IMG/VR virus record: IMGVR_UViG_3300023199_000051
Span: 114,165 to 178,164 of that record
Strand: one strand, 5' to 3'
Length of the DNA stretch: 64,000 nt
DNA from: a virus
This document shows positions 1 through 64,000 of the stretch, piece by piece (within the stretch, counting starts at the first letter, position 1; the number at the start of each line of letters is the position of its first letter). Under the pieces are notes generated by a model. The model was not told the DNA's origin and searched no databases. It saw nothing but the letters and a program-made list of their open reading frames with translations. The position numbers and the translations under genes were made by a program.

Positions 1-2
1 AT

Positions 3-701
3 GATCAAGGCACCATCATCTCAGGCGGGCTGTTGCGGGCCTTCAAGTCGGGGTCCAAGGAGGTCTTCGAGATCACTGTAGAAGATTCTGATGGGCGGCA
101 ACGCAGCTTGAAAACTACTATGGGCCACCGTTTCCTTACACCGGATGGGGAGAAGCGCCTGCGGGAGCTGGAAGCTGGCCACGAGGTCTACATCGTCGGA
201 GCGAGGAAGAGGAAGCCGCGCGGTAAGCAGGCCGAAGGCACGCGCAAGAAGTACCTGGTGGTGTCAGCCGTTCACCACCACCCCCACGCTACTTCATGGA
301 TGCGACACCGGAAGAACCGCCCGAACCCCTACAAGGAGTCGCGCGTTCCTCTCCATCGCATCGTGTACGAAGCCCATCTCAGCGGAATCACTACGGAGCA
401 GTTCATTGCGCGAGTGAAGGCGAACGAGCTGGAAGGACTCACCTTCGTGGACCCTAGTGTCCATGATGTGCACTACATTGACGGTGATGCAGAAAACAAC
501 AGCATCAACAACTTGGAGCTGCTACCCGTTGGTGATCACCAGCAGCATCATGCCCAAGAAGGTGCCTGGCGCCGTGTGCTGCCCAAAGCCGTACCGGCCC
601 GTGTGCTTTCCATCGAGCCGAAGGGCATCCAGCCCACCTACGACTTGATGATGGCAGGACCGCACCACAACTACGCTGCTAACGACTTCATCGTGCACAA
701 C
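3..701 (+). mobile_element. Intein (5' partial) with HNH-type endonuclease, inserted in helicase Walker A
   Basis: Block B-like TTMGHRFLT; C-terminal TYDL...HNYAANDFIVHN/C junction (Cys +1 at 702); internal LHRIVYEAH...VHYIDGDAENNSINNLELL HNH motif. Confidence 0.8.
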
Positions 702-2696
702 TGCGGAGCAGGAAAGACGTTCCTGGGCATCCTGTTCAGCTTGTCCTACCCAGGCCGGACCATCATCGTCACAAGGGCATCAACGACGCACCAGTGGGCG
801 GGGCAGTTTCGCAAGTTCTGCCAGGACGGCGCGGTCAAGGTAGCCGTGCTCGACGGCACGAGAGGGTTCAGGGCCAAGCGAGCACCGAAGCAGACATACA
901 CATCGTGGGTCCGCATGCACTTCGAGGCGGAGTCTCCGGGCCGCATTGCGAGTCTCCGAGAGCAGCGGTCGGAGAGCGGACGGCGCAAGGCCATCACCAA
1001 GGCGTTTCGGCGCGTGCTTCGGGCCTTGTTCGAGGCCGGTCCAGAAGGATGCGCTGTGCGGGATCTACCGGGGTCAAGCGGTGCCGTGAGGAATGCCCTG
1101 TCCCGGTTTGAAGATGCGGGCCTGGTCGAGAGGCACGACAAGCCAGACAATTCCGCCTGGAAGCCGTGGGTGGTGCGCAGCACCTTCACGGACCGGATCA
1201 TTTCCTGGCACGATGGCTACGAGGGCCCCATGCTCAAGTCTGGCGAGGTGACATCGCTGTCCCTCATCGAGCAGGCGGAAGATGCGAAGCCCGCTAAGCG
1301 TGCCCACGCGCGAGCGCTGCTCCTCGCGCACAGCAACCTCGACCGCAAGCTCATCGCAGATCGGTGCGGCATGAGCCTTGACGGGGTGCTTGATGTTCTA
1401 GGCGAGCGAGCAGCAGAAGCGAACGCTGAGATGCGTGAAGGAGTGCTGGACATCGAGGATGATACTGACGCCGTCGTAGTCGGGTGGCCCGTGCTCACAG
1501 CCAGGCGACGCGCGCTCATCAACTGGGGGAAGCAGGATGAAGCGCCCCTCACAGTCATCCTCGACGAGAGCCACAACGCCAAGCAGTGGAGCCGCTGGCG
1601 TGCAGTCGACGAACCTGACGGGTCGGTGAGCTGGGAGCCGAAGAGCAACACATCGGCATCTGCCCTCCTGATCTGCGGAGAAGCTGAACGGGTGCTGTGC
1701 CTCACGGCAACACCGCAACCCGATCGGACCCGAGACCTCTGGGCACAGCTCGATCTCATCGATCCGTGGTCCTTCGGCAAGTTCCGGGTCTACGCGATGC
1801 GCTATTGCGGTGCGATGTACAACGAGTACGGCATCGACAGCCGCGGCAGTAGCAACCAGGAGGAGCTGCACAAGCGGCTCGGCTTCTACTTCCACATCGT
1901 CACCGAGGAGGAGGCCAAGCGCGAGCTGCCGCCCCTCACGCGCGACATGGTGTGGCTGCCACCGGCCGAGCTGGCTTCGGTCCGCGTCTCCAAGCAGCGA
2001 TGGATGGCTGCCAAGCGGAGAGGTGCCACCGCACTGCTGGAGCTGAAGCTGTGCGTCACAGCCGCTATGAAGCACCCGTGGCTGGTGAAGCGTGTCAAGG
2101 ACTGCATCCTCGATGAAGAGAAAGTCGTGCTGTTCAGCGGCCGGCGCAACGACGCTGAGAACCTGCTGGTAGCTGTGCAGGGCATGGTAGCGGCTGAGCG
2201 CAAGAAGAAGAGGCACGACAGCACTTACGACGACTTTGAGGTCTGGATGGCGCATGGTGGACAGTCGAACAAGGAGCGTGCCGAGATCCTGAAAGCCTAC
2301 ATCGCACACGACGGGCCGGGGCTCATCATTGGGACCATCGACGCTTGGGGGGAAGCCATCGACGGCCTGCAGAGCACGAACCGGGCACTGATCTCCATGC
2401 TGCCTTGGAACCACGGCAAGCTCATCCAGCTCGAAGGCCGCTTCGACCGCTTGGGGGGCAAGGTGGCCACTACGCTGGAGTACGTGATCGCCGAGATGAC
2501 GGTCGACGAAGACGTGCTCGACCACGTGGTAGTGAAGGCGGAAGATGCGGGGGAAGTGCTCGGTGATGGAGAGCTGATCGAGATGAGCGCAGTCCTCGAC
2601 GGCGTCCAAGACGAAGAAGAGATACTCAAAGGCTTCGCCGCCAAGCTGCTCGCCGCTGAGAAGAAGCGCAAAGAGAAGAGGGAGCAAGCAGCATGA
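3..2696 (+). CDS. SNF2-family SF2 helicase, intein-containing, 5' partial (frame open from window start)
   Basis: After the intein: CGAGKT (motif I), ILDESHNAK (II), LTATPQPDR (III), QLEGRFDRLG (VI). Confidence 0.85.
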   Translation, partial: DQGTIISGGLLRAFKSGSKEVFEITVEDSDGRQRSLKTTMGHRFLTPDGEKRLRELEAGHEVYIVGARKRKPRGKQAEGTRKKYLVVSAVHHHPHATSWMRHRKNRPNPYKESRVPLHRIVYEAHLSGITTEQFIARVKANELEGLTFVDPSVHDVHYIDGDAENNSINNLELLPVGDHQQHHAQEGAWRRVLPKAVPARVLSIEPKGIQPTYDLMMAGPHHNYAANDFIVHNCGAGKTFLGILFSLSYPGRTIIVTRASTTHQWAGQFRKFCQDGAVKVAVLDGTRGFRAKRAPKQTYTSWVRMHFEAESPGRIASLREQRSESGRRKAITKAFRRVLRALFEAGPEGCAVRDLPGSSGAVRNALSRFEDAGLVERHDKPDNSAWKPWVVRSTFTDRIISWHDGYEGPMLKSGEVTSLSLIEQAEDAKPAKRAHARALLLAHSNLDRKLIADRCGMSLDGVLDVLGERAAEANAEMREGVLDIEDDTDAVVVGWPVLTARRRALINWGKQDEAPLTVILDESHNAKQWSRWRAVDEPDGSVSWEPKSNTSASALLICGEAERVLCLTATPQPDRTRDLWAQLDLIDPWSFGKFRVYAMRYCGAMYNEYGIDSRGSSNQEELHKRLGFYFHIVTEEEAKRELPPLTRDMVWLPPAELASVRVSKQRWMAAKRRGATALLELKLCVTAAMKHPWLVKRVKDCILDEEKVVLFSGRRNDAENLLVAVQGMVAAERKKKRHDSTYDDFEVWMAHGGQSNKERAEILKAYIAHDGPGLIIGTIDAWGEAIDGLQSTNRALISMLPWNHGKLIQLEGRFDRLGGKVATTLEYVIAEMTVDEDVLDHVVVKAEDAGEVLGDGELIEMSAVLDGVQDEEEILKGFAAKLLAAEKKRKEKREQAA

Positions 2697-2792
2697 GACA
2701 TCTCCTCCACAAGCACGTCTGCCTGTACCGCATCGACATCGGCTTAGGGCTCGTCGCCTTCACCCTCTTCTACACTGCGGCTGAGGTGTACT

Positions 2793-3440
2793 GTGCCACG
2801 CCCTGACATCGACCTTGACGATCCGCACTATCCCGAGCCCCAGGTCATTCCGATGGGTGCTGGGCGCTGCCACGTCGACAATGGAGCTGTAACCATCTGG
2901 GTAGCTGGTGCGGACGAGGGCATCGAGGTGGTCGAGGGAGACCTCATCGAGGCCTGCATCACCGAGCTGGTGGACAGTGAAGAGGACGTGCGTCGTCGCT
3001 ACCGCGCCATGAAGCACGGCCCTCGCCCAGAAAAGCCGCGAGCTGAGTGGCTGGGCGGTTGGATGTCCTGTGCCTTCGACCCCCCGCTCGACAAGCCCCA
3101 CTTCATGGCGGCTCGCGCACGGTACTACCAGGTGCTCCAGACAGGCATGTGGTTGCGGCGTGTAGGATCTGGGTGTGCGCTGCGCCAGCTTGACATCCCC
3201 GAGCTGGAGAAGGGCACATGCTGGGGCCCCGTCCGAGCAACCGACTTCCGAGGGACGCCCTGCTCTTGGATGCTGGGATACGTCTGGCAGATCCGCAAAG
3301 GCGTCTACCTACTGGCCGAGCCATACGAGCAGCTGCCAAGCGGCTTTCGCCACCACAACCTCTCAACAGGACCCTGGCGCTTCACCTTCGAGGGTGAGCC
3401 GGCCGTGACCACCTTCGAGACCATTCGGGAGCAGACATGA
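2793..3440 (+). CDS. Hypothetical protein
   Basis: 215-aa ORF in operon, stop overlaps next start. Confidence 0.55.
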   Translation: MPRPDIDLDDPHYPEPQVIPMGAGRCHVDNGAVTIWVAGADEGIEVVEGDLIEACITELVDSEEDVRRRYRAMKHGPRPEKPRAEWLGGWMSCAFDPPLDKPHFMAARARYYQVLQTGMWLRRVGSGCALRQLDIPELEKGTCWGPVRATDFRGTPCSWMLGYVWQIRKGVYLLAEPYEQLPSGFRHHNLSTGPWRFTFEGEPAVTTFETIREQT

Positions 3441-3826
3441 GACGACGCCGACCCCCTGGCGCCACACCTATGCTCGGTGGGGGCCCCCCTCAGCGCTCCC
3501 TGCCACCTCCACTCTGCCCAGAGTGCGGGGCTGCCGCAAAGATAGCACCTGGCTCAGCCCGTGTAGGTACGCCGACCATCGCAGCGTGCTCCCAGTGTGG
3601 GATCACCTTCCAGGCCACGTTGACCTGGCAGCTGCCCGAGCGGGCAACAGCTGAGGCTGCACTCAAGCCTCAAGATAACGACTGCGACGACGGCACTCGG
3701 AAGGCGGTAGCAGCTATGATCAACGTGCTCGAAGGCCACGCACACTTCCACCCCCAGGATCGGATCAAGGGCTGCGTCGTGTGCCAAGCCATCATGAAGG
3801 GCGAAGCGGTTCTTCAGCAGCTGTAG
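3437..3826 (+). CDS. Hypothetical protein with CxxC pairs (putative Zn ribbon)
   Basis: CPEC...CSQC and CVVC; ATGA overlap. Confidence 0.55.
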   Translation: MRRRRPPGATPMLGGGPPQRSLPPPLCPECGAAAKIAPGSARVGTPTIAACSQCGITFQATLTWQLPERATAEAALKPQDNDCDDGTRKAVAAMINVLEGHAHFHPQDRIKGCVVCQAIMKGEAVLQQL

Positions 3827-3843
3827 CGATCAAGGAGAACACC

Positions 3844-4287
3844 ATGAAGATTGAAGAGGCACGTGCAGTGATGCAAGGAGCACTGCCAGGGTGGACCGTC
3901 GTCTGGGAAGGAGGACGCCTGTTGTACCGAGCTGCAGCTCCCAACTATGCAGAAACCGGGCTGGTGGTGGAGGGCTGCAACGTAGAGGACGTCGTCGCGC
4001 GCGTTCGGGCTGTAGAGGAGCGCCTCAGCGGAGAAGCAAGTGCTCCCATCGAGAAGGGCATTCCAACCAATGGGGGCGGCAAGCCGATCATGGGAACGCT
4101 GCCCGCCGACCCGGACGACACGGCCGAGCAGGTCCGGCGCACGGTCAGCCGCTCCCTGACGAGGAGCGATGCTGTGTCACAAGGCTTCACCGGAGAGACG
4201 TGCGTGAGGTGCGGCTCTATGGAGATGCAGAAGACCGGCACATGCTCTACATGCGTGGCCTGCGGTACTACATCAGGGTGCAGCTAG
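3844..4287 (+). CDS. Small protein ending in an NrdJ-like C-terminal Zn-ribbon motif
   Basis: AAGGAG RBS, ATG 3844; C-terminus GFTGETCVRCGSMEMQKTGTCSTCVACGTTSGCS resembles class II RNR termini. Confidence 0.65.
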   Translation: MKIEEARAVMQGALPGWTVVWEGGRLLYRAAAPNYAETGLVVEGCNVEDVVARVRAVEERLSGEASAPIEKGIPTNGGGKPIMGTLPADPDDTAEQVRRTVSRSLTRSDAVSQGFTGETCVRCGSMEMQKTGTCSTCVACGTTSGCS

Positions 4288-4391
4288 CAGCGAAGCCATG
4301 CACGATTGTATCCATTCAACCTTGTCTATCAGTGGGTGTGCGCAGTACGCACGGCGACAGTTTAAGTTGACGGTGTAGCCTGGAGGCATCT

Positions 4392-5459
4392 TTGCGACTC
4401 ATCTTCTTCTCTGTGGTTCTGCTCGTCGGCAGTGCATGCCGCGTCGACGACGGCGACTTCGACACCGGCACCCTCGACACGGCGTCCTTCGGGATTCCCG
4501 ACGACACCGGCACCGACACCGGCACCGACGACACTGGCACCGACGTCCCGCTCGACACCATCGACGCCGACGGGGACGGCTACAGCCCAGCCGAAGGCGA
4601 CTGCGATGACAGCAAGTCCGCGCTGAACCCGGCCGCGACGGACCAGGTGGGGGACGGCATCGACCAGAACTGCGACGGCGCGGACGGCTTCGACGGTGAC
4701 GGTGACGGCTCTGCTTCTCCCGCTTCGGGTGGTGACGACTGCGACGACGCCGAGCCCGCAAGCTACCCCAGCAACACCGAGGCGTGCTTCGACGGCATCG
4801 ACAACGACTGCGACTTGAGCACCAAGGACGACGACTGCGACCAGGACGGAGCCGGCGCGGACGTCGACTGCGACGACAACGACCCGACCGTGCCAACCAC
4901 CGAGATCCCGTACAACGGCATCGACGAGAACTGCTCGGGTTCGGACCTCACCGATGTGGACGGTGACGGCTTCGACGGTGACACCGGACCCGACTGCGAC
5001 GACGACAACGAGGACGTCTACCCCGGAGCCTGGGACGGCTGCAACGGCGTCGACGACGACTGCGACGGCGTGGTCGACGGCGGCACGAACCCCGACCCCG
5101 TGAGTCAGGCACCGGGCGTCAGCAGCATGACGGCCGTCGACGACCCCGTGAACGACGTGTGGGTGGTCACAATCGAGAGCTACGACGTGAACTTCGACCA
5201 GTCGTCCGTCGAGCTGTGGTGGTACACGGGGTGGCAGAGTGCTGGTGGTACCGACGTCCCTATCACTGCCAATGCCACCTACGCGCTGCCCGCCGACACC
5301 GTGAGCATGGACGTGTGCGCCATCGTCATCGAGATCCCGTACGACTGCGCGGAGGATGTGGCTGGCACAGTGATCACGCTGCATGATCTGCGAGATGCGG
5401 ATGGGAACGTGTATAGCGGGCCGAAGTGGGCAAACGTCACGCGGCCGGAGGGGTGCTGA
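4392..5459 (+). CDS. Lipoprotein with MopE-like putative metal-binding (DCDD...DGxDxxCDG) repeats
   Basis: GGAGG RBS + TTG; signal MRLIFFSVVLLVGSAC; about 5 Asp/Cys-rich repeats of the type abundant in myxobacterial surface proteins. Confidence 0.8.
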   Translation: MRLIFFSVVLLVGSACRVDDGDFDTGTLDTASFGIPDDTGTDTGTDDTGTDVPLDTIDADGDGYSPAEGDCDDSKSALNPAATDQVGDGIDQNCDGADGFDGDGDGSASPASGGDDCDDAEPASYPSNTEACFDGIDNDCDLSTKDDDCDQDGAGADVDCDDNDPTVPTTEIPYNGIDENCSGSDLTDVDGDGFDGDTGPDCDDDNEDVYPGAWDGCNGVDDDCDGVVDGGTNPDPVSQAPGVSSMTAVDDPVNDVWVVTIESYDVNFDQSSVELWWYTGWQSAGGTDVPITANATYALPADTVSMDVCAIVIEIPYDCAEDVAGTVITLHDLRDADGNVYSGPKWANVTRPEGC

Positions 5460-5460
5460 C

Positions 5461-5805
5461 GTGCCCACGACGCGTGTCTGCCTCAAGACCCAGACCTTCG
5501 AGGTGTACATCGGGCGGAAGGAGTGGTGCCCTAGCGACTGGGACGGCCCTGGTGCTGACGGCACCTTCGGCAATCCGGTGGGCACGGTAGACCGCTTCGA
5601 GGACTACTTCCACGGCCGGCTCCAGCGGGATCCGGCCTTCCGGGCTGAAGTCGAGGGGCTGCGAGGGAAGCACCTGGGGTGCTTCTGTCGGGCAGGCAAG
5701 CGCTGCCACGGTGACGTGATCATCGAGCACCTGGATGGAGCTGAAAGCGCGAGCGACGAGGACGTGATTGCTGCCATGGCACGTCGCCTACGAGAGCAGG
5801 CGTGA
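5461..5805 (+). CDS. DUF4326-domain protein
   Basis: VYIGR...FGNP...LRGKHLGCFC....CHGDVI motif pattern. Confidence 0.75.
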   Translation: MPTTRVCLKTQTFEVYIGRKEWCPSDWDGPGADGTFGNPVGTVDRFEDYFHGRLQRDPAFRAEVEGLRGKHLGCFCRAGKRCHGDVIIEHLDGAESASDEDVIAAMARRLREQA

Positions 5806-5895
5806 AGGTCTGTTGCACGGTGTGCACACCTGCGCTACGCTGAACAGGTACAGGCCTTCTACACCCGAAGAAGAACTACTGCAGGAGCTACCCAC

Positions 5896-7398
5896 ATGAC
5901 TGCTACTGGTAAGTCCACGCCCCTCTCACCGGGCCCCGATCTCGGCAACCCGTGGTGGGCCCCCCAAGCCAGCTTGCCGCGGCCGTACACGGCTGTGCTG
6001 CTTCGCTGCAAGATACCAATCGGAGTGGAAGGGGCTCCTCAGGCAGAGTCTCGCCCTCAGGATGAAACAAGGCCCGTCACCGTGTGTTCGGTGGCCTACT
6101 TCGATGGCTCATGGAAGTCGCTGGCCTCATTCAAGGCTGTCACAGGCACCCCTGTTGCGTGGAAGCGGCTTCCATCTCCCGGCATGATCGTCTCCGGCTC
6201 GTACGGAGTGGGGTGGGAACCCCTCCAGTGGAAGCCGACTATGGGTGAGTGGGGCACATTCAGGAACCAGAGGTTCAGGGCCCAGAACCCCGACATCCAA
6301 GGCGTGCCGGGAGGCTGCCCCTTGGACTGGATGCCCTACTCCGGGACACCTCGGTCAGAGGACGCGGATCCTCAATGGTACACGGACTTCAGCGCTATCC
6401 CTACCTCTCAGTCTGAGGACCACTACGTTGAAGTGCTCTACAAGGACAAGGTCAACAGGGGCTTCGGGCGCTTCACCTGTTCTGAGGTCTGGGGCCGGAG
6501 CAAGAAGGCCCAAAAGACTGGAAGAGGCATCTGGCACACCACTACTGTCGAGAGCGGCAGCTTCGTTCTTCTCGCCTGGAGGTTCGCCACGGCACGCAGT
6601 GCAGCCAAGGAAGTCGAGACCGTACCGACTTCAGAGCGCCGCAAGCCAGCTGGGATGCAGCCGAGCCCTCAAGAGGCGGAGGAGCCACGCGTGCTTACTG
6701 CGCCTCGACCGCCGGCCACCAGCTCTACCGCGAACGGCGCAGATCCGGGCATCCGGGAGCTGTACACGGCAACCTACCGCGCTTCGGTGCTGGAGCTGAT
6801 CAACAACATGACGACGCAGAACGCAGCGCGGACATCGGCGCAGATCGCACGGTTGTCGATGGCGAACCGCAAGCTGCTGGCGCTGTTCGGGGAGCACACG
6901 TTCCCCGAAGAAGAGCTGATGTCCCCTAGAGAGCGGCGGCGACGGAAGCGCATGCAGACGTTCGGGAAGAAGTCGCGCGAGACCATGGGCGTCAAGGCGC
7001 TGCAGGAGATCATCGGCGCCGTTGCGCAGACCAGAAAGCCGGCAGAGCTTCAGACGCTGGTGCGCACGCTCAAGGACATGGATGACGCTGATGACGCCAG
7101 TGGCACCATGGCCGAAGCACGGAAGAAGATCGAAGGCCAGGTCAGCAAGCTCTCCGATGAGATCACGCGGGGCTCCTCCGAGACAGACGTGCGCAAGGTG
7201 GCCGACAGCGCCGCACGGGCGATGAGCAGAGGGCTCAGTCCAGACGAGCAGGAGCTGGGGGTCGGTATGTACATGTCTGGTAGTCAGGAAGGCGCCCTCG
7301 GAGCGGATACCTTCGGCAACGACCCCGAAGCGGATACCTTCGGCAACGACCTCATCACCGCCGACCCCCTCGATGACGATCCTCTCTTGTCTTTCTAG
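5896..7398 (+). CDS. Hypothetical protein (500 aa)
   Basis: Long ORF with RBS; short internal duplication ADTFGND x2 near the C-terminus. Confidence 0.6.
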   Translation: MTATGKSTPLSPGPDLGNPWWAPQASLPRPYTAVLLRCKIPIGVEGAPQAESRPQDETRPVTVCSVAYFDGSWKSLASFKAVTGTPVAWKRLPSPGMIVSGSYGVGWEPLQWKPTMGEWGTFRNQRFRAQNPDIQGVPGGCPLDWMPYSGTPRSEDADPQWYTDFSAIPTSQSEDHYVEVLYKDKVNRGFGRFTCSEVWGRSKKAQKTGRGIWHTTTVESGSFVLLAWRFATARSAAKEVETVPTSERRKPAGMQPSPQEAEEPRVLTAPRPPATSSTANGADPGIRELYTATYRASVLELINNMTTQNAARTSAQIARLSMANRKLLALFGEHTFPEEELMSPRERRRRKRMQTFGKKSRETMGVKALQEIIGAVAQTRKPAELQTLVRTLKDMDDADDASGTMAEARKKIEGQVSKLSDEITRGSSETDVRKVADSAARAMSRGLSPDEQELGVGMYMSGSQEGALGADTFGNDPEADTFGNDLITADPLDDDPLLSF

Positions 7399-7407
7399 GA
7401 GACCCCT

Positions 7408-8442
7408 ATGGCAATCGACAACTGGCACATCCCTTCATGGACAGGCGACTTCGAGCTGCAGCGCGTCGAGGGGGAGGACAGCAAGTGCAAGCTCGTGGTG
7501 GAGGATCCGACACCCGCCGAACAGGCCAAGCTCGGGAAGTTCCTACGCCGCTGCAGGCAATACAAGTGGATCGACGACCTGGCCGGCATCGCCAACGAGG
7601 GACGAACCGAGCTGAAGATCGGCAGCGGCATCGCCAAGTGCGGCAAGTACCTGGTCGATGAGACGATGCCGGATCGGGGACGCCTCACGGCCATCCGCAG
7701 CAAGAGCGGCACGCTGGTGCTCGTGACGACCAGCGATGACCCCAACGAGGCCGAGAAGGTCGAGGAGGCAGCCAGTAAGCCAGAAGCCGAGACGGCCGTG
7801 ACGGCGAAGCGTCCGACGAAGTGCTGCCCGCATCCCATCGAAGGCCCTCTGGTGCGGTCATCGAAGGTGCTACGCAAGTTCTGCACACCGCGGCAGTGGT
7901 CAGACTGGTGCGAGAAGGGATGGCTCATCGCCTACGGGCACCTCTCGGGCCACGCCTACCGCATCGTGCACCGCCACCACCCAGCCGCTGCTGTCCAAGG
8001 GAAGATCTGCTGGGACCTCGACGACAGCCAAGTGCTGCACGCTCACGACAACAGCGTGCCTCCGGCTGAGGAGGTGCTGACCTTCAAGCTCATCCTGGAG
8101 AACATCGAGCCGTGGCTTCGGTGCCGTGCGACCGGGTTCGGGCCGAAGCGCTGGAAGCCCGCAAGCATCGGCTTCGTTGATCCTTCGGACACTGGGTTCC
8201 TCGAAGGTACCTGGGATGCAGGCATGATTGCAGGCCTCAGCGATGCTCTACAAGGCTTCCAGGCCGGCACACAGGTGAGGGAGGTACTGCAGGGACGACG
8301 TAGCTTCGGGGATATCGACCCCGACGCCCTGGAGACGGCCGCACGTGACCTCGGCGGTCTGGTCGATCTGGTGCTTGGTGACCGAAGGCCAAGATGGAAG
8401 AGGGGCCCTGTGTACGCTCAAGGCGTGTACGAGTCGGAGTGA
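7408..8442 (+). CDS. Hypothetical protein (344 aa)
   Basis: AGGAG RBS, phage-like codon usage. Confidence 0.65.
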   Translation: MAIDNWHIPSWTGDFELQRVEGEDSKCKLVVEDPTPAEQAKLGKFLRRCRQYKWIDDLAGIANEGRTELKIGSGIAKCGKYLVDETMPDRGRLTAIRSKSGTLVLVTTSDDPNEAEKVEEAASKPEAETAVTAKRPTKCCPHPIEGPLVRSSKVLRKFCTPRQWSDWCEKGWLIAYGHLSGHAYRIVHRHHPAAAVQGKICWDLDDSQVLHAHDNSVPPAEEVLTFKLILENIEPWLRCRATGFGPKRWKPASIGFVDPSDTGFLEGTWDAGMIAGLSDALQGFQAGTQVREVLQGRRSFGDIDPDALETAARDLGGLVDLVLGDRRPRWKRGPVYAQGVYESE

Positions 8443-8798
8443 TATTCTACGTTTTCTATGCGCTCATCGCCTCGTTCCTGGCAGCCGCTATGGGCACAGT
8501 GGTCTCCTTCCAGGTAACCAAGCACCGCCAGAACCTACTCCAGCAGCAGCCAGCTGCTGGGGATCTGTGGAGGCTACGTGGCTGGGGTGTCGTGCAGATC
8601 ATCGACGTGTACGACCATCCAACCGAGGGGGCCGAGGTGCAGCATGTCGCCTTCCAGGTTGAAGGGTCGCCCCGGTGGCACTGGATAGGACATGCTGCCT
8701 TTCAGGTGCATGCCGATCCTACCCCTTACATCGAGACCCGTCACACACACCCATTCCGCCGTCGCATAGAGCGGCAGCGGAGGAGGCATGGACGATGA
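8439..8798 (+). CDS. Hypothetical protein with N-terminal transmembrane helix
   Basis: GTGA overlap; VIFYVFYALIASFLAAAMGTVVSF hydrophobic stretch. Confidence 0.5.
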   Translation: MIFYVFYALIASFLAAAMGTVVSFQVTKHRQNLLQQQPAAGDLWRLRGWGVVQIIDVYDHPTEGAEVQHVAFQVEGSPRWHWIGHAAFQVHADPTPYIETRHTHPFRRRIERQRRRHGR

Positions 8799-9100
8799 GC
8801 AGTCCAGAGAGATTTGCCACGCATCGGCCACCTCGACAGCTGTACAGCGAGGTGAGTGCGCCTCATGATGAGTACGGACTTGGAGAGGGGTCAAGCGGCG
8901 TGATCCGCTGCTCGACTGTCATGGGGCACACCGTCGCCGTGATCTCGTTCCCGCAAGGCAGCGGGAACACCTTGACACCCTTCTGCGTCGTCGTCCCTGG
9001 AGAGCGGGCCCTGCATCCGTTCTTCGTGACCACCTACCACGGCCAGGTGACTGGCATCGACGGCGACTTGAGCAAACTCATGAACCTGCTGGAGAGCTAA
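8795..9100 (+). CDS. Hypothetical protein
   Basis: GGAGG RBS, ATGA overlap. Confidence 0.5.
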   Translation: MSSPERFATHRPPRQLYSEVSAPHDEYGLGEGSSGVIRCSTVMGHTVAVISFPQGSGNTLTPFCVVVPGERALHPFFVTTYHGQVTGIDGDLSKLMNLLES

Positions 9101-9888
9101 TGGGGCGGAAGAGCGCAGCGAAGAAGAGGGCAAAGAAGCTACGGCGCAAGAAAAGGCGCAAGAAGCAGGCAAGGAGGAACGAGCCCTTCATCACGATTCG
9201 AGATCACGATGAGCTGGAAGGCTACGTCTACGTCCACATCGGCATCCCCACCGAAGGCATGCCAGAGGCGGAGTACGAAGAACAGGGAGCACTTGACCGG
9301 CTGCGGCGGTTCATCATCATGTACCAGCGGGGCGTTGCCGGGGTTGGACCGACAGCGGACAAAGGGTGGCTGTTTGCGCCCGCTCATGGCGATTCAGAAG
9401 GGGCGTACTGGAAGCAGTGGCAGGCATCGACCCTGGCACACTTCACCATCCACCTTCCTCGCGCAGAAGGGGTCGAGAATGGCAAGCACACAGGGGATGC
9501 TTCAGCTAGTGCGCTGCACGACTTACTCAGGACCTACTGGTACGTCGTCGACACCACAACTCCTGACCGCGTAGTCGAGGAGCTGAGCGAGGACGCTGGG
9601 AAGATGGTCAACCACTTCGCCTACGCCAATGGCTGGCGCTTTCAGTACAGTGCCGACGATCTACTCGAAGGGGGAGGGCAGCTTTGTCAGTTCTCTGCGC
9701 AACTCGTACCCGTCGGCCGCGGATCTGACGAGGAAGACTGGCAGTTCCTCGGAGCTGTGATGGCGACACTTGGAGTGCCGGGGCCAGACGGCCCAGCACC
9801 AGGCGTCGAAGAGGTGAAGGCGCCCGATCTCGCCAACGATCCTCCTGGGGACCGGCATCGCTGGATCTGGCGTGTAGTGGCAAGCTGA
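9100..9888 (+). CDS. Hypothetical protein with basic N-terminus
   Basis: Coupled to upstream stop; K/R-rich N-terminus. Confidence 0.55.
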   Translation: MGRKSAAKKRAKKLRRKKRRKKQARRNEPFITIRDHDELEGYVYVHIGIPTEGMPEAEYEEQGALDRLRRFIIMYQRGVAGVGPTADKGWLFAPAHGDSEGAYWKQWQASTLAHFTIHLPRAEGVENGKHTGDASASALHDLLRTYWYVVDTTTPDRVVEELSEDAGKMVNHFAYANGWRFQYSADDLLEGGGQLCQFSAQLVPVGRGSDEEDWQFLGAVMATLGVPGPDGPAPGVEEVKAPDLANDPPGDRHRWIWRVVAS

Positions 9889-9901
9889 TGGAAAGTAGGA
9901 C

Positions 9902-10453
9902 ATGAGCAGCGCGGGCAACGACACCATCTTCATGGTCACCGGGCACCGACCTGCGGGCATCGGGGGCACCTACCAACGGCACCAATGGGTACGCACCCAG
10001 CTACGGGACATCCTCGCCAAGATGAAGGAGATGCACGGCGGCAACCTGGTTGCGCTGATGGGGATGGCGCGGGGTGCTGACACCTGGTTCGGGCTCGAAG
10101 CGGTGAAGCTGGGAATCCGCTTGCACATTGACATCCCCTTCGAGGGACACGGGGACAAGCTCGGGGGCAGCGATCGTGAGGCCTACGACAAGCTCGTCGA
10201 CTATGCAGAGCATGTAGAGGTGCTTGCTGGAGTTCCGGCTAGCTATGGCGAGATGGTCCTGCGCTTCCGAGCGAGGAACCAGCGTATGGTCGATCGGGCC
10301 CACTATGCAGTGGCTGTGTGGTCAGGCACACCGCGCGGGGGCACCGCCCACGCAGTCCGGCTCCTCAGAGAGAAAGGCACGATCACGCTGCACGTCCATC
10401 CTGGGATGCGCACTGTAACGATGCTCTCTGGAGTTTCGACACCAGCGACTTGA
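9902..10453 (+). CDS. YspA/DUF1273-like SLOG-family protein
   Basis: VTGHRP, GMARGAD, RNQRMVD, AVWSG...GGTAHAV motifs. Confidence 0.8.
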   Translation: MSSAGNDTIFMVTGHRPAGIGGTYQRHQWVRTQLRDILAKMKEMHGGNLVALMGMARGADTWFGLEAVKLGIRLHIDIPFEGHGDKLGGSDREAYDKLVDYAEHVEVLAGVPASYGEMVLRFRARNQRMVDRAHYAVAVWSGTPRGGTAHAVRLLREKGTITLHVHPGMRTVTMLSGVSTPAT

Positions 10454-10478
10454 ACCTGTGCACGACATGCAATACAAC
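10450..10478 (+). promoter_or_regulatory. Sigma70-like promoter candidate
   Basis: TTGAAC-17 nt-TACAAC upstream of the RecD-like gene. Confidence 0.4.
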
Positions 10479-10501
10479 GAAGGGGCACCGAAGACTGACA
10501 C

Positions 10502-12517
10502 ATGACAGGGGGCCTCAAATACATGGGGGCGTACGGTTCAGAAGAAGGCGCCTCCAGCGGGCAGCCACCAAGAAGCGCAGACAATGGCCGCCTGGGGAGG
10601 AGGCCAGAGCAGAAGCCTGGGGAGGTTTCGCTAGAAGCACTCTTGGGGGCGCCCGCGAACCCCGTGTCGGAGCAGGGGCAGTCTGAAGAGACGACCCAGC
10701 AGCTGATCGAGCCGCTGCCGGAGATCAGAGGCAAGCAAGTGAGTGCCGGTGTCGACAGCTTCAGTGCCATGGTCGCGGACATGAAAGGGGCCGGCATGCA
10801 GGGGGCTGCACATCCTGTGAGCGCTCCGCAGAAGGCGCACGGAGCCGCCGAGAAGACGCGTGTTGTCGATGGAGCTGACCAGAAGACAACCGCCGAGCGA
10901 ATGGCTGCGAGAAGACACCACAACCTCGACACGGTGGACATCAACAAGGTTGTCGAGCCCCTTGGGATGACGCTGTCACCTGACCAGGTACAGGCAGCAC
11001 GCCTCCTCCTCAAGCAACTTCGACACGGCCGGGACCCGATCAGTGTGCTCACGGGCGCGGCCGGCACCGGAAAGACCACACTCATGCGTGCCATCATCTA
11101 CCTTGTTCGGAAGGTACTCGGCCGCCCCGTGGGCTGCATGGCTCCGACAGGCAAAGCGGCGGCCCGGCTCCGTGCCCTTACAGGTGAGGACACGACCACC
11201 ATCCATGGACGCTTGTATGGTGCACCGACCGAGCACGGGATCTGCCCTGACAAGGAGTGCCGGAAGGCTTCGGAGGAGCTGGGGCTGTCTGCGGGCCAGC
11301 TCAAGAAGTTCGATCCCCCGCTTGACCGCTGGAAGTGCCCGCACTGCCAGTCGGAGTTCAAGCTCGGGAAGGACGACAAGCCCTACCCCTACGATGATCA
11401 GGGCGTCCTCATGGACAAGCCCACCGCGTTCGAGATCGAGCTGAAGTTCCCGGAGACGAAGCCAGCCCTGTGCTCCCCATTCGAGGTGCTGATCTGCGAT
11501 GAGGCCTCCATGGTCTCGACGAAGGTCCATGACGACTTGGTGAAGAAGCTGCCCTCGACGGCTCGACTCATGTATGTCGGGGACAGCGAGCAGCTCCCCC
11601 CGATCACCAGGGACGACGATGCAGACATTTACGACCTGTGGGGGCCTGATTTCCGCACGCCGACAGCGCAGCTCAGCCAGGTACACCGCCAGGCGGCCGG
11701 AAGTCCCATCATCCAAGTGGCCACCAAGATCCGTGAGGGGTGTTCGCCTCACGGCATCTTCGAGACGCCCGGTGATCTCGAAGGGCGCTGGCGGTGTGAC
11801 CGAAGGGGCACGCTAGATCGGGCAGCACGGTGGCTCGCCGAGCGGCGCAAGGCAGGCATTACAGCCACTCTGCTGACCTACACGAACAAGACACGCAAGA
11901 AGACGAACGCGCTGGTTCGCCGCAAGACGGGGGCCGACACACGGAGCCTCCAGGCTGGTATGCCCATCGTGGCTGGCGACTACACGGTGTGCTGCCACAA
12001 CCAACATGCCGCTAAGTTCTACAACGGAGAAGTCTACGGCGTGAGGAGCGTCAGGTGGATGCCGCCCTCGAAGAAGGGGGAGGTCGAGGCCAAGGCGCGC
12101 ATCTTCAAGGAGACGTTGTTGCTGGTCGAGTTCGAGGGCCGCAAGGGCACGTGGTACGTCCCTGCCAAGGCCATCGGTGGAACCTACCGTGGTTACAGGC
12201 GAGAAATCTCCAGGTTCGTCCGCAACTGGAAGCAGATGCGGAAGGAGTGGAACCGTCGGCCACTGTCGGCCAACATGACCTTCGAGGAGTACGCCGTGAA
12301 CGTGGTCGGCTACCTCAACCCACAGCGCTTCTTGTTCCTCGACTACGGAGAGTGCTTGACGGTTCACCGGAGCCAGGGCAGTCAGTGGGAAGATGTCGGG
12401 TTCATCTGGGACCGATCTACCTGGGGCGCACACCGCCACAACTACCCTTTCTGGAAGCGGTTGATGTACACGGCTTGCACCCGTGCAGAGAAGCGCTTGG
12501 CGATCTGGGTTCTGTGA
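10502..12517 (+). CDS. RecD/Dda-like SF1B helicase with Zn-finger insertion
   Basis: LTGAAGTGKTT, APTGKAA, TIHGRLY, ICDEASMV, VGDSEQLPPI, VHRQ, TVHRSQGSQW; CPDKEC...CPHC insert. Confidence 0.9.
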   Translation: MTGGLKYMGAYGSEEGASSGQPPRSADNGRLGRRPEQKPGEVSLEALLGAPANPVSEQGQSEETTQQLIEPLPEIRGKQVSAGVDSFSAMVADMKGAGMQGAAHPVSAPQKAHGAAEKTRVVDGADQKTTAERMAARRHHNLDTVDINKVVEPLGMTLSPDQVQAARLLLKQLRHGRDPISVLTGAAGTGKTTLMRAIIYLVRKVLGRPVGCMAPTGKAAARLRALTGEDTTTIHGRLYGAPTEHGICPDKECRKASEELGLSAGQLKKFDPPLDRWKCPHCQSEFKLGKDDKPYPYDDQGVLMDKPTAFEIELKFPETKPALCSPFEVLICDEASMVSTKVHDDLVKKLPSTARLMYVGDSEQLPPITRDDDADIYDLWGPDFRTPTAQLSQVHRQAAGSPIIQVATKIREGCSPHGIFETPGDLEGRWRCDRRGTLDRAARWLAERRKAGITATLLTYTNKTRKKTNALVRRKTGADTRSLQAGMPIVAGDYTVCCHNQHAAKFYNGEVYGVRSVRWMPPSKKGEVEAKARIFKETLLLVEFEGRKGTWYVPAKAIGGTYRGYRREISRFVRNWKQMRKEWNRRPLSANMTFEEYAVNVVGYLNPQRFLFLDYGECLTVHRSQGSQWEDVGFIWDRSTWGAHRHNYPFWKRLMYTACTRAEKRLAIWVL

Positions 12518-12530
12518 CTACGGAGGGACT

Positions 12531-13013
12531 ATGAAAGCAATCATCGACTTCACCTTTGGATCTGCGCAGCGGCTGTGGCGGGAGCGTGTTGGACCCGAGC
12601 TGGTTGACGGGCTCAAGAGCGCCGCACGCGCACTCGAATGTGACCACGGAGCCAACCAGGCGTACATCAAGGTCATTGAGCGAGCGCACAGCAACGCACC
12701 CCTCCTCAAAGTCCCGGACCCCACCCAGGATCCCGACGGCTACGCCTCGGTCCTCGGAACGCGCTCACACGAGGTGCAGCTCGCAGCCATTCAGGAAGCA
12801 GCCGAGTGCGCACGGCACGACTACACGCGGCTCATCCTCCAGGGAGCAATCGAGCTGCTGCGCAACCACCCTGGAGTCTTCGTGACTGCTGTGGAGTGCG
12901 TACTGGAAACCCGGAAGAAGGCGCATGCCAATCCGCCCATCTGCATGAACTCAGTCACTGAGGCGCCCCCTGATGTTCGAGGCTGGGTACCCCCTGCCGT
13001 GGCAGAAGCGTAG
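12531..13013 (+). CDS. Hypothetical protein
   Basis: GGAGG RBS, ATG 12531. Confidence 0.55.
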   Translation: MKAIIDFTFGSAQRLWRERVGPELVDGLKSAARALECDHGANQAYIKVIERAHSNAPLLKVPDPTQDPDGYASVLGTRSHEVQLAAIQEAAECARHDYTRLILQGAIELLRNHPGVFVTAVECVLETRKKAHANPPICMNSVTEAPPDVRGWVPPAVAEA

Positions 13014-13083
13014 GCGCAGCAGAGATCACCGAGGTAAGTACACACTCGCGGTATCATGTTCACGCATCACCTGGAGACACCAC

Positions 13084-13722
13084 ATGCCCATCAAGTACAC
13101 AATCGACATCAGCGATACCCCAGCTGGTACCTACACCTTCGTCAAGGAAGCCATCGAAGACGCTGTCGAAGGCGACGACCCCTGGGACTACGACAAGCCC
13201 ACCTTCACGGTGAAGGGCGCCACGGCCGAGCAGGCGGAAGCCATCGCAGACGTCATCGCGAGCTTCGATCTGAAGGGCGAGGCCGTGCATCTGACCGTCG
13301 AAGCGGAGGGTGATGAGGATGGAGACGGAGAGATCGTCCTGGTCGACGGCGACGGTGACGAAGTCGAGCCGCTGGCCATCGAGGAAGCAAGCGGTGATGA
13401 CTCCGACTCCGAGCCCGACTCCGACTCCGAGCCCGACTCCGACTCCGAGCCCGACTCCGACTCCGACTCCGACACCAGCGACTCCGGGTCCGACACCATC
13501 GCCGTGCCCAGCGACGTCTACCACCGCATCCTGTCCGCGCAGCGTCGTCGGCCTGCCCCGCAGCGGTTCGTGGTGGGCGACACCGCGCTGCAGATCAACG
13601 AGGCCTCCGGTCGTGGCCAGTTCGCTGCCATCCAGCTGCGTCCCGAGTACGTCTACTTCGGCGCCGGCACCTACACCGAGGCGGTGGATCTCCTGATCGA
13701 GGCTGTCCACGAAGCCAGATGA
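13084..13722 (+). CDS. Acidic hypothetical protein with (DSDSEP)n linker
   Basis: GGAG RBS; high GC3; tandem repeats. Confidence 0.65.
   Translation: MPIKYTIDISDTPAGTYTFVKEAIEDAVEGDDPWDYDKPTFTVKGATAEQAEAIADVIASFDLKGEAVHLTVEAEGDEDGDGEIVLVDGDGDEVEPLAIEEASGDDSDSEPDSDSEPDSDSEPDSDSDSDTSDSGSDTIAVPSDVYHRILSAQRRRPAPQRFVVGDTALQINEASGRGQFAAIQLRPEYVYFGAGTYTEAVDLLIEAVHEAR
13399..13473 (+). repeat. 18-bp tandem repeat GACTCCGACTCCGAGCCC x3 plus GACTCC tail (coding)
   Basis: Directly visible. Confidence 0.9.
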
Positions 13723-13822
13723 CCCTTCTGGGCGCGGTGTGTGAGTAGCGTTGATCCCCATTCCGTGAAAGCGCACCGCGTCCACTCCACCTGAACACCC
13801 ACTGTGATCGGACACCTGCGAC

Positions 13823-14065
13823 ATGAGCGACTACATCTTCCCCTGCAATCCTGATCTGTTCAATGCCTGGAAGGCACTGGGCCATCAACTGCAGGGAGTG
13901 GCCACCGCCGGAGCCGGCCTGGCGCAGAACCCGATGGAGGCCGATGAGGCCAATGTCCGAGAGTGGCTATCTGTCTTCGTGAAGGAACGGGATGAAGCGC
14001 TCGCCGAGCTGAAGCATCTTGAAGAGCGCACAGCTGCGTACGTGGCTGCGTGCCGCAAGGTATAA
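13823..14065 (+). CDS. Hypothetical protein
   Basis: 80-aa ORF, coiled-coil-like C-terminus. Confidence 0.45.
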   Translation: MSDYIFPCNPDLFNAWKALGHQLQGVATAGAGLAQNPMEADEANVREWLSVFVKERDEALAELKHLEERTAAYVAACRKV

Positions 14066-15075
14066 GGGCCGTGATCGACGAGATCGCGCACCACACCCTG
14101 GCCTTTTGCCGGGAGCGTGTTGACGGGAGGGAGCCGGAGTTCCACCTCAACACCTTGCAGCAGTACATCCAGACGCGAGTCTACGGTGCCTCCGCACAGA
14201 GTGCAGGGCAAGCCTTGGAACAGCTTATGGAGCAGAGCACCATCACGTGCCAGGTGCTCTCCAGGGATGCAGCCCTGTACAGAATCGTGATGCCGGATGA
14301 TGGAGATCAGGGCCGTCAGTACGAGCGTCTGGCGCGCTACTACACCCCGAACAAGCTGGCCGACGTCATCACACGGCAGCTGCCTATCAGGCCGGGGCAC
14401 CACATCCTTGAAGGGCACATCGGAAGCGGTGCTTGGGGAAGGGCAGTGCAGCGACTTGCCTGCATGGGGGTTCCTACCTCCTTGGAGGTCAACGACCTCG
14501 ATAAGGAGGCACCGGGGCTCAAGCGGAGCTTGTACCGGCAGCTCATCTGTGCGTTCGATGCCTGGGACTCGATGGATGCGTGCCCTTACGACCCCTTCCT
14601 CGCGCACACGGGCAGCTTCCTGGACCTAGCTCCCCAGGTAGATCCGCACTGGGTGCTAGGCAACCCTCCGTACGCCATCCCCCCACCGATGAAGGAGTGC
14701 CCCTCCTGTGAAGGCACTGGCCACAAGGGCAAGGCGCGGCGCCGGTGCAGGAAGTGCAAGGGGGCAGGCACGTACCAGCCGCGTGCCGTGCCAGTCGCTG
14801 AGGAGCACATTCGCTACGCGCTGAAGCTGGCACGGCCTGCTCTAGGGTCCGTCGTGTACCTGCTCCGCTCGGCCATCGCCGAGAGCGCTGAGCGCATTCC
14901 CTTCTGGGAGGCGTTCCCAGCTCGGCACGAGTGGAAGCTCGCCGAGCGCCCGAGCTTTGACGGCCAAGGCACCGACAGCTGCATGTACTCAGTGTTCTGG
15001 TGGGACTGGGAGTGGCTTGAAGCCGGAAATCGCAACGGAAATGGAACCTGGGAGGTGCTTTCATGGGACGCGTGA
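14050..15075 (+). CDS. DNA amino-methyltransferase (NPPY type) with DnaJ-like Zn-finger insertion
   Basis: YYTP, ILEGHIGSGAW (motif I-like), VLGNPPY (IV), CPSCEGTG...CRKCKGAG, RPSFDGQGTDS. Confidence 0.8.
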   Translation: MPQGIRAVIDEIAHHTLAFCRERVDGREPEFHLNTLQQYIQTRVYGASAQSAGQALEQLMEQSTITCQVLSRDAALYRIVMPDDGDQGRQYERLARYYTPNKLADVITRQLPIRPGHHILEGHIGSGAWGRAVQRLACMGVPTSLEVNDLDKEAPGLKRSLYRQLICAFDAWDSMDACPYDPFLAHTGSFLDLAPQVDPHWVLGNPPYAIPPPMKECPSCEGTGHKGKARRRCRKCKGAGTYQPRAVPVAEEHIRYALKLARPALGSVVYLLRSAIAESAERIPFWEAFPARHEWKLAERPSFDGQGTDSCMYSVFWWDWEWLEAGNRNGNGTWEVLSWDA

Positions 15076-16418
15076 AGCTGATTCGGGGGGACGCGCTCGG
15101 CGTCCTCAAGCAGATGCCTGATTGCTGCATCGACGCCATCGTGAGCGACCCGCCAGCCGGAATCGAGTTCATGGGCAAGAAGTGGGACCGGCCCGACGCG
15201 AATGTGAGGAGCTGGGAACAGGGGATGTCGAAGCACGGCTTCACCGACGGAGCTGATCGCGTAGCAGCTCCAAAGCTGGGAGGCAGTTCCAAGAACCCGA
15301 CATGTCGACGGTGTGGCAAGCGGCAGCGGACGTGGAAGACAGGGCCTCCAGCCTGCACCTGCACGCAGCCCGACTTCCCGAATCCGACCGTCCGACTACG
15401 GACCGACTTCATCGCGGGCATGGCCTCCATCTTCGTTCAGTGCCTCCGTGTCCTCAAGCCCGGCGCCTTCGCGCTTGTGTGGGGCATCCCGAAGCGGAGT
15501 CACTGGACCGCCTGCGCCCTGGAAGACGCCGGCTTCGAGCTGCACGACCGCCTGTCGCACTTCTTCGGCACCGGCCGGCCCATGACGCACAAGCACATCC
15601 TCAAGCCGGCCGTCGAGGACTGGATCCTCGCGCGCAAGCCGCCAGGGCGGACGCTCAAGGGCACCGTCGAGAAGTGGGGAACGGGCCTGCTCAACATCGA
15701 CGGATGCCGCGTAGGCACTACAGGCGCTCGCAACAACGGCCGCAAGAAGGACAGCGACATCTATGGCGACTACGGCTCCTCGGAGCGGGTGGACTACAAC
15801 ATGGGCCGCTGGCCGCCGCACCTGCTCCTGTCGCATGGGGCGGGGTGTCGAGCAGACGCCTGCGAGCCAGGCTGTCCTGTGGCACTGCTGGATGCTCAGA
15901 GCGGCACGTTGCAGTCCGGCAAGGACACCGTGAAGCGTGCGTCTGGTGCCGACCAGGAAGGGAACACGGGCGAGTCCCACGGTGCAGAGTGCCGACCGTC
16001 TGGAACCCCGATGGTCTTCTACGGCGACAAGGGCGGAGCTTCCCGCTTCTTCCCGACCTTCCGGTACCAGGCCAAGGCGAAGTCCGACGAGAAGTTCGTC
16101 TGGTGCTACGACTGCGAGGAGGTCTGGTGCTGGGGCGACAAGGCCGCGAAGAAGCGGCACAAGGGCCACAAGCGTGAGAGGCACCCGACGCTGAAGTCGA
16201 TCGACCTGATGTGCTGGCTCGTCCGTCTGGCAGGGCACAACGAGCTGGAGGGCCACACGCCCGTGCTTCTCGATCCCTTCATGGGCACAGGCAGCACAGG
16301 GGTGGCCTGCTGCCGGGAGGGTAAGGACTTCATCGGAGTCGAGCGGGAGTCGGTGGTGACCGGCGGGCACCCCTACTTCGAGATTGCCGAGTACCGCCTT
16401 GCAGTGGAGAACAGGTGA
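15063..16418 (+). CDS. DNA methyltransferase N4/N6 (beta arrangement)
   Basis: IRGDALGVL...AIVSDPPAG (IV), HPTLKSIDLM, VLLDPFMGTGSTG (I). Confidence 0.88.
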   Translation: MGRVKLIRGDALGVLKQMPDCCIDAIVSDPPAGIEFMGKKWDRPDANVRSWEQGMSKHGFTDGADRVAAPKLGGSSKNPTCRRCGKRQRTWKTGPPACTCTQPDFPNPTVRLRTDFIAGMASIFVQCLRVLKPGAFALVWGIPKRSHWTACALEDAGFELHDRLSHFFGTGRPMTHKHILKPAVEDWILARKPPGRTLKGTVEKWGTGLLNIDGCRVGTTGARNNGRKKDSDIYGDYGSSERVDYNMGRWPPHLLLSHGAGCRADACEPGCPVALLDAQSGTLQSGKDTVKRASGADQEGNTGESHGAECRPSGTPMVFYGDKGGASRFFPTFRYQAKAKSDEKFVWCYDCEEVWCWGDKAAKKRHKGHKRERHPTLKSIDLMCWLVRLAGHNELEGHTPVLLDPFMGTGSTGVACCREGKDFIGVERESVVTGGHPYFEIAEYRLAVENR

Positions 16419-16855
16419 GCCTGGCCGAAGACATCAAGCAGCTTCGGGGCTTTTTGGGCTTGACCCAGGGGGAGCTGGGGGGACAGCTGGGGCGCACGGG
16501 GGCTGCCGTGAGCTTGTGGGAGATGGAGTGGAACAACCCGAGCCGGAACATGCTGCACAGGCTGAGTAGACTCGCAAGGCAAGCACAGGCTCATGACCTG
16601 GCTGAGCGCTTTGAGGAAGCAGTCAAAGGATCAGTGGAATGGACGTCGACGGAGAAGCAACGGGTCCAGCTCCAAGAGTGGCTAGCGAAGCAGGAGAAGG
16701 GAGTCAGTCCGCGTGACTGCGCCAGTGCGCTGGGGTGGACAGTGGGCAGGTCGCGGTCGAGGCTCAAGGAGCTGGAAGATCACGGGGTGGCACGGCGCGT
16801 GAGGCCTGAGAAGTCGCGGTACCCGGCACTGTGGCAGCTTGTGGACCCGGCATGA
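16415..16855 (+). CDS. XRE-family HTH protein with C-terminal winged helix
   Basis: IKQLRGFLGLTQGELGGQLGRTGAAVSLWE; SPRDCASALGWTVGRSRSRLKELEDHGV. Confidence 0.8.
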   Translation: MSLAEDIKQLRGFLGLTQGELGGQLGRTGAAVSLWEMEWNNPSRNMLHRLSRLARQAQAHDLAERFEEAVKGSVEWTSTEKQRVQLQEWLAKQEKGVSPRDCASALGWTVGRSRSRLKELEDHGVARRVRPEKSRYPALWQLVDPA

Positions 16856-16877
16856 TCCGCCGCATAGCTGCGGGGGC

Positions 16878-17264
16878 ATGCTTCCAGTTGCTGCCATCTA
16901 CCAGCTCCGCGGCGCGCTTCTGCGCATCGGGCAACACCTCGATGACTACGGCACACCGGTGCCGGATCACCTCTGGGATGGCCTTTGCTCTGATATCAGA
17001 GCAGCTGCCATCGCACTCGACGAGCACCTGTCCAGTACGAGCCGAGAGGCGAAAGCCACACTTCCATCCGCACTGCGTAGCCTCCGTGGCGGGACGCCGA
17101 CAGCGATCACTCTCTCAGCTCCAGGTCGCAACCTGCTGCTGCTCGGGGTATGGCCTGTCGAGGCCCGGCTGGGGCGTATGTGCAACCCGATCGTCCGTGC
17201 CCGGTGGGAAGCGGATGTGGTTGGTGAGACGATGCGGTCAGATTCTGTCCGAGACGTGCGCTAG
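16878..17264 (+). CDS. Hypothetical protein
   Basis: ORF filling gap; start uncertain. Confidence 0.4.
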   Translation: MLPVAAIYQLRGALLRIGQHLDDYGTPVPDHLWDGLCSDIRAAAIALDEHLSSTSREAKATLPSALRSLRGGTPTAITLSAPGRNLLLLGVWPVEARLGRMCNPIVRARWEADVVGETMRSDSVRDVR

Positions 17265-17305
17265 TCTTCAGGCGCTGACCACTCCAAGCGCATAAGGCCC
17301 GTACC

Positions 17306-18331
17306 ATGTTCAACTTCTCGAAGACGAAGCTCCGCGACAGCTACACAGCTGCCACACCCGGGCAGGTGGAGGTTGATCCCGACCGAATCCTCATCGACTC
17401 CGGCCCATCGGAGCGAGGCTGGCACCGGCTGGAGACCTTTCTCCGCTGTCCACAGCTGTACAGCTACAAGTACAACATCCCAGAGGAGGCCCAGCTCGAC
17501 GACGACAAGACGGCACTCGTACGTGGGTCGCTCATCCATGTCGGGGTCGCGCACTACTACGCGAGGCGTGGTGCGACGCAGCGGAAGAAGCACGGCAAGA
17601 GCCAGGACGGCGTGATCTGGTACGAAGACCACCGTGACAGCGAGGGCAACCTCATCAAGGATGAGCGGGGTCATGCCATCTACACCAAGCATCGCATCAC
17701 CGACCACGAACGCTTCTACGAACCCCTGGACGCCATGGCGCTGGCCGCCGATCGGTGGGCGGCTGAGGGTAGCAAGATCGCGCACAAGCTATTGCCGCTC
17801 ACACAAGACGCCGTCGAGCACTACATCAAGCACTGGCGCGGAACGAGCAGCGACCGCTTCGATGTTGTCGGTGTCGAGTTCCCAATGCGCACCAAGATCT
17901 TCGGCACGCGCTTGTTCACCTGCCGCGCCGACCTCGGCATCCGCAACCGGCAAGGCGTGTACATTGTAGATCACAAGAGCAGTAGCGCCCCCACTGCGGC
18001 AAAGACGTTGATGCGGTACGCGCTGTCGGGCCAGATTCATGGCCTGCACGGCTTCGGGCGCATGCACTGGGGCAAGGAGTACAAGGGGGTGATCATCAAC
18101 ATCATAGGTGCCCGTGCTCCCTTCAAGATGCGCCGTGAGCGGCCCCCTGCTGCTCCCGCCATGACCGCGCGGTTCCCGCAGATCATCCTCGACACGGAAG
18201 CGGCCATCGAGGCGCTGACGGACCGGGACCCCTGGAAGTGGCCTGTCGCCGCCAACGAGTTCGTGTGCATGACCCCCTACGGCAAGTGCCCGGCGTGGGA
18301 TCTCTGTGCCTGGGGCAACAGGAAGAGGTGA
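17306..18331 (+). CDS. PD-(D/E)XK (RecB/Cas4-like) exonuclease
   Basis: FLRCPQLY, GSLIH, GVEF, RADLG, IVDHKS, C-terminal C..C..C cluster. Confidence 0.85.
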   Translation: MFNFSKTKLRDSYTAATPGQVEVDPDRILIDSGPSERGWHRLETFLRCPQLYSYKYNIPEEAQLDDDKTALVRGSLIHVGVAHYYARRGATQRKKHGKSQDGVIWYEDHRDSEGNLIKDERGHAIYTKHRITDHERFYEPLDAMALAADRWAAEGSKIAHKLLPLTQDAVEHYIKHWRGTSSDRFDVVGVEFPMRTKIFGTRLFTCRADLGIRNRQGVYIVDHKSSSAPTAAKTLMRYALSGQIHGLHGFGRMHWGKEYKGVIINIIGARAPFKMRRERPPAAPAMTARFPQIILDTEAAIEALTDRDPWKWPVAANEFVCMTPYGKCPAWDLCAWGNRKR

Positions 18332-18430
18332 AGCGACGTGTCAGGCCCGCGATCAGGGCAAGGATCCTAGCAAAGAGTGCATGATGATCACGGGTCAATG
18401 CGGGTAATCAAAACTTCATTGCGCAGCGCC

Positions 18431-18459
18431 TTGACCCGTCTCAACTGCCACGGTAAAAC
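18431..18459 (+). promoter_or_regulatory. Sigma70-like promoter
   Basis: TTGACC-17 nt-TAAAAC, 25 nt before the Sak4-like start; -35 is one arm of a 9-bp inverted repeat with 18390-18398. Confidence 0.55.
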
Positions 18460-18483
18460 ACCTGCACACCGAAGGACTGACAC

Positions 18484-19494
18484 ATGACACCGAAGCCGAA
18501 TCCCGGCGTCGCTGGCGGACAACCGGGGACTGCCCCCGCGCAGTCAGCTAGTGCATCTGCCCCCCCTACACAACGAGACGGCACCACGCCGTCCGCTCAG
18601 CAGCAGGCAGCCAAGGTGCTTCACGTACCTGCGGTGGTCGTGGTCTACGGACCGTCGAAGACGGGCAAGACGACAGACCAGCTGTATTCCTTCCCCAATG
18701 GGCTATTCATCGCGGAGCCTGCCGCGCTCAAGCCCGCCCATCAGGTTGTGGGGTGGGCTCCACAGGCCGTAGAGCCTGCTTCCGACCTCGACGACATCTA
18801 CAAGGTCATCGACAAGCACAGCAAGAACGGCATCGACAAGCACGACGCGGTGATCATCGACGACTTCTCACTCGCAGCCGAGCGGACGCACTACAAGCTG
18901 GAGAAGACCAATCGCGGCAACGGCTTCGCTGTGTGGCGCAAGCTCGGGGAGAAGATCGCCCGCATCATCCTCAAGTGCCGTGAGATCGGCGTGCACGTCG
19001 TCTTCACATGCCACGAGCGAGGGCCGAAGGATGACATGCCGGGTGGACCAGCCCTCCCTTCCAAGCGGCTGACGCAGGAACTGCCCAAGCACTGCGACCT
19101 CGTACTTCGGACAGCCTACGACCCGATCCGGCAGCCCTGGCCAGCTGTGTACAAGTGCGGGCTGGTGTCGGGGGGCAGCTGGGTGACCGGTGACCGCCAC
19201 GGGGTGTGCCAGTCGGACACGCCAATGAACCTGGCGGAGATCCTCCGCAAGTGCGGTTTTCAGGTCAACCGCCCGCCAGGGTTCGAGTGGATGGAGAAGG
19301 TCGTCGCCCACGGCGCCAACCTCATCCTCAACGGCAGCAACGAGAACCTGGTGCTGCGAGACATTGGTCAGTACCTCCGCAACAATAGCGTCCAGGACAT
19401 CTACATCGCATGGGCCTGGCGAGACATCCGTGACCGTGTGGAGATCGCCAACGGCCTCAACAACCGGCTCGGTTCCTTTGGAATCCAGCTGTAG
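18484..19494 (+). CDS. AAA_24/Sak4-like phage recombination ATPase
   Basis: VVYGPSKTGKTT, VIIDDFS, VVFTCHE; context between exonuclease and SSB-like gene. Confidence 0.8.
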   Translation: MTPKPNPGVAGGQPGTAPAQSASASAPPTQRDGTTPSAQQQAAKVLHVPAVVVVYGPSKTGKTTDQLYSFPNGLFIAEPAALKPAHQVVGWAPQAVEPASDLDDIYKVIDKHSKNGIDKHDAVIIDDFSLAAERTHYKLEKTNRGNGFAVWRKLGEKIARIILKCREIGVHVVFTCHERGPKDDMPGGPALPSKRLTQELPKHCDLVLRTAYDPIRQPWPAVYKCGLVSGGSWVTGDRHGVCQSDTPMNLAEILRKCGFQVNRPPGFEWMEKVVAHGANLILNGSNENLVLRDIGQYLRNNSVQDIYIAWAWRDIRDRVEIANGLNNRLGSFGIQL

Positions 19495-19584
19495 TTCACC
19501 TCTACTTCCTCTCTGTCAACCATGGCCCATCGGCGGCGGGCCCACGTGTCGCCACGAACACTCGCACAAGCATGGAGGCCTCTC

Positions 19585-20292
19585 ATGGCCATCGGATCGT
19601 TCAACTTCTCACAGACCACGCCCGCAGGGCTCGGTCTCGACCTCCCGGAGGGGGTCTACGTCACCACCATCAAGGAGATCGAGGACCGCGAAGGCAACAA
19701 CGGCCTCAACGCACGCTTCGCGCTGCAGGTCGACCCTGGTCAGGGAGGCACCGGCGTCATCTTCAAGACGCTGCGCTACCCCAAGGACGCCGAGGACAAG
19801 GTGCTGCCGTTCTGGCTGTCCCTGTTCATGTCGGCCTTCAACAAGACCGAGGAGCACATCAAGCAGGTCGACCTGTCGAGCGTCGACATCGCCCAGGTCC
19901 TGCCGGGTCGCAAGTGCCACGTCCGCTTCAAGCCGGATGCGCGCACCTACACCGACAACGACGGCAAGGAGAAGACCGGATACGACGTCTCGGTCATCTC
20001 TCCGCAGGCCTACCAGGACGGGATCGCCGAGGCTGCTGCAGCTGGCAACGCCGGCATGGGCAGCAATCCGCAGGCGGCCGTGGGCGGCAACGCCGGCGCG
20101 GTCATGCCCAGCACTCAGGCTGGTGCGGCCTTCCAGCAGGCCGGCGGCGCCGGTCAGCCGATGCCCGCCAACGGCGGGGGGCAGGCAGTGGCGCCCGGCG
20201 GGGGCCTCGACGGCCTGATGAACCAGATGGGAGGCCAGTCGGCGGCTGGTAGCCCGCAGGGTGGCGGCGGCCTCCCCCCCGGTCTCGGCTGA
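19585..20292 (+). CDS. Phage single-stranded DNA-binding-like protein (DUF669-like)
   Basis: LPEGVYVTTIKEI N-terminus, G/A/Q-rich tail, position after Sak4-like gene. Confidence 0.6.
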   Translation: MAIGSFNFSQTTPAGLGLDLPEGVYVTTIKEIEDREGNNGLNARFALQVDPGQGGTGVIFKTLRYPKDAEDKVLPFWLSLFMSAFNKTEEHIKQVDLSSVDIAQVLPGRKCHVRFKPDARTYTDNDGKEKTGYDVSVISPQAYQDGIAEAAAAGNAGMGSNPQAAVGGNAGAVMPSTQAGAAFQQAGGAGQPMPANGGGQAVAPGGGLDGLMNQMGGQSAAGSPQGGGGLPPGLG

Positions 20293-20325
20293 TCTGAAGG
20301 CCATCCAGTACAGGTAGGTGAGGAG

Positions 20326-23300
20326 GTGAGCGTGCTCGGTGATGTCAGTCCCGCCGTCCCCTCCTCCCTACCTCTCGACCAACGCGACCCAGCCGTAGGG
20401 GCAACCGACCCCCGCGAGCTGGGTTGCCGCTGTGATGAGTGCTACCTCGGGCGTCAGTTTGCAGCGCTGGGGCACGATGCTCCTGTACTCCCCGAGGTGC
20501 ACAAGCATGATGCCGAAGTGGCCATCATCGCCGAGGCTCCGGGTGCGCAGGAGGAACGACGCAAGCGCCCCCTCATCGGACCATCGGGTCGCGAGTTGAT
20601 GCGCGGGCTGTCGAAGTTCGGTATCGAGCGGCAGGACGTCGTTCTAGACAATGGTCTGATGTGCTTACACGGAGACTCGAAAGTTCTCCTTGGGGATGGC
20701 ACTGCTCGGCCCATCCGACAGCTTGTCGCCGAGAGGTACGACGGCGAGGTGATGTCTGTCGACTCAGAGGGGCAGCTGGTTCGCCGCCGGATCATCGGGT
20801 GGTACCGCAACAAGCGTGCTGGCCGTCGCCTCTTCAAGGTGTCGTCTAGACGGGCCAAAGGGGTCCGTGTTGGTGTAGTAGGGCCCATCGTCACAGAGGA
20901 TCATGAGATCCGCGCAGTGGACGGCAAAGATGGCGGCGTGCGGTGGATCCCAGCGGCTGAGATTGCCATGCGTCCTGATCGCTACTCGGTCTTCACGCGC
21001 GATCCCCGACCGAAAAGTGGCTCGGCAGCAGCGGATGTCGTTGCTGGAAGCCTCCTTGGCGATGGCACTATCTCCAAAGGCAAGCGCTGCATGCAGATCG
21101 GCCACGGGGCTGATCAGGAGGAGTGGCTTCGCCTCAAGCAGCGCGCGCTTGGTGATCTGGCCCAAGACAGGATCACGCGCGTCTCGGCGGACAAGCTCAG
21201 CGGCACCCAGGATGCCCTGTACTTGCGCACAGTGCCAAGCCGGTACTTTGCTGGCTTGCGGCATGATCACTACAACGAAGACAGCACACGCCGAATCCCC
21301 GAGCATTTTTCTCTCACCGCCCGTGCACTGGCAGTCTGGTATCTGGATGATGGGCACCTCCGACTCCGGCAGGGTAGGCGCCCCCGAATCTCCATCAACC
21401 AGACAAAGCTGCAAGGGCCTGATCTAGCGCGGTTGTTGCGTGCGTTAAAGCAGCGCCTCGGGCTGCGAGCTACTACAAGCTCCAAGGGGCGCATCTCCTT
21501 TGATGCCGCGAACACCCAGCGGCTGCTGGGGCTCATTGCCGGGATGGTACCGCCGTGCTTGGAGTACAAGACACTCCCCAAGCTGCGAGGACTGTTCAAC
21601 CCAGACTACTGGCAGCCTTCCACTGCAGTGTCGGTGGCAGATGATCCCATCATCGAGGAGGTTGAACGTCGCGGCACGTCGGTCTTCTGTGTCGACGTCG
21701 AGGAGACGCACAACTTCGTGACTACTGACGTGGTGGTACACAACTGCAGACCTCCCGACAACAAGCTCAAGCGCGTCATGCACGCACACGGCAAGATCAA
21801 GAAGGCCGCAGAGGCGAAGGCCAAGGAGCAGCGGCAAGAGAACAAGAAGCGCCGCAAGCTCGGAATGCCTCAGCTGCCCATTGAGCCGGTTCCGCCCTCC
21901 CCTATCGAGTGCTGCCGCCCCCACATCTTGCAGCGCGCGCAGCATACCCCGAACATCATCGCGCTGGGCGCGACGAGCTTCTACTCGATCACTGGAGAGC
22001 AGAAGGCCATTCGCAAGCTACGGGGGGCCTTCGTCGATCGGTGGCTTGTCGAGGACAAACACGGCAACCTCGACGTGTGGAAGCCTCCTTCCAGCCTCCC
22101 GCAAGACGGGATCGCTGCCGCTACCCCAGAGGGCGCACAGCACCTCCGCATCGTCCCCACGCTCCATCCAGCCTACGTGCTGCGCTCACCTGCGTGGCGT
22201 GAAGCCTTCCAGCAGGACATCGGCCGCTTTGTGCGGTGGATGAAGGGGGAGCTGGAGTGGAAGGAGCCATGGCTTGTCGTCAAGCCCAACTACCAACAGC
22301 TCAAGGATTGGCTGTACAGCGCCGATGTGTCTTGGCACGCGACAGATGCCGAGACAGATCCGGTCGGCCGCCCAATGATCGGCAAGGACGGCAGGCAGCA
22401 CGGGCCGGCACCTATCGTGCCTCAGATGCGGTGCCTGTGCTTCTCCTCTCCAGAAGGGAGCATGGTGGTCCCCTTCCGGTCCATCCGCTTCGTCGAGAAC
22501 GAAGCGGGGGTGTCGACAGGGCACTACCGATGGCTCGGGCGACGGGGAGACGAGCAGTTCACCTTCTACCCCCAGGCCGAGGCCCAGGCCATCTGGGAGC
22601 TGATCCGGCACTGGCTCATGGACCCGAGCCGGTTGAAGGTAGGCCACAACAGCCGGTACTTCGACGCCGCCGTCTACGTCAACGAGTTTGACCTGCCCGG
22701 ACCGCCCGCCAACCACATCGACACCATCATCATGTTTCGGGCTTACAACTCAGAGATCACGCGCGACCTGTACACGCTCGGGACAATGATGACCGATGTG
22801 CCCTCCTGGAAGGGAGGCGACAGCGGCAGTGTTGCCCTCAACACCAGGTCCGACATGGACCTGTGGGAATACAACGGCGTCGACGGAGCGGTCACCGCTC
22901 GGTGCGCGAAGAAGCTGCTACCGCATGTTCACCGCCGGCAGCAGCAATCCGTCGTCGAGATGGACTTCCAGGTACAGGAGATCGCGCGCGGCATGAAGCG
23001 CCTGGGCATGTACGTCGACGAGGACAAGCGGAAGGAGCTGGAAGCAGGCCTGCAAGGCCAGAAGCGAGCGCACCGTGGCCGCATCAAGGACATCGTTGGC
23101 TCCAGCGACTTCAACCCCAACAGCTTTCCACAGGTCGGCCGCCTGCTCTACGAGGACTGGAAGCTGCCTATACTCGGTGTGTCCGAGGACACGGGGGAGC
23201 CGTCAACCGATGACGACACGCTGCGAGCCCTCATCCACGCCAAGGTACTCGATGAACAGCAGGAGGAGATGGTTCTAGAACTGCGGCGGCTCCGCAAGGT

Positions 23301-25287
23301 GAGCAAGGAGCTGTCCACCTACGTCACGAAGCTGCGCCCCTGGAACGACTACCGCAAGAACAGCAAAGGCAAGCTCGTCGGTGGTCTGGTGGGCCCGGAC
23401 GGCCGGGTGCATCCCGACTACAATGTACACACACCCTCAACTGGCCGATTGTCCAGTTCAAACCCTAATTGCTTTGATGCGGAAACGGAGATCCTGACCA
23501 GCAAGGGATGGGTACGCTTCGACCAACTGCTTGAAGAGCACCGGAAGGGGGAGGCCCATCAGGTAGCTCAGTGGAGCCTAGACGACGAGCAGATCAGCTT
23601 CGTAGCACCCGAGGCGTACCACGAGCATGACTATGACGGTGACATGGTGCAGCTGCAGCACCAGTCCGCCGACCTGTTGATGACCGGCAACCACCGAATA
23701 CCCTTGCGAAACAGGAAAACGGGCAAGGTGAAAACGGTACATGCGATTGACATACCTCGCCCCAAGCGGTCCCCGTCCGACTGGCAGACGGTGCACGCGG
23801 GCCACTATGCAGGCGGGAAGGGCCTTGACCTGACTGAAGATGAAGTGCGCTTCCTTGTTGCGGTGCAAGCTGATGCCCACATCAGGAAGGATGGATACGG
23901 CCTGGACTTCGGGTTCTCTAAACCACGGAAGATCAATCGCATACGGAGTCTGCTCCGCATGCTGGGCTACAACTTTTCGGAGTACCCAGGGGAAGACCGG
24001 ACACGCTTCTACGTCCCGCTGTGCTATCGGCTAGAGCGGCTACTGAAGTGGCTTGGCCCCAAGAAGACCTTTGGCCCGTGGGTTCTCGACTTGTCCCGCG
24101 GCCAGTTGGACGTCATGCTTGAGGAGGCCTGGTTCTGGGATGGCTGCTACACGCGTAAGAGCCAGTTTGCCAGCTCGATCAAAGGAAACGCCGACTGGGT
24201 GCAGACCGCTATCGCCCTCTCTGGAGTTCGGGCCAATCAACGAGTGTACCTCGGGAGCGTCAGCCCCAGCTACCAGGTAGATGTAAAACGGAGGAAGTAC
24301 AACGCCATCACGCACAAGGCAGTCGTAGAGACCAGCCACTACACCGGCAAGGTCTACTGCGTCACCGTTCCGAGCAGCTACATCGTTGTTCGGCGCCAGG
24401 GCAAGATCACCATTACCGGCCAGTCACAAAACTTTCCGAAGCATCTTCGGTCTATGATCATCCCGGCTCCAGGGCACTGCTTCGTGGGCGCCGACTACGA
24501 CCAGATCGAGCTGCGGCTGATCTGTGCTTTGGCGGGGGTCGAGAGCTACCTGGCTACCTTCCGCGGGGGTGGCGATCCGCACGCGGTGACCGCGCTGCTC
24601 ATCTACGGCGACATCTTCAAGGCCGAGCTGCGGAAGTCCCTGACGCGTGGTGAGTGGGCCTTCTACCAGAAGACGGGGGCGCCACCGAAGGCGCAGGACG
24701 AGAACGCTACCGACATGTACGTGTCGCTTCGGAGGTTCGCCAAGACCTTCGTGTACGCCGTCATCTATGGCGGATCGGCGCAGACTATCTACAACTCGGT
24801 GTCTGCGGCTGAGGACGACAATGGCAACCTGCTCTTCCCTGACATGAAGCTGGGTGAGGTCAAGGCGTCGTACCGCTCCTGGATGCGCAACGCGAAGGAG
24901 ATTCCCGCCTACTGGGACACGCTGACCACCTTCGCCAACAAGCACAAGTACCTCGTGGAGCCCATCGGAGGCCGGCGCCGTGACTTCTACAACCCCCGTC
25001 ACGAGCGCAACGAGATCCTGAACTTCCCCATCCAAGGGGGTGCCGGCATCATCATGGGCCGGGGCCTCATCAAGCTCGTTGATGTGATGCCCTTCGACTT
25101 CGCGGGCGAGTTTACGGGCGTGGTCAATCAGTGTCACGACGCGGTGACCTGTGAAGCACCGGATCGGGACCGCGACATCCGACTCGCCCGAGAGCGCATC
25201 CAGGAGAGCCTGGAGTGTGAGCATGGCGGCATGCACTACACGGCCGAGGCGAGCAAGGCTGTCTACACCTGGAAGGAGGCTGCATGA
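20326..25287 (+). CDS. polA: Uracil-DNA glycosylase (family 4)-DNA polymerase A fusion with two inteins
   Basis: UDG: AEAPGAQE, GPSG, CRPP, LHPAYVLR; exo: DAETD, GHNSRYFD, YNGVD; pol: TGRLSSSNPN/SQNFP, ADYDQIELR, RRFAKTFVYAVIYG, CHDA. Confidence 0.93.
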   Translation: MSVLGDVSPAVPSSLPLDQRDPAVGATDPRELGCRCDECYLGRQFAALGHDAPVLPEVHKHDAEVAIIAEAPGAQEERRKRPLIGPSGRELMRGLSKFGIERQDVVLDNGLMCLHGDSKVLLGDGTARPIRQLVAERYDGEVMSVDSEGQLVRRRIIGWYRNKRAGRRLFKVSSRRAKGVRVGVVGPIVTEDHEIRAVDGKDGGVRWIPAAEIAMRPDRYSVFTRDPRPKSGSAAADVVAGSLLGDGTISKGKRCMQIGHGADQEEWLRLKQRALGDLAQDRITRVSADKLSGTQDALYLRTVPSRYFAGLRHDHYNEDSTRRIPEHFSLTARALAVWYLDDGHLRLRQGRRPRISINQTKLQGPDLARLLRALKQRLGLRATTSSKGRISFDAANTQRLLGLIAGMVPPCLEYKTLPKLRGLFNPDYWQPSTAVSVADDPIIEEVERRGTSVFCVDVEETHNFVTTDVVVHNCRPPDNKLKRVMHAHGKIKKAAEAKAKEQRQENKKRRKLGMPQLPIEPVPPSPIECCRPHILQRAQHTPNIIALGATSFYSITGEQKAIRKLRGAFVDRWLVEDKHGNLDVWKPPSSLPQDGIAAATPEGAQHLRIVPTLHPAYVLRSPAWREAFQQDIGRFVRWMKGELEWKEPWLVVKPNYQQLKDWLYSADVSWHATDAETDPVGRPMIGKDGRQHGPAPIVPQMRCLCFSSPEGSMVVPFRSIRFVENEAGVSTGHYRWLGRRGDEQFTFYPQAEAQAIWELIRHWLMDPSRLKVGHNSRYFDAAVYVNEFDLPGPPANHIDTIIMFRAYNSEITRDLYTLGTMMTDVPSWKGGDSGSVALNTRSDMDLWEYNGVDGAVTARCAKKLLPHVHRRQQQSVVEMDFQVQEIARGMKRLGMYVDEDKRKELEAGLQGQKRAHRGRIKDIVGSSDFNPNSFPQVGRLLYEDWKLPILGVSEDTGEPSTDDDTLRALIHAKVLDEQQEEMVLELRRLRKVSKELSTYVTKLRPWNDYRKNSKGKLVGGLVGPDGRVHPDYNVHTPSTGRLSSSNPNCFDAETEILTSKGWVRFDQLLEEHRKGEAHQVAQWSLDDEQISFVAPEAYHEHDYDGDMVQLQHQSADLLMTGNHRIPLRNRKTGKVKTVHAIDIPRPKRSPSDWQTVHAGHYAGGKGLDLTEDEVRFLVAVQADAHIRKDGYGLDFGFSKPRKINRIRSLLRMLGYNFSEYPGEDRTRFYVPLCYRLERLLKWLGPKKTFGPWVLDLSRGQLDVMLEEAWFWDGCYTRKSQFASSIKGNADWVQTAIALSGVRANQRVYLGSVSPSYQVDVKRRKYNAITHKAVVETSHYTGKVYCVTVPSSYIVVRRQGKITITGQSQNFPKHLRSMIIPAPGHCFVGADYDQIELRLICALAGVESYLATFRGGGDPHAVTALLIYGDIFKAELRKSLTRGEWAFYQKTGAPPKAQDENATDMYVSLRRFAKTFVYAVIYGGSAQTIYNSVSAAEDDNGNLLFPDMKLGEVKASYRSWMRNAKEIPAYWDTLTTFANKHKYLVEPIGGRRRDFYNPRHERNEILNFPIQGGAGIIMGRGLIKLVDVMPFDFAGEFTGVVNQCHDAVTCEAPDRDRDIRLARERIQESLECEHGGMHYTAEASKAVYTWKEAA
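20662..21744 (+). mobile_element. Intein 1 (361 aa, LAGLIDADG) in the UDG domain
   Basis: Starts CLHGDSKVLL, ends HNFVTTDVVVHN, +1 Cys of CRPP; GSLLGDG and WYLDDG motifs. Confidence 0.9.
23470..24423 (+). mobile_element. Intein 2 (318 aa, Gln-terminated) in the polymerase domain
   Basis: Starts CFDAETEILT, ends VYCVTVPS...ITITGQ, +1 Ser restores NPN-SQNFP; degenerate LAGLIDADG motifs (VQADA, WFWDG). Confidence 0.88.
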
Positions 25288-25775
25288 CAGGCGCCGGCTT
25301 CTTCGTACAGCTGAGGCACTTCCGGCCCATTCCCGGTTTCCAGGGGTACTGGGTCTCCCACGACGGCCACGTCTTCAGCACCCGAAGTGGAGGGCGAGGG
25401 CACGGGCCCCGCCTTCAGTTTCTTACCCAGCGCCCCCACCCGCGCACGGGCCACATGCGCGTTGACCTCAAGGGAGACGCTGGGGCGCGGTACACCATCC
25501 AGGTGCAGCGCCTGGTAGCTTGGGCGTGGCTCGGGCCACAGCCCGAGGGCTCCATCGTGGCACACTGGGACGGAGACGAGGTGAACAACGCCTGCCTCAA
25601 CCTCTACTACGCCACGCACTCGGACAACGCACTTGACCGGGAGCACCACGCACGGGGTGATAGTGAGGCGCGTTCCGAGCGCGAGCTGCACGACTACTTC
25701 AGCATCGCTGACTACGACGACACCACTTGGCTCGAAGGAGTCGAGTACGAACCAGATCCGCGGTGGGGATTCTGA
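25284..25775 (+). CDS. NUMOD4-HNH homing endonuclease-like protein
   Basis: FRPIPGFQGYWVSHDG; VQRLVAWAW...VAHWDGDEVNNACLNL. Confidence 0.8.
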   Translation: MTGAGFFVQLRHFRPIPGFQGYWVSHDGHVFSTRSGGRGHGPRLQFLTQRPHPRTGHMRVDLKGDAGARYTIQVQRLVAWAWLGPQPEGSIVAHWDGDEVNNACLNLYYATHSDNALDREHHARGDSEARSERELHDYFSIADYDDTTWLEGVEYEPDPRWGF

Positions 25776-25826
25776 TGAATCCTGCACCGCTCTGCGACTT
25801 GAACACGGCACCACGGAGACCGCACC

Positions 25827-26678
25827 ATGCCCTCTACTGACACCCAGCACCACATCGACGCCGAAGCCTGCGCTTACAAGCGCGCAGGGCCGACCCCTCT
25901 CATGTACGACGTGCAGCAGCAGGTGTTCCGCCTGCCAAAGACCACCTGGGACTACCTGGTCGGCACCGACGAGGTGGATATCTACTGGCTCGACTTCACC
26001 CTGACCGATCACAACAGAACCTTCCGAGCGGACGCCGGCTTTGCAGCGGAACACGTGCAGATGTCGGGAGACTATGTCCTCTTCCCGGCACGGTGCTTCA
26101 AGCAGTACGGAGAGCAAGCGCAGCTCCCCAACGTCCGGGGTCCCGAGCTGCGCGTGTTCTTGGCTACTCCAAAGGGGTGGGGTGAGGATCTGCAGGGCTG
26201 TGCTGTGCGGCGGCTGGGCAGCTACCTTCAGGACACGCATGCGCCAGCTGGCAAGCTCATCCGCGTGGTGACCGGGTATGAGGACTGGCAACACCGCAAC
26301 GGACACATCAGCAAGCCAGGCAAGCATGTGTGGAACCAGTGGCCCATCGACGTAGCAGCAGGCACCGTGAGCGGTCGGGAGCCCTTCGTCGGGAAAGAGG
26401 CGATGCGGGGAGATCCCACCTACCATGTCTTCGTCGTCCCGGTCGAGCCGAATGACCACGGCCGCCTGGACAGCCACGTAGGGATGGCGGCGGCCCAGAT
26501 CGTCACGCACGCACTGAAGCTCGGGAAGCCGGTCTTCGTGTGGCGCGCGCCCGAGAGCCCTGATGATGACCTGCCCGACAGTGAGCTGGACAAGCTCAGC
26601 ACGGTGAAGGAGGTCAGAAGGGACCACGACGAGAACCTGTACACACGGGGCCATGAGCTTGTCTTGGTGGGCACCTGA
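25827..26678 (+). CDS. Hypothetical protein
   Basis: 283-aa ORF with GGAG RBS. Confidence 0.6.
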   Translation: MPSTDTQHHIDAEACAYKRAGPTPLMYDVQQQVFRLPKTTWDYLVGTDEVDIYWLDFTLTDHNRTFRADAGFAAEHVQMSGDYVLFPARCFKQYGEQAQLPNVRGPELRVFLATPKGWGEDLQGCAVRRLGSYLQDTHAPAGKLIRVVTGYEDWQHRNGHISKPGKHVWNQWPIDVAAGTVSGREPFVGKEAMRGDPTYHVFVVPVEPNDHGRLDSHVGMAAAQIVTHALKLGKPVFVWRAPESPDDDLPDSELDKLSTVKEVRRDHDENLYTRGHELVLVGT

Positions 26679-26716
26679 TCCCGTAGTGGTACCAGCGGAC
26701 CCGATGTGCTACAACG

Positions 26717-26737
26717 CTTGTAGCCTGTGGTACTACA
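26717..26737. promoter_or_regulatory. Copy of conserved operator motif (TGTAG-N9-CTACA palindrome)
   Basis: Minus strand reads TGTAGTACCACAGGCTACAAG; upstream of Cro-like gene. Confidence 0.65.
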
Positions 26738-26797
26738 TGGGCAACACCCACCGACTGAACACGCGCACATGGAGACAAGCAGAAGGATGATGACTAC

Positions 26798-26998
26798 ATG
26801 CCTACAGACAACACCGAGGATGCGCGGGAGATCGTCAAGGTCCTCCGCGACCGAGGATGGACTGCCCAGGACTTCGCGCGCGAGACAGGGGCTTCCCTCC
26901 GCACCGCGTATCGGTGGATCCGAGGGGATCGTCAGATCTTCTCGGCCTACCAACGCGCACTACGCGATGTCGCACAGCGGGAAGGACTCGCCGCGTAG
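26798..26998 (+). CDS. Small Cro-like HTH regulator
   Basis: LRDRGWTAQDFARETGASLRTAYRWIRG. Confidence 0.75.
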   Translation: MPTDNTEDAREIVKVLRDRGWTAQDFARETGASLRTAYRWIRGDRQIFSAYQRALRDVAQREGLAA

Positions 26999-27009
26999 GG
27001 AGGTGTCCT

Positions 27010-29052
27010 GTGGCTAAGCGGGAGACCACCTACATCCACCGCGTGGAGACCAATCTCCTCGCCGGTGTCGGACGTCCTGAAGCGCTCGACCTGACCGAGA
27101 TGACACTGCTCCATGGTGAGAATGGAGTTGGTAAGTCGCGTATTCTGTACGCACTGTCGCTGGGCCTCGAAGGCGTCGCAGACGACTTCATGGGCAAGAC
27201 CAAGCCAGTCAAAACCAGCGCGGATCTGGTGCACCTCATCCCGCCAGGAGAGGACCAGCTCGAAGTGGTGCTCCACTTCCGCGGAGGCGACCTCGAAGGC
27301 AAGGAGGCTTCCTTCCGCATCAACGCTGAAGGGGGCAAGGCGCGTCGGCCGGACGGGCCGCACGTCCCATCGCTACTGCGTGGTAGCGAGTGGTTGATGC
27401 CCGTCCGCCGCATCGCAAGCTGGCTGCGCAAGAGCCCGAACAGCGCACGGGCCAAGTTCCTGCCCTACGTGGTCTCGGGAGTCAGCTCCGAGGACATTCG
27501 GCGCAAGCTGCCCGAGATGTACGAGGCCCCCGAGCAGACCGGGGGCAAGGCACCGGAGAGCATCGACGAGCTGGTCACCATGATCGACCTGGCCTCGAAG
27601 CGCATCAAGCGGGAGGGTGACCGTGCCCGCGAGCTGGGGCAGCAAGCCGAGCAGCAGGGCCAGGTACTCGACCCCGAACCCACCGACGCCCAGCTCGAAG
27701 AGGCAGAGGCAGCTGTGTCAGCAGCACAGACTGTGCTGGCGCAGAGCGGCCACGCTGCACTGCAGCAGCAGCTCGCTGCGGCCAAGCAGGAGCTGGCGGG
27801 TGTCGAGAGCCAGATCGACCAGGTAGCTCCGAAGCCGCAAGAGCCGGACCCACAGATGGTGAAGCTGCAGCAGCTCGTCCGAGAGGGCGCCCAGCTGCGG
27901 GAGAAGCTGATGGCGGCTGGTATGGACCTCAACACGGTCACCGGACTGCCCATGAGCACGCCCGAGGCCCAAGCCGGCATTCAGAAGATGCACAACGTGC
28001 AGGCCAACCTCACCGGCCAGCTCACGTCCTACAACACCGCACAGTCCAAGCGCCAACGTGCAGAGGGCATCCTGCGGCAGAAGAAGGACACCGTGGCGAA
28101 CCTGGAGCGCATGCTCCAGGCGCAAGGTGCTTCACCGGGACAGGCAGCTGTGCCACGAAGGCAAGCTGAGCAGAACCTCGAAGCGGCCAACAACCTGCTC
28201 CGGTCTCTCCGGGATCTACGGGCGAAGTACGAGAGCGCTCGCAGTGTGAAAGATGATGCCGCGGAGGCCAGCACGCTCAAGGAGTGGTGGTCGGGGTACA
28301 AGAAGGCCCTCGAAGGGGTGGTCGAGGAGCTGATCGAGGCAGCTGTCGACGACTTCTGTACGGGTGTGCAGCGGTACCTCCCTCCACAGTACACCTTCCA
28401 CCTCTCCCTGCGCGACGACAACGGCCGACAGGTGTTCCGCCTCGGCTTGGAACATGAAGGCCACCTGTACACGCACCTGTCAGGTGCACAGCGTGCGCTG
28501 GCCTACTTCGCGCTCACCGCGGCGGTACTCGACCGGCTTCCCGGCGGGCCGCCTCCCTTCGCGCTGTTCACGCTCCCCGAAGAGCGCGCCCTGTCCCGCC
28601 GGCACCTCAAGTACCTGATGCGGGCATTCGCCAAGGTCAAGACGTCGTTCCCCTACCAGATCATCATCGGGAACATCGTCCGGCAGCGCGGCCAGTCGCT
28701 CCAGCCGTGGTCAGTGATCGACCTCGACGAGATCCGCAAGAAGGCCAAGAAGGCCCTCGAAGCGAAAGGAGAAGAGGAAGAAGGCGAAGCTGGTGATGAC
28801 GCCGAAGACGCCGAAGACGCCGAAGACACCAGCGACGACGCGGGTGGTGACAGCGGAGATGGCGGCGACAGCGTCAAGGGCAACAGTGAGGCAGCTGCGA
28901 TGCCGAAGGCGCCGGCTGGCACAGCTGCAGAGGCGCTGAAGGGCGAAGGTGAAGGGAGCCCTGCTCCTACGAATGGTGCTGGCAGCCCGCCGGTTACCAT
29001 GACCATCGACGAGATCACGAGCGCGATGGAACAGTCCATCAACGACCTCTAG
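27010..29052 (+). CDS. Rad50/SbcC-like ABC-ATPase coiled-coil protein
   Basis: LLHGENGVGKS, central coiled coil, LSGAQR signature, degenerate Walker B, acidic tail. Confidence 0.78.
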   Translation: MAKRETTYIHRVETNLLAGVGRPEALDLTEMTLLHGENGVGKSRILYALSLGLEGVADDFMGKTKPVKTSADLVHLIPPGEDQLEVVLHFRGGDLEGKEASFRINAEGGKARRPDGPHVPSLLRGSEWLMPVRRIASWLRKSPNSARAKFLPYVVSGVSSEDIRRKLPEMYEAPEQTGGKAPESIDELVTMIDLASKRIKREGDRARELGQQAEQQGQVLDPEPTDAQLEEAEAAVSAAQTVLAQSGHAALQQQLAAAKQELAGVESQIDQVAPKPQEPDPQMVKLQQLVREGAQLREKLMAAGMDLNTVTGLPMSTPEAQAGIQKMHNVQANLTGQLTSYNTAQSKRQRAEGILRQKKDTVANLERMLQAQGASPGQAAVPRRQAEQNLEAANNLLRSLRDLRAKYESARSVKDDAAEASTLKEWWSGYKKALEGVVEELIEAAVDDFCTGVQRYLPPQYTFHLSLRDDNGRQVFRLGLEHEGHLYTHLSGAQRALAYFALTAAVLDRLPGGPPPFALFTLPEERALSRRHLKYLMRAFAKVKTSFPYQIIIGNIVRQRGQSLQPWSVIDLDEIRKKAKKALEAKGEEEEGEAGDDAEDAEDAEDTSDDAGGDSGDGGDSVKGNSEAAAMPKAPAGTAAEALKGEGEGSPAPTNGAGSPPVTMTIDEITSAMEQSINDL

Positions 29053-29119
29053 ACACTGCCATGAAGGGCTCGCTCTAAGGTGATACCTTGGGGCGAGCCT
29101 TCCCTTTGGAGACTGCTAC

Positions 29120-32100
29120 ATGGCTGACTGGAAACAGAAGTACGAGGCTCTGGTCTCGCCGTCAGGTCTCAACGAGTACCAACACGCCAGCGTCGATGAG
29201 CTGGTCCGAGCAGCCAAGACGCCGGCTCCATTGCGGCTCGTGGCTGCAGCTGGTTCGGGGAAGAGCCGCACGATCATCGCTGCAACCAGCAAGGCAGTGA
29301 ACGAGGGCATTCTCCAACCAGAAGACATCATCGTCACCACGTTCACGCGCAAGGCGGCCGACGAGCTGCAGGAGAAGATCAAGGCTCACGTCAACCCGAA
29401 GCTCTGGCATCGACTGTCCAAGCGCATCAACACCTTCCACGGCCTGGCGCTGCGCTGGTTGATGTCGAAGGGGACGAAGAACCAGCAAGTCATCGCGGAG
29501 TACCCCAACGGCTTCAAGCGTGACAAGAACCTGGACGGGAAGGTCCGGACAAGGCGCCGTGAGGTAGGAGAGGAGGGTGAGACCAAGACGGAGACGGTTG
29601 GCCTCCCGATCAATGCGTCGCGCCTGTGGAGCCGGATCATCGGCCAGCCTTGGTTCAACTACAAGAAGGGAGGCGGCAAGACCCCGCGAGAGATCCCCGG
29701 CTTGGAGGGGACCGGCTTCTACGGCCTCGACGTCTCCGGTTCCGACGAGGAGAAAGCAGCGGGTCTCGTGCCGACAGGGGGAGACTACGCACTCGCAATC
29801 GGTCTCATCCGGTCCCGAGCGAAGGCGCGCACCGACGAGCATGCGCAGCAAGCACTCTGGGCCATGCAGCGCTTCGCAGGAGATGTCGTACTGGACAGCA
29901 GGGTCCTCGTTCAGGTGAGCCACGAGGAACAGCGAAAGGCCCGCGACTGGCTCGCCGACAACAAGTACAACATCGAGAGCCCGCTGCCTTTCATCGACCA
30001 GGCATGGAAGTGGTACGACCGCGCCAAGGACAAGCTCAAGGCATGGGACTTCGCGGACGCGCTTCACGTCTACTGGAAGCACGGTACCGAGTCCGCGAAG
30101 CTCATCATCGTCGACGAGGCACAAGACAACTCCTGGATGCAGCTCGACATCGCCCGGCAAATCGCTGAAAGAGGAGGAGGAAAGTTCGCTATCGTCGGCG
30201 ACGTGCGCCAGTCGATTTATTCGTGGAGGGGGGCCATGCCTTCCTACATGGAGAACGCTGACAGGACGCATGGCGCCAAGACGCTGGAGATCCCGACCAA
30301 CTACCGGAGCGGTCGCCAGATCGTCGAGCTGGGCAACACCATCAGCGGAGGCAAGTCCTGGGCGGTGGGCAGCCAGGCCATCCCAGCTCGGCGCAACGAC
30401 TTCCCAGCCCCCGCAGACTGGTACCGGCTCAACGCTGTGCAGGAAGGCGAGTCTCAAGCGGAGATCGCTCAACCGACCGCGCTGAGCTTCGTAGACGCTG
30501 TCGACGACCAGAAGCACAAGCTGCCGCGCGGGTACGTAGGTGTGCTCAACGCCGTCGATGGTGATCCGTCCGACGGAGCTGAGGAGATCGCGGCGGCCGT
30601 CAAGAAGGCGCTCGATGCAGGCGCAGACCCGAAGGACATCGCTGTCCTGGTCCGAACCAACAGCCTCGGCGAGTTCATCGAGTTTGGACTGCTCAAGGCC
30701 GGCATCCCGGCCGTGCGCCTTGGCATGGACTACAACTTCTTCGATCGCGCGTCGGTAGCAGCGGGCCTGGCCTACATGCTGATCTCGTCGCCGACCTACA
30801 ACAGCAATCCGGCACTCGCCGAGCGGAGGGCGCGGAACAAGCCGGCGCACCTCGAACGCATCGTGAACACTCCCAAGCGGTACCTCTCCCCCAAGAGGGT
30901 GACGAAGGCTGTCGCGGCGCACATGAAGCGCAACCCCGGCAGCTCGATCGTCGACGGCATTGATGCCATCATTCGGGGTGGCGGGCGGTACAACGGCAAC
31001 TACGTGGCCTCCAAGTACCGCGGTGTCGAGAACCTACGTGATCTGCGTGCGACCCTCATTGACTTGAGCAGCAAGTCCTGGGAGGAGCTACCACTCGCTG
31101 TCTACGACGTCCTCAACCCAGAGACGGATGAGGAGGATGAAGAGGATGAGAGGGAGGACTCCGAGCGTGCCCTGTCCCGCAACCTGGCAGCCATCGCAGA
31201 AGGCTTCGATGACCTCAACACCTTCCTGCAGTTCGTTGGCCGTGTACAGCAGACACGGGTCTCGTTCCGCGACTCCGACATGGACAATGCAAAGAAGGCT
31301 GCCGAGGCTCAGAAGGCCATGTCCGAGCGTGTGACCATCTCTACGGTGCACCGGAGTAAGGGCCTTCAGTGGCCAACCATCTTCATCCCATGTACCGACG
31401 GCATCTTCCCGCTGGACCGCGCGCTTGACCGTGACCCAGAAGAAGAGCTGCGCCTGTTCTACGTGGCCGTGACCCGTGCACAGGACAACTGCATCCTGAC
31501 GTACTCGGACTACCGACTCGGGCGTAAGCCAGGACAGGTCTCTGTGGATAAGGTAGCAAGCACAGGGCCTGGACGGTACATCTACCGGATCTTCACCCCT
31601 TTCTACAGGGAGCAGCGCGCGCTCGATGAAGCGCTGCTCCGCGCGAAGCAGGCTCCGTGGAAGCTCGTCGATGATGACACCGAAGAGGCGCTGTTCAACC
31701 GTACCTTCACCTGGCGCAACCCAGTCGCCCCAGAGTGGTTCGTGCGCGTCGTTGAGCGTCCAGCTCCCAACGACCCGCAGACCAGTGATGAAGGTGTAGC
31801 GGGAGCGGTATGGACGGTCAGCAGTAAGTTCGGCGGGCAGGGCTGGCAGGTCGTGACCGCTCCAGAAGGTTTCCAGGGGGACGAGACCGTCCTCGATGAC
31901 AGCGAGCGTGCACACTGGCGGATGCCTGCTGAAGCAGTAGAGGTGGCCATCACGTACATGGAGAGCAATGCTGGGAAGTCACACGTCGGCATCGACGATG
32001 CCGCCGAGATTCGCTTTGCGGACTTCGTGTCCTGGGTCGCACAGATGGAGGGGGAGGTTCGTGAAGGCCTGACCTACGCCGACTTCGCGACCTGGCTCAC

Positions 32101-34108
32101 CGAGGATGCCTACAAGCAAGGCATCATCGACGACTTCCGGCGCATCATGGAGACCGCAGACAACCCCATCCGAGCGGCGTTGGGGTGGAGCCGGCTCACT
32201 GATCTGTGGGCGTCCGCGTCAGGGCAGGCCGAGCTGCACCCTTCCAGTACAGGTGAAGGGTACGCCATCACCGAGCGACCCGGCGCGCGCCCCCTCGGTG
32301 TGCTGTGGCGGAGCGGTGGCGAGCTGCAGTACCAGGGAGACATCCACCTACGCGAGCCGCAGAACCTCCACTACAGCGTCGCCGAGGTAGGAGATGGAGA
32401 GGTCACGACCCTGTGGCAGGATGGCAGTGGGGGCTCCTATCCCATGAGTGGTCCTCGCTACGTAGAAGGAAGCGCAGCCCTGCAGGATGCCCTCACAGCA
32501 GCTGCCCAGCGTGCCATCGCACAAGGGGCAGAGGCGGCAGAGGTGGAGACACCGGCCACCGTCGAGGCGCCTGCCGCGCCAGCTCGGGTAGCTGCGTCTC
32601 TCCCCGCCATCGGGTACGAGGTCCAAGCCCCCCCAGGCACCACCGAGCAGCAATGGGCTCAGCTTGTGCATGGCTGGCAGGACACCGAGCTGGGCAAGGA
32701 GTGGAAGCTCGATTCGAGCGGGTGGACTGCAACATGGACGCACCCTCCTACAGGCATGGTCATCCGCGTGGCCCACATCGACTTCATGGGCAACCCCATG
32801 CTGCAGGTGGCGCACAACCAGGCGCACCTGCAGCCCAACCGGGTGCAGTACGGCTCGCCAGACGCTGCTCTCAAGCAGGTGCAGGCCTGGCAGGCCGTCG
32901 TCGAGGAGATGGGAGACGGCGCCCCCGGCGCGGAGGCTACTCCCCCCAAGCTGCCGGCTGCACCGACAGCTTCCGCCAGACCGGAGACCGCGGGTACCAC
33001 AGATGGTCTGATTGACCAGGTGAGGTGCGCCATCCTCGAAGTGCTGGCCGTCAGCACGGTGAAGATGGGCAGAGAGGGGGACACGGCAGGGCCACTCGAA
33101 GGAAACGTGCGAGAGGAGATGTCCAAGCGAGGCGTGTCTCACCTCGATGCCGCAATGGTCCACTTTCCCGAGGTGCTGTCGTCGTTGATCACAGCTGGAA
33201 AGGTGCGCGCGGACTACCAGCCAGACAAGCAGCTGTATGGCCTCACGATGGCTGGTGCCGAGGATGCATGCCTGCTCCGGGCGAAGGCGACAGGGCAGGT
33301 GGACGCCGCTGTCCTGTCCGCGGTGCCCAGCGCCAATGCCCCTGCGCGCCCGATCGTGTGGGTACGGCTCCCAGAAGTACCCACCCATGTACGTCGTACC
33401 CTGCCGGGCAAGCTCATCGTGAGCCGTCCTCTAGCGGGCGATCGGTCTGCACCAGCTACGGTGAGCATCCCACGACCGCATGACAGCACCGACAAGCGCT
33501 CTGCGCTGGTACGCGTGGGTAGCTTCGTGATGACGCAGGATCCCCCGAGTAAGGGAGGCGGCTTCCTGCAGAGCATCTACCGCGTCGAGCAGCCTATCAA
33601 GCCAGGGGGCCCCGGTGAGCTGGCCCTCGTAGCAAGCAAGAACTTCGACCCCTACAAGCCGGACGTCGAAGGTAGGCTGGCGCTGTGGCGCCTCGTGCGC
33701 GAGGAAGTGGATGCCGGGTGGGGTGGGGACGATCTGAGTCGTCTGCTCATCGAACAAGACATCACCGAGCCGGAAGACGTCGAAGCAGCTCGTGCCATCT
33801 TCGAAGCTGGAGGCTCTGGGGTGTACCAGGTAGGCGGTGAGCGTGGTCCCGAGCTGTGGATGCAGGCGAGTGGTGCGGGTGTCTACGCTCCGGGAGCAGA
33901 CCGGTGGAGGGACGGCACAGTGCGGAAGCGGAAGCTGCGCGGCGTGACTCCACCACAAGTGGTGAGCCTCGCCGAGCAGGGCGCCTTAGAAGCCGCGTCG
34001 CTAGAAGGTGTCGAGGAGGACACCTACGTAGTGGCGTTCTCCGAGGAGCCCGAGCCGTCTCCTGCGCCTGGAAGCTCGGAGGGGCTCCCAGTGACCGGCG
34101 TCCCGTAG
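29120..34108 (+). CDS. UvrD/PcrA-like SF1A helicase with long C-terminal extension
   Basis: AAAGSGKS, TFTRKAA, TFHGLA, VDEAQD, VGDVRQSIYSWRGA, NYRS, TVHRSKGLQW, RLFYVAVTRA within the first about 800 aa. Confidence 0.9.
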   Translation: MADWKQKYEALVSPSGLNEYQHASVDELVRAAKTPAPLRLVAAAGSGKSRTIIAATSKAVNEGILQPEDIIVTTFTRKAADELQEKIKAHVNPKLWHRLSKRINTFHGLALRWLMSKGTKNQQVIAEYPNGFKRDKNLDGKVRTRRREVGEEGETKTETVGLPINASRLWSRIIGQPWFNYKKGGGKTPREIPGLEGTGFYGLDVSGSDEEKAAGLVPTGGDYALAIGLIRSRAKARTDEHAQQALWAMQRFAGDVVLDSRVLVQVSHEEQRKARDWLADNKYNIESPLPFIDQAWKWYDRAKDKLKAWDFADALHVYWKHGTESAKLIIVDEAQDNSWMQLDIARQIAERGGGKFAIVGDVRQSIYSWRGAMPSYMENADRTHGAKTLEIPTNYRSGRQIVELGNTISGGKSWAVGSQAIPARRNDFPAPADWYRLNAVQEGESQAEIAQPTALSFVDAVDDQKHKLPRGYVGVLNAVDGDPSDGAEEIAAAVKKALDAGADPKDIAVLVRTNSLGEFIEFGLLKAGIPAVRLGMDYNFFDRASVAAGLAYMLISSPTYNSNPALAERRARNKPAHLERIVNTPKRYLSPKRVTKAVAAHMKRNPGSSIVDGIDAIIRGGGRYNGNYVASKYRGVENLRDLRATLIDLSSKSWEELPLAVYDVLNPETDEEDEEDEREDSERALSRNLAAIAEGFDDLNTFLQFVGRVQQTRVSFRDSDMDNAKKAAEAQKAMSERVTISTVHRSKGLQWPTIFIPCTDGIFPLDRALDRDPEEELRLFYVAVTRAQDNCILTYSDYRLGRKPGQVSVDKVASTGPGRYIYRIFTPFYREQRALDEALLRAKQAPWKLVDDDTEEALFNRTFTWRNPVAPEWFVRVVERPAPNDPQTSDEGVAGAVWTVSSKFGGQGWQVVTAPEGFQGDETVLDDSERAHWRMPAEAVEVAITYMESNAGKSHVGIDDAAEIRFADFVSWVAQMEGEVREGLTYADFATWLTEDAYKQGIIDDFRRIMETADNPIRAALGWSRLTDLWASASGQAELHPSSTGEGYAITERPGARPLGVLWRSGGELQYQGDIHLREPQNLHYSVAEVGDGEVTTLWQDGSGGSYPMSGPRYVEGSAALQDALTAAAQRAIAQGAEAAEVETPATVEAPAAPARVAASLPAIGYEVQAPPGTTEQQWAQLVHGWQDTELGKEWKLDSSGWTATWTHPPTGMVIRVAHIDFMGNPMLQVAHNQAHLQPNRVQYGSPDAALKQVQAWQAVVEEMGDGAPGAEATPPKLPAAPTASARPETAGTTDGLIDQVRCAILEVLAVSTVKMGREGDTAGPLEGNVREEMSKRGVSHLDAAMVHFPEVLSSLITAGKVRADYQPDKQLYGLTMAGAEDACLLRAKATGQVDAAVLSAVPSANAPARPIVWVRLPEVPTHVRRTLPGKLIVSRPLAGDRSAPATVSIPRPHDSTDKRSALVRVGSFVMTQDPPSKGGGFLQSIYRVEQPIKPGGPGELALVASKNFDPYKPDVEGRLALWRLVREEVDAGWGGDDLSRLLIEQDITEPEDVEAARAIFEAGGSGVYQVGGERGPELWMQASGAGVYAPGADRWRDGTVRKRKLRGVTPPQVVSLAEQGALEAASLEGVEEDTYVVAFSEEPEPSPAPGSSEGLPVTGVP

Positions 34109-34308
34109 CGTGGACGGAGGTCTACGTAGCGCAGATCGCCTGGGGACACGCCAGCCAGCTCGGCGATGGCTACCAGGTGTTCTTCGCGGGGTGCCGTAGC
34201 TCCTGTGCGCCAGCGGCACACCGAAGAGCGGGACACACCAAGCCTGTCTGCTAGCTCGGCATCGTTCCCGATCGTCGGTAGCACGACTGCGAGGTTGTCT
34301 CTGAGCAC
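34024..34308 (-). CDS. XRE/cI-like HTH repressor (only credible minus-strand gene)
   Basis: DAELADRLGVSRSSVCRWRTGATAP; divergent from 34407 unit. Confidence 0.7.
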   Translation of the reverse strand: MLRDNLAVVLPTIGNDAELADRLGVSRSSVCRWRTGATAPREEHLVAIAELAGVSPGDLRYVDLRPRYGTPVTGSPSELPGAGDGSGSSENATT

Positions 34309-34406
34309 GTAGGCGCCTCTCTTCTACACCAGACTCTAGCGTTGCTGTGCACGCCGTGCAATATTCGCTATAGGCGTTATGGACGCGAAGAGCCCTCCGC
34401 AGTAGG

Positions 34407-35291
34407 ATGGGCCTCCTCCACGAACAGGCGGTGAAGAGCATGGCGGGAACCCCCCAGGAAGCATCCGAGAACGGACCGGAGCCGACCGAGACCCCGGTCA
34501 ACGGAGGTGGAAAGCCGGTCGTTGACAACGGCGCTGAAGTGAAGGAAGCCGCCGACACCGAGAGAGAGGAAGAGGAAGGCATCGAGGGAACCGAAGGAGC
34601 AGCCGAGAGCAGCGAGGGTGTCCAGATCGAGCTGGTCTCCCCATCCGAAGAGGGCAACGACGAAGAGGGCGACGACGAAGAGGGCGGCCCTGACGACCCT
34701 GACGGCGCAGACATCGAACGTCTGGCGCATGAAGGCGTGCCCAGCAATATGCCGCGGTGGGTACGGGCCACCGTGAATCAGTTGCTCAGGGAGCGCAAGG
34801 CTGCCCACGACCACTACGGCCCTGCACTGCAGGAGATTGGAGCAGCTCGCGCAGTGCTCACCGAGACCATCGTCGAACACGTCGATCTCGACGACAACGA
34901 GCGTGCAGAGGTGGAAGCGGGCCGTGCCGACCTGGTCCACTACGCGCAGCTGGTCAACCAGCTCGTCGAAGACATCAGCGAAGAGTGCGAAGACCGCCTC
35001 GACGCGGCACTCGGCTTCGCGCGCGTGTCCTGTGTACTCAGAGGCGAGCCTCTTCCGCCATCTCTCGGTAAGCCAGGCCCCGTGACGCTCCGGCTGCAGC
35101 AGGTGCTCAAGGAGCATGCGCAGAGGGCGCTGTCCAGCATGCCAGGTGCGGACTCCCGAGCTGCAGGCCAGCGGGACTGTCCCCTCTGCACCTCGGAGGA
35201 GGCTGCCGAGCGCGGCGTCGAGCCGGGCATCATCTTTGGCATGCCCTGCCCGGTGTGCAAGGGCAACACCGTGATCGAGGTGTCGCCATGA
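34407..35291 (+). CDS. Hypothetical protein, acidic N-terminus, C-terminal CxxC pairs
   Basis: 294-aa ORF; CPLC...CPVC. Confidence 0.55.
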   Translation: MGLLHEQAVKSMAGTPQEASENGPEPTETPVNGGGKPVVDNGAEVKEAADTEREEEEGIEGTEGAAESSEGVQIELVSPSEEGNDEEGDDEEGGPDDPDGADIERLAHEGVPSNMPRWVRATVNQLLRERKAAHDHYGPALQEIGAARAVLTETIVEHVDLDDNERAEVEAGRADLVHYAQLVNQLVEDISEECEDRLDAALGFARVSCVLRGEPLPPSLGKPGPVTLRLQQVLKEHAQRALSSMPGADSRAAGQRDCPLCTSEEAAERGVEPGIIFGMPCPVCKGNTVIEVSP

Positions 35292-35638
35292 TGGTGGTCA
35301 AGGTCTGCATGTGGCCGAACGGCGATGCGTCGAAAGAGCGCGTGATGTCGGTGGCCACCTTCACATGCAAGGGGCAGAGCAAGGAGGGTGAACGCCGCTA
35401 CCAGGTGAAGCTCCTCAAGGATGCCCAGTTCTCCAAGCTCGACCTCAACGATCCCGGCGCCGTGCGCCGACCTCCTGGCCGCGAAGTCTGGAGGCAGGGG
35501 TGGGTTCGAGGTCACTTCCCAGGCCGGAGGGGGATCTGGGATCTCGTCGGCGGGGCACTGAACATGATGCTGGGATCCCGCCTGGTCTCCTACCGTCGAG
35601 ACGACACGCTGCCGCGTGAAGCCAACATTACACCTTGA
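35288..35638 (+). CDS. Hypothetical protein
   Basis: ATGA overlap; high GC3. Confidence 0.55.
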   Translation: MMVVKVCMWPNGDASKERVMSVATFTCKGQSKEGERRYQVKLLKDAQFSKLDLNDPGAVRRPPGREVWRQGWVRGHFPGRRGIWDLVGGALNMMLGSRLVSYRRDDTLPREANITP

Positions 35639-35707
35639 CAGACGGCCTACAGCTCTGTAGGTGTAGTGTGACATCCATCCCTACAAAGACGTAGAGGCGC
35701 AGGACAC

Positions 35708-36154
35708 ATGAAGCAGGGCAGTGACAAGCCGCTCAACAAGGGTGCAGAGGCGGCCAGGGCCTTCGGGCGCAAGCTCCGCGAGCTGCGGAAGGCAGCTGGT
35801 CTGTCGCAGCGACTGCTGGTGCATGCAGCCTCTGAAGGCAACCACATCCCAGGCATCGTCACTCCGGCGATGGGCCACTGGGAAGTGGGTCGCCGCATCC
35901 CGCTGCCAGGCCAGCTGTACGTGATCATGGAGGCCTTGAACGCCACGGAGGCCAACCGGCTGGCCCTCCTTGACCTGGCGGCCGAGGCCAACCTCACCTA
36001 CCGCGACATGATGGGGATGGTGGAAGGGCTGCCTGACAGCGACCGTCTCCAGCGATGGGAGTTTCAGGCCGCCTCCTCCTTCCAAGGGCTCCGCGCCACC
36101 CGCAGCGAGTGGCGTCAGCTCAACAAGGAGGCGGCAGAAGAAGATGCAGCGTAG
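35708..36154 (+). CDS. XRE-family HTH regulator
   Basis: FGRKLRELRKAAGLSQ...GHWEVGRRIP. Confidence 0.8.
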   Translation: MKQGSDKPLNKGAEAARAFGRKLRELRKAAGLSQRLLVHAASEGNHIPGIVTPAMGHWEVGRRIPLPGQLYVIMEALNATEANRLALLDLAAEANLTYRDMMGMVEGLPDSDRLQRWEFQAASSFQGLRATRSEWRQLNKEAAEEDAA

Positions 36155-36170
36155 CCGTCGAACCGATGCT

Positions 36171-36293
36171 TTTCCCCTGTGGGAAATCGAGAGTGGTGCT
36201 CTCGGCGGGGGTGTGGTGACCCCCATGGATCTGTAGAGGCTTCGGCCGACACAGCTCCCGAGTGGGCAGTCCTGGAGACAGGGCTGCCCACTT
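36171..36293 (+). ncRNA. Candidate structured RNA (five consecutive hairpins)
   Basis: Stems TTTCCC/GGGAAA, CGAGAG/CTCTCG, GGGGGT/ACCCCC, a UUCG-capped stem, and a 14-bp GAGA-capped stem. Confidence 0.5.
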
Positions 36294-36358
36294 CTAGTTG
36301 TAGGGGCCCTGCGCATAGTGACAGGTTAGAAGTAGGGTTTCGCTGATGACTAGCGCTG

Positions 36359-36379
36359 TGTGGTACAGGAGGCTACAAT
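36359..36379 (+). promoter_or_regulatory. Conserved promoter/operator motif driving CRISPR array 1
   Basis: TGTGGTACAGGAGGCTACAAT. Confidence 0.7.
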
Positions 36380-36390
36380 AGGAGCACCTA

Positions 36391-36569
36391 CGAGCGGTCC
36401 AGTGCTGCACTACAGCACGGTCACCGCTCGCAGGGACCCTTGATCCTTGAAAACCAGCGGGTGTGTTAGCGAAAACGCACTCGTAAGCTGCTGGTGCCAG
36501 CAGCCTAAAAGGCACCCGCTCGCACAGCTACCCGGAGCCCCGCTCTGTGTGCGAATCGTGAGTAGGGAG
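36391..36569 (+). promoter_or_regulatory. CRISPR leader 1 (structured, boxA-like element 36440-36454)
   Basis: Two blocks near-identical to leader 2; TTGATCCTTGAAAAC. Confidence 0.8.
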
Positions 36570-37502
36570 GTCGCAGCGGTCTGCTGACTGCTGCGTGTGT
36601 TGGAGCGGCCTGCACAGCCCGCCGTCATCGAGCCCGTGCACGGTCGCAGCGGTCTGCTGACTGCTGCGTGTGTTGGAGCATCGCAACCGTGTCAAGCTGG
36701 TTCGTCGGCATCGGGTCGCAGCGGTCTGCTGACTGCTGCGTGTGTTGGAGCTGCGTGGCGAGGTGCTCCGCCCAGATGGCGTCTGGTCGCAGCGGTCTGC
36801 TGACTGCTGCGTGTGTTGGAGGTAGTCGGAGGAGTCGATGGCGCCGCGGGGGTGGTCGTCGCAGCGGTCTGCTGACTGCTGCGTGTGTTGAAGGCGACTG
36901 GAGCTGCGCACCTTGTGCCGGGCAACGCGAGGTCGCAGCGGTTTGCTGACTGCTTCGTGTGTTGAAGGGTCATCGGCACCCGGCGCACGATCGGGATGCC
37001 ACTTCGTCGCAGCGGTCTGCTGACTGCTGCGTGTGTTGGAGGGTCATGGTGGTCTCCGCTAGCATCGCGGAGGACCTCGGGCGCAGCGGTCCGAGGGCTG
37101 CTGCGTGTGTTGGAGCGCGGAAGTACCGGGCTTCGACCTGGGCGTCTGTTGCCTCCGGCGCAGCGGTCTGCTGACTGCTGCGTGTGTTGGAGAGAGGCGT
37201 GTGTTGGAGGTGGGATGGGTGGTCATCGGATACCATATTCATGCTCGTCGCAGCGGTCTGCTGACTGCTGCGTGTGTTGGAGGCCCATCCGGGAGGTCAT
37301 CGACGACCTCGCCGAGCAGGTCGCAGTGGTTGAGAGGCCGCTGCGTGTGTTGGAGGATCAGGAAGAAGGCCAACTGGAAGGGGCGCCACTCGGGGCCGCA
37401 GCGGTCTGTTGACTGCTGCGTGTGTTGGAGCCCGTTTCCGCCCTTCAGAAACACTGTGCCGGCGGGGTCGCAGCGGTCTGCTGACTGCTGCGTGTGTTGA
37501 AG
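36570..37502 (+). CRISPR. CRISPR array 1: 13 repeats, 12 spacers
   Basis: Repeat GTCGCAGCGGTCTGCTGACTGCTGCGTGTGTTG(G/A)AG plus a C/G (37 nt); 9-bp hairpin; distal repeats diverge; possible degenerate repeat at about 37543. Confidence 0.98.
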
Positions 37503-37613
37503 CCACGACGAGCCGGGCGTGTATATCGGGGAGCTGCGTCGGGGCGTAGCGGTCGGAACTCCATTGCACGAAAAGGCAGTTTATGCCTGCAATATGAAGA
37601 ATTGTGTGCGGTT

Positions 37614-37634
37614 TGTGCCACGGCAGGCTACATT
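37614..37634 (+). promoter_or_regulatory. Conserved promoter/operator motif
   Basis: TGTGCCACGGCAGGCTACATT. Confidence 0.7.
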
Positions 37635-37662
37635 AGGGGTGTCACCAACGAGGAAGACGTCA

Positions 37663-38256
37663 ATGCTCCCCACCACGGATAGCACCGAACACCACCATTT
37701 GGAGTGTCTGATACTGAGGTCAACCTCAAAGCTGCGGCGTGTTCGAGAAGCACGCGGGTACTCCCAGGTCGCACTCGCCCAACGCACTGGGGTCAGCCAG
37801 CCAGACATCTCTGCCCTGGAGCGTGAAGCGCTGTCTCCGACTGGAACAAATGGCACCTGGCGCTGCCAGGTCTACGACCTGGCAGACGTGTTGGGGGTGC
37901 TCCCGGGGGAGTTGTTCCCCAGAGCAGACGCACCCTGCACGGTCCCACTTGATCATGCCGCTAGCGTGGCTCACCCCGCTGACCTGGAAGCCCTCATTGA
38001 GGTCCACGAGGACATCCAGCTTCTCATTGTCGCCATGGAGCAGTTGCCAGCACAGGGCCGTCGCGCTCTGGCTCTGCGCTATGGAATCGGCGGCCACGAA
38101 GAGCACAGCCTCGCTGCAGTCGGCCGGAAGCTGACGCCGCCTGTGGGCGCGGAACGTGCCCGTCAAATTGTGCGCACGGCCTACTTCCAACTCCGTGAGT
38201 GTGGCCCTATCCCCGCTGCCTACCCTTCCCTCATGTACACCCCCCGGAGCTTCTGA
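37663..38256 (+). CDS. XRE HTH fused to sigma70 region-4-like domain
   Basis: LRRVREARGYSQVALAQRTGVSQPDISALE; LPAQGRRALALRYGIGGHEEHSLAAVG...GAERARQI. Confidence 0.8.
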   Translation: MLPTTDSTEHHHLECLILRSTSKLRRVREARGYSQVALAQRTGVSQPDISALEREALSPTGTNGTWRCQVYDLADVLGVLPGELFPRADAPCTVPLDHAASVAHPADLEALIEVHEDIQLLIVAMEQLPAQGRRALALRYGIGGHEEHSLAAVGRKLTPPVGAERARQIVRTAYFQLRECGPIPAAYPSLMYTPRSF

Positions 38257-39824
38257 TGAAATGGTTCGACATCGACAAAGAGGGCATGCGCAAGGTGCTT
38301 GCCCGTCGCAGCATCGCCCACGCGCTGCTGGAGCTGGTACAGAACGCGCTCGACGAGCCCGGCACGACGAGCGTGAAGGTGCGGATCAGCCCGGTGCCCC
38401 GCAAGCCCTTCGCCTGGGTCGAGGTGTCCGATGACGCGCCGGAGGGCTTCAAGCGCCTGTCCGACGCCTGGACGCTGTTCGCCGAGAGCTGGAAGAAGGG
38501 GGACGCGACCAAGCGCGGCCGGTTCAACATCGGTGAGAAGCTGGTCCTCGCCATGGCCCGCGAAGCGGCCATCACGACGACGACGGGGACCGTCCTCTTC
38601 GAGGAGGCTGGGCGCCGCCGCACCCGCGCTTCGACCGAGAAGGGCTCCCTGGTCTGGGTGCTGCTCCGCATGACCCGCGCTGATGTGGCTGAGGCGGAAG
38701 CTGTGCTTCACCGCGTCCTGGTCCCGGATGGGATCACCTTGACGGTGGCCGTCACTGGGGAGGGACCGGGCGACGATCTATCCACCGTGGTCGAGCCGTC
38801 GGAGCCCCTGGCCGTCTCCACCGTCTCGCTGCCCACCGAGATCGCCGACGATGGGGGCTACCTGCGCCCCACCGCCCGCAAGACCACAGTCGCCATTCAC
38901 GAGCCTGCCGACGACTCTGGCGCCTGGCTGTATGAGATGGGGATCCCCGTCGTCCAGCTCGACACGCCCTGGTCGGTCGACGTTCAGCAGCGCATCCCGC
39001 TCAACCTCGACCGGGACAACGTCACGCCGGCCTACGCCCGGAAGGTGCACGCCGCGGTGCTCAACACCATGCGGGAAGAGCTGAGTCGCTCCGAGGAGCA
39101 CCGAGGCTTCAGTGCTTGCGAGCCCTGGGTTCGGGAGGCATCTGGCGCTCCAGAATGTGACGACGACGCATTCAAAGCGGTCCTCGACGCACGCTTCGGC
39201 GAAGACCGGGTCATGGCCGACCCCTCCGACCGCGAGGCTGGTATGAACGCCGTCAGTCACGGATACAAGCTGGTGTACGGCAACCAGCTCAACGCCGGGA
39301 AGCGCAGGAAGCTCCGCGAGCTGCGTGCCAAGGGCGACGACCCCCTCGTCCCGGCCGGGCGTACCCGCTTCAAGAGCCCCAAGCCCTACAGCGACGATCC
39401 CGACGCGCCCCAGGTCAAGGTCATCCCCGAGTACGACTGGACCGACCGGCAGCACGAGGTAGTCGCCTACGCCAAGCATGTCGCGGCCGAGCTGGGCGTC
39501 ACGCTCCAGCTCACCGTGCGCATCGTCCACACCACCAACGGCTTCGCAGCCTGCTACAGCCCTGGACAGCTCGACCTCGGACAGCTCGACCTCAACCTCT
39601 TCCGCCTGGGCCACGACTGGTTCAAGGGCACGGGTCCGGGTGCCCTGGAGCGCGTCAACGATCTGTTCATCCACGAGTTCGGTCACCACTACGAGGACAA
39701 CCACCTGTCCAGCGACTACCACGACGCCTTGACCCGCCTGGGGGCAGCTCTGACCCGCGCCGCCTTGGAGCGGCGGCTGCGCCCTGGCGACTTCGGCTAC
39801 AAGCTGTCTGGGGGTGCGCAATGA
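38256..39824 (+). CDS. GHKL (HSP90/MORC-like) ATPase with C-terminal HExxH motif
   Basis: LLELVQNALD, VSDD, GRFNIGEK, KGS; LFIHEFGH. Confidence 0.78.
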   Translation: MKWFDIDKEGMRKVLARRSIAHALLELVQNALDEPGTTSVKVRISPVPRKPFAWVEVSDDAPEGFKRLSDAWTLFAESWKKGDATKRGRFNIGEKLVLAMAREAAITTTTGTVLFEEAGRRRTRASTEKGSLVWVLLRMTRADVAEAEAVLHRVLVPDGITLTVAVTGEGPGDDLSTVVEPSEPLAVSTVSLPTEIADDGGYLRPTARKTTVAIHEPADDSGAWLYEMGIPVVQLDTPWSVDVQQRIPLNLDRDNVTPAYARKVHAAVLNTMREELSRSEEHRGFSACEPWVREASGAPECDDDAFKAVLDARFGEDRVMADPSDREAGMNAVSHGYKLVYGNQLNAGKRRKLRELRAKGDDPLVPAGRTRFKSPKPYSDDPDAPQVKVIPEYDWTDRQHEVVAYAKHVAAELGVTLQLTVRIVHTTNGFAACYSPGQLDLGQLDLNLFRLGHDWFKGTGPGALERVNDLFIHEFGHHYEDNHLSSDYHDALTRLGAALTRAALERRLRPGDFGYKLSGGAQ

Positions 39825-40525
39825 GCAACCCCCTCGACAACATCGACGACGCCACACTGGCAGCTGCAGTGCGGGAGGCGCTGTACGTCGAAGCCTGCCA
39901 CGTCACAGGAACGCACAATCCACGGCACACACCCCTGTACATCTGCGTGGAACAGAAGAGGGCGATGGTCGGCCGGTTGCTGCGGGAGCTGAAGCTGAGT
40001 GCCTACGACCTTCCCCGAAAGGGGGACTACTGGACACGGCGGTACCAGGAGCAGGCCAAGAGCGGCGACCAGAAAGCGTTGCTTACCTGGGGCATGGAGG
40101 AGGCATGGCTGGACTACTGGGCGCCTGCTGACGTGCTACGGGGCCTGGACCATGGACCCTGGGACTACGGAGAACGGGAGCGGCTGGCGCGCCGCCTGCG
40201 TAAGGAGCTGACCATCGAGATCCCCCTCTCGACGTCGGCTGGCAGGAAGGCTGGCAAGTACCACGGGCCCTTGGTCGGCATCGAGATGGTGGCACATGGG
40301 CTCCTCATCACGCCCCGGCCGAACCTGTACTCGGTGAGCACTTTCCGGTACTGGCTCCTGGTGAGGCTGACTGGTGGCGTGCGCCTGGTCACGGTCGACG
40401 GCAGCTACCACAAGGCCGACACCGAAGCGCCTACCAGCACTCCCCTCTCCGGGGCCAAAGAGATTGCATCGTGCATCAAAGAGTGCGTCGAAGCACTGAA
40501 ACCGGCAGATACCTCCACGTCGTAG
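39821..40525 (+). CDS. Hypothetical protein
   Basis: ATGA overlap, 234 aa. Confidence 0.55.
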   Translation: MSNPLDNIDDATLAAAVREALYVEACHVTGTHNPRHTPLYICVEQKRAMVGRLLRELKLSAYDLPRKGDYWTRRYQEQAKSGDQKALLTWGMEEAWLDYWAPADVLRGLDHGPWDYGERERLARRLRKELTIEIPLSTSAGRKAGKYHGPLVGIEMVAHGLLITPRPNLYSVSTFRYWLLVRLTGGVRLVTVDGSYHKADTEAPTSTPLSGAKEIASCIKECVEALKPADTSTS

Positions 40526-40541
40526 CCTCTCGTGCTACATT
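40521..40541 (+). promoter_or_regulatory. Conserved operator motif variant
   Basis: CGTAG-N9-CTACATT. Confidence 0.5.
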
Positions 40542-40730
40542 CCTGATACACCCTCACTGTTGACATCCCGGAGTAGGCATGTCTGAGTCCACACACCGCG
40601 AGACTGACCGCGAACGCGAGGCGCGACTGCGCCGGTATGCCTTCGTCGCCACCGTGCTGCTTGCGCCCTTCTGGGTGCCGGCTGGCATCGCTGCAGGGCT
40701 CATGGATAGCTGCTGCCAGCGGGGGGCGCA

Positions 40731-41240
40731 ATGACTGAAGCTGCCATCCGTGCCGAGTTCGAGCGCCTGTGCACCCTGGATGTCTTCGGAGGCGTCTTCG
40801 ACGAACGGCTGCCCGCGCTCCACCTTGAGCAGCACAGCGACGTCCGGCGCTGCAAGGGCGAAGCCGATCTCGATGACTGGCTCGTCGTCGTGCACCTCTG
40901 GGAGGGGCAGAGCTGGGGTGAGACACGCGAGACGATGCTGCACGAGCTGGTGCATCTGTCGGGGCCAGCCTGCTGGCGCGGCCACTACGCACCCTTCAAG
41001 CGCAAGCTGCTCGCAGCTGCACTGGAAGCCTGGGGCTTGCAGGGCAGCCTGCTCGGGTGGACGCCGTGCCAGCCGTACCGCCAGCTCGACCACCATCTCG
41101 TCGACGCCCTGGACCACCCATGGAGGACAGCTGTGAAGAGGGCTGTCGCTGAAGCGGTGGAACACCTGCGACTGCTGCTGTCCGTGAGGGCGGTCGGAGC
41201 GGCTGGCTGCACCGGGCTGCGGGGGGCCGGTGATGAATGA
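40731..41240 (+). CDS. SprT-like zinc metalloprotease domain protein
   Basis: ETMLHELVHL...HYAPFK. Confidence 0.7.
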   Translation: MTEAAIRAEFERLCTLDVFGGVFDERLPALHLEQHSDVRRCKGEADLDDWLVVVHLWEGQSWGETRETMLHELVHLSGPACWRGHYAPFKRKLLAAALEAWGLQGSLLGWTPCQPYRQLDHHLVDALDHPWRTAVKRAVAEAVEHLRLLLSVRAVGAAGCTGLRGAGDE

Positions 41241-41490
41241 CCGCCTGCCTTGTGGCCACCACACTGCGTGTGTCGTCTCCACCGACGAGGGCACGCACTA
41301 TTGCGGGCGGTGCGAGGAGGTTGCTCGCCTCCTCGACGACACCGAGCGGCTGCAGGCCGAGATTGACCGCCTGCAAGCCAACGCCACCGCCCGCGAAGGG
41401 TTGCTGCGCCGCCGGACTGATGCACTACGTGAGGCCGAGCGGGAGCGGGCTGCCTTGCGGTCGCGGTCGGAGGAGGACCCCGATGCGTGA
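41230..41490 (+). CDS. Hypothetical protein (Zn-finger plus coiled coil)
   Basis: CGHH...CGRC then heptads. Confidence 0.45.
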   Translation: MMNDRLPCGHHTACVVSTDEGTHYCGRCEEVARLLDDTERLQAEIDRLQANATAREGLLRRRTDALREAERERAALRSRSEEDPDA

Positions 41491-41569
41491 TCCGCACTGG
41501 CATGCCGTCGGACAGGTAGGAATCTTTCGAGGATAGGTGACGCAGGTACCTTTGAGAGGGTATGTAGTA

Positions 41570-41590
41570 TGTGTCACATTAGACTACACC
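41570..41590 (+). promoter_or_regulatory. Conserved promoter/operator motif upstream of cas operon
   Basis: TGTGTCACATTAGACTACACC. Confidence 0.65.
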
Positions 41591-41628
41591 GCACACACTG
41601 AACACCCAGCACCGAGGACTCAACAGCA

Positions 41629-42432
41629 ATGGATACTGCGACCCACCGAAGAGGTGCGGACCGTGACCAGCACGTCACGCTCCGCCTCTGGGGACTGGAA
41701 GCGCTGTGGACGCCGGCGCACGTCCGGGCCAACCCCTACAGCTACCCGGTTCCGACCTACAGCGCGTTGAAGGGCGTCCTTCGCGCCATCTACTGGAAGC
41801 CGCCCTTCGAGTACGAGCCCTTGTGGGTGTCCGTGCTCAAGCCGATCCGGTACGAGACCCGATCGATGATCGGAGTGGTCAACACCCTGGCACAGGCTGA
41901 CAAGGACCCTGACGGTAACGGCGGCCGTACTCGCTACACGCAGAGCATCCTGTGGGACGTCGACTACGTGGTGCGGGCGCGGCTCGTCAAGAACCCCCAC
42001 TACCCGCACAAGACGCTGCATGCGTACCACCAGGAGATTCTGCGACGGATGCGGCGTGGCGAGCAGTATGGGCCGCTGTACATGGGCAAGTCCGAGTTCG
42101 CCGCCAACTACGAGCTGATCGAGGAGGGCGACGAGCTTCCAGCCCCGCAACCCATCACGATGGACCTGGGGAGCATGCTCTTCGATCAGATCCCCCTACA
42201 GCTGGGCAGCTGGCGCAGCCGGAGGAGGTGGCGCAAGCGGAAGGCTGCAGGCCGCAAGGTCAGCAAGCGGGAGCCCTGGAAGCAGGAGCTGATGCCCGTG
42301 TTCCACAAGGCCACGATGCAGGGCGGCGTGGTTCACTTCCCGGCCGATCTGATGGACCGCTACCGCGACCAGATCTTCGAGGCGCGGGCCAAGACCCACC
42401 AGGACACGAGGGGGGACCATGTTGCTGCTTGA
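41629..42432 (+). CDS. cas5: Type I-C Cas5 (Cas5d)
   Basis: LRLWG...SYPVPTYSALKGVLRAIYWKP...VLKPIRY...ILWDVDYVV...LYMGKSEF matches the Cas5c/d pattern. Confidence 0.92.
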   Translation: MDTATHRRGADRDQHVTLRLWGLEALWTPAHVRANPYSYPVPTYSALKGVLRAIYWKPPFEYEPLWVSVLKPIRYETRSMIGVVNTLAQADKDPDGNGGRTRYTQSILWDVDYVVRARLVKNPHYPHKTLHAYHQEILRRMRRGEQYGPLYMGKSEFAANYELIEEGDELPAPQPITMDLGSMLFDQIPLQLGSWRSRRRWRKRKAAGRKVSKREPWKQELMPVFHKATMQGGVVHFPADLMDRYRDQIFEARAKTHQDTRGDHVAA

Positions 42433-44362
42433 CAAGCTGATCGAGCGATCGCGTCATACCCAGGTGCTCCCAGGATACGCCAAGTCCGAGTTCTCTGTTG
42501 TGCTGCACGTCGGGAAGGATGGCACCTTCAAGGGCATCGAGGTGCTCGATGAGCCTCGCACCGAGATCGTGCCCACCAATCCGGTCAGGACAAGCTCTGT
42601 GGTGGCAATGACTGCCATCGACAACGCGCTGTACACCCTGGGGGCCGCGCCTCCTGGCCGGTCTGCCGAGTGGGTTGCGAAGCGCCACCAAGCGTACCTC
42701 GGCATGCTGAGCAAGATCGACCACCCTGCATGCAGGCTGATCGAGAAGGCACTGGCGCAGAGCCCAGCCGTGGTGGGGTGGGACAAGCAGGTGCCCACGC
42801 AGGCGCAGCTTGCCCAGGTCATGGAAGCTGATGAAGTACAGCGCACCGGGCCTGGCAAGAAGGCGCTGATCAAGCGTGGAAAACTGACGCCGAACAGCCA
42901 GGTGGTGGGCGCGCACAAGTGCGCCATCACCAGCGCAGCTCGCTACGTAGACGCAGCCTCTGTGCTGCATGTGTCGGGCCTCAGCGACAAGTCGATGATC
43001 CTGATTGACGTCGAGGGCCACGAGCAGTGGTGGTGCGATCCCGCTGTGGACGCGGTGCACACCAGGCGTCGGCTGGAGGCCAACAACCGAGAGGGGACAC
43101 CCCGCATGTGGCCGTGCTCCCTGTGCGGGGAGACGCGCACCATCACCCGGCTGTTCCGCTCCAGCCACGTCCTGAGCGGTGGCCTCATCAGCTTCAACGG
43201 AGCTGCGTGGAGTGGCTACAACCGCAAGCAGGGCCGCTGTGCACCTACGTGCATGGAGTGTGCAGAGCGCATCGGCATCGGCCTCGACGCCATCCTGCGC
43301 ACCCCAGGCACGCTCAAGTGGCTGGGTGGGGAGGAGGACTATCGGCTTGTGTGGTGGGCTGACGATCCCGGCAAGCCGGGCCCGTGGCCTGCGCTCAGCA
43401 AGGCGCTCGACATGGAGACGCCCGACGAGGATGCGGAGGAGCTGCTCAGTCAGATCACAGCCGGCCAGCTCATCAGCCTCACTCAGCAGGAGAAGCGTCT
43501 GTCGCTACGGCGTCACGTCCAGGTGGACCCCGAGGTGGTGCGGGAACGTGTCATGCGGTGGCGGCGCGTCCACCGCCGCTTCCTGGGGGAAGACCGGCAA
43601 GCATGGCCCGTGAGCACCGCTCATGCGTTGCGCTTCGATGGAGCCACGAGGCAGGCGAAGCTGTCGAACCGGAACCCCGGACTCCTGCGGCGCCAGGAGA
43701 TGATCTACCTGTACCTCCTCGGCGGACAGCCGTTCTGCCGACGAGAGACCAACTGGGCGCAAGCACTGTTGGACAGGCAGCACCCCGACGACCACCAGAA
43801 GACAACCAACCTGCGCCGGGCGGCGTTTCTGACGTTCGCCGGTGCTCCCTACCAGCAGGAGAAAGACATGGAGTTCGCAGTGACTGCGTACGACGACAAG
43901 GGACGTCCGATCAGGACGTGCCGAGCCCCGGAGGAAAGCAACCTCGACCTGGCCGAGCTGGCCGTGTTCTACCTCGGACGCGCCCTCGCTCGGGCAGCCG
44001 ACAACCAGACCAGTGGGGGTCGCTCCGTCCAGACGCGCGTCGACAGCACCTACAGCAACCTCGTGAAGCGGCGCCCCGGCGACGTCTACAGGATCATCAA
44101 GTCCAGCTACAGCCAGTACGAGTTCTTCAACGAGAAGACGCAGCGCCGGACGAAGGTCGACGACAAGGTGATGGAGGTACTGCTGAGCCGGACGGTGGAG
44201 TTCCAGCCGCTCAACGGCCTCCCTGCCCCCATGGATCCCCGCCAGTGCGTCATCTTCGACAAGGGCTACTACTTCCAGCGCTTCCTCCGGGATGCATACA
44301 TGGAGGTGTGTGCGCAGGAGGCTGCCGAGGAGGAGGCTGCCGAGGAGGTGGCTGCCAAGTAG
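42419..44362 (+). CDS. cas8c: Type I-C large subunit Cas8c (Csd1)
   Basis: RTSS...DNALYTLG; CSLCG...LISFN..AWSGY.RKQG..AP; FYLGR; position between cas5 and cas7. Confidence 0.88.
   Translation: MLLLDKLIERSRHTQVLPGYAKSEFSVVLHVGKDGTFKGIEVLDEPRTEIVPTNPVRTSSVVAMTAIDNALYTLGAAPPGRSAEWVAKRHQAYLGMLSKIDHPACRLIEKALAQSPAVVGWDKQVPTQAQLAQVMEADEVQRTGPGKKALIKRGKLTPNSQVVGAHKCAITSAARYVDAASVLHVSGLSDKSMILIDVEGHEQWWCDPAVDAVHTRRRLEANNREGTPRMWPCSLCGETRTITRLFRSSHVLSGGLISFNGAAWSGYNRKQGRCAPTCMECAERIGIGLDAILRTPGTLKWLGGEEDYRLVWWADDPGKPGPWPALSKALDMETPDEDAEELLSQITAGQLISLTQQEKRLSLRRHVQVDPEVVRERVMRWRRVHRRFLGEDRQAWPVSTAHALRFDGATRQAKLSNRNPGLLRRQEMIYLYLLGGQPFCRRETNWAQALLDRQHPDDHQKTTNLRRAAFLTFAGAPYQQEKDMEFAVTAYDDKGRPIRTCRAPEESNLDLAELAVFYLGRALARAADNQTSGGRSVQTRVDSTYSNLVKRRPGDVYRIIKSSYSQYEFFNEKTQRRTKVDDKVMEVLLSRTVEFQPLNGLPAPMDPRQCVIFDKGYYFQRFLRDAYMEVCAQEAAEEEAAEEVAAK
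43868..44362 (+). CDS. cas11: Cas11 small subunit by internal in-frame translation
   Basis: AGGAG (43857-61), 6 nt, in-frame ATG; 164 aa containing FYLGRAL. Confidence 0.65.
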   Translation: MEFAVTAYDDKGRPIRTCRAPEESNLDLAELAVFYLGRALARAADNQTSGGRSVQTRVDSTYSNLVKRRPGDVYRIIKSSYSQYEFFNEKTQRRTKVDDKVMEVLLSRTVEFQPLNGLPAPMDPRQCVIFDKGYYFQRFLRDAYMEVCAQEAAEEEAAEEVAAK

Positions 44363-44375
44363 GCGTTCCTCCACA

Positions 44376-44427
44376 CTCAACACCCTTCGACTCAACACCC
44401 TTCGACTCAACACCCTTCGACTCAACA
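44376..44427 (+). repeat. 15-bp tandem repeat CTCAACACCCTTCGA x3.5 between cas8c and cas7
   Basis: Directly visible. Confidence 0.9.
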
Positions 44428-44444
44428 ACCACGAGGACTGAACC

Positions 44445-45368
44445 ATGACCACCCCCCACACCCCCACCACCTTCGACCCCGACTATGGGCTCCCCTGCGA
44501 CCCCAGGCAGAGCATGACCATGGTCGTGCTGCTGAGCTGCTACCACGGCATCCTCAACATGCGCCCAGACGGCTCTGGAGAGCCCCGCATGGACCCTGAC
44601 GGGCACAGCACCGCGACCGGCGAGTGCATCAAGCGCATCTGGCGCGACGGCGTGAAGATCGCAGGCGGCCTCGACCTCCTCTACGAGCGCGACTGCGACA
44701 TCGGGGACCGCACGTCCCCCTACGTCATCAAGAAGGGCAAGGAGGCGGGCAAGCTCGACCTCGAACGGATGTGCGCGGACTTCTGGGATGCTCCCCTGGG
44801 CACCCCGGCCACGGCGGCGAAGAAGCAGGCCGCGCTCCGCAGCGCACTGACCGTGCAGCTCTCGCGCAGCGTCGACGAGGTGCTCCCCGACCTGGAGCAC
44901 TTCGCTGGGACCATCGGCAACACCAAGGAGCGGGACGGCGCAGGTGACAGCAAGGAGAGCTACCTCTCTCGCGCCTTCAACACGCGCTTCCGCGTGCCCT
45001 TCGCCACCTACGTCACGCCCGTGATCTACCACCCGATGCTCGGCGCGAAGTACGGGATCACGCCTCAGTGGTTCCAGTCGCTGTACACCGGCATGATTGA
45101 CGGTCCCGAACACATCCTGTCCACCCAGCGGTCGGACCTCCGCGTGGAGGGGGTGTACGTCTTCACCACGTCGAAGATGCGGGGCGGCGAGCGCAAGTGC
45201 GACACCGTCAGCCGCGTGAAGATCGCGTGCAAGGAGGGCGTCATCGGAGGGCGTGCCAAGCGCTTCAGCGACTACGAGATCACCGTCGACGACGACATGC
45301 CCCCCTGGATGCAGCTCTACAGCTACGTGCCCGCCCTGCAGCGCAGCGAGCAGGCCGCCGCCAAGTAG
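44445..45368 (+). CDS. cas7: Type I-C Cas7 (Csd2), divergent
   Basis: GILNMRPDGSGEPRMDPDGHSTATGECIKRIWRD parallels NGNPNGDPD..NxPR.D....VTDVCLKRKIR; VQLSRSVD. Confidence 0.88.
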   Translation: MTTPHTPTTFDPDYGLPCDPRQSMTMVVLLSCYHGILNMRPDGSGEPRMDPDGHSTATGECIKRIWRDGVKIAGGLDLLYERDCDIGDRTSPYVIKKGKEAGKLDLERMCADFWDAPLGTPATAAKKQAALRSALTVQLSRSVDEVLPDLEHFAGTIGNTKERDGAGDSKESYLSRAFNTRFRVPFATYVTPVIYHPMLGAKYGITPQWFQSLYTGMIDGPEHILSTQRSDLRVEGVYVFTTSKMRGGERKCDTVSRVKIACKEGVIGGRAKRFSDYEITVDDDMPPWMQLYSYVPALQRSEQAAAK

Positions 45369-45397
45369 AACGCGCCCACACACACAAGGAGACCCCC

Positions 45398-47719
45398 ATG
45401 AAGTACAAGCCCCTCAGAGCGTGCCAACAGAGCGCGCTGGATTCCATGATGCCTCTCGACTGGCGCACCTTCGTCCTCGCCGCTCCAACCGGCAGCGGTA
45501 AGTCGTGGGTGATCGCGGGCCTCGCGTACCTCAACCTCAGGTGGCAGGGGAGACGTCCTGCCTGCTGGGGTGACGCCTCCGAGGTCAAGAAGGTCATCGT
45601 GGCCACTCCGATGCAGCACATCGAGAGCGGCTACGTAGACGAGGCGTGCTTCCATTACTCCGCGGAGGGGGTCCGCACGCCGCTGCGCGTCAAGGTGGCC
45701 GAGGACTTCTGGCTGCGCGTCCGGGAGATGAAGGGTGCGGCCGGGGACAACCTGCGCAAGCTCGTGTCCGGCGAGAAGGGCACGGGTGGGCGGGCCATCC
45801 TCACGTCACACCAGCTCCTTGTGAGCGTCTACAAGGACGGGGGGTTGCCGGCCGACATGAGCGACACGATCATCATCCTCGATGAGGGCCACCACCACGG
45901 GGAGTCTCCTACTGCGATCTACCGCGTGGTTCAGGAGATGAGGCGGCGAGGAGCCCGAAGCGTGCTGCCAACAGCGACCCCTCTCCGGTCTGATGGACAT
46001 GCGCTCCACGCAGTCAGTGATGGAGTGAAGTGGCACATCACAACCTACTCCTCACTCGCCAGGCGGAAAGAGGCCCCCTCCAAGCTGTGCCTGGACGTAG
46101 CCACCAGCAGTGCAGGGGGACGCGCACGCGACTACTTGCTGGGGCAGGACCTCGACCTCATCGTCGACAAGGCACTGGCCTACCGCGACGAGAGCGGTGC
46201 CCTCAGACCTGTACACATCCACCTGCCGCCGTCCGCCTACAAGGGCCAGGCATACGCCGTGGCCCAGCTGGTGATCGAGCGGCTTGTGGCCCGTGGTGTG
46301 CCTCGCAGCGTCATCCTCGACACGACCTCGACCGAAGACACATCGGAGGAAGTGTCGAAGAAGACGCAGCGCGTCCTCAAGGCGGAGAACGCGCGCATCA
46401 AGGAGGGAGGCTACGAAGCCGCCGCAATCCGGGTCGTCATTGACTGCAAGCGCTTCGGTGAAGGTGCCAACCTCCCGACGCTGTCGCATGTCATCCTCGT
46501 CGGCGTCACGCAGTCGCTGGCACATCTCATCCAGATCATCGGACGCAGCACGCGCTGCAAGCTCCCACCGGCTCTCGCAGGATACCCAGAGCAGTGGCAG
46601 GATGAAGTCCGCGTCACAGCGCTGGTGCCTCACCTTGACAGCCCGACTGCCATCGAGGACCACGCAGCGCGGATCGTCATGCTGTCCTGCCTCTTGGAGT
46701 GCTCGACAGCCGCCTACGACATCGAGTGCTTCTGGGCCCCCTACGCTCCTGGGATGCGCCTGCCGCCTCGCACGCCTATCACAAAGGGCGACGTATCTCA
46801 GCTGGCTCCGCTCTCCCCGGAGGAGCGGGTAGAAGGGGCCATGGTAGGCACGAAGGCCGCCGCACGGCTGTGGAAGCTGTATGGCCGCATGCCGACCATC
46901 GAAGAGCTGCTGCGGGAGGTCGGGATCATCCTGGGCGGCGAAGACCGGACGGTCCTGGAGACCATCCTTAGCCAGGCCGCCGAGGCAGATCCGGCAGTAG
47001 CTGCATCACTGGAAGAGGCCGCCGCCGATGTCTGCGACCGGCTTCAAGAAGCCTTCGACCAGGAAGACATCAAAGACAGGTCCGAGCTGACGGCCTGGTA
47101 CGAAGAGCACATGCACGACGCCCTCAAGCAGGTTGCCAAGAACCACGCCGATCTCACCTACCCTCACCATGTAGGAGATCGTCTGGTGGGACTCAGCAGC
47201 GTCCTGTCAGCAGACCGCATGGCCAAGATCGTCGCCGAGATGGAGACGGGCCGGGACGCAGCCTTCAACACGATGAGCCTCCCCGAGATCATCGAGAACA
47301 CCATCAACCCCTTCATAGCGAAGCACAAGAAGCTGCCGCAGCTCGACGATCCCATGTGGCTCGACTCCGCCTACCAGCACGACTACCAGATCATGCGTGC
47401 CGTCGATCGGCACCTGCGCAGGAAGGGCATCAGCTTGTCGCATGCAAACGCGCTACGGCAGTACCTCCACCAGGGTCCAGTCGACAAGGCCACCATGAGC
47501 CTCGTCCGGCAGGTCTTTGCGGGGCGGCGGCTTCCAATGTTCACCGTCGAGGATTGGAAGAAGCCCAGCCAGCTCGCAGCTGCAATGCAGACACCGCGGC
47601 TCAACTTGCAGCGGTACGGTGTCCGTGGCGAGAGCCTGCTGCACCTGACCATGTGCGCTCGCTACGGCTGGAGGGGCTTCGAGGGAGGTCAGTCGCTCCC
47701 CGAGGCCCTTGGCCTCTAG
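45398..47719 (+). CDS. Cas-associated SF2 (ResIII-like) helicase lacking an HD nuclease domain
   Basis: AAGGAG RBS, ATG 45398; APTGSGKS starts at residue 29; ILDEGHH, TATPLRSD, GEGANLP, QIIGRSTR. Confidence 0.88.
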   Translation: MKYKPLRACQQSALDSMMPLDWRTFVLAAPTGSGKSWVIAGLAYLNLRWQGRRPACWGDASEVKKVIVATPMQHIESGYVDEACFHYSAEGVRTPLRVKVAEDFWLRVREMKGAAGDNLRKLVSGEKGTGGRAILTSHQLLVSVYKDGGLPADMSDTIIILDEGHHHGESPTAIYRVVQEMRRRGARSVLPTATPLRSDGHALHAVSDGVKWHITTYSSLARRKEAPSKLCLDVATSSAGGRARDYLLGQDLDLIVDKALAYRDESGALRPVHIHLPPSAYKGQAYAVAQLVIERLVARGVPRSVILDTTSTEDTSEEVSKKTQRVLKAENARIKEGGYEAAAIRVVIDCKRFGEGANLPTLSHVILVGVTQSLAHLIQIIGRSTRCKLPPALAGYPEQWQDEVRVTALVPHLDSPTAIEDHAARIVMLSCLLECSTAAYDIECFWAPYAPGMRLPPRTPITKGDVSQLAPLSPEERVEGAMVGTKAAARLWKLYGRMPTIEELLREVGIILGGEDRTVLETILSQAAEADPAVAASLEEAAADVCDRLQEAFDQEDIKDRSELTAWYEEHMHDALKQVAKNHADLTYPHHVGDRLVGLSSVLSADRMAKIVAEMETGRDAAFNTMSLPEIIENTINPFIAKHKKLPQLDDPMWLDSAYQHDYQIMRAVDRHLRRKGISLSHANALRQYLHQGPVDKATMSLVRQVFAGRRLPMFTVEDWKKPSQLAAAMQTPRLNLQRYGVRGESLLHLTMCARYGWRGFEGGQSLPEALGL

Positions 47720-47729
47720 TTTCATGCTG

Positions 47730-47908
47730 CGAGCGGTCCAGTGCTGCACTACAGCACGGTCACCGCTCGCAGTGACCTTTGATCCTTGAAAACCAGCGAG
47801 GGCTGCTGGCCAAGCAGCTCCGTGAAGTACCTTCTCACTGCATCGCAGAGGGGACCGCTCGCACAGCTACCCGGAGCCCCGCTCTGTGTGCGAATCGTGA
47901 GTAGGGAG
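47730..47908 (+). promoter_or_regulatory. CRISPR leader 2 (boxA-like element 47779-47793)
   Basis: Shares blocks with leader 1; starts 10 nt after the helicase stop. Confidence 0.8.
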
Positions 47909-49186
47909 GTCGCAGCGGTCTGCTGACTGCTGCGTGTGTTGGAGCGTGGTGCGGGTGGCGCCGGTGTCCAGCCTCCGACCCTGTCGCAGCGGTCTGCTGA
48001 CTGCTGCGTGTGTTGGAGCAAAGGTCGCCGTTGCAGAACGGTACGTGGCCCAGCGTCGCAGCGGTCTGCTGACTGCTGCGTGTGTTGGAGCGAAGAGGGC
48101 GGCCGGACAGCGCCCACACCCGAGTTGTCGCAGCGGTCTGCTGACTGCTGCGTGTGTTGGAGCGAGACCACCGGCAACACCTCGGGTCTCATCCGCCACT
48201 GGTCGCAGCGGTCTGCTGACTGCTGCGTGTGTTGGAGCCCTCGCGTGGTCGGTATGGTCGAGCATGCCCACCGAAGTCGCAGCGGTCTGCTGACTGCTGC
48301 GTGTGTTGGAGCGCGATCTGCGCGGCACCGGACACGTGCAGGTCTAGCGGTCGCAGCGGTCTGCTGACTGCTGCGTGTGTTGGAGCGAGTGCACGTTCCA
48401 GGTCCTCGACCAGGACCAGGCGGTCGCAGCGGTCTGCTGACTGCTGCGTGTGTTGGAGCCCCAAGAAGAGGGTGGTGGTCAACCTCGCCCCGGCCGGTCG
48501 CAGCGGTCTGCTGACTGCTGCGTGTGTTGGAGAGAGGCGTGTGTTGGAGCCGCTGCCGCTCAGCACCCGGAACATCGGTCGCAGCGGTCCGAGGGCTGCT
48601 GCGTGTGTTGGAGCGTGCCAGAGATCCGGCTCGTCTCTGGGTGCTCCAACACAGCCGCAGCGGTCTGCTGACTGCTGCGTGTGTTGGAGAGAGGCGTGTG
48701 TTGAAGCACCACATTGGTGGGCTCCGCCCCCTCCGCCCCCTTCTGTCGCAGCGGTCCGAGGGCTGCTGCGTGTGTTGAAGCGACGGGACCGGGCGGCACA
48801 GGCCAGCATCCTTCCGAGGTCGCAGTGGTCCGAGGGCTGCTGCGTGTGTTGAAGCTCGATCGGCGAACTCGACCGGGTGATGGGTCGACTGAGTCGCAGT
48901 GGTCCGGGGGCTACTGCGTGTGTTGGAGGGGCGTCTACCACGGCACCGTGCACCACGTGGTCATGGCGCAGCGGTTGAGAGACCGCTGCGTGTGTTGGAG
49001 GAAAGGGGCCCGGGGAAGGGTCATACCGTCCGTCATGGGCGCAGCGGTTAGCTGACCGCTGCGTGTGCCGAAGGCGTGTGTTGAAGGTCGATCATGTGGA
49101 GGCCGTGCTGGCGGTCGCAGCGGTTCGATGATCGCTGCTTGTGTTGGAGGGTGGGTGGAAGGCTGGAAGGGAGGCGTGTGTCGAAG
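47909..49186 (+). CRISPR. CRISPR array 2: 17 repeats (to 49149), 16 spacers, plus degenerate tail
   Basis: Same repeat as array 1; first 9 copies identical; distal variants keep the hairpin. Confidence 0.98.
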
Positions 49187-49307
49187 GATCGGGATGCGAG
49201 TCGTGAGCGCAGCAGCCGCGGTGCGGGGGCACTGACACCACCCGCGCATGTATAGCATTGCAGGAAAATGCAGGTTGAAACTGCGTTTTCAGTCGGTGAT
49301 GGCATGG

Positions 49308-49328
49308 TGTAGTACAATAGGCTACATT
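49308..49328 (+). promoter_or_regulatory. Conserved promoter/operator motif
   Basis: TGTAGTACAATAGGCTACATT. Confidence 0.7.
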
Positions 49329-49377
49329 ATGTGTGTCGAAGAAAGAAACATCCCCTCCCCCAACAGGATCACCACAC

Positions 49378-50328
49378 ATGGGCGTCTACACCTACACCAT
49401 CAGGACCGACAAGCCGGCTATGACCGTCAACGGAGAGTACATCTACCGCCTGGAGTACGCCGAGCTGACCCGCGACGGCAAGCACTCCGACCGGGCTATC
49501 GAGAAGGCGGACCAGTCTTGGAAGCAGCGCGGGTACCCCGTGGTGCTCTGTGCCATGACCGATGACAAGGGGCGCACCTTGGACGGCGAGGAGATCCGAC
49601 GTGTCAACACCGCTGACACCGTCCACTGGTACGACTGCGACCCGATGCCGGGCGAGCTGGCCGGCTACTGCCACAACAGCAAGATCGTCAAGCCGGCTGC
49701 CTACCTCCGTTTGCTCTGCCGCAGGGGGCCTGGAGGTAGCATCGAGGGCAAGCTGCGTCAGTACCTCGGCGATGCCCTCGCCGATCACTTCCGTTCGGCA
49801 CGGCATACCCTCGCTGACGTGGCCAACACGGGCGCAATCCTTGAGAGTGAGGCGCTGCGTCTCACCGAGATCATGGGCGGCTGCGATCGGCTCCGCGACT
49901 ACCTCACCGACAAGGGGCGTCCCTGGGTCAATGGCAACACCGGCTGCGTCCAGCTCGACAACATGCCGGCCGACGACCGCCGCGCCTACGACCGCGCCGC
50001 GCGGGCCCGCAAACTGGCCGATCGTCTGTGGCGCCTTGTGCCCGCCGACCGCCGCCGCGTGGCACCGTCGCTCGCGATCGAGACCAAACGTCTGCGCGAG
50101 GAGCATGGCGTCACCCGCGCCGACGGCAACAAGCACCGCGCGGTGCGGCGGGGGGACCGTGTCCTGTCCGCAGCCGGCACGCCGGGCACCTTCGTAGGCA
50201 CGACCGGCCCGGTGGTCGTCATCACCTGGGACGGCAATGGCGACAAGGCGCTCGCCTTCGACGCCCGGTTCCCGCTCGCTACGCTCTGGCCGTTCCGAAA
50301 CTTCGATTCCAAGCGGAAGGTGGCCTGA
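49378..50328 (+). CDS. Hypothetical protein
   Basis: 316-aa ORF behind the motif promoter. Confidence 0.6.
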   Translation: MGVYTYTIRTDKPAMTVNGEYIYRLEYAELTRDGKHSDRAIEKADQSWKQRGYPVVLCAMTDDKGRTLDGEEIRRVNTADTVHWYDCDPMPGELAGYCHNSKIVKPAAYLRLLCRRGPGGSIEGKLRQYLGDALADHFRSARHTLADVANTGAILESEALRLTEIMGGCDRLRDYLTDKGRPWVNGNTGCVQLDNMPADDRRAYDRAARARKLADRLWRLVPADRRRVAPSLAIETKRLREEHGVTRADGNKHRAVRRGDRVLSAAGTPGTFVGTTGPVVVITWDGNGDKALAFDARFPLATLWPFRNFDSKRKVA

Positions 50329-50699
50329 TGCCCACCTGCGTCTCGTTCGACATCACCGCTGGCTACGCTTCGCTCCTTGCGCGGCTCGACCGTGCCAACG
50401 ACTGCCCCCGCTATGCGTTCCCGGCGCTAATCAAGGCTGCGGCCGAGCAGGCCGAGGTGCTGGAAGCAGCGATCGAGGCCCACGACCCGGACTCCCTCGT
50501 CACGGTGGATACTCTGTTGTGTCAGCACTCCGCTACGCCACGGCAAGTCATGGCCGTCGCCGCCCTATCCCGTCTGGAGCCCGTTGCCGCCGACGTGTTC
50601 GCCGTAGCGCTCCGTGTGCTGCCACAGGATGTGCGCATGGCCGCCGCCCACCACCTATCCGTAGCACTCCGTGTGCTGCGTCATCTGCCGCTGGAGTAG
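50328..50699 (+). CDS. Hypothetical protein
   Basis: TGATG coupling. Confidence 0.5.
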   Translation: MPTCVSFDITAGYASLLARLDRANDCPRYAFPALIKAAAEQAEVLEAAIEAHDPDSLVTVDTLLCQHSATPRQVMAVAALSRLEPVAADVFAVALRVLPQDVRMAAAHHLSVALRVLRHLPLE

Positions 50700-50702
50700 C
50701 CC

Positions 50703-51278
50703 ATGCGCACTGGACTGATCGATACCGAGGGTGTCATCCACCGATCCCATACGGCCTATGTAGCTGTCTGCACCCCGGCCCAAGACGCTCCTGCAGAAGA
50801 GGGAGAAGGCCCCGAGGTAGAGGGCTGGGGCGAATACTATCTCTCGCCAGCCTACCTCCCCCACCGCTGCCCCAAGTGCTTTGAGGGGCACACCGAGCAC
50901 CTGACCCCTGTTGAAGAGGCTGGGCTGCCTGCACAGATGGTCAACGCCGCTAGGAAGGCTGGTTGTGAGACGCTGGGCGACGTCGCACGCTACAGTCTTC
51001 TCGCGTGGCTCAAGGTGCCCAACATCGGCCGCGCAACCATTAAAGAGGTGTCTGACATCCTCCGAGGTGCATGGCTGTCCTGGGGCTACCTCGACACCGT
51101 TCCGACACCGCTACCAGGGCACGCTGCCAAGAACGTAGCCACCGTCGCTGTAGTTCAGCGGCGCCTGTGGCTCTTGGCACGCTCCCGCTTCCACGGCGAC
51201 ATGACCGAGGAGGCCCGCTATCGCCTCGCTAGAGCTGCCGAGCTGCTCACCAACTGGACCCCTGACATGGAGGGCTGA
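50703..51278 (+). CDS. Protein with RNA polymerase alpha-CTD-like domain
   Basis: LPAQMVNAARKAGCETLGDV...LKVPNIGRATIKEVSDIL parallels the RpoA CTD pattern LSVR..NCL..AGI.TIGDL...LLK..NFGRKSL.EI. Confidence 0.7.
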   Translation: MRTGLIDTEGVIHRSHTAYVAVCTPAQDAPAEEGEGPEVEGWGEYYLSPAYLPHRCPKCFEGHTEHLTPVEEAGLPAQMVNAARKAGCETLGDVARYSLLAWLKVPNIGRATIKEVSDILRGAWLSWGYLDTVPTPLPGHAAKNVATVAVVQRRLWLLARSRFHGDMTEEARYRLARAAELLTNWTPDMEG

Positions 51279-51281
51279 GCA

Positions 51282-51626
51282 ATGCCCAACACCTACGGCT
51301 TCGACGATCCCCAACACTACCAGGCAGCACCGCACGCGCGCGCCGCCTTCGGAGACGGCTGGTGCCTGGAGGACGGCACAGCAGTGCCAAAGACTCCCCA
51401 GCTCTGTGCCTGCTACGAGGGTGGTGAGTGCACCGTAGAGGTCTACCGTACCGCGTGGCCAGCCTCCTTCTACACCATCCAAGTGGTCGGCGGCAGCCCT
51501 GCTGCGTTGACGACAGGATCAGGCCAGCATGAGCTGGCAGCTACGGTGGCCAAGGCGCTGGCGGATGGCATGCTCGCCTTCAGCGGCAGATCCGACAGCA
51601 ACACCAACAACCTGGACCTGGAGTAG
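51282..51626 (+). CDS. Hypothetical protein
   Basis: GGAGG RBS. Confidence 0.5.
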   Translation: MPNTYGFDDPQHYQAAPHARAAFGDGWCLEDGTAVPKTPQLCACYEGGECTVEVYRTAWPASFYTIQVVGGSPAALTTGSGQHELAATVAKALADGMLAFSGRSDSNTNNLDLE

Positions 51627-51631
51627 CACTC

Positions 51632-51934
51632 ATGCCCTTCCACTACCTTGACCCCAACGACGCCGCCCTTCCAGGCAAGCTCCCCGACATCGAAGTCTTT
51701 TTCGTAGAGTCCGTGCAGTTCGGCCCCGAGCCAGACAGCGACGCCTGGATGGCCGAGCGCGGCGAGGAGCTGAAAGCCGAAGACCCGGATGGCGACCCGG
51801 ACTACGCTGAGTTGGAAGGTTGGTACTGGCACTTCTGCTTCCCTGGGTGCTTGCCCGAGTCAGGGTCCATGGGCCCCTTCGGGAGCGAGGACGAGGCGCT
51901 GTTCGAGGCCCGCGACAACGACAGCAACGCATGA
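51632..51934 (+). CDS. Hypothetical phage protein (GWYW..CFPGCLP..GPF motif)
   Basis: 100 aa, acidic. Confidence 0.55.
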   Translation: MPFHYLDPNDAALPGKLPDIEVFFVESVQFGPEPDSDAWMAERGEELKAEDPDGDPDYAELEGWYWHFCFPGCLPESGSMGPFGSEDEALFEARDNDSNA

Positions 51935-51945
51935 GGAGCCGTCTA

Positions 51946-52389
51946 ATGCCGCACGCGATCTGCACAGCTGTGACTTGGTGGGCCGGTAAGGACGCCAAGG
52001 GCAAGCCTCTGGAGGGGGCTCGCGCCTCCTTCAAGCTGGAGGACGGTGCACAGGTCTTCCTTCTGTTTCCAGTGCCTCACCCCGGTGATTCGGATGCCAT
52101 AACCATGCTCCGAGTCGCAGAGCTGGCAGCCTTCCTGTCAGCTGCTGGGTTCGTCTGTACGCCAGGCGGCTGGTCGATACCTAGCAACCAACGAGTGGGA
52201 GGCTGGCCCGGCTTCATCCGAGATGCAGGGGGCTGGCTCAAGGCTGCGAAGCTCCTCTTCGGGTGCGAGCTGCAGCTGGAGCGGCGCGAGCACAAGGCGA
52301 AGTGGGATCCCAGCAAGGGCTACGGTGAGTGGTGCCCCGTGCTCACCAATGTACCGGACAACCCTGCACCAAACCGACCGGAGAGCTAG
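51946..52389 (+). CDS. Hypothetical protein
   Basis: GAGGAG RBS. Confidence 0.5.
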   Translation: MPHAICTAVTWWAGKDAKGKPLEGARASFKLEDGAQVFLLFPVPHPGDSDAITMLRVAELAAFLSAAGFVCTPGGWSIPSNQRVGGWPGFIRDAGGWLKAAKLLFGCELQLERREHKAKWDPSKGYGEWCPVLTNVPDNPAPNRPES

Positions 52390-52390
52390 A

Positions 52391-52954
52391 ATGGCCACCG
52401 ACACCGACACCGACACTGACTGGAACCTGCGACCTCCTACGGAGGACGACTTGCGGCCGACTCCCGAAGACCCTGCTGCAGAAGAAGACCCCCCCGTGCC
52501 TACCTACGGAGAGGTGGTCGAGTTGTGCAATGCGTTGGCCCGCGATCTGGGGATCGTGGTACGGGGGCACTGCGGCCATCGCGATGCCATGTTCGGCGAC
52601 CTTCACGACGAGCTGGAGGAAGACGGCTTGTTGGAGCGCGCTACAGCAGCCGTGGTGTGGGGTGCCACGGACTCGTTCAGCGCGCACCACCATGGGTGGC
52701 TCCCCCTGACCTTCGGTGTCCTGCACGGCGACCTGTCTACCGAGCCAGGGGATCGCGACGTGGCACGCCGCACCAAGCAGGTGGGAATCCTGGTGTGCCA
52801 GTGGCTGTCCCGTAGGGGGCTCGTCGTGAGGTGGTCTGGGGACGTCAGCCACTGCATCCACCTTCACGTGATGCAGGGAGAGGAGGGAGGCTTCCCCGAT
52901 GTCCCCAGCACCCCTCCAGCTCTGTGGGGCCCCAAGCCCTGGGCGAGGGCTTGA
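52391..52954 (+). CDS. Hypothetical protein (DUF6891-like)
   Basis: LGIVVR...LTFG...VGILVCQWLSRRGLVVRWSGD. Confidence 0.45.
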   Translation: MATDTDTDTDWNLRPPTEDDLRPTPEDPAAEEDPPVPTYGEVVELCNALARDLGIVVRGHCGHRDAMFGDLHDELEEDGLLERATAAVVWGATDSFSAHHHGWLPLTFGVLHGDLSTEPGDRDVARRTKQVGILVCQWLSRRGLVVRWSGDVSHCIHLHVMQGEEGGFPDVPSTPPALWGPKPWARA

Positions 52955-52956
52955 TC

Positions 52957-53511
52957 ATGAAGCCCTGCAAGAGCTGCCCCTTCCGTTCTGACGCTCCACG
53001 CGGTCTGTGGGATCCTGCACACTACCTGGCCATCGCCTACCTGGGCAGCACGTCGGTGTCAGCGTGGAGCATGGGGTGCCACCAGTACGGGCCGCAAGGC
53101 CCAAAGGAGACTCGTGGTAAGGACGGACCGCCATGTGGCGGGTGGATACGGGCTGCCAGTGACTCGCCCGGCGTGCGCATCTCAGTCTTGATGGGAGGGC
53201 AGCCTAGCGAGTGCTTCGATGGCACGCCTGTCCTCTCGCCAGAGGAGATGGCGCGGGCTAATGGCCTGGACGTCGATCGGCTGCCTCCCTTGGAGTGGAC
53301 GCCGGAGTACGGAGAGCAGTCGGGCCAGTCCCCGACGGACTGGGCATCCGAGGTTCATGACCTCCGAGCGGCCATCCTCGACAACCCCGAGCTGGCGCAC
53401 GAGTACGTCGTGCCTGGCAGCCCCCTTGATGAGGGCCCTACCTACAGCCAGATCGAAGAAGCCCTTGGCACAGAGGCTGCCGATCACTTCGTGTTGGAGC
53501 ACCTGAAATGA
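52957..53511 (+). CDS. Cys-rich hypothetical protein (DUF6283-like)
   Basis: PCKSCPFRSD..GLWD...GCHQ...CGGW. Confidence 0.5.
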   Translation: MKPCKSCPFRSDAPRGLWDPAHYLAIAYLGSTSVSAWSMGCHQYGPQGPKETRGKDGPPCGGWIRAASDSPGVRISVLMGGQPSECFDGTPVLSPEEMARANGLDVDRLPPLEWTPEYGEQSGQSPTDWASEVHDLRAAILDNPELAHEYVVPGSPLDEGPTYSQIEEALGTEAADHFVLEHLK

Positions 53512-54122
53512 AGCTCGCCCCGCCCCGAGTCCTCCTCTCCTCTACCGAGTGCCAGGCCATCTCTGCCGCGCTTGCGTGGCTGGTGCTGCTAGACGAGTCC
53601 GACCACCAGGAGACCAAGACGTCGATGCCACTGGCCTACAAGGTGTTCCTACAGGCCCACCACGAGGATGGAGCTGGCGTCGGCCCCTTCGATCTCCTGT
53701 TCAGCCCAGGGCGGAGAGGCCACGCACAGACGAAGCTCCCCTCAGAGGCTGGCTACGACAGTGAGACGCTGAGAGCCGCCAAGGGGGCCGTGCACCTCGT
53801 ACGGAGCAAGGCGCAGCTCATGCACATCCACCCCGGCGATTACGTCGCAGTCGACCAGGACGTGGCTGACAGCGCTGGCGAGAAGGCAGGGAGTCCGCAA
53901 GCTGCCTACGCCAAGCTTGTGCAGAGCAAGCAAGAACAGGGGCGCCGGATCCTCGACACCTGCGCGCAGGCGACGTCTGTCCTGGCAACCGCACTTGCGG
54001 TGTTGCAGGTTCGCAGCAGTGGCACACCACACAACTACGTACAGAGCGGGCTCGATGTCCTACAGGCCATGGAAGAGCACCGCGCCACCCCGCAAACCGA
54101 GAGGGACTCCAATGCCTCGTGA
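53508..54122 (+). CDS. Hypothetical protein
   Basis: ATGA overlap. Confidence 0.5.
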   Translation: MKLAPPRVLLSSTECQAISAALAWLVLLDESDHQETKTSMPLAYKVFLQAHHEDGAGVGPFDLLFSPGRRGHAQTKLPSEAGYDSETLRAAKGAVHLVRSKAQLMHIHPGDYVAVDQDVADSAGEKAGSPQAAYAKLVQSKQEQGRRILDTCAQATSVLATALAVLQVRSSGTPHNYVQSGLDVLQAMEEHRATPQTERDSNAS

Positions 54123-54513
54123 CTTCATTCCCTGCTCCGATCACTGCCCGGCCGTGACCGGCGAGCCCTACGGCAGCGTCCAATACTGCCCGAAGCAGGA
54201 AAATGAGCGGCACCACCGCTTCATGCATGAGCACTCGGGGCACCGGGAGATGATCCGAGACGCCAACGGCGACTGGACACAGCTCGACTGGCGCTCAGGC
54301 GAGCATGTCGTTGTCAACCTCCATGAGGACCCCGAGATCCCCATGCACCCCGACGACACCGACTGCTGCATCGACTTCGGGTGCTGCGCCGAGAAGATCG
54401 CGAAGTCTCCGCTTGCGGGTGTGCTCACCCGGATCGCCGATGCAGCCAAGAGAGGGGGCGGGGTAGTCACTGTCACCGACCCGATCAACGACGAGCCCCG
54501 AGGTGATGCGTGA
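54112..54513 (+). CDS. Cys/His-rich hypothetical protein
   Basis: GAGGG RBS; CSDHC, YCPKQ, HEHSGH. Confidence 0.5.
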   Translation: MPRDFIPCSDHCPAVTGEPYGSVQYCPKQENERHHRFMHEHSGHREMIRDANGDWTQLDWRSGEHVVVNLHEDPEIPMHPDDTDCCIDFGCCAEKIAKSPLAGVLTRIADAAKRGGGVVTVTDPINDEPRGDA

Positions 54514-54785
54514 CCCGCAAGCACCTGTCCGAGGCCGGGAGGCACCTGGACATGCATCAGGCGCCCCCAGACGTCTGGCTCGTTGCGTGTGACTACGGTG
54601 GAGAGGCCATCGTGGTTGCATGTGGGCCAGGAGAAGCGCTTGACCAGGCCGAGCGTCTGTTCGAGGGCAGTGTTCGGGACACCGAAGAGATAGCAGCGCT
54701 CCCGCTCACCGCCGCCTTGCGGGAGGGCAGCGGCTGGGAGGTCCGGGCACGCCAAGCCCTTCAGGAGGGTCTGGATGTCAAGTGA
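54510..54785 (+). CDS. Hypothetical protein
   Basis: GTGA overlap. Confidence 0.45.
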   Translation: MTRKHLSEAGRHLDMHQAPPDVWLVACDYGGEAIVVACGPGEALDQAERLFEGSVRDTEEIAALPLTAALREGSGWEVRARQALQEGLDVK

Positions 54786-55101
54786 GCCCGAGCTGCAAGC
54801 ACGTGTCGAGGAGCTGGAGCGTGACCTCGCTGTGAAGCAGGGCGTCATCGACGGCAACCTGGTGGTACGTCCTGATCCGGGCTGCAGTGTCTGCGGTGGG
54901 TCTGGAGCTGCCCCAGACAGCTCGACCTGTGACTGCGTAGGCTGGAAGGCCAGGGAGCAGTTGGAAGAGGTGCAGCGGTTGCAAGAGGGCATTCGGCGTT
55001 TCTACGTCGCGTGGGCTCCGCACTTGCCACGCAGCTGGCGCGAGCACTTCACCGAGCTGATGGGAGATGGTACTCCGTTCCTGGGTAGGCGGTCCTTGTG
55101 A
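54775..55101 (+). CDS. Hypothetical protein with CxxCxGxG motif
   Basis: CSVCGGSG...CDC. Confidence 0.5.
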   Translation: MSSEPELQARVEELERDLAVKQGVIDGNLVVRPDPGCSVCGGSGAAPDSSTCDCVGWKAREQLEEVQRLQEGIRRFYVAWAPHLPRSWREHFTELMGDGTPFLGRRSL

Positions 55102-55976
55102 GCATCCGAGCCACCATCACCCGCCGCGTCCGCAAGCTGCTGGGCCTGGCACGAAAGCATCCAGACGAGCCCGAAGGGCGCTCGGCGCAAGCCATGGCGG
55201 ACAGGCTCATCGACAAGTACCAACTCACCGAGAGCGAGACTTCTGAGGTACGCATCGTCAAGGAGCCGCTCAATCACGACCTCGACGACCCCGACATGGA
55301 GCCGGGCGGCGAGGACTACTGGCAGTGCGTCCTGCTTGCTGTGGTCGCCCGGTTCTACGGCTGTGAGGCATTGCACAACGCCGACACAGGCATCTCGATC
55401 GTCATCGGGGATCGGAGAGGCGTAGACCGGGTGCTGTCTGCCTTCGAGTGGCTGCCTGGGGAGCTGACGTCCAGCTGCGATACCTGGTGGGAGGCGTACA
55501 AGATCCGGCGCCACAACAGGAGGTACGGCGGGGGGAGCAGCACCATGAGTAGCTTCACCGCGTTCTTCACGTCGCAGCTTGGGGCGGAGCCCAACAACCT
55601 CAAGCGCTCCGACTACCTGATGACGACAGTGATCACGCTCCAGGAGCGCCTTGCTCAGTACCAGGCCACCAAAGAAGCAGAGCGCTGTGGAGCAGCGCAG
55701 CTCACAGCTGAGGAGCAAGAGGTAGGAGAGAAGGCCACAGGAAAAGGGGCGGTAAGACACAACGGTGATCGGCTGCTGCCAGCTCGCGCCCCGCAACCCC
55801 TTCGCCGCGCTCCTGCGTACCTGGACCGTGTTCGAGCGAGTGTCGAGGATCAACTCAGAGAGCGTGGCATTGAAGAGTCCGAACCCATGACCTTCCAGCT
55901 TGTACCCGAAGCCGCCCGCGCAGTCCGGCAGATGGACTTGGCAGCCGTGTCGCAGGATAACAATGCATCTGAGTAG
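55098..55976 (+). CDS. DUF2786-domain protein
   Basis: RRVRKLLGLA...EGRSAQAMADRLIDKYQL. Confidence 0.75.
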   Translation: MSIRATITRRVRKLLGLARKHPDEPEGRSAQAMADRLIDKYQLTESETSEVRIVKEPLNHDLDDPDMEPGGEDYWQCVLLAVVARFYGCEALHNADTGISIVIGDRRGVDRVLSAFEWLPGELTSSCDTWWEAYKIRRHNRRYGGGSSTMSSFTAFFTSQLGAEPNNLKRSDYLMTTVITLQERLAQYQATKEAERCGAAQLTAEEQEVGEKATGKGAVRHNGDRLLPARAPQPLRRAPAYLDRVRASVEDQLRERGIEESEPMTFQLVPEAARAVRQMDLAAVSQDNNASE

Positions 55977-55999
55977 CGGATCAATGCTTTGTGGACTAC

Positions 56000-56020
56000 T
56001 GTGTCACACTAGGCTACACT
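56000..56020 (+). promoter_or_regulatory. Conserved promoter/operator motif
   Basis: TGTGTCACACTAGGCTACACT; TGGACT -35 at 17-nt spacing. Confidence 0.72.
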
Positions 56021-56040
56021 GCACCACCAAGGAGACCTGA

Positions 56041-56862
56041 ATGCTTCCCGGCGAGACCAAGACCCCGTTCGAATATGCACAGGAGGTGCATGCCGCTGCC
56101 AAGGCGTATGGGATCGACGAGCTGGGAGACGTGCGCCGGCATCGGAGAGGGGCCGCCATCCAGCATGGCTACAGCTTCCTGGACTTCCGGGATGATGGCG
56201 TCCACGGGCGAGAGGAAGGCCACGGTGAAGTGTGGGAGCGTCCCCTTTACCTGCCCTACGACCACCACAACCTGATTGGTCGATGCCTGGAGGTGCTGTC
56301 TACGGGCCGCACCGTGGAGTGCGGTAAGGGTGTCGGCTTGCGGGCCATCACCGAGGGCTACGTGCATTTTCAGAGTGTTGGCTACCCCCTTCAGCACCTG
56401 GCGGGGATTGTGGAGGGTAGTGGCGACCTCGCCTGGAACGTCAATCCGGACTACCAGCGGGGGCATGTGTGGACCGACCGGCAGCGCGTGCTCTTCATGG
56501 GTCACCTGCTGGAGAACGGCCGCATGCCGCTCATCTTCCTGCAGGATTGGGGCTTCGGGGTCGACAAGCCGTACGAGGTCATCGACGGGAAGCAGCGCCT
56601 CACGACATGCCTGATGTTCGTGAAGGGTGAGATCCCAGCCCGGCTGTCCGACGGCCGTGACCTCTGGTACCCCAACTTCAACGAGGTCGACCGGCGCGTG
56701 TGCCCCTCCATCAAGTGTGGGCTGGTGAGGCTCCCTGACCGGGCTGCCGTGCTCCGCTTCTACATCAAGCTCAACCGCGGCGGAACTATCCACAGCGATG
56801 ACGAGATCCGGCGCGTGCGCCAGCTCCTACGGGAGGAAGAGACCTCGAAAGCTGCCGTATAA
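56041..56862 (+). CDS. Standalone DUF262 (ParB-like, GmrSD N-terminal) domain protein
   Basis: PDYQRGHVW, EVIDGKQRLTT, FYIKLNRGGT. Confidence 0.85.
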   Translation: MLPGETKTPFEYAQEVHAAAKAYGIDELGDVRRHRRGAAIQHGYSFLDFRDDGVHGREEGHGEVWERPLYLPYDHHNLIGRCLEVLSTGRTVECGKGVGLRAITEGYVHFQSVGYPLQHLAGIVEGSGDLAWNVNPDYQRGHVWTDRQRVLFMGHLLENGRMPLIFLQDWGFGVDKPYEVIDGKQRLTTCLMFVKGEIPARLSDGRDLWYPNFNEVDRRVCPSIKCGLVRLPDRAAVLRFYIKLNRGGTIHSDDEIRRVRQLLREEETSKAAV

Positions 56863-56879
56863 TCACCCGGAGGACTGAC

Positions 56880-57809
56880 ATGATCTGGACATTGCTGATG
56901 ACCCTGGCCGCGTGGAGTGCGCCCTGTGCCGAGACCTACTCAGACCGGGCGCTGAACGCTGAGCTGCTCTCGCTTGATGAATCGCTGGAGCTGGGGGATC
57001 TCCTCTCGGCTACAGTCATCGCGGAGGAGGTGCACGATCACATGCTGTGTATGGAAACCGTCGCGAGTCCAGTGGCCATGGCCCGGTATGCGAGGCAGCA
57101 AGCACTCATCCACTTCTACCGCCAGGATGAGCTGGAGCTGGCGCGCTGGGGCCAGGTGGTCGAGTACACCTGGCCGTCCCTGCCCTGGTCGAGCAGCTTC
57201 GGCGCGACCCACCCCTTCCGGGTGATGATCGAGGAGGCCGAGCCACACATCGGAGGTAGCGGCAGACCTCTTGCAGCTCCACGAGGGGGTGCTGTCTTCT
57301 GGAATGGGCGCCATCTCACTCGGGGTGACGCTCCGACTGAAGTGCCAGCACTCATCCAGGTAGCCGTGCGCGGCCACGTCATCGAGAGCTGGTGGCAGGA
57401 CGGGGCGATGTTCCCAGACGCGGCTGTGGGTGATCAGGTGCCATCGACGCCGAAGTGGGCAGCGGACCACGCGGAGCTACCACCGGGCTGGCAGCTCGCC
57501 ATCCTGGGGCGTGTCTGGCAGGACACCTACTGGGAGACCTCCGAGGTTGCGCACGCTGCTGCAGCTCTCGGGTACAACCTCGAAGCCTACGACGCAGAGC
57601 ACCTGTGGAATGCATGGGCCCGAGACCAGGTAGCTCACGGCTACTCACCAGCAGCCTACTACCTCGCCTTCGACGGCACGATTCCCGAGCGCCACATCGA
57701 CCGGGCACGGCGGAACCTGGCCCGAGGTCGGGCTTCGGGCTTTCTGAGCCTGACGGCTCAGCGCCACGCAAGAGACGGGAACTTCACCGAGGAGCACATC
57801 AATGAGTAG
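56880..57809 (+). CDS. Hypothetical exported protein
   Basis: Signal-like MIWTLLMTLAAWSA; GGAGG RBS. Confidence 0.55.
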   Translation: MIWTLLMTLAAWSAPCAETYSDRALNAELLSLDESLELGDLLSATVIAEEVHDHMLCMETVASPVAMARYARQQALIHFYRQDELELARWGQVVEYTWPSLPWSSSFGATHPFRVMIEEAEPHIGGSGRPLAAPRGGAVFWNGRHLTRGDAPTEVPALIQVAVRGHVIESWWQDGAMFPDAAVGDQVPSTPKWAADHAELPPGWQLAILGRVWQDTYWETSEVAHAAAALGYNLEAYDAEHLWNAWARDQVAHGYSPAAYYLAFDGTIPERHIDRARRNLARGRASGFLSLTAQRHARDGNFTEEHINE

Positions 57810-60270
57810 CAAAGACCAACGGGTAGCAGGATTCGATTCGTTTCTGTTCGGTGAGCAAGGCCGGGAAGCTGTGCCAGCCCAGGATCCCGCCATGTCCGAT
57901 CAGGATCTGCGGGGCAATGCAGCTGTACAGGAGGAGATGCTCTCCACGACCAGTGGCGGTGACGATGATTCCTTCGACCCCTTCAACGAAGATCCGGAAG
58001 AGGTGGGAAGCTACACCCGCCGCGGAGAGCGCGAGGCCGAGGGCTACGAAGCTGGCGATTCTGGCGCCGAGGGCGAGGCCACAGCCACGCTGTACAATGA
58101 CGGTGCCGGGGTCAGCGGATCGGGGGTGGCGGCTGCAGACTCCGACAACGGTGAGGGGATGACGGCGGCGGGTTCCCTGTCTCTGGGCGGAGGCCTCACC
58201 GCTCGGGCCACGCATGAAACCCTCGACGACGGCCGGGTTTGCGTCGCGGTGCTGGTGACGGCAGAAGCCTCGATCGGAGGTGAGACGAGCTTCGCGCAGG
58301 ACGACCAGGGAGGCACCAAGACCGCGTTCGGAGGCGGCATCGGAGCGTCAGGTTCGGCGTCGGCAGAGTGGGAATCCGTCGACATCCTCAGCGCTGAGGA
58401 AGCACGGGGTGTCCTCGGCGCATGGGCCGGCGGTGACGCTGCACGAGCTGTAGCAGCGCTGCCAAGCCTGGCCAGCATCGTCAACACTGCCGCCCAGGGG
58501 GATGGCTCTGGTGTCTGTAGTGAAGGGATGCAGCCCGGCGAGCAGCGCCGGGCGAAGACAGCCATCGAAGGCGAGCTGTGCCTCTCCGGGGCCTGGTCCA
58601 AGTTTGCCGTGGAGGGCGCTGCTGGAAGTAGCGGAGAGCAGGAAGGCATCATCGAGGCCCGCGCAGACGGCACGCTCCGGGTGACGCGTTCATTCGCAGG
58701 CACGACGACGCTGTCTGCTGCCGGAAACATCGATCTCGGTGACCTGCAGCTGTCAGCTGGCCGCGCCCAGGAGGTGCAGGCCGGCTACACAGCTGTGTTC
58801 CTCTTCGACGCCAGTGAGAGTAGCAAGGCAGACGCTGTGCTCTCGCTGCAGACGCGTGAGCAGCTGGAGCGCACCGCTACAGACTCACCGGCTGTCATCC
58901 GACACGAGATTCACGACGCTGTGAAGACGTCAAACCAGCAGGGAATCGGCGGCATGGGGCTCGACGCTGAGTGGTCCGGCAGCTCCGAGCGCGACGACTC
59001 CATCGCCCTGGGCATCGACGGTATGGAAGGCACCACGGTCTCTGGAGCGAGCACTGACGGCTTCACCATCAGCCGTGAGGGCGACACGGTCCTCGGGATG
59101 GAAGACGAGACATCCATGTCGATGGAAGTTGGAGACGGGGGCCGGTTCAGTGCTGCGCGGACCGAGACGTCGCTCGGCGCTGGACTCCCGAGTCTGGACG
59201 CCGTCAAGAAGTTGTCGTGGCCGACAGCCTTCAAGAGCGCCTTCGTGTACGCCCGCAAGCGCCTGTTCGCGGTGAAGCTCACTGACAGCGACCTGTCCGA
59301 AGTGTTGACCGACCGCGTCATGGATGTCGCCTCCTGGGATGCCTGTGCCCGATACCCGCGAGTCCGGCTCAAGTGGAAGCTCACAGGTGATGCCATGCGA
59401 GCGGCCGTTCCCCCCGAGGCCTGGGTGGCGGCAGACGCAACCGCAGCGCTGCTCACCTGCCGTATGCAGCACCTTGCGGACTTCGTCGCTGGGGAGGACC
59501 GAGCTGCACACGTCATCGACAACTTGCTGACGCGCTTCGGAGAGGGCCAGGTCGACGATGCCGGCCAGGATGCCGAGCGTCCAGCCCTCGGCACCGCCGA
59601 CTACTGGCCGAGTGGCACCGAAGACCTCGAAGAGTCGGTGACAGCGCTTCGTGAGCGCTTGGCGACTGCGCCTGACGAGTTCGCCACCTTTCAAGCCGCC
59701 GACGACCAGGAGGCAGGCCGGGACCTCATGCGTGCGCTACGCACGGACGTCGGGCTCGTGGTGCGGCGTGTTGGAAGGGCCGACACCGAAGACGCCAGGT
59801 GGAAGACCATGCTCATCCAGGAGTTGGAGCAGGGGTGGTCCGATGCGAGCTGGCAGTTCGCCTCCCTCGAAGCTCATGGCACGTGCAGTACGGAGGAGGG
59901 CGACAGCGGCGTGGGAGGTGCAACCGAAGCGCTGAACCAAGGGCGCCAGGAGGAAGCGTTCAGCCTCCTCAGCTCGATGGAAGCTCTGCACAACACCGAG
60001 CAGGGTGTGCTGACCACGTACAGCGGCACCTCGGGTCAGAGGGCAGCCACCGCGTTCCTGACAGAGCTGAAGGGTGCCTACGATGCCTGGACGGTGATGC
60101 TGGAGCGTCTGCGCGGCATCAAGGGTGCCGACTACCTCCCGGCCACGGTGCCGGACTTCGACGAAGCAGCTGAGCTGTACTGCAAGGTGCAGCCCGGCAG
60201 TGAGTTCATCAACCGGACCGGCTTCTACGAGACATTCGGCCGTGTCCACAGCACATGGAGTGCCCCGTGA
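57802..60270 (+). CDS. Large hypothetical protein (822 aa), Gly/Ser/Ala-rich beta-like N-half
   Basis: Long ORF; RGNAAVQEEM near N-terminus. Confidence 0.6.
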   Translation: MSSKDQRVAGFDSFLFGEQGREAVPAQDPAMSDQDLRGNAAVQEEMLSTTSGGDDDSFDPFNEDPEEVGSYTRRGEREAEGYEAGDSGAEGEATATLYNDGAGVSGSGVAAADSDNGEGMTAAGSLSLGGGLTARATHETLDDGRVCVAVLVTAEASIGGETSFAQDDQGGTKTAFGGGIGASGSASAEWESVDILSAEEARGVLGAWAGGDAARAVAALPSLASIVNTAAQGDGSGVCSEGMQPGEQRRAKTAIEGELCLSGAWSKFAVEGAAGSSGEQEGIIEARADGTLRVTRSFAGTTTLSAAGNIDLGDLQLSAGRAQEVQAGYTAVFLFDASESSKADAVLSLQTREQLERTATDSPAVIRHEIHDAVKTSNQQGIGGMGLDAEWSGSSERDDSIALGIDGMEGTTVSGASTDGFTISREGDTVLGMEDETSMSMEVGDGGRFSAARTETSLGAGLPSLDAVKKLSWPTAFKSAFVYARKRLFAVKLTDSDLSEVLTDRVMDVASWDACARYPRVRLKWKLTGDAMRAAVPPEAWVAADATAALLTCRMQHLADFVAGEDRAAHVIDNLLTRFGEGQVDDAGQDAERPALGTADYWPSGTEDLEESVTALRERLATAPDEFATFQAADDQEAGRDLMRALRTDVGLVVRRVGRADTEDARWKTMLIQELEQGWSDASWQFASLEAHGTCSTEEGDSGVGGATEALNQGRQEEAFSLLSSMEALHNTEQGVLTTYSGTSGQRAATAFLTELKGAYDAWTVMLERLRGIKGADYLPATVPDFDEAAELYCKVQPGSEFINRTGFYETFGRVHSTWSAP

Positions 60271-60758
60271 TTTCCCTCCTTCTTCTCCTTGCTTGCAGCA
60301 CGCCGGCTACGTTCGATGGTGGCGAGATCACCGTGCAGCCCCCCGCAGACGCTGAGTGCTCGGTGCAGCCTTTTGCTCACCACGGCGACCCCGGCCTGCT
60401 CTCCATGACGTGGATTGCCCTGTACGACGGTGAGGTAGGCTCGCAGGTGCTGTGCGGGACCGAGACGGCCGCCTACACAGCCGGGATCGTCGACGGCGCC
60501 GATCTGACCATCCCAGCAGCTCGCTTCTCGGCGGCGCAGCAGCTGTATACCTCGGTGCCCCTGGCTGCAGGTGAGCCTGTATCGGAGGGCTCCCAAGAAA
60601 CGCAGGACTTCACCGTGGCGTCGGCATCTCACCGCCGCGTGGTGTGGATGGAGCGGCACGGCAACCAGCTCCGCTTCGCGGCCTACAACAGCGCCGCTGA
60701 TACCTTCGACGCAGCTACTTTCACCGCGTGGCGTTCTGCTGTGGAGTTCAACCGGTGA
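60267..60758 (+). CDS. Putative lipoprotein
   Basis: VISLLLLLAC lipobox. Confidence 0.55.
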   Translation: MISLLLLLACSTPATFDGGEITVQPPADAECSVQPFAHHGDPGLLSMTWIALYDGEVGSQVLCGTETAAYTAGIVDGADLTIPAARFSAAQQLYTSVPLAAGEPVSEGSQETQDFTVASASHRRVVWMERHGNQLRFAAYNSAADTFDAATFTAWRSAVEFNR

Positions 60759-61297
60759 GGATCCTGTTTCTGGGCATCGACGGTGTCCTCTGCACAGGCG
60801 ATCACCTGGCTGCTCTGTCCCAAGGGGCTGCTGTGATCCCCACCGAGGCGACGCGAAGACTTGAACCACGGCTGCAGAGAGCGTGCACGAAGATCAGCGC
60901 CCCAGCTGTGGAGCGCCTCAATAGCATCCTGGTCGCCATGGCCCGAGGCGGTAAAGAAGTGAGTGTTGCGATCAGCTCGACCTGGCGCTTGGATTATTCG
61001 CGGAAGGAGCTAGACACCATCCTCCACGCCCGCGGGATGCTGCCAAGTGTGAAAGTACGGGACTGCACCCCACATCTCCGAGGTGAGATGGCGCCAGAGG
61101 ACTACCACCGGGGGGCGGAGATCTGGCGCTGGCTCGAAACCGTGGAACCTGACTTGCCGCTCTACAACATCGTCATCCTCGACGATGGCGGTGACATGGG
61201 GCGCCTGAAGAGGCGCCTCGTACAGACCACCTTCAAGACAGGTCTGCTCAATGAGCATGTCGAGCAGGCACGCGGCATGTACGCGGGGAGGGGTTGA
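60755..61297 (+). CDS. HAD-superfamily (HAD_SAK_2-like) protein, catalytic Asp replaced
   Basis: ILFLGIDGVL, ISSTWR, VILDD. Confidence 0.75.
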   Translation: MRILFLGIDGVLCTGDHLAALSQGAAVIPTEATRRLEPRLQRACTKISAPAVERLNSILVAMARGGKEVSVAISSTWRLDYSRKELDTILHARGMLPSVKVRDCTPHLRGEMAPEDYHRGAEIWRWLETVEPDLPLYNIVILDDGGDMGRLKRRLVQTTFKTGLLNEHVEQARGMYAGRG

Positions 61298-61647
61298 TGG
61301 CAAAGGGCAACGCATCGCCGAGAACGAGGATCAGAGGCTCATGGAGTGCCTTCCTGTCACCGACCGAGTGGCGGGAAGCGCTGCGCAAGATGAGGGACTA
61401 CATCGACGGTGGTGCCGAGCTGGCTATCGACACAAGCGAGGGAGACAGGCACGTCTCCTGGGGAGTTCTGTGCACATCCGACGAGACGATGCAGCCACCC
61501 AAGCACCCTAGCAAGGGGCAACAGTGCCCCTTCGACCAGGGCCAGACGGGGTGGCCGTGGGGCTGCCGCCACCGATGTGGCGCCCGGCTCGACATGGCCC
61601 CTGATGACGCCGTGGCGGCCTACGATCAGGCAGTGCGGCGGATGTAG
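61297..61647 (+). CDS. Hypothetical Cys-rich protein
   Basis: TGATG coupling. Confidence 0.45.
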   Translation: MAKGNASPRTRIRGSWSAFLSPTEWREALRKMRDYIDGGAELAIDTSEGDRHVSWGVLCTSDETMQPPKHPSKGQQCPFDQGQTGWPWGCRHRCGARLDMAPDDAVAAYDQAVRRM

Positions 61648-61708
61648 TCTAAGGGACACTGCACGAAAATCAAGGTTCAAGGTGCATTATAGGCTGTTTG
61701 TGGTCAAA

Positions 61709-61729
61709 TGTACCACAGCAGGCTACATT
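61709..61729 (+). promoter_or_regulatory. Conserved promoter/operator motif
   Basis: TGTACCACAGCAGGCTACATT; TGGTCA -35 at 17-nt spacing. Confidence 0.72.
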
Positions 61730-61776
61730 GTTGGTGTCAGCGGGGAAGCACCCCATCGACCAAACGGAGACACACC

Positions 61777-62564
61777 ATGACGACAGCGACCCTCACCGAG
61801 CAGATCACCAGTCGCCTCAAGGCGGGCCAGACTCCGCTGGCAGCCGCCGAGGCCCTGGGCCTCGACTACGAGGACGCGGTCCTCCTCCCCGGCTGGCACG
61901 CCAGCGACGGCAACGCCGACGTGTACTACCCTGACGCGGAGTCGGGGGAGGCCGCGGCCAATCAGTACGTGGGGGACGGTGACTGGGCCTCCGCCACGAA
62001 GACCTGGTGGTGCATCGTCAGCACCTGGAGGACGGCCCTCCTGCTGGAGGACGGCGAGATCATCGAAGACCGCATCTACGAGGACAGCTGCGGCATCGCC
62101 GTCGAGCCTGACGAGCCCAGCTGCATCGACGACGGCGAGCACGCCTGGAGGGCCCCTCACAGCATCGTGGGCGGCCTCACGGACAACCCCGGTGTCTGGG
62201 GCCACGGCGGTGGTGTCGTGTGTGAAGAGGTCTGCGTGAGCTGTGGCTGTGGCCGTACCACGGACACCTGGGCGCAGGCGGGCGGCATCCAGGGCCTGGA
62301 GTCCGTCGAGTACACCGCCGAGAAGTACGACATCGAGGCCGAGCTGAACCGACGAGCGGAGGCGGGCGACTACGACACCGAGATCGTTGCCGTGGGCAAT
62401 GAGCGCATCTCGCTCATCAAGGGCTCGTGGGGCTGGGGGGCGTCGAGTACCGCTCGGAGGCCGACCCCGAGACGTCGTATATCGACTGGTACCGCAACAA
62501 GGAGGATGCTCGCCTCGCTGCCTCCGACGCGGCTGAGGAAGCCGTGGACGGCGCAGCCGCCTAA
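61777..62564 (+). CDS. Hypothetical protein with apparent frameshift at G6 run (62435-62440)
   Basis: After the G run a shifted frame reads GVEYRSEADPETSYIDWYRNK...AAA*; the unshifted frame reads through into the next gene. Confidence 0.5.
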
Positions 62565-62640
62565 GTCGGGATCTGGAGAGCTGGGGGCCTCGCCCGGCGC
62601 GCACCACGGGGCACACTTTCCACACCACAGGAGACCCATC

Positions 62641-63318
62641 ATGACCACGACCGCCACCGAGATCACCATCCGCGACCTCGCCACCGCCTCGGCGAGCGGC
62701 AGCCGTAACTGGCTGCTCCTCGACCCCCGCGTTCCCTCAATCTCGGTTTTCTCGGTGGTCGGCGCCGGGCAGCCGATCAGTCAGTACCGAGGAATCACCG
62801 TCGCCCTGGGCAACATCCCGAGCAGCGTCGTGGAGGACAGCCTCCGCGAGTGGCTGGAGGCCGAGGCGCAGCAGGAGGCGATGGCGGCGATCGTCGCTGC
62901 GTACCAGGGCGCGGATCGGACTGCCCACGGCCAGGTATACGGCGCCTGGGACCCGATCGTGTATGACTGGATCTCCGACTTTCGCGAGACCCTGCTCGTC
63001 GCCCTGCAGGGCGAGATCGCCCGGCGCTGGGACGCCGGCGAGTGGGTTGATCCCGCAGCCGACGAGGTCGTCGCCGAGTGGCTGGACGCCGGACCGGAGG
63101 GCGAGACCGACTACGTCCGCGCGGAGATTGAGCGGGCAGCGTCTGACGGCGTGGTGCTCGACTCGAAAAACCTGCGTGGCGCACTCCGCTACGCCGCAGA
63201 GCAGATGCTAGTGGACCTCACCGACGAGGACGATGAACAACTCGACGAGGACCAGGTGCAGATGCGATCCGCACTCGCGGATCGCCTCGCCCGGCGCGCA
63301 CCACGGAGTCGATCATGA
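62641..63318 (+). CDS. Hypothetical protein
   Basis: Own RBS CAGGAG; in frame with 61777. Confidence 0.6.
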   Translation: MTTTATEITIRDLATASASGSRNWLLLDPRVPSISVFSVVGAGQPISQYRGITVALGNIPSSVVEDSLREWLEAEAQQEAMAAIVAAYQGADRTAHGQVYGAWDPIVYDWISDFRETLLVALQGEIARRWDAGEWVDPAADEVVAEWLDAGPEGETDYVRAEIERAASDGVVLDSKNLRGALRYAAEQMLVDLTDEDDEQLDEDQVQMRSALADRLARRAPRSRS

Positions 63319-63545
63319 GCGCCGACATCATCAACCTGGTAGCCGTCACCTCGTTGGAGGCCGACGGCCGTGCGATCGCAGAGATCGAGTCCATGCCCGG
63401 CTGTCTCCGATACGGGTCCACGCGCGACAAGGCACGCCGAGGTGCTGTCGCCCTGGCACTGTCGGTGATCGCCGACGAGGTGCGGGACGGGACGCGGGAC
63501 ATGCCGCTCACCATCCACGTCGGTCGCATGCCGGAGACGACATGA
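63315..63545 (+). CDS. HicB-like antitoxin (N-terminal domain only)
   Basis: EADGRAIAEIESMPGCLRYGSTRDKA...ALALSVIAD. Confidence 0.75.
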   Translation: MSADIINLVAVTSLEADGRAIAEIESMPGCLRYGSTRDKARRGAVALALSVIADEVRDGTRDMPLTIHVGRMPETT

Positions 63546-64000
63546 AGTCGATCCCCGAGCACCTGACCGCGTATCCTTGGTACGCCGCGCACCAAGCGTG
63601 GCTGCGAGAGCGCGGCCTCGCGTCGCGGCACGATCCCGGTGAGGCCATGCCGGAGAGGGCCGACCTGGCCGTCGCCGACCTGCGCTACGCCGACCTGCGC
63701 GACGCCGTCCTGCGCGACGCCAACCTGCGCGGCGCCGACCTGCACGGCGCCAACCTGCACGGCGCCAACCTGTACGACGCCGACCTGCGCTACGCCGACC
63801 TGCACGGCGCCAACCTGCACAATGCCGACCTGGGCGGCGCCCACCTGTACGGTGCCGACCTGACCGGGGCCCACCTGGCCGTCGCCGACCTGCGCTACGC
63901 CGTCCTGCGCGACGCCAACCTGCGCGGCGCCGACCTGCACGGCGCCAACCTGCACGGCGCCAACCTGTACGACGCCGACCTGCGCTACGCCGACCTGCAC
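63542..64000 (+). CDS. Pentapeptide repeat protein (3' partial)
   Basis: ATGA overlap; A(D/N)LxG/Y repeats running to the window end; absent from the ORF track because it has no stop. Confidence 0.9.
   Translation, partial: MKSIPEHLTAYPWYAAHQAWLRERGLASRHDPGEAMPERADLAVADLRYADLRDAVLRDANLRGADLHGANLHGANLYDADLRYADLHGANLHNADLGGAHLYGADLTGAHLAVADLRYAVLRDANLRGADLHGANLHGANLYDADLRYADLH

What the first reader, a model, noticed from the sequence alone, without database searches (positions are those of the whole stretch)
36359..49186. Phage-encoded type I-C variant CRISPR-Cas: Cascade plus a nuclease-less ResIII-like helicase instead of Cas3, two arrays, no adaptation genes in the window
Seen: cas5-cas8c-cas7 followed by a 773-aa SF2 helicase whose Walker A begins at residue 29, leaving no room for an N-terminal HD domain. 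Its motif III (TATPLRSD) is ResIII-like rather than Cas3-like, and I see no nuclease motif in its about 350-aa C-terminal region. No cas1/cas2 lies in the window, yet the leader-proximal repeats are identical, consistent with recent acquisition. Established: I-C uses Cas5d for crRNA processing, so no Cas6 is needed; a huge-phage survey (Al-Shayeb et al. 2020, from memory) noted a I-C variant with a helicase in place of Cas3, which to my knowledge is uncharacterised. Inference: a non-cutting RNA-guided system that silences, blocks or remodels target DNA (type IV-like function on a I-C scaffold) and borrows host Cas1/2.
Basis: partly seen in the sequence, partly recalled or inferred. Interest (0 to 1): 0.92.

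Follow-up and report, generated by a model that had tools for sequence, protein, structure and literature searches.

The report
Phage Cascade with helicase replacing Cas3
A complete 178-kb phage genome carries a CRISPR system with the DNA-recognition proteins of type I-C and two spacer arrays. It has no cutting enzyme and no spacer-acquisition genes. A dedicated, conserved motor protein unrelated to Cas3 sits in place of the nuclease, so the system probably blocks rather than cuts its targets.

Summary
The locus holds cas5c, cas8c, cas7 and a 773-aa SF2 helicase, flanked by two co-oriented arrays (13 and 17 repeats of 36 nt) with duplicated leaders. The window is the last 64 kb of a complete 178,164-bp virus record. 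That whole genome gives no hit to Cas1, Cas2, Cas4, Cas6, Cas3-HD or any HD domain.

The helicase is not Cas3. Cas3 models fail. Its profile is closest to XPB/Rad25, RadD and HsdR, and its modelled core is closest to FANCM, RadD and INO80-type translocases. Its 330-aa all-helical C-terminal domain matches nothing and has no conserved His or acidic cluster.

New here: the helicase is a conserved signature gene. In 10 of 10 informative contigs carrying relatives (23-34% identity, all 60-70% GC, phage-like) it lies beside cas5/cas8c/cas7, in three gene orders.

The mechanism is inferred only. The best reading is nuclease-free, type IV-A-like interference driven by an ATP-dependent translocase, with spacers acquired in trans.

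A helicase-associated I-C variant was noted in Al-Shayeb 2020 and Benz 2023 but never characterised. I rate this a new member of a known, uncharacterised kind. Homology to the 2020 helicase could not be checked.

The parts
36388..36569 (+). Leader of array 1. It has two blocks shared with leader 2: a 72-nt block with a long hairpin, and about 55 nt directly upstream of the first repeat.
   Evidence: 36388-36459 is 96% identical to 47727-47798; the last ~55 nt are identical.
36570..37502 (+). CRISPR array 1: 13 repeats of 36 nt and 12 spacers (35-41 nt, one of 54 nt). The first 4 repeats are identical.
   Evidence: All repeat variants fold into a 10-bp stem, 4-nt loop and 10-nt tail.
41629..42432 (+). 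cas5c (267 aa), the presumed pre-crRNA endonuclease and Cascade subunit.
   Evidence: Matches solved I-C Cas5 chains at 4e-16 to 1e-14.
42419..44362 (+). cas8c (647 aa), the large subunit. Only the N-terminal half matches the Csd1 profile. Invariant CxxC...CxxC (C233, C236, C278, C281) in six family members.
44445..45368 (+). cas7 (307 aa), the backbone subunit.
45398..47719 (+). Signature SF2 helicase/translocase (773 aa). RecA core at residues 1-440 (DExH type, XPB/RadD/ResIII-like). Family-specific all-alpha C-terminal domain at 440-773 with conserved RLPP (454-457) and GWRG (757-760).
47727..47908 (+). Leader of array 2, a duplicate of leader 1.
47909..49149 (+). CRISPR array 2: 17 repeats and 16 spacers. 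The first 9 repeats are identical. The distal repeats are degenerate, with compensatory stem changes.
37519..41536 (+). Five genes between array 1 and cas5: an HTH plus sigma-70 region 4 protein, a GHKL ATPase, and ORFs of 234, 169 and 99 aa. They are not conserved in related loci and are not shown to belong to the system.

Best explanation
This is a phage-borne, type I-C-derived CRISPR system in which Cas3 has been replaced by a dedicated SF2 motor of the XPB/RadD/ResIII kind.

Shown:
- Cas5c, Cas8c and Cas7 are present, with two arrays whose repeats keep a hairpin plus a 10-11-nt tail.
- The helicase has all ATPase motifs intact.
- The helicase is a conserved neighbour of cas5/8/7 across a diverged family.
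- Neither the helicase nor the genome has a recognisable nuclease or adaptation gene for the system.

Inferred:
- Cas5c cuts the pre-crRNA at the hairpin base.
- Cascade forms an R-loop on matching DNA of a competing phage, another mobile element or the host.
- The helicase is recruited to the R-loop, perhaps through its family-specific C-terminal domain. It uses ATP to translocate on the target DNA and stalls or evicts RNA polymerase or replisomes.
- The outcome is silencing or replication block rather than cleavage. This is the logic of type IV-A with CasDinG, reached independently.
- New spacers are added only when a compatible Cas1-Cas2(-Cas4) is available in trans, or arrive by recombination between arrays.
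For: - Cascade genes and arrays.
- Complete genome (direct terminal repeats, CheckV 100%) without Cas1, Cas2, Cas4, Cas6, Cas3-HD or HD.
- Helicase is not Cas3. cas3_core scores 10 bits against a cut-off of 102. No NCBIfam hit. Only 1 of 32 relatives touches a Cas3 model, at 0.005.
- The family profile's best matches among solved structures are XPBII 6.5e-17, Rad25 5e-14, RadD 6e-12 and HsdR 4e-9.
- Model of pLDDT 84. Its core gives Z 21.8 to FANCM, 20.9 to RadD and 20.5 to INO80, against 16.6 and 16.0 for Cas3 and 16.4 for CasDinG. The nearest viral folds are phage SSL2-type helicases.
- ATPase motifs are invariant in 32 relatives. The C-terminal domain has no conserved His or acidic cluster, is all-helical, and has no Pfam or PDB match.
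- Conserved linkage: cas5/8/7 lie next to the helicase in 10 of 10 informative contigs, in three gene orders.
- The helicases form a supported clade.
- The flanking genes of relatives include no recurrent nuclease.
- Type IV-A3 precedent for helicase-dependent, nuclease-free repression and trans acquisition.
Against: - No experiment and no expression data exist.
- No protospacer was found, so neither targets nor PAM are known.
- Absence of a nuclease rests on profile, motif and model evidence. The C-terminal domain was not folded or fold-searched on its own, and a novel or trans-acting nuclease cannot be excluded.
- Structural proximity to dsDNA translocases over Cas3 is about 5 Z units among generic SF2 cores, which is suggestive only.
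- No host and no compatible host adaptation module were identified.
Confidence: 0.5

Rival explanations
1. Interference is nucleolytic after all. The helicase, loaded at the R-loop, recruits or feeds DNA to a nuclease supplied in trans. That nuclease could be a host enzyme (RecBCD/AddAB-type, or a stand-alone HD Cas3'') or another phage gene. Alternatively, the orphan C-terminal domain is a nuclease of a fold not yet recognised.
For: - The C-terminal 330 aa match nothing known.
- Archaeal XPB, the closest solved sequence relative, works with the Bax1 nuclease (molecule names; the pairing itself is from my knowledge).
- The phage encodes exonuclease-like and SbcC-like proteins and a 1662-aa UvrD-like protein upstream.
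Against: - No conserved His or acidic cluster in the C-terminal domain across 32 relatives. The window's own protein has Leu at two positions where most relatives have Asp.
- No nuclease gene recurs next to the module in relatives.
- No HD domain in the genome.
Confidence: 0.25
2. The phage Cascade hijacks the host's own type I-C Cas3 for cutting. The helicase has an accessory role, such as R-loop or Cascade turnover, priming, or protecting the phage genome.
For: - The Cas5, Cas8c and Cas7 are recognisably I-C.
- Trans use of host components by mobile-element CRISPR systems is documented for type IV-A3 adaptation.
Against: - The helicase is strictly linked to cas5/8/7 in 10 of 10 contexts, including the position upstream of cas5 where I-C cas3 normally sits.
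- The Cas8c C-terminal half does not match the Csd1 profile.
- No genome among 185,579 species representatives has the repeat.
Confidence: 0.12
3. The locus is a decoy or a decaying remnant. It would be a Cascade that soaks up host crRNAs or a non-functional relic, with an unrelated phage replication helicase next to it by chance.
For: - No adaptation or nuclease genes.
- Distal repeats are degenerate.
- One relative has a frameshifted cas7.
Against: - All four genes are conserved at 23-52% identity with invariant catalytic motifs across many lineages.
- Degenerate repeats keep the hairpin through compensatory changes.
- Arrays of 12 and 16 unique spacers sit behind duplicated, conserved leaders.
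- Linkage survives three rearranged gene orders.
Confidence: 0.05

Closest known systems
Canonical type I-C CRISPR-Cas (Desulfovibrio vulgaris and Neisseria lactamica; solved Cascades 8dex, 8g9t)
   Same: Cas5c, Cas8c and Cas7 with no Cas6. Gene order cas5-cas8c-cas7. The repeat has a stable hairpin followed by a 10-11-nt tail resembling ...GUUGAAAC (here GUUGGAG; relatives have GUUGAAAC).
   Different: No Cas3 (HD plus helicase) and no cas4-cas1-cas2. An unrelated SF2 helicase is present instead. The Cas8c C-terminal half is unmatched by the Csd1 profile. All three Cascade proteins score below NCBIfam's I-C equivalog cut-offs.
[quoted passage not shown] 2020, PMC7162821)
   Same: The published description is identical: phage-borne, lacks Cas1/Cas2, has a helicase instead of Cas3, and has a Cas5d-like protein with altered active-site residues.
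   Different: Homology of the two helicases could not be verified. This phage is 178 kb and 63% GC, and I found no Cas-phi-type second system in the parts I examined (not specifically searched). The published case was never characterised.
Type IV-A CRISPR-Cas with CasDinG
   Same: Encoded on a mobile element, with no adaptation module and no nuclease. A helicase is the only enzymatic partner of a Cascade-like complex. Proposed outcome is repression or blocking, with spacers acquired in trans.
   Different: The Cascade here is I-C, not Csf. The helicase is XPB/RadD/ResIII-like, not the XPD/DinG type: no DEAD_2 or Helicase_C_2 hit, and VIA Z 16.4 to CasDinG against 21.8 to FANCM.
Incomplete type I-C with Cas8-Cas5 fusion (Altae-Tran et al. 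2023, PMC10910872)
   Same: One relative found here (P0003 contig / L010) has an 820-aa Cas5-Cas8c fusion followed by cas7. That paper describes such a system as lacking Cas3 and perhaps being a DNA binder.
   Different: In the passages I read, that paper does not mention a linked helicase. Here the helicase directly follows cas7 in that lineage too. The window's cas5 and cas8c are separate genes.
XPB/Rad25, RadD, FANCM/Hef and HsdR SF2 translocases; phage SSL2 (COG1061) helicases
   Same: These are the best sequence-profile and fold matches to the helicase core. The motif set is DExH type.
   Different: Matches are at superfamily level (13-17% identity). The C-terminal domain is unique to this family. 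No XPB-, RadD- or HsdR-specific accessory domains were detected.
Cas3-less type I variants with HNH (I-E2, I-F4)
   Same: Type I Cascades that have lost Cas3.
   Different: Those gained an HNH nuclease fused to Cas5 or Cas8. Pfam finds no HNH or other nuclease domain in Cas5, Cas8c, Cas7 or the helicase here.

Membership tests
Type I-C CRISPR-Cas | Cas5c, Cas8c and Cas7c effector genes | tested here: met
   Pfam and PADLOC I-C profiles hit all three. Cas5 matches solved I-C Cas5 chains. Scores lie below NCBIfam equivalog cut-offs, so these are divergent members.
Type I-C CRISPR-Cas | No Cas6; Cas5c processes pre-crRNA | tested here: inconclusive
   No Cas6 (PF01881) in the genome. Processing by Cas5c was not tested. 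The KH pair of solved Cas5c aligns to YH here; the catalytic role of that pair is recalled from memory.
Type I-C CRISPR-Cas | Cas3 with HD nuclease plus helicase | tested here: not met
   No cas3_HD, Cas3_HD or HD hit in the complete genome. cas3_core scores only 10 bits at a generic Walker A.
Type I-C CRISPR-Cas | Adaptation module cas4-cas1-cas2 | tested here: not met
   No hits in the 178-kb genome.
Cas3 helicase family | Match to Cas3 core models; Cas3-type accessory domains | tested here: not met
   The window's helicase has no NCBIfam hit. 1 of 32 relatives reaches 0.005. Cas3 is absent from the best 60 PDB profile hits.
Type IV-A CRISPR-Cas | Csf1/2/3/5 effector proteins and a DinG (XPD-like) helicase | tested here: not met
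   The effector genes are I-C type. The helicase has no DEAD_2 or Helicase_C_2 hit. Resemblance is in logic only.
Helicase-associated I-C variant (Al-Shayeb 2020) | Phage-borne I-C Cascade genes, helicase instead of Cas3, no Cas1/2 | tested here: met
   The virus record has direct terminal repeats and is rated 100% complete.
Helicase-associated I-C variant (Al-Shayeb 2020) | Helicase homologous to the published one | not testable with these tools
   The published helicase sequence was not retrievable. A motif search of 200 stored supplement files found nothing, and many of those files are truncated.
SF2 XPB/RadD/ResIII-like ATPases | Motifs I, II (DExH), III and VI intact; ResIII plus Helicase_C profiles | tested here: met
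SF2 XPB/RadD/ResIII-like ATPases | dsDNA translocation rather than strand-separating helicase activity | not testable with these tools
   Only fold ranking is available. A triplex-displacement versus strand-displacement assay is needed.

The most novel reading that the evidence does not exclude
This family is a third, independent solution to helicase-coupled CRISPR interference, after Cas3 and CasDinG. A phage-restricted I-C Cascade docks a dedicated XPB/RadD-like dsDNA translocase through a new all-helical domain. Without cutting, the motor clears polymerases from targeted DNA of rival phages or the host. That would merit its own subtype or variant in the classification and would give a compact, programmable, nuclease-free motor.
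Probability: 0.4. Interest if true: 0.8.

Novelty: new member of a known kind. Interest (0 to 1): 0.62.

Why it matters
What Cas3-less, Cas1-less type I systems on phages do is unanswered. The variant has been cited since 2020 but never studied, and I did not find it in the text of the 2025 CRISPR classification.

This locus offers a compact, complete test case: four genes, native leaders and two arrays. The family data say which parts are essential, namely the ATPase motifs and the RLPP and GWRG motifs of the C-terminal domain.

If interference is nuclease-free, it would show that the type IV-A strategy evolved independently on a type I scaffold. It would also provide an RNA-guided DNA motor for repression without DNA damage.

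Tried and rejected
- Single-sequence AlphaFold model of the helicase: unusable (pLDDT 38). Replaced by the alignment-based model.
- Complex prediction of Cas8c with the helicase C-terminal domain: no verdict. Not evidence either way.
- Word-indexed homology searches for the helicase and Cas8c returned only the query.
- The search for related loci with the single helicase or the 32-row alignment failed or found nothing. With the 8-row alignment it gave 1 fragment in IMG/VR, 3 metagenome loci and none in GTDB species genomes. All three scans were limited to one or two peptide patterns.
- Spacer targets: no self-match beyond chance. No hit of either array in GenBank phages or of array 2 in plasmids. 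No hit between spacers and related loci.
- Repeat pattern: absent from genome contigs and viral contigs.
- The locus has no DNA similarity to GenBank phages.
- Rfam: nothing in 36000-49600.
- 'Phage' status: no terminase (PF03237, PF17289) and no PHROG or Pfam hit for five candidate structural genes. Only tail, virion-domain and replication hits were found. Phage status therefore rests mainly on the virus record.
- The Al-Shayeb supplement locus STL6-S73 turned out to carry a Cas3-like gene plus an SF1 helicase, so it is not the variant.
- HA-domain lead from the protein atlas (score 0.76): not confirmed by Pfam on any member.
Full report
**What is there**

The window is the last 64 kb of a 178,164-bp virus record with direct terminal repeats, rated 100% complete. 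The first 60 bases recur 126 bases from the end.

On the + strand lie, in order:
- a leader (36388-36569);
- array 1 (36570-37502; 13 repeats, 12 spacers);
- five unrelated genes (37519-41536);
- cas5c (41629-42432), cas8c (42419-44362) and cas7 (44445-45368);
- a 773-aa helicase gene (45398-47719);
- a second copy of the leader (47727-47908);
- array 2 (47909-49149; 17 repeats, 16 spacers).

The three Cascade genes hit I-C profiles in Pfam, NCBIfam and PADLOC. They score below NCBIfam's equivalog cut-offs, so they are divergent I-C-type proteins. Cas5 matches solved I-C Cas5 chains. Each of the four genes has a Shine-Dalgarno sequence.

**The arrays look functional**

- The 36-nt repeat folds into a 10-bp stem with a 4-nt loop and a 10-nt tail.
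- Degenerate distal repeats keep that structure through compensatory changes.
- The first 4 repeats of array 1 and the first 9 of array 2 are identical.
- All 28 spacers are unique, apart from an odd shared insert described under 'Other observations'.

No spacer matches the phage itself, GenBank phages or the related loci, and array 2 has no match in plasmids. Targets and PAM are therefore unknown.

**What is missing**

Searches of the whole genome found no Cas1, Cas2, Cas4, Cas6, cas3_HD, Cas3_HD or generic HD domain. The controls worked each time.

**The helicase**

It starts at the Q motif and Walker A, with G34 and K35 invariant in the family. It has DEGHH, TAT and QxxGRxxR motifs.

It is not Cas3:
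- cas3_core reaches 10 bits against a cut-off of 102.
- NCBIfam names nothing for it.
- Only 1 of 32 relatives touches a Cas3 model, at 0.005. Ten touch XPB, ten a dnd restriction helicase and nine RadD.
- A profile of 32 relatives finds XPBII (6.5e-17), Rad25, RadD and HsdR first among solved structures. No Cas3 is in the best 60.

The alignment-based model has mean pLDDT 84. Its core (1-440) aligns best with FANCM (Z 21.8), RadD (20.9) and INO80 (20.5). Cas3 chains reach 16.6 and 16.0, and CasDinG 16.4. In the viral structure library the nearest folds are phage SSL2-type helicases. This ranking among SF2 cores is suggestive, not decisive.

Residues 440-773 are all-helical. They match no Pfam family or solved sequence, either alone or as a profile. 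They have no conserved histidine or acidic cluster. The conserved features are RLPP (454-457) and GWRG (757-760). I could not fold this domain alone.

**The helicase is a signature gene of a family**

An exhaustive HMMER search found 247 hits. About 35 of them are full-length relatives of 700-800 aa at 25-33% identity. On a quick tree of the core, 36 rows including the window's protein form a supported group.

Every relative with enough flanking DNA lies beside cas5/cas8c/cas7:

| Gene order | Contigs |
|---|---|
| cas5-cas8c-cas7-helicase | L003, L005, L007, L010 and the P0003 contig |
| helicase-cas5-cas8c(-cas7) | L012, P0018 contig, L027, L028 |
| helicase, array, then cas7-cas8c-cas5 convergent | L013 |

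That is 10 of 10 informative contexts. The other relatives' contigs were too short to judge, although arrays flank the helicase in L006 and L015.

Other properties of the relatives:
- They are 60-70% GC and sit among small unannotated genes, methyltransferases and an integrase, on contigs up to 187 kb.
- Their arrays have I-C-like repeat ends, GUGUUGAAAC.
- No Cas1, Cas2, Cas4 or Cas3, and no recurrent nuclease, appears in their annotated flanks.
- One lineage has a Cas5-Cas8c fusion. This matches the 'incomplete I-C' noted by Altae-Tran et al. 2023, who inferred a DNA binder.

**Mechanism**

Shown: a conserved four-gene module with intact ATPase motifs, structured repeats, and no detectable nuclease or adaptation genes.

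Inferred: Cas5c processing, R-loop formation, recruitment of the motor, and ATP-driven blocking or eviction of polymerases without cleavage. This parallels type IV-A, where CasDinG is needed for repression inside transcribed regions and spacers are acquired with host Cas1/2 in trans. I give this reading 0.5.

Rivals:
- a trans or cryptic nuclease (0.25);
- use of host Cas3, with the helicase as an accessory (0.12);
- a decoy or relic (0.05).

A complex prediction gave no verdict.

**Comparison and novelty**

Al-Shayeb et al. 2020 state that two related huge phages have a I-C variant without Cas1/2 and with a helicase instead of Cas3. Benz et al. [quoted passage not shown] The text of the 2025 classification does not mention it. 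I found no characterisation in the papers searched.

The finding is therefore a new member of a noted but unstudied kind. Whether its helicase is the same as the 2020 one could not be checked.

This analysis adds:
- the family-wide linkage of the helicase to cas5/cas8c/cas7;
- the placement of the helicase with XPB/RadD/FANCM-like motors rather than Cas3 or DinG;
- the definition of the orphan C-terminal domain;
- the whole-genome absence of HD and adaptation genes.

**Earlier notes of this scan**

Two earlier notes on the same DNA were returned.
- The first says the leaders are duplicated and structured. I confirmed the duplication but did not test its boxA-like reading.
- The second says the helicase starts at the Q motif without an HD domain. 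I confirmed that.

**Other observations**

- At three places a full repeat is followed by AGAG plus the last 13 nt of the repeat, before the spacer proper (37193, 48533, 48690). A fourth case lacks AGAG (49074).
- A 15-nt tandem repeat lies between cas8c and cas7 (44375-44430).

Both are unexplained. Further items are listed under Noticed in passing.

Noticed in passing
window 37193-37209, 48533-48549, 48690-48706, 49074-49086: A full repeat is followed by AGAG plus a second copy of the last 13 nt of the repeat (GCGTGTGTTGGAG/GAAG) before the spacer. This occurs in both arrays, next to the CCGAGGG-loop repeat variant. It suggests aberrant integration followed by recombination between the arrays. 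Its effect on the crRNA is unknown.
   Followed up: partly
window 44375-44430: A 15-nt tandem repeat (ACTCAACACCCTTCG, 3.7 copies) lies in the cas8c-cas7 intergenic region. It contains CTCAACAC, close to the reverse complement of the repeat tail GTGTTGGAG.
   Followed up: no
window 20326-25287: A 1653-aa family A DNA polymerase has an N-terminal UDG-like domain interrupted by a LAGLIDADG-type intein.
   Followed up: no
window 29120-34108: A 1662-aa UvrD-like SF1 helicase has about 860 aa of unassigned C-terminal sequence, just upstream of the CRISPR locus.
   Followed up: no
window 37519-40525: An HTH plus sigma-70 region 4 protein, a 541-aa GHKL (HATPase_c) ATPase and an overlapping 234-aa ORF lie between array 1 and cas5. 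They are not conserved in related loci, except for a sigma-r4-like stretch in L005.
   Followed up: partly
window 42419-44362 (Cas8c residues 233-281): CxxC...CxxC is invariant in six family Cas8c proteins, a likely zinc-binding site.
   Followed up: no
L007 8693-9936; L006 78-832 and 3712-4484: Arrays of relatives mix two or more repeat types. The hairpin sequences differ but stay paired, while the GUGUUGAAAC tail is kept.
   Followed up: no
L027 436-6121; L028 628-3319: The helicases of these loci are the most distant from the window's (23-24% identity) and fall outside the main clade. Their Cas5 and Cas8c are nevertheless the closest (34-52%). This suggests helicase exchange or very uneven rates. 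cas7 in L027 is frameshifted.
   Followed up: partly
L010 6378-8840 (and the P0003 contig): Cas5 and Cas8c are fused in one 820-aa protein, followed by cas7 and the helicase.
   Followed up: partly
G000:C1 21644-22873 and 44751-46754 (outside the window): Two PAPS-reductase-like genes (phrog_424) hint at DNA modification.
   Followed up: no
G000:C1 89363-103585 (outside the window): Five large, high-GC3 ORFs that are candidate structural genes have no PHROG or Pfam hit, and no terminase family was found. The virion module is very divergent.
   Followed up: partly
L013 18177-18539; L014 10561-11178: Weak Acb2/Tad1-hairpin (anti-CBASS/Thoeris sponge) Pfam hits lie near the CRISPR module in two relatives.
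   Followed up: no

Follow-up and report, generated by a model that had tools for sequence, protein, structure and literature searches.

One spacer of a phage-borne, type I-C-like CRISPR system, the eighth spacer of its second array, is on the evidence of its sequence derived from a ComM/YifB gene of a bacterium, and the phage that carries it encodes a ComM-like paralogue of its own. The explanation that we favor is that the spacer was taken from the comM gene of the host, that it now guides a nuclease-free Cascade-helicase complex which would block that gene, and that the copy carried by the phage is spared; taken as a whole, we consider the chances of its being right to be evenly balanced.

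The virus record is 178,164 bp long and complete, having direct terminal repeats and a CheckV completeness of 100%; the window analyzed here is its final 64 kb. The GC content of the phage genome is about 0.64. Genes for phage replication in the window encode a family A DNA polymerase with an intein, helicases of the SNF2 and SF1 types and a methylase. Both the SNF2-type helicase and the polymerase (window 33-2696 and 20326-25287) contain intein/homing-endonuclease insertions, with Intein_splicing, HNH_3 and LAGLIDADG_2 domains in these ORFs, and the N-terminus of the polymerase ORF is a UDG-superfamily domain. Besides the terminal repeats, the recombinase content of the phage is limited to an Xer-like tyrosine recombinase. 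The Cas7 protein of the phage recurs in three samples besides its own, and the phage is present in metagenomes JGI 3300023214 and 3300022725 and in SRR23862440; queries with Cas8c and the CRISPR repeat found no relatives of the phage in IMG/VR.

Array 2 (47909-49150, + strand) consists of 17 repeats and 16 spacers, and array 1 (36570-37503, + strand) has 13 repeats of the same repeat family. Each is preceded on the + strand by a leader (47730-47908 for array 2 and ~36391-36569 for array 1), and the two leaders are near-identical, sharing blocks of 69 and 54 nt. The repeat unit is 36/37 nt long and reads GTCGCAGCGGTCTGCTGACTGCTGCGTGTGTTGGAG followed by a variable 37th base. In array 2, repeats 1-8 do not differ from one another; those farther from the leader are degenerate but retain the hairpin, with its stem maintained via compensatory changes. 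Since in both arrays the leader lies on the left and the repeats decay toward the right, + strand transcription is the simplest reading for both. As RNA, the repeat forms a 10-bp stem closed by a loop of 4 nt and then a tail of 11 nt, which is the layout of type I-C repeats; in type I-C systems, Cas5c cleaves at the base of the hairpin stem. Across the 30 repeats (e.g., at 36606, 36822 and 48459), base 37 is C in 17, G in 10, A in 3 and never T. In type I-E systems the last base of the repeat is derived from the PAM, and the variable base 37 would fit a last repeat base of the same origin here.

In both arrays, a partial copy of the repeat 3' handle (AGAGGCGTGTGTTGGAG or GCGTGTGTTGAAG) comes after several of the distal repeats and leaves over-long “spacers” of 45-55 nt (partial duplications at window positions 37193-37209, 48533-48549, 48690-48706 and 49074-49086); the copies look as if the repeat had been duplicated by slippage or otherwise aberrantly where the arrays are oldest. 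The hexamer GGTCAT occurs six times in the 28 spacers (36606-37466 and 47945-49113), against 0.23 expected, a count reached in none of 20,000 shuffles, and its complement ATGACC does not occur in these 28 spacers at all. Both A1S6 and A1S7 start with GGTCAT, and the reverse complement of A1S7, GGAGACCACCATGACC, has the look of a ribosome-binding site plus start. Either Val-Ile codons (GTC-ATC) in the sense direction or gene starts with Met-Thr in the antisense direction could account for the excess; a codon-usage likelihood test gave no signal of strand bias in the spacers. When the 28 spacers were compared with the array-masked 178-kb genome (blastn-short), only chance matches of at most 16 nt were found, with no sign of self-targeting.

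Between the two arrays lie genes for an HTH/sigma-4 protein, a GHKL-type ATPase, Cas5c, Cas8c, Cas7 and a 773-aa SF2 helicase. The type I-C effector trio was detected by Pfam, NCBIfam and PADLOC, with all cas scores under the NCBIfam equivalog cut-offs: cas5c (41629-42432, +; 267 aa; PADLOC Cas5c E 1.9e-32), the likely pre-crRNA endonuclease; cas8c/csd1 (42419-44362, +; 647 aa; E 1.9e-19), the large subunit and likely PAM reader; and cas7/csd2 (44445-45368, +; 307 aa; recognized by all three), the backbone subunit. The SF2 helicase/translocase (45398-47719, +) occupies the position of Cas3 and has no HD domain. It begins at the Walker A region and matches Cas3 profiles weakly (E about 0.002-0.005). 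About 40 full-length homologues share 27-33% identity with it, and in their alignment the motor motifs are kept and the C-terminal 350 residues have no conserved His or Asp. The AlphaFold model (pLDDT 82.5) has an all-alpha C-terminal half and matches motors of the Snf2, FANCM, HsdR, RecQ and RadD types, with no nuclease fold. Identification of this protein as Cas3 was rejected, with no matches in the PDB by sequence and fold matches to generic SF2 motors, Cas3 not being among the matches listed.

No nuclease domain was found in the helicase by Pfam, by PDB sequence search or by fold search, and neither the Cas3 HD nuclease domain (PF18019) nor Cas1 (PF01867) has a match anywhere in the 178-kb genome, so that the premise of the first-pass annotation, a system with no nuclease, holds. 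The helicase is probably a dedicated partner of the Cas5c-Cas8c-Cas7 Cascade, because a homologue occupies the equivalent place in an independent locus on an unrelated 187-kb contig (L077:3759-11400; GCA_040384165.1, contig JAWVHB010000134.1). There, a 248-aa gene comes after cas5d-csd1-cas7 and is itself followed by the 746-aa homologue of the phage helicase and by an array of at least 13 repeats (GTGAATCCGCGCGTGCGCAGCGCGCTGCGTTGAAAC). Upstream in that locus is a gene with a GmrSD_N domain.

Spacer 8 of array 2 (48459-48496, +) is 38 nt long and has the sense of comM codons ~60-72. If the C at the 37th position of the preceding repeat is counted as repeat, the spacer is 37 nt long (48460-48496); this first C may be a spacer base, a repeat base or a PAM-derived base. 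Translated from 48460, that is, in frame 2 of the 38-nt coordinates, the spacer reads PKKRVVVNLAPA followed by a G, and 12 of 12 residues, together with that first base of the next Asp codon, fit the signature of the N-terminal (ChlI/Lon-like) domain of ComM/YifB, P-x-[KR]-[KR]-[IV]-x-[IV]-N-L-A-P-A-D, of which P-x-[KR]-[KR]-[IV]-x-[IV]-NLAPA is near-universal in 121 ComM homologues. PKKRVVVNLAPA itself is the second commonest variant of the motif, found in 21 of the 121. Codons for Ala, Pro, Gly, Arg and Val are enriched in GC-rich sequence, and the likeness might on that account be a coincidence in a GC-rich 38-mer. However, a 12-column matrix built from 123 ComM motifs gave spacer 8 a score of 45 bits and the next best of the 28 spacers a score of -20 bits, and only five of 200,000 38-mers sampled from the phage genome exceeded 20 bits, all with a score identical to that of spacer 8; we take these five to be drawn from spacer 8 itself, since the arrays were left unmasked in the sampling run. 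The matrix scores effectively refute coincidence, the probability of which we regard as negligible.

To find the protospacer, a codon-degenerate pattern of the spacer was run on species genomes, JGI metagenome contigs and viral contigs. The pattern took only CTN for Leu, so that genes with a TTR Leu codon (e.g., G007), which would have at least two mismatches, fell outside it. It matched once in 185,579 species genomes and seven times in the JGI metagenome contigs. All eight matches continue with D[LI]PK, as expected of a ComM context, and the species-genome match (L001) is a full ComM by Pfam (ChlI PF13541, Mg_chelatase PF01078, Mg_chelatase_C PF13335); the ComM protein matches likewise have ChlI, Mg_chelatase and Mg_chelatase_C domains in precomputed annotation. 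The closest DNA came from a search of relatives of the genome with the species-genome match: G035 has 4 mismatches in 38 to spacer 8, followed by G007 (identical to metagenome loci L012-L014) and G001 with 5 in 38 each. Among ComM proteins with the exact 12-mer, the comM DNA of P0015 (from the G007 lineage) and of P0002 has 5 mismatches. A 3-mismatch pattern run over 401 genomes of the candidate phylum matched only G035 and G006. Across species genomes, JGI metagenomes, IMG/VR, INPHARED phages and the ~450 genomes searched, every candidate protospacer had at least 4 mismatches.

G035, G007 and G001 are GC-rich genomes of 7-10 Mb in which the closest comM genes are chromosomal, and the ComM protein cluster of their clade carries the NCBI name “Myxococcota bacterium.” The restriction of mismatches to synonymous sites is partly built into a codon-degenerate query, and 4-5 synonymous mismatches are about what would be expected of any GC-rich gene encoding this peptide; the nucleotide matches therefore do not single out one lineage or host, and all that they indicate is that the source of spacer 8 is a canonical ComM gene of a GC-rich organism. 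That this comM belonged to the host of the phage is probable. In the G007 lineage, which of these lineages comes nearest to the phage in GC content, the comM of metagenome locus L012:1001-2531 (P0015) is annotated as a protein of 448 aa that lacks Mg_chelatase_C, and a 66-aa ORF overlaps its end; this gene may be frameshifted or truncated.

In the three closest comM genes (G035, G007 and G001), the 5' flank reads CTT/ATT/GTT and is followed by a C that aligns to the first base of the spacer. TTC is the canonical PAM of type I-C systems, and if the spacer is counted as 37 nt, flank and C together would constitute such a PAM, as seen in homologues of the protospacer; base 37 of the repeat coincides with the C of this TTC. 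The first-pass annotation had read the spacer as encoding the ComM/YifB signature followed by a G and had expected a host-gene target beside a TTC-like PAM. The reading of the signature is confirmed, in a real 17-repeat array, and a candidate PAM appears as TT plus C beside the homologues just described. The host-gene target is borne out in part, in that the source is a ComM gene and the closest genomes are Myxococcota by name, but no match closer than 4 mismatches in 38 ties it to a particular host. A best match in a phage or plasmid, a match in a gene other than comM and a host match with no adjacent PAM were all looked for, and none was found.

Spacer 8 is the last spacer ahead of the decay of the repeats, which suggests that it is old and that its target may have drifted since. 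The other 27 spacers had no match in six genomes of the candidate host clade and no credible match in INPHARED phages, and for the two leader-proximal spacers none was found in IMG/VR; the targeting of host genes is thus not a visible habit of the two arrays.

The ComM-like gene of the phage lies outside the window (G000:C1:17768-19027, equivalent to L023:1438-2697) and encodes a 419-aa AAA+ protein with ChlI and Mg_chelatase domains that is 41% identical to Myxococcota ComM over 338 residues. By eye, it has no Cys-rich insert and is missing most of the C-terminal domain. A DUF6908 gene is situated just upstream, and the Xer-like tyrosine recombinase 5 kb upstream. At the site homologous to spacer 8, the phage gene reads PRKRIIVSIDAD, with SIDADG in place of the NLAPAD motif, and its 17 mismatches in 38 nt would make the phage copy safe from its own guide. 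When the phage genome was compared with 35 comM loci by blastn, matches were confined to the spacer and to the AAA+ core of the ComM-like gene, and no att-like core common to phage and comM was found. The presence of this gene shifts the reading from the guarding of an attachment site, which had also been suggested for the spacer, toward the targeting of the host copy by a phage that keeps its own.

We therefore propose the following sequence of events for a phage that keeps its own ComM-like gene. The coding strand of a bacterial comM/yifB would have supplied spacer 8, from a site directly 3' of a TTC PAM and most likely in the chromosomal comM of the GC-rich host of the phage, for which the names of the ComM clusters suggest a member of the Myxococcota; acquisition would need Cas1-Cas2 of the host acting in trans. 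The array would be transcribed on the + strand, and Cas5c would cleave the transcript at the stem base of each repeat; the resulting crRNA would have a 5' handle of 11 nt, and its guide would have the sense of the comM mRNA. Because the guide has the sense of the coding strand, it would pair with the template DNA strand of comM and not with the mRNA. Cas5c-Cas8c-Cas7 would then form an R-loop at codons ~60-72 of a gene of ~510 codons and recruit the dedicated SF2 helicase that stands in for Cas3, with the outcome that transcription of comM (or DNA transactions there) is blocked, and not that the DNA is cleaved. Since the system has no recognizable nuclease, a transcription roadblock is the most economical and most likely outcome, and it is this absence that points to silencing of comM by the guide. 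The net effect would be a host in which ComM is down and a ComM-like protein from the phage is present.

Natural transformation can remove mobile elements, and we speculate that the phage would benefit either from blocked transformation or from the substitution of its own motor for the host ComM. In its fullest form, the proposal is that a nuclease-free Cascade-helicase switches off host comM and that the phage supplies a spacer-immune mini-ComM, without the zinc-binding insert and the C-terminal lid, and in this way takes over branch migration and recombination or stops transformation-based curing without any insertion into the gene; this fuller form is tentative, and we lean against it.

Two other explanations accept that the spacer comes from a comM gene. 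In one of these, it was taken from the chromosomal comM of the host as a fortuitous by-product of acquisition in trans, has no selected function and is tolerated since the effector does not cut. The complete genome has no Cas1, and trans acquisition is documented for the nuclease-free type IV-A3 systems (bioRxiv 10.1101/2023.06.23.546257); moreover, a recognizable host gene is seen in only 1 of the 28 spacers, and that spacer is located where the intact part of its array ends, on the old side. Against this, the sole identifiable spacer matches a gene of which the phage has a paralogue, divergent exactly at that site, a coincidence whose chance per spacer we put at well under 1% if host fragments were captured at random (a rough estimate, not a computed one). 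The nearest homologues of the protospacer have a canonical PAM flank, and the same pattern of targeting and replacing a host gene is reported for sigma-70 (PMC7162821). We consider a functionless by-product unlikely on these grounds.

Competition with other phages and mobile elements is the commonest use of phage-borne arrays, and the protospacer might accordingly lie in a comM-like gene or fragment on a competing element, either a phage with a captured comM or a comM-integrated element with a replacement end, so that the spacer would serve phage-phage or phage-MGE competition. The presence of a comM-like gene in the phage itself means that such genes do occur in this virus group, ComM homologues are also encoded on 14 contigs of IMG/VR, comM is known as a hotspot of integration (PMC11441513) and phage arrays often target other phages (PMC7162821). 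Nevertheless, the codon-degenerate pattern had no match in 2.9 million viral contigs against the eight in bacterial and metagenome collections; in none of the 14 viral loci was the NLAPA motif found (six have SLSPA/SLAPA at the homologous place and the others gave no pattern match) and all but one are low in GC; and the phage's own copy reads SIDAD. The orthologue in a close relative would be expected to resemble the phage gene, whose identity to the spacer is only 55%, and where the surroundings of a match were examined they proved chromosomal (in one case an 8.7-Mb genome with a ComM gene, in the other a comM with recA downstream). ComM was found in 24 of 50,697 phage records, several of which are bacterial contigs or record ends; given this rarity and the viral homologues without NLAPA, a bacterial chromosome is the more likely source of spacer 8, and our prior expectations, too, favor a chromosomal rather than an MGE-borne target. 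A target on a mobile element is, in our judgment, improbable.

If host comM is the target, as our preferred explanation has it, the phage would provide a second and independent example of a nuclease-less phage CRISPR system aimed at a host gene for which the phage has a replacement, and would link phage CRISPR to the control of host recombination and competence, via a gene that many mobile elements disrupt. Spacer 8 would also provide a concrete guide, target and PAM for an uncharacterized I-C-variant Cascade-helicase, for which repression, displacement and recruitment of another nuclease are all possible mechanisms. Even if spacer 8 were a neutral by-product, it would still indicate a Myxococcota-like host and the acquisition of spacers in trans.

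The system most like this one is the type I-C variant of huge phages, in which a helicase protein is present instead of Cas3 (Al-Shayeb et al., 2020, Nature, PMC7162821). Both are phage-borne sets of cas5(c/d)-cas8c-cas7 in which Cas5 is the likely processing enzyme, with a non-Cas3 helicase and no Cas1; the published variant lacks both Cas1 and Cas2, and the likeness is one of gene content, the helicases being compared by description. They differ in that the present system is found in a 178-kb phage, where two arrays with duplicated leaders flank the operon and array 1 is separated from cas5 by genes for an HTH/sigma-4 regulator and a GHKL ATPase. One huge-phage spacer targets the host sigma-70 gene, and the same phage encodes its own sigma-70; repression was proposed for such nuclease-less phage CRISPR systems (PMC7162821). 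As in that case, a phage spacer here matches a housekeeping gene, probably of the host, of which the phage has its own version, which suggests a substituted host function, but the target is comM, which encodes a recombination and branch-migration helicase and not a transcription factor, and the published host match is exact whereas the best match here has 4 mismatches in 38.

In comparison with the canonical type I-C system (Dvulg), the phage shares Cas5c, Cas8c and Cas7, the TTC flank (here beside the nearest protospacer homologues) and a repeat with a GTCGC start, a hairpin and an 11-nt tail, which ends in TTGGAGC where the canonical tail ends in TTGAAAC; unlike it, the phage has neither Cas3 (HD plus helicase) nor Cas1. 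Type IV-A systems, with their DinG helicase, were reported to suppress gene expression (PMC11519345), and they resemble the phage system as nuclease-free, MGE-borne class 1 effectors with an accessory helicase and no adaptation module. The effectors differ, however (Csf in type IV-A, Cas5c/Cas8c/Cas7 in the phage), as do the helicases (an SF2 motor of the DinG/XPD type in the former, a Snf2/HsdR/RecQ-like motor in the latter), and repression has been demonstrated for type IV-A whereas for the phage system it is suggested by what the genome encodes.

Efficient natural transformation needs comM, the product of which drives branch migration in that process (PMC6158740; PMC11612176). Its disruption benefits mobile elements, and the AbaR islands of Acinetobacter achieve this by insertion (PMC11441513). 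The phage would likewise be a mobile element that interferes with comM, but its interference would be RNA-guided, reversible and insertion-free, and no evidence of integration at comM was found; if the proposal is true, the phage system would be the RNA-guided counterpart of the insertional inactivation of comM by other mobile elements. Thus, both the type of system and the logic of targeting a host gene while keeping an own copy are already published (Al-Shayeb et al., 2020), and what is new here is comM as the target, together with a spacer-immune, ComM-like paralogue in the phage.
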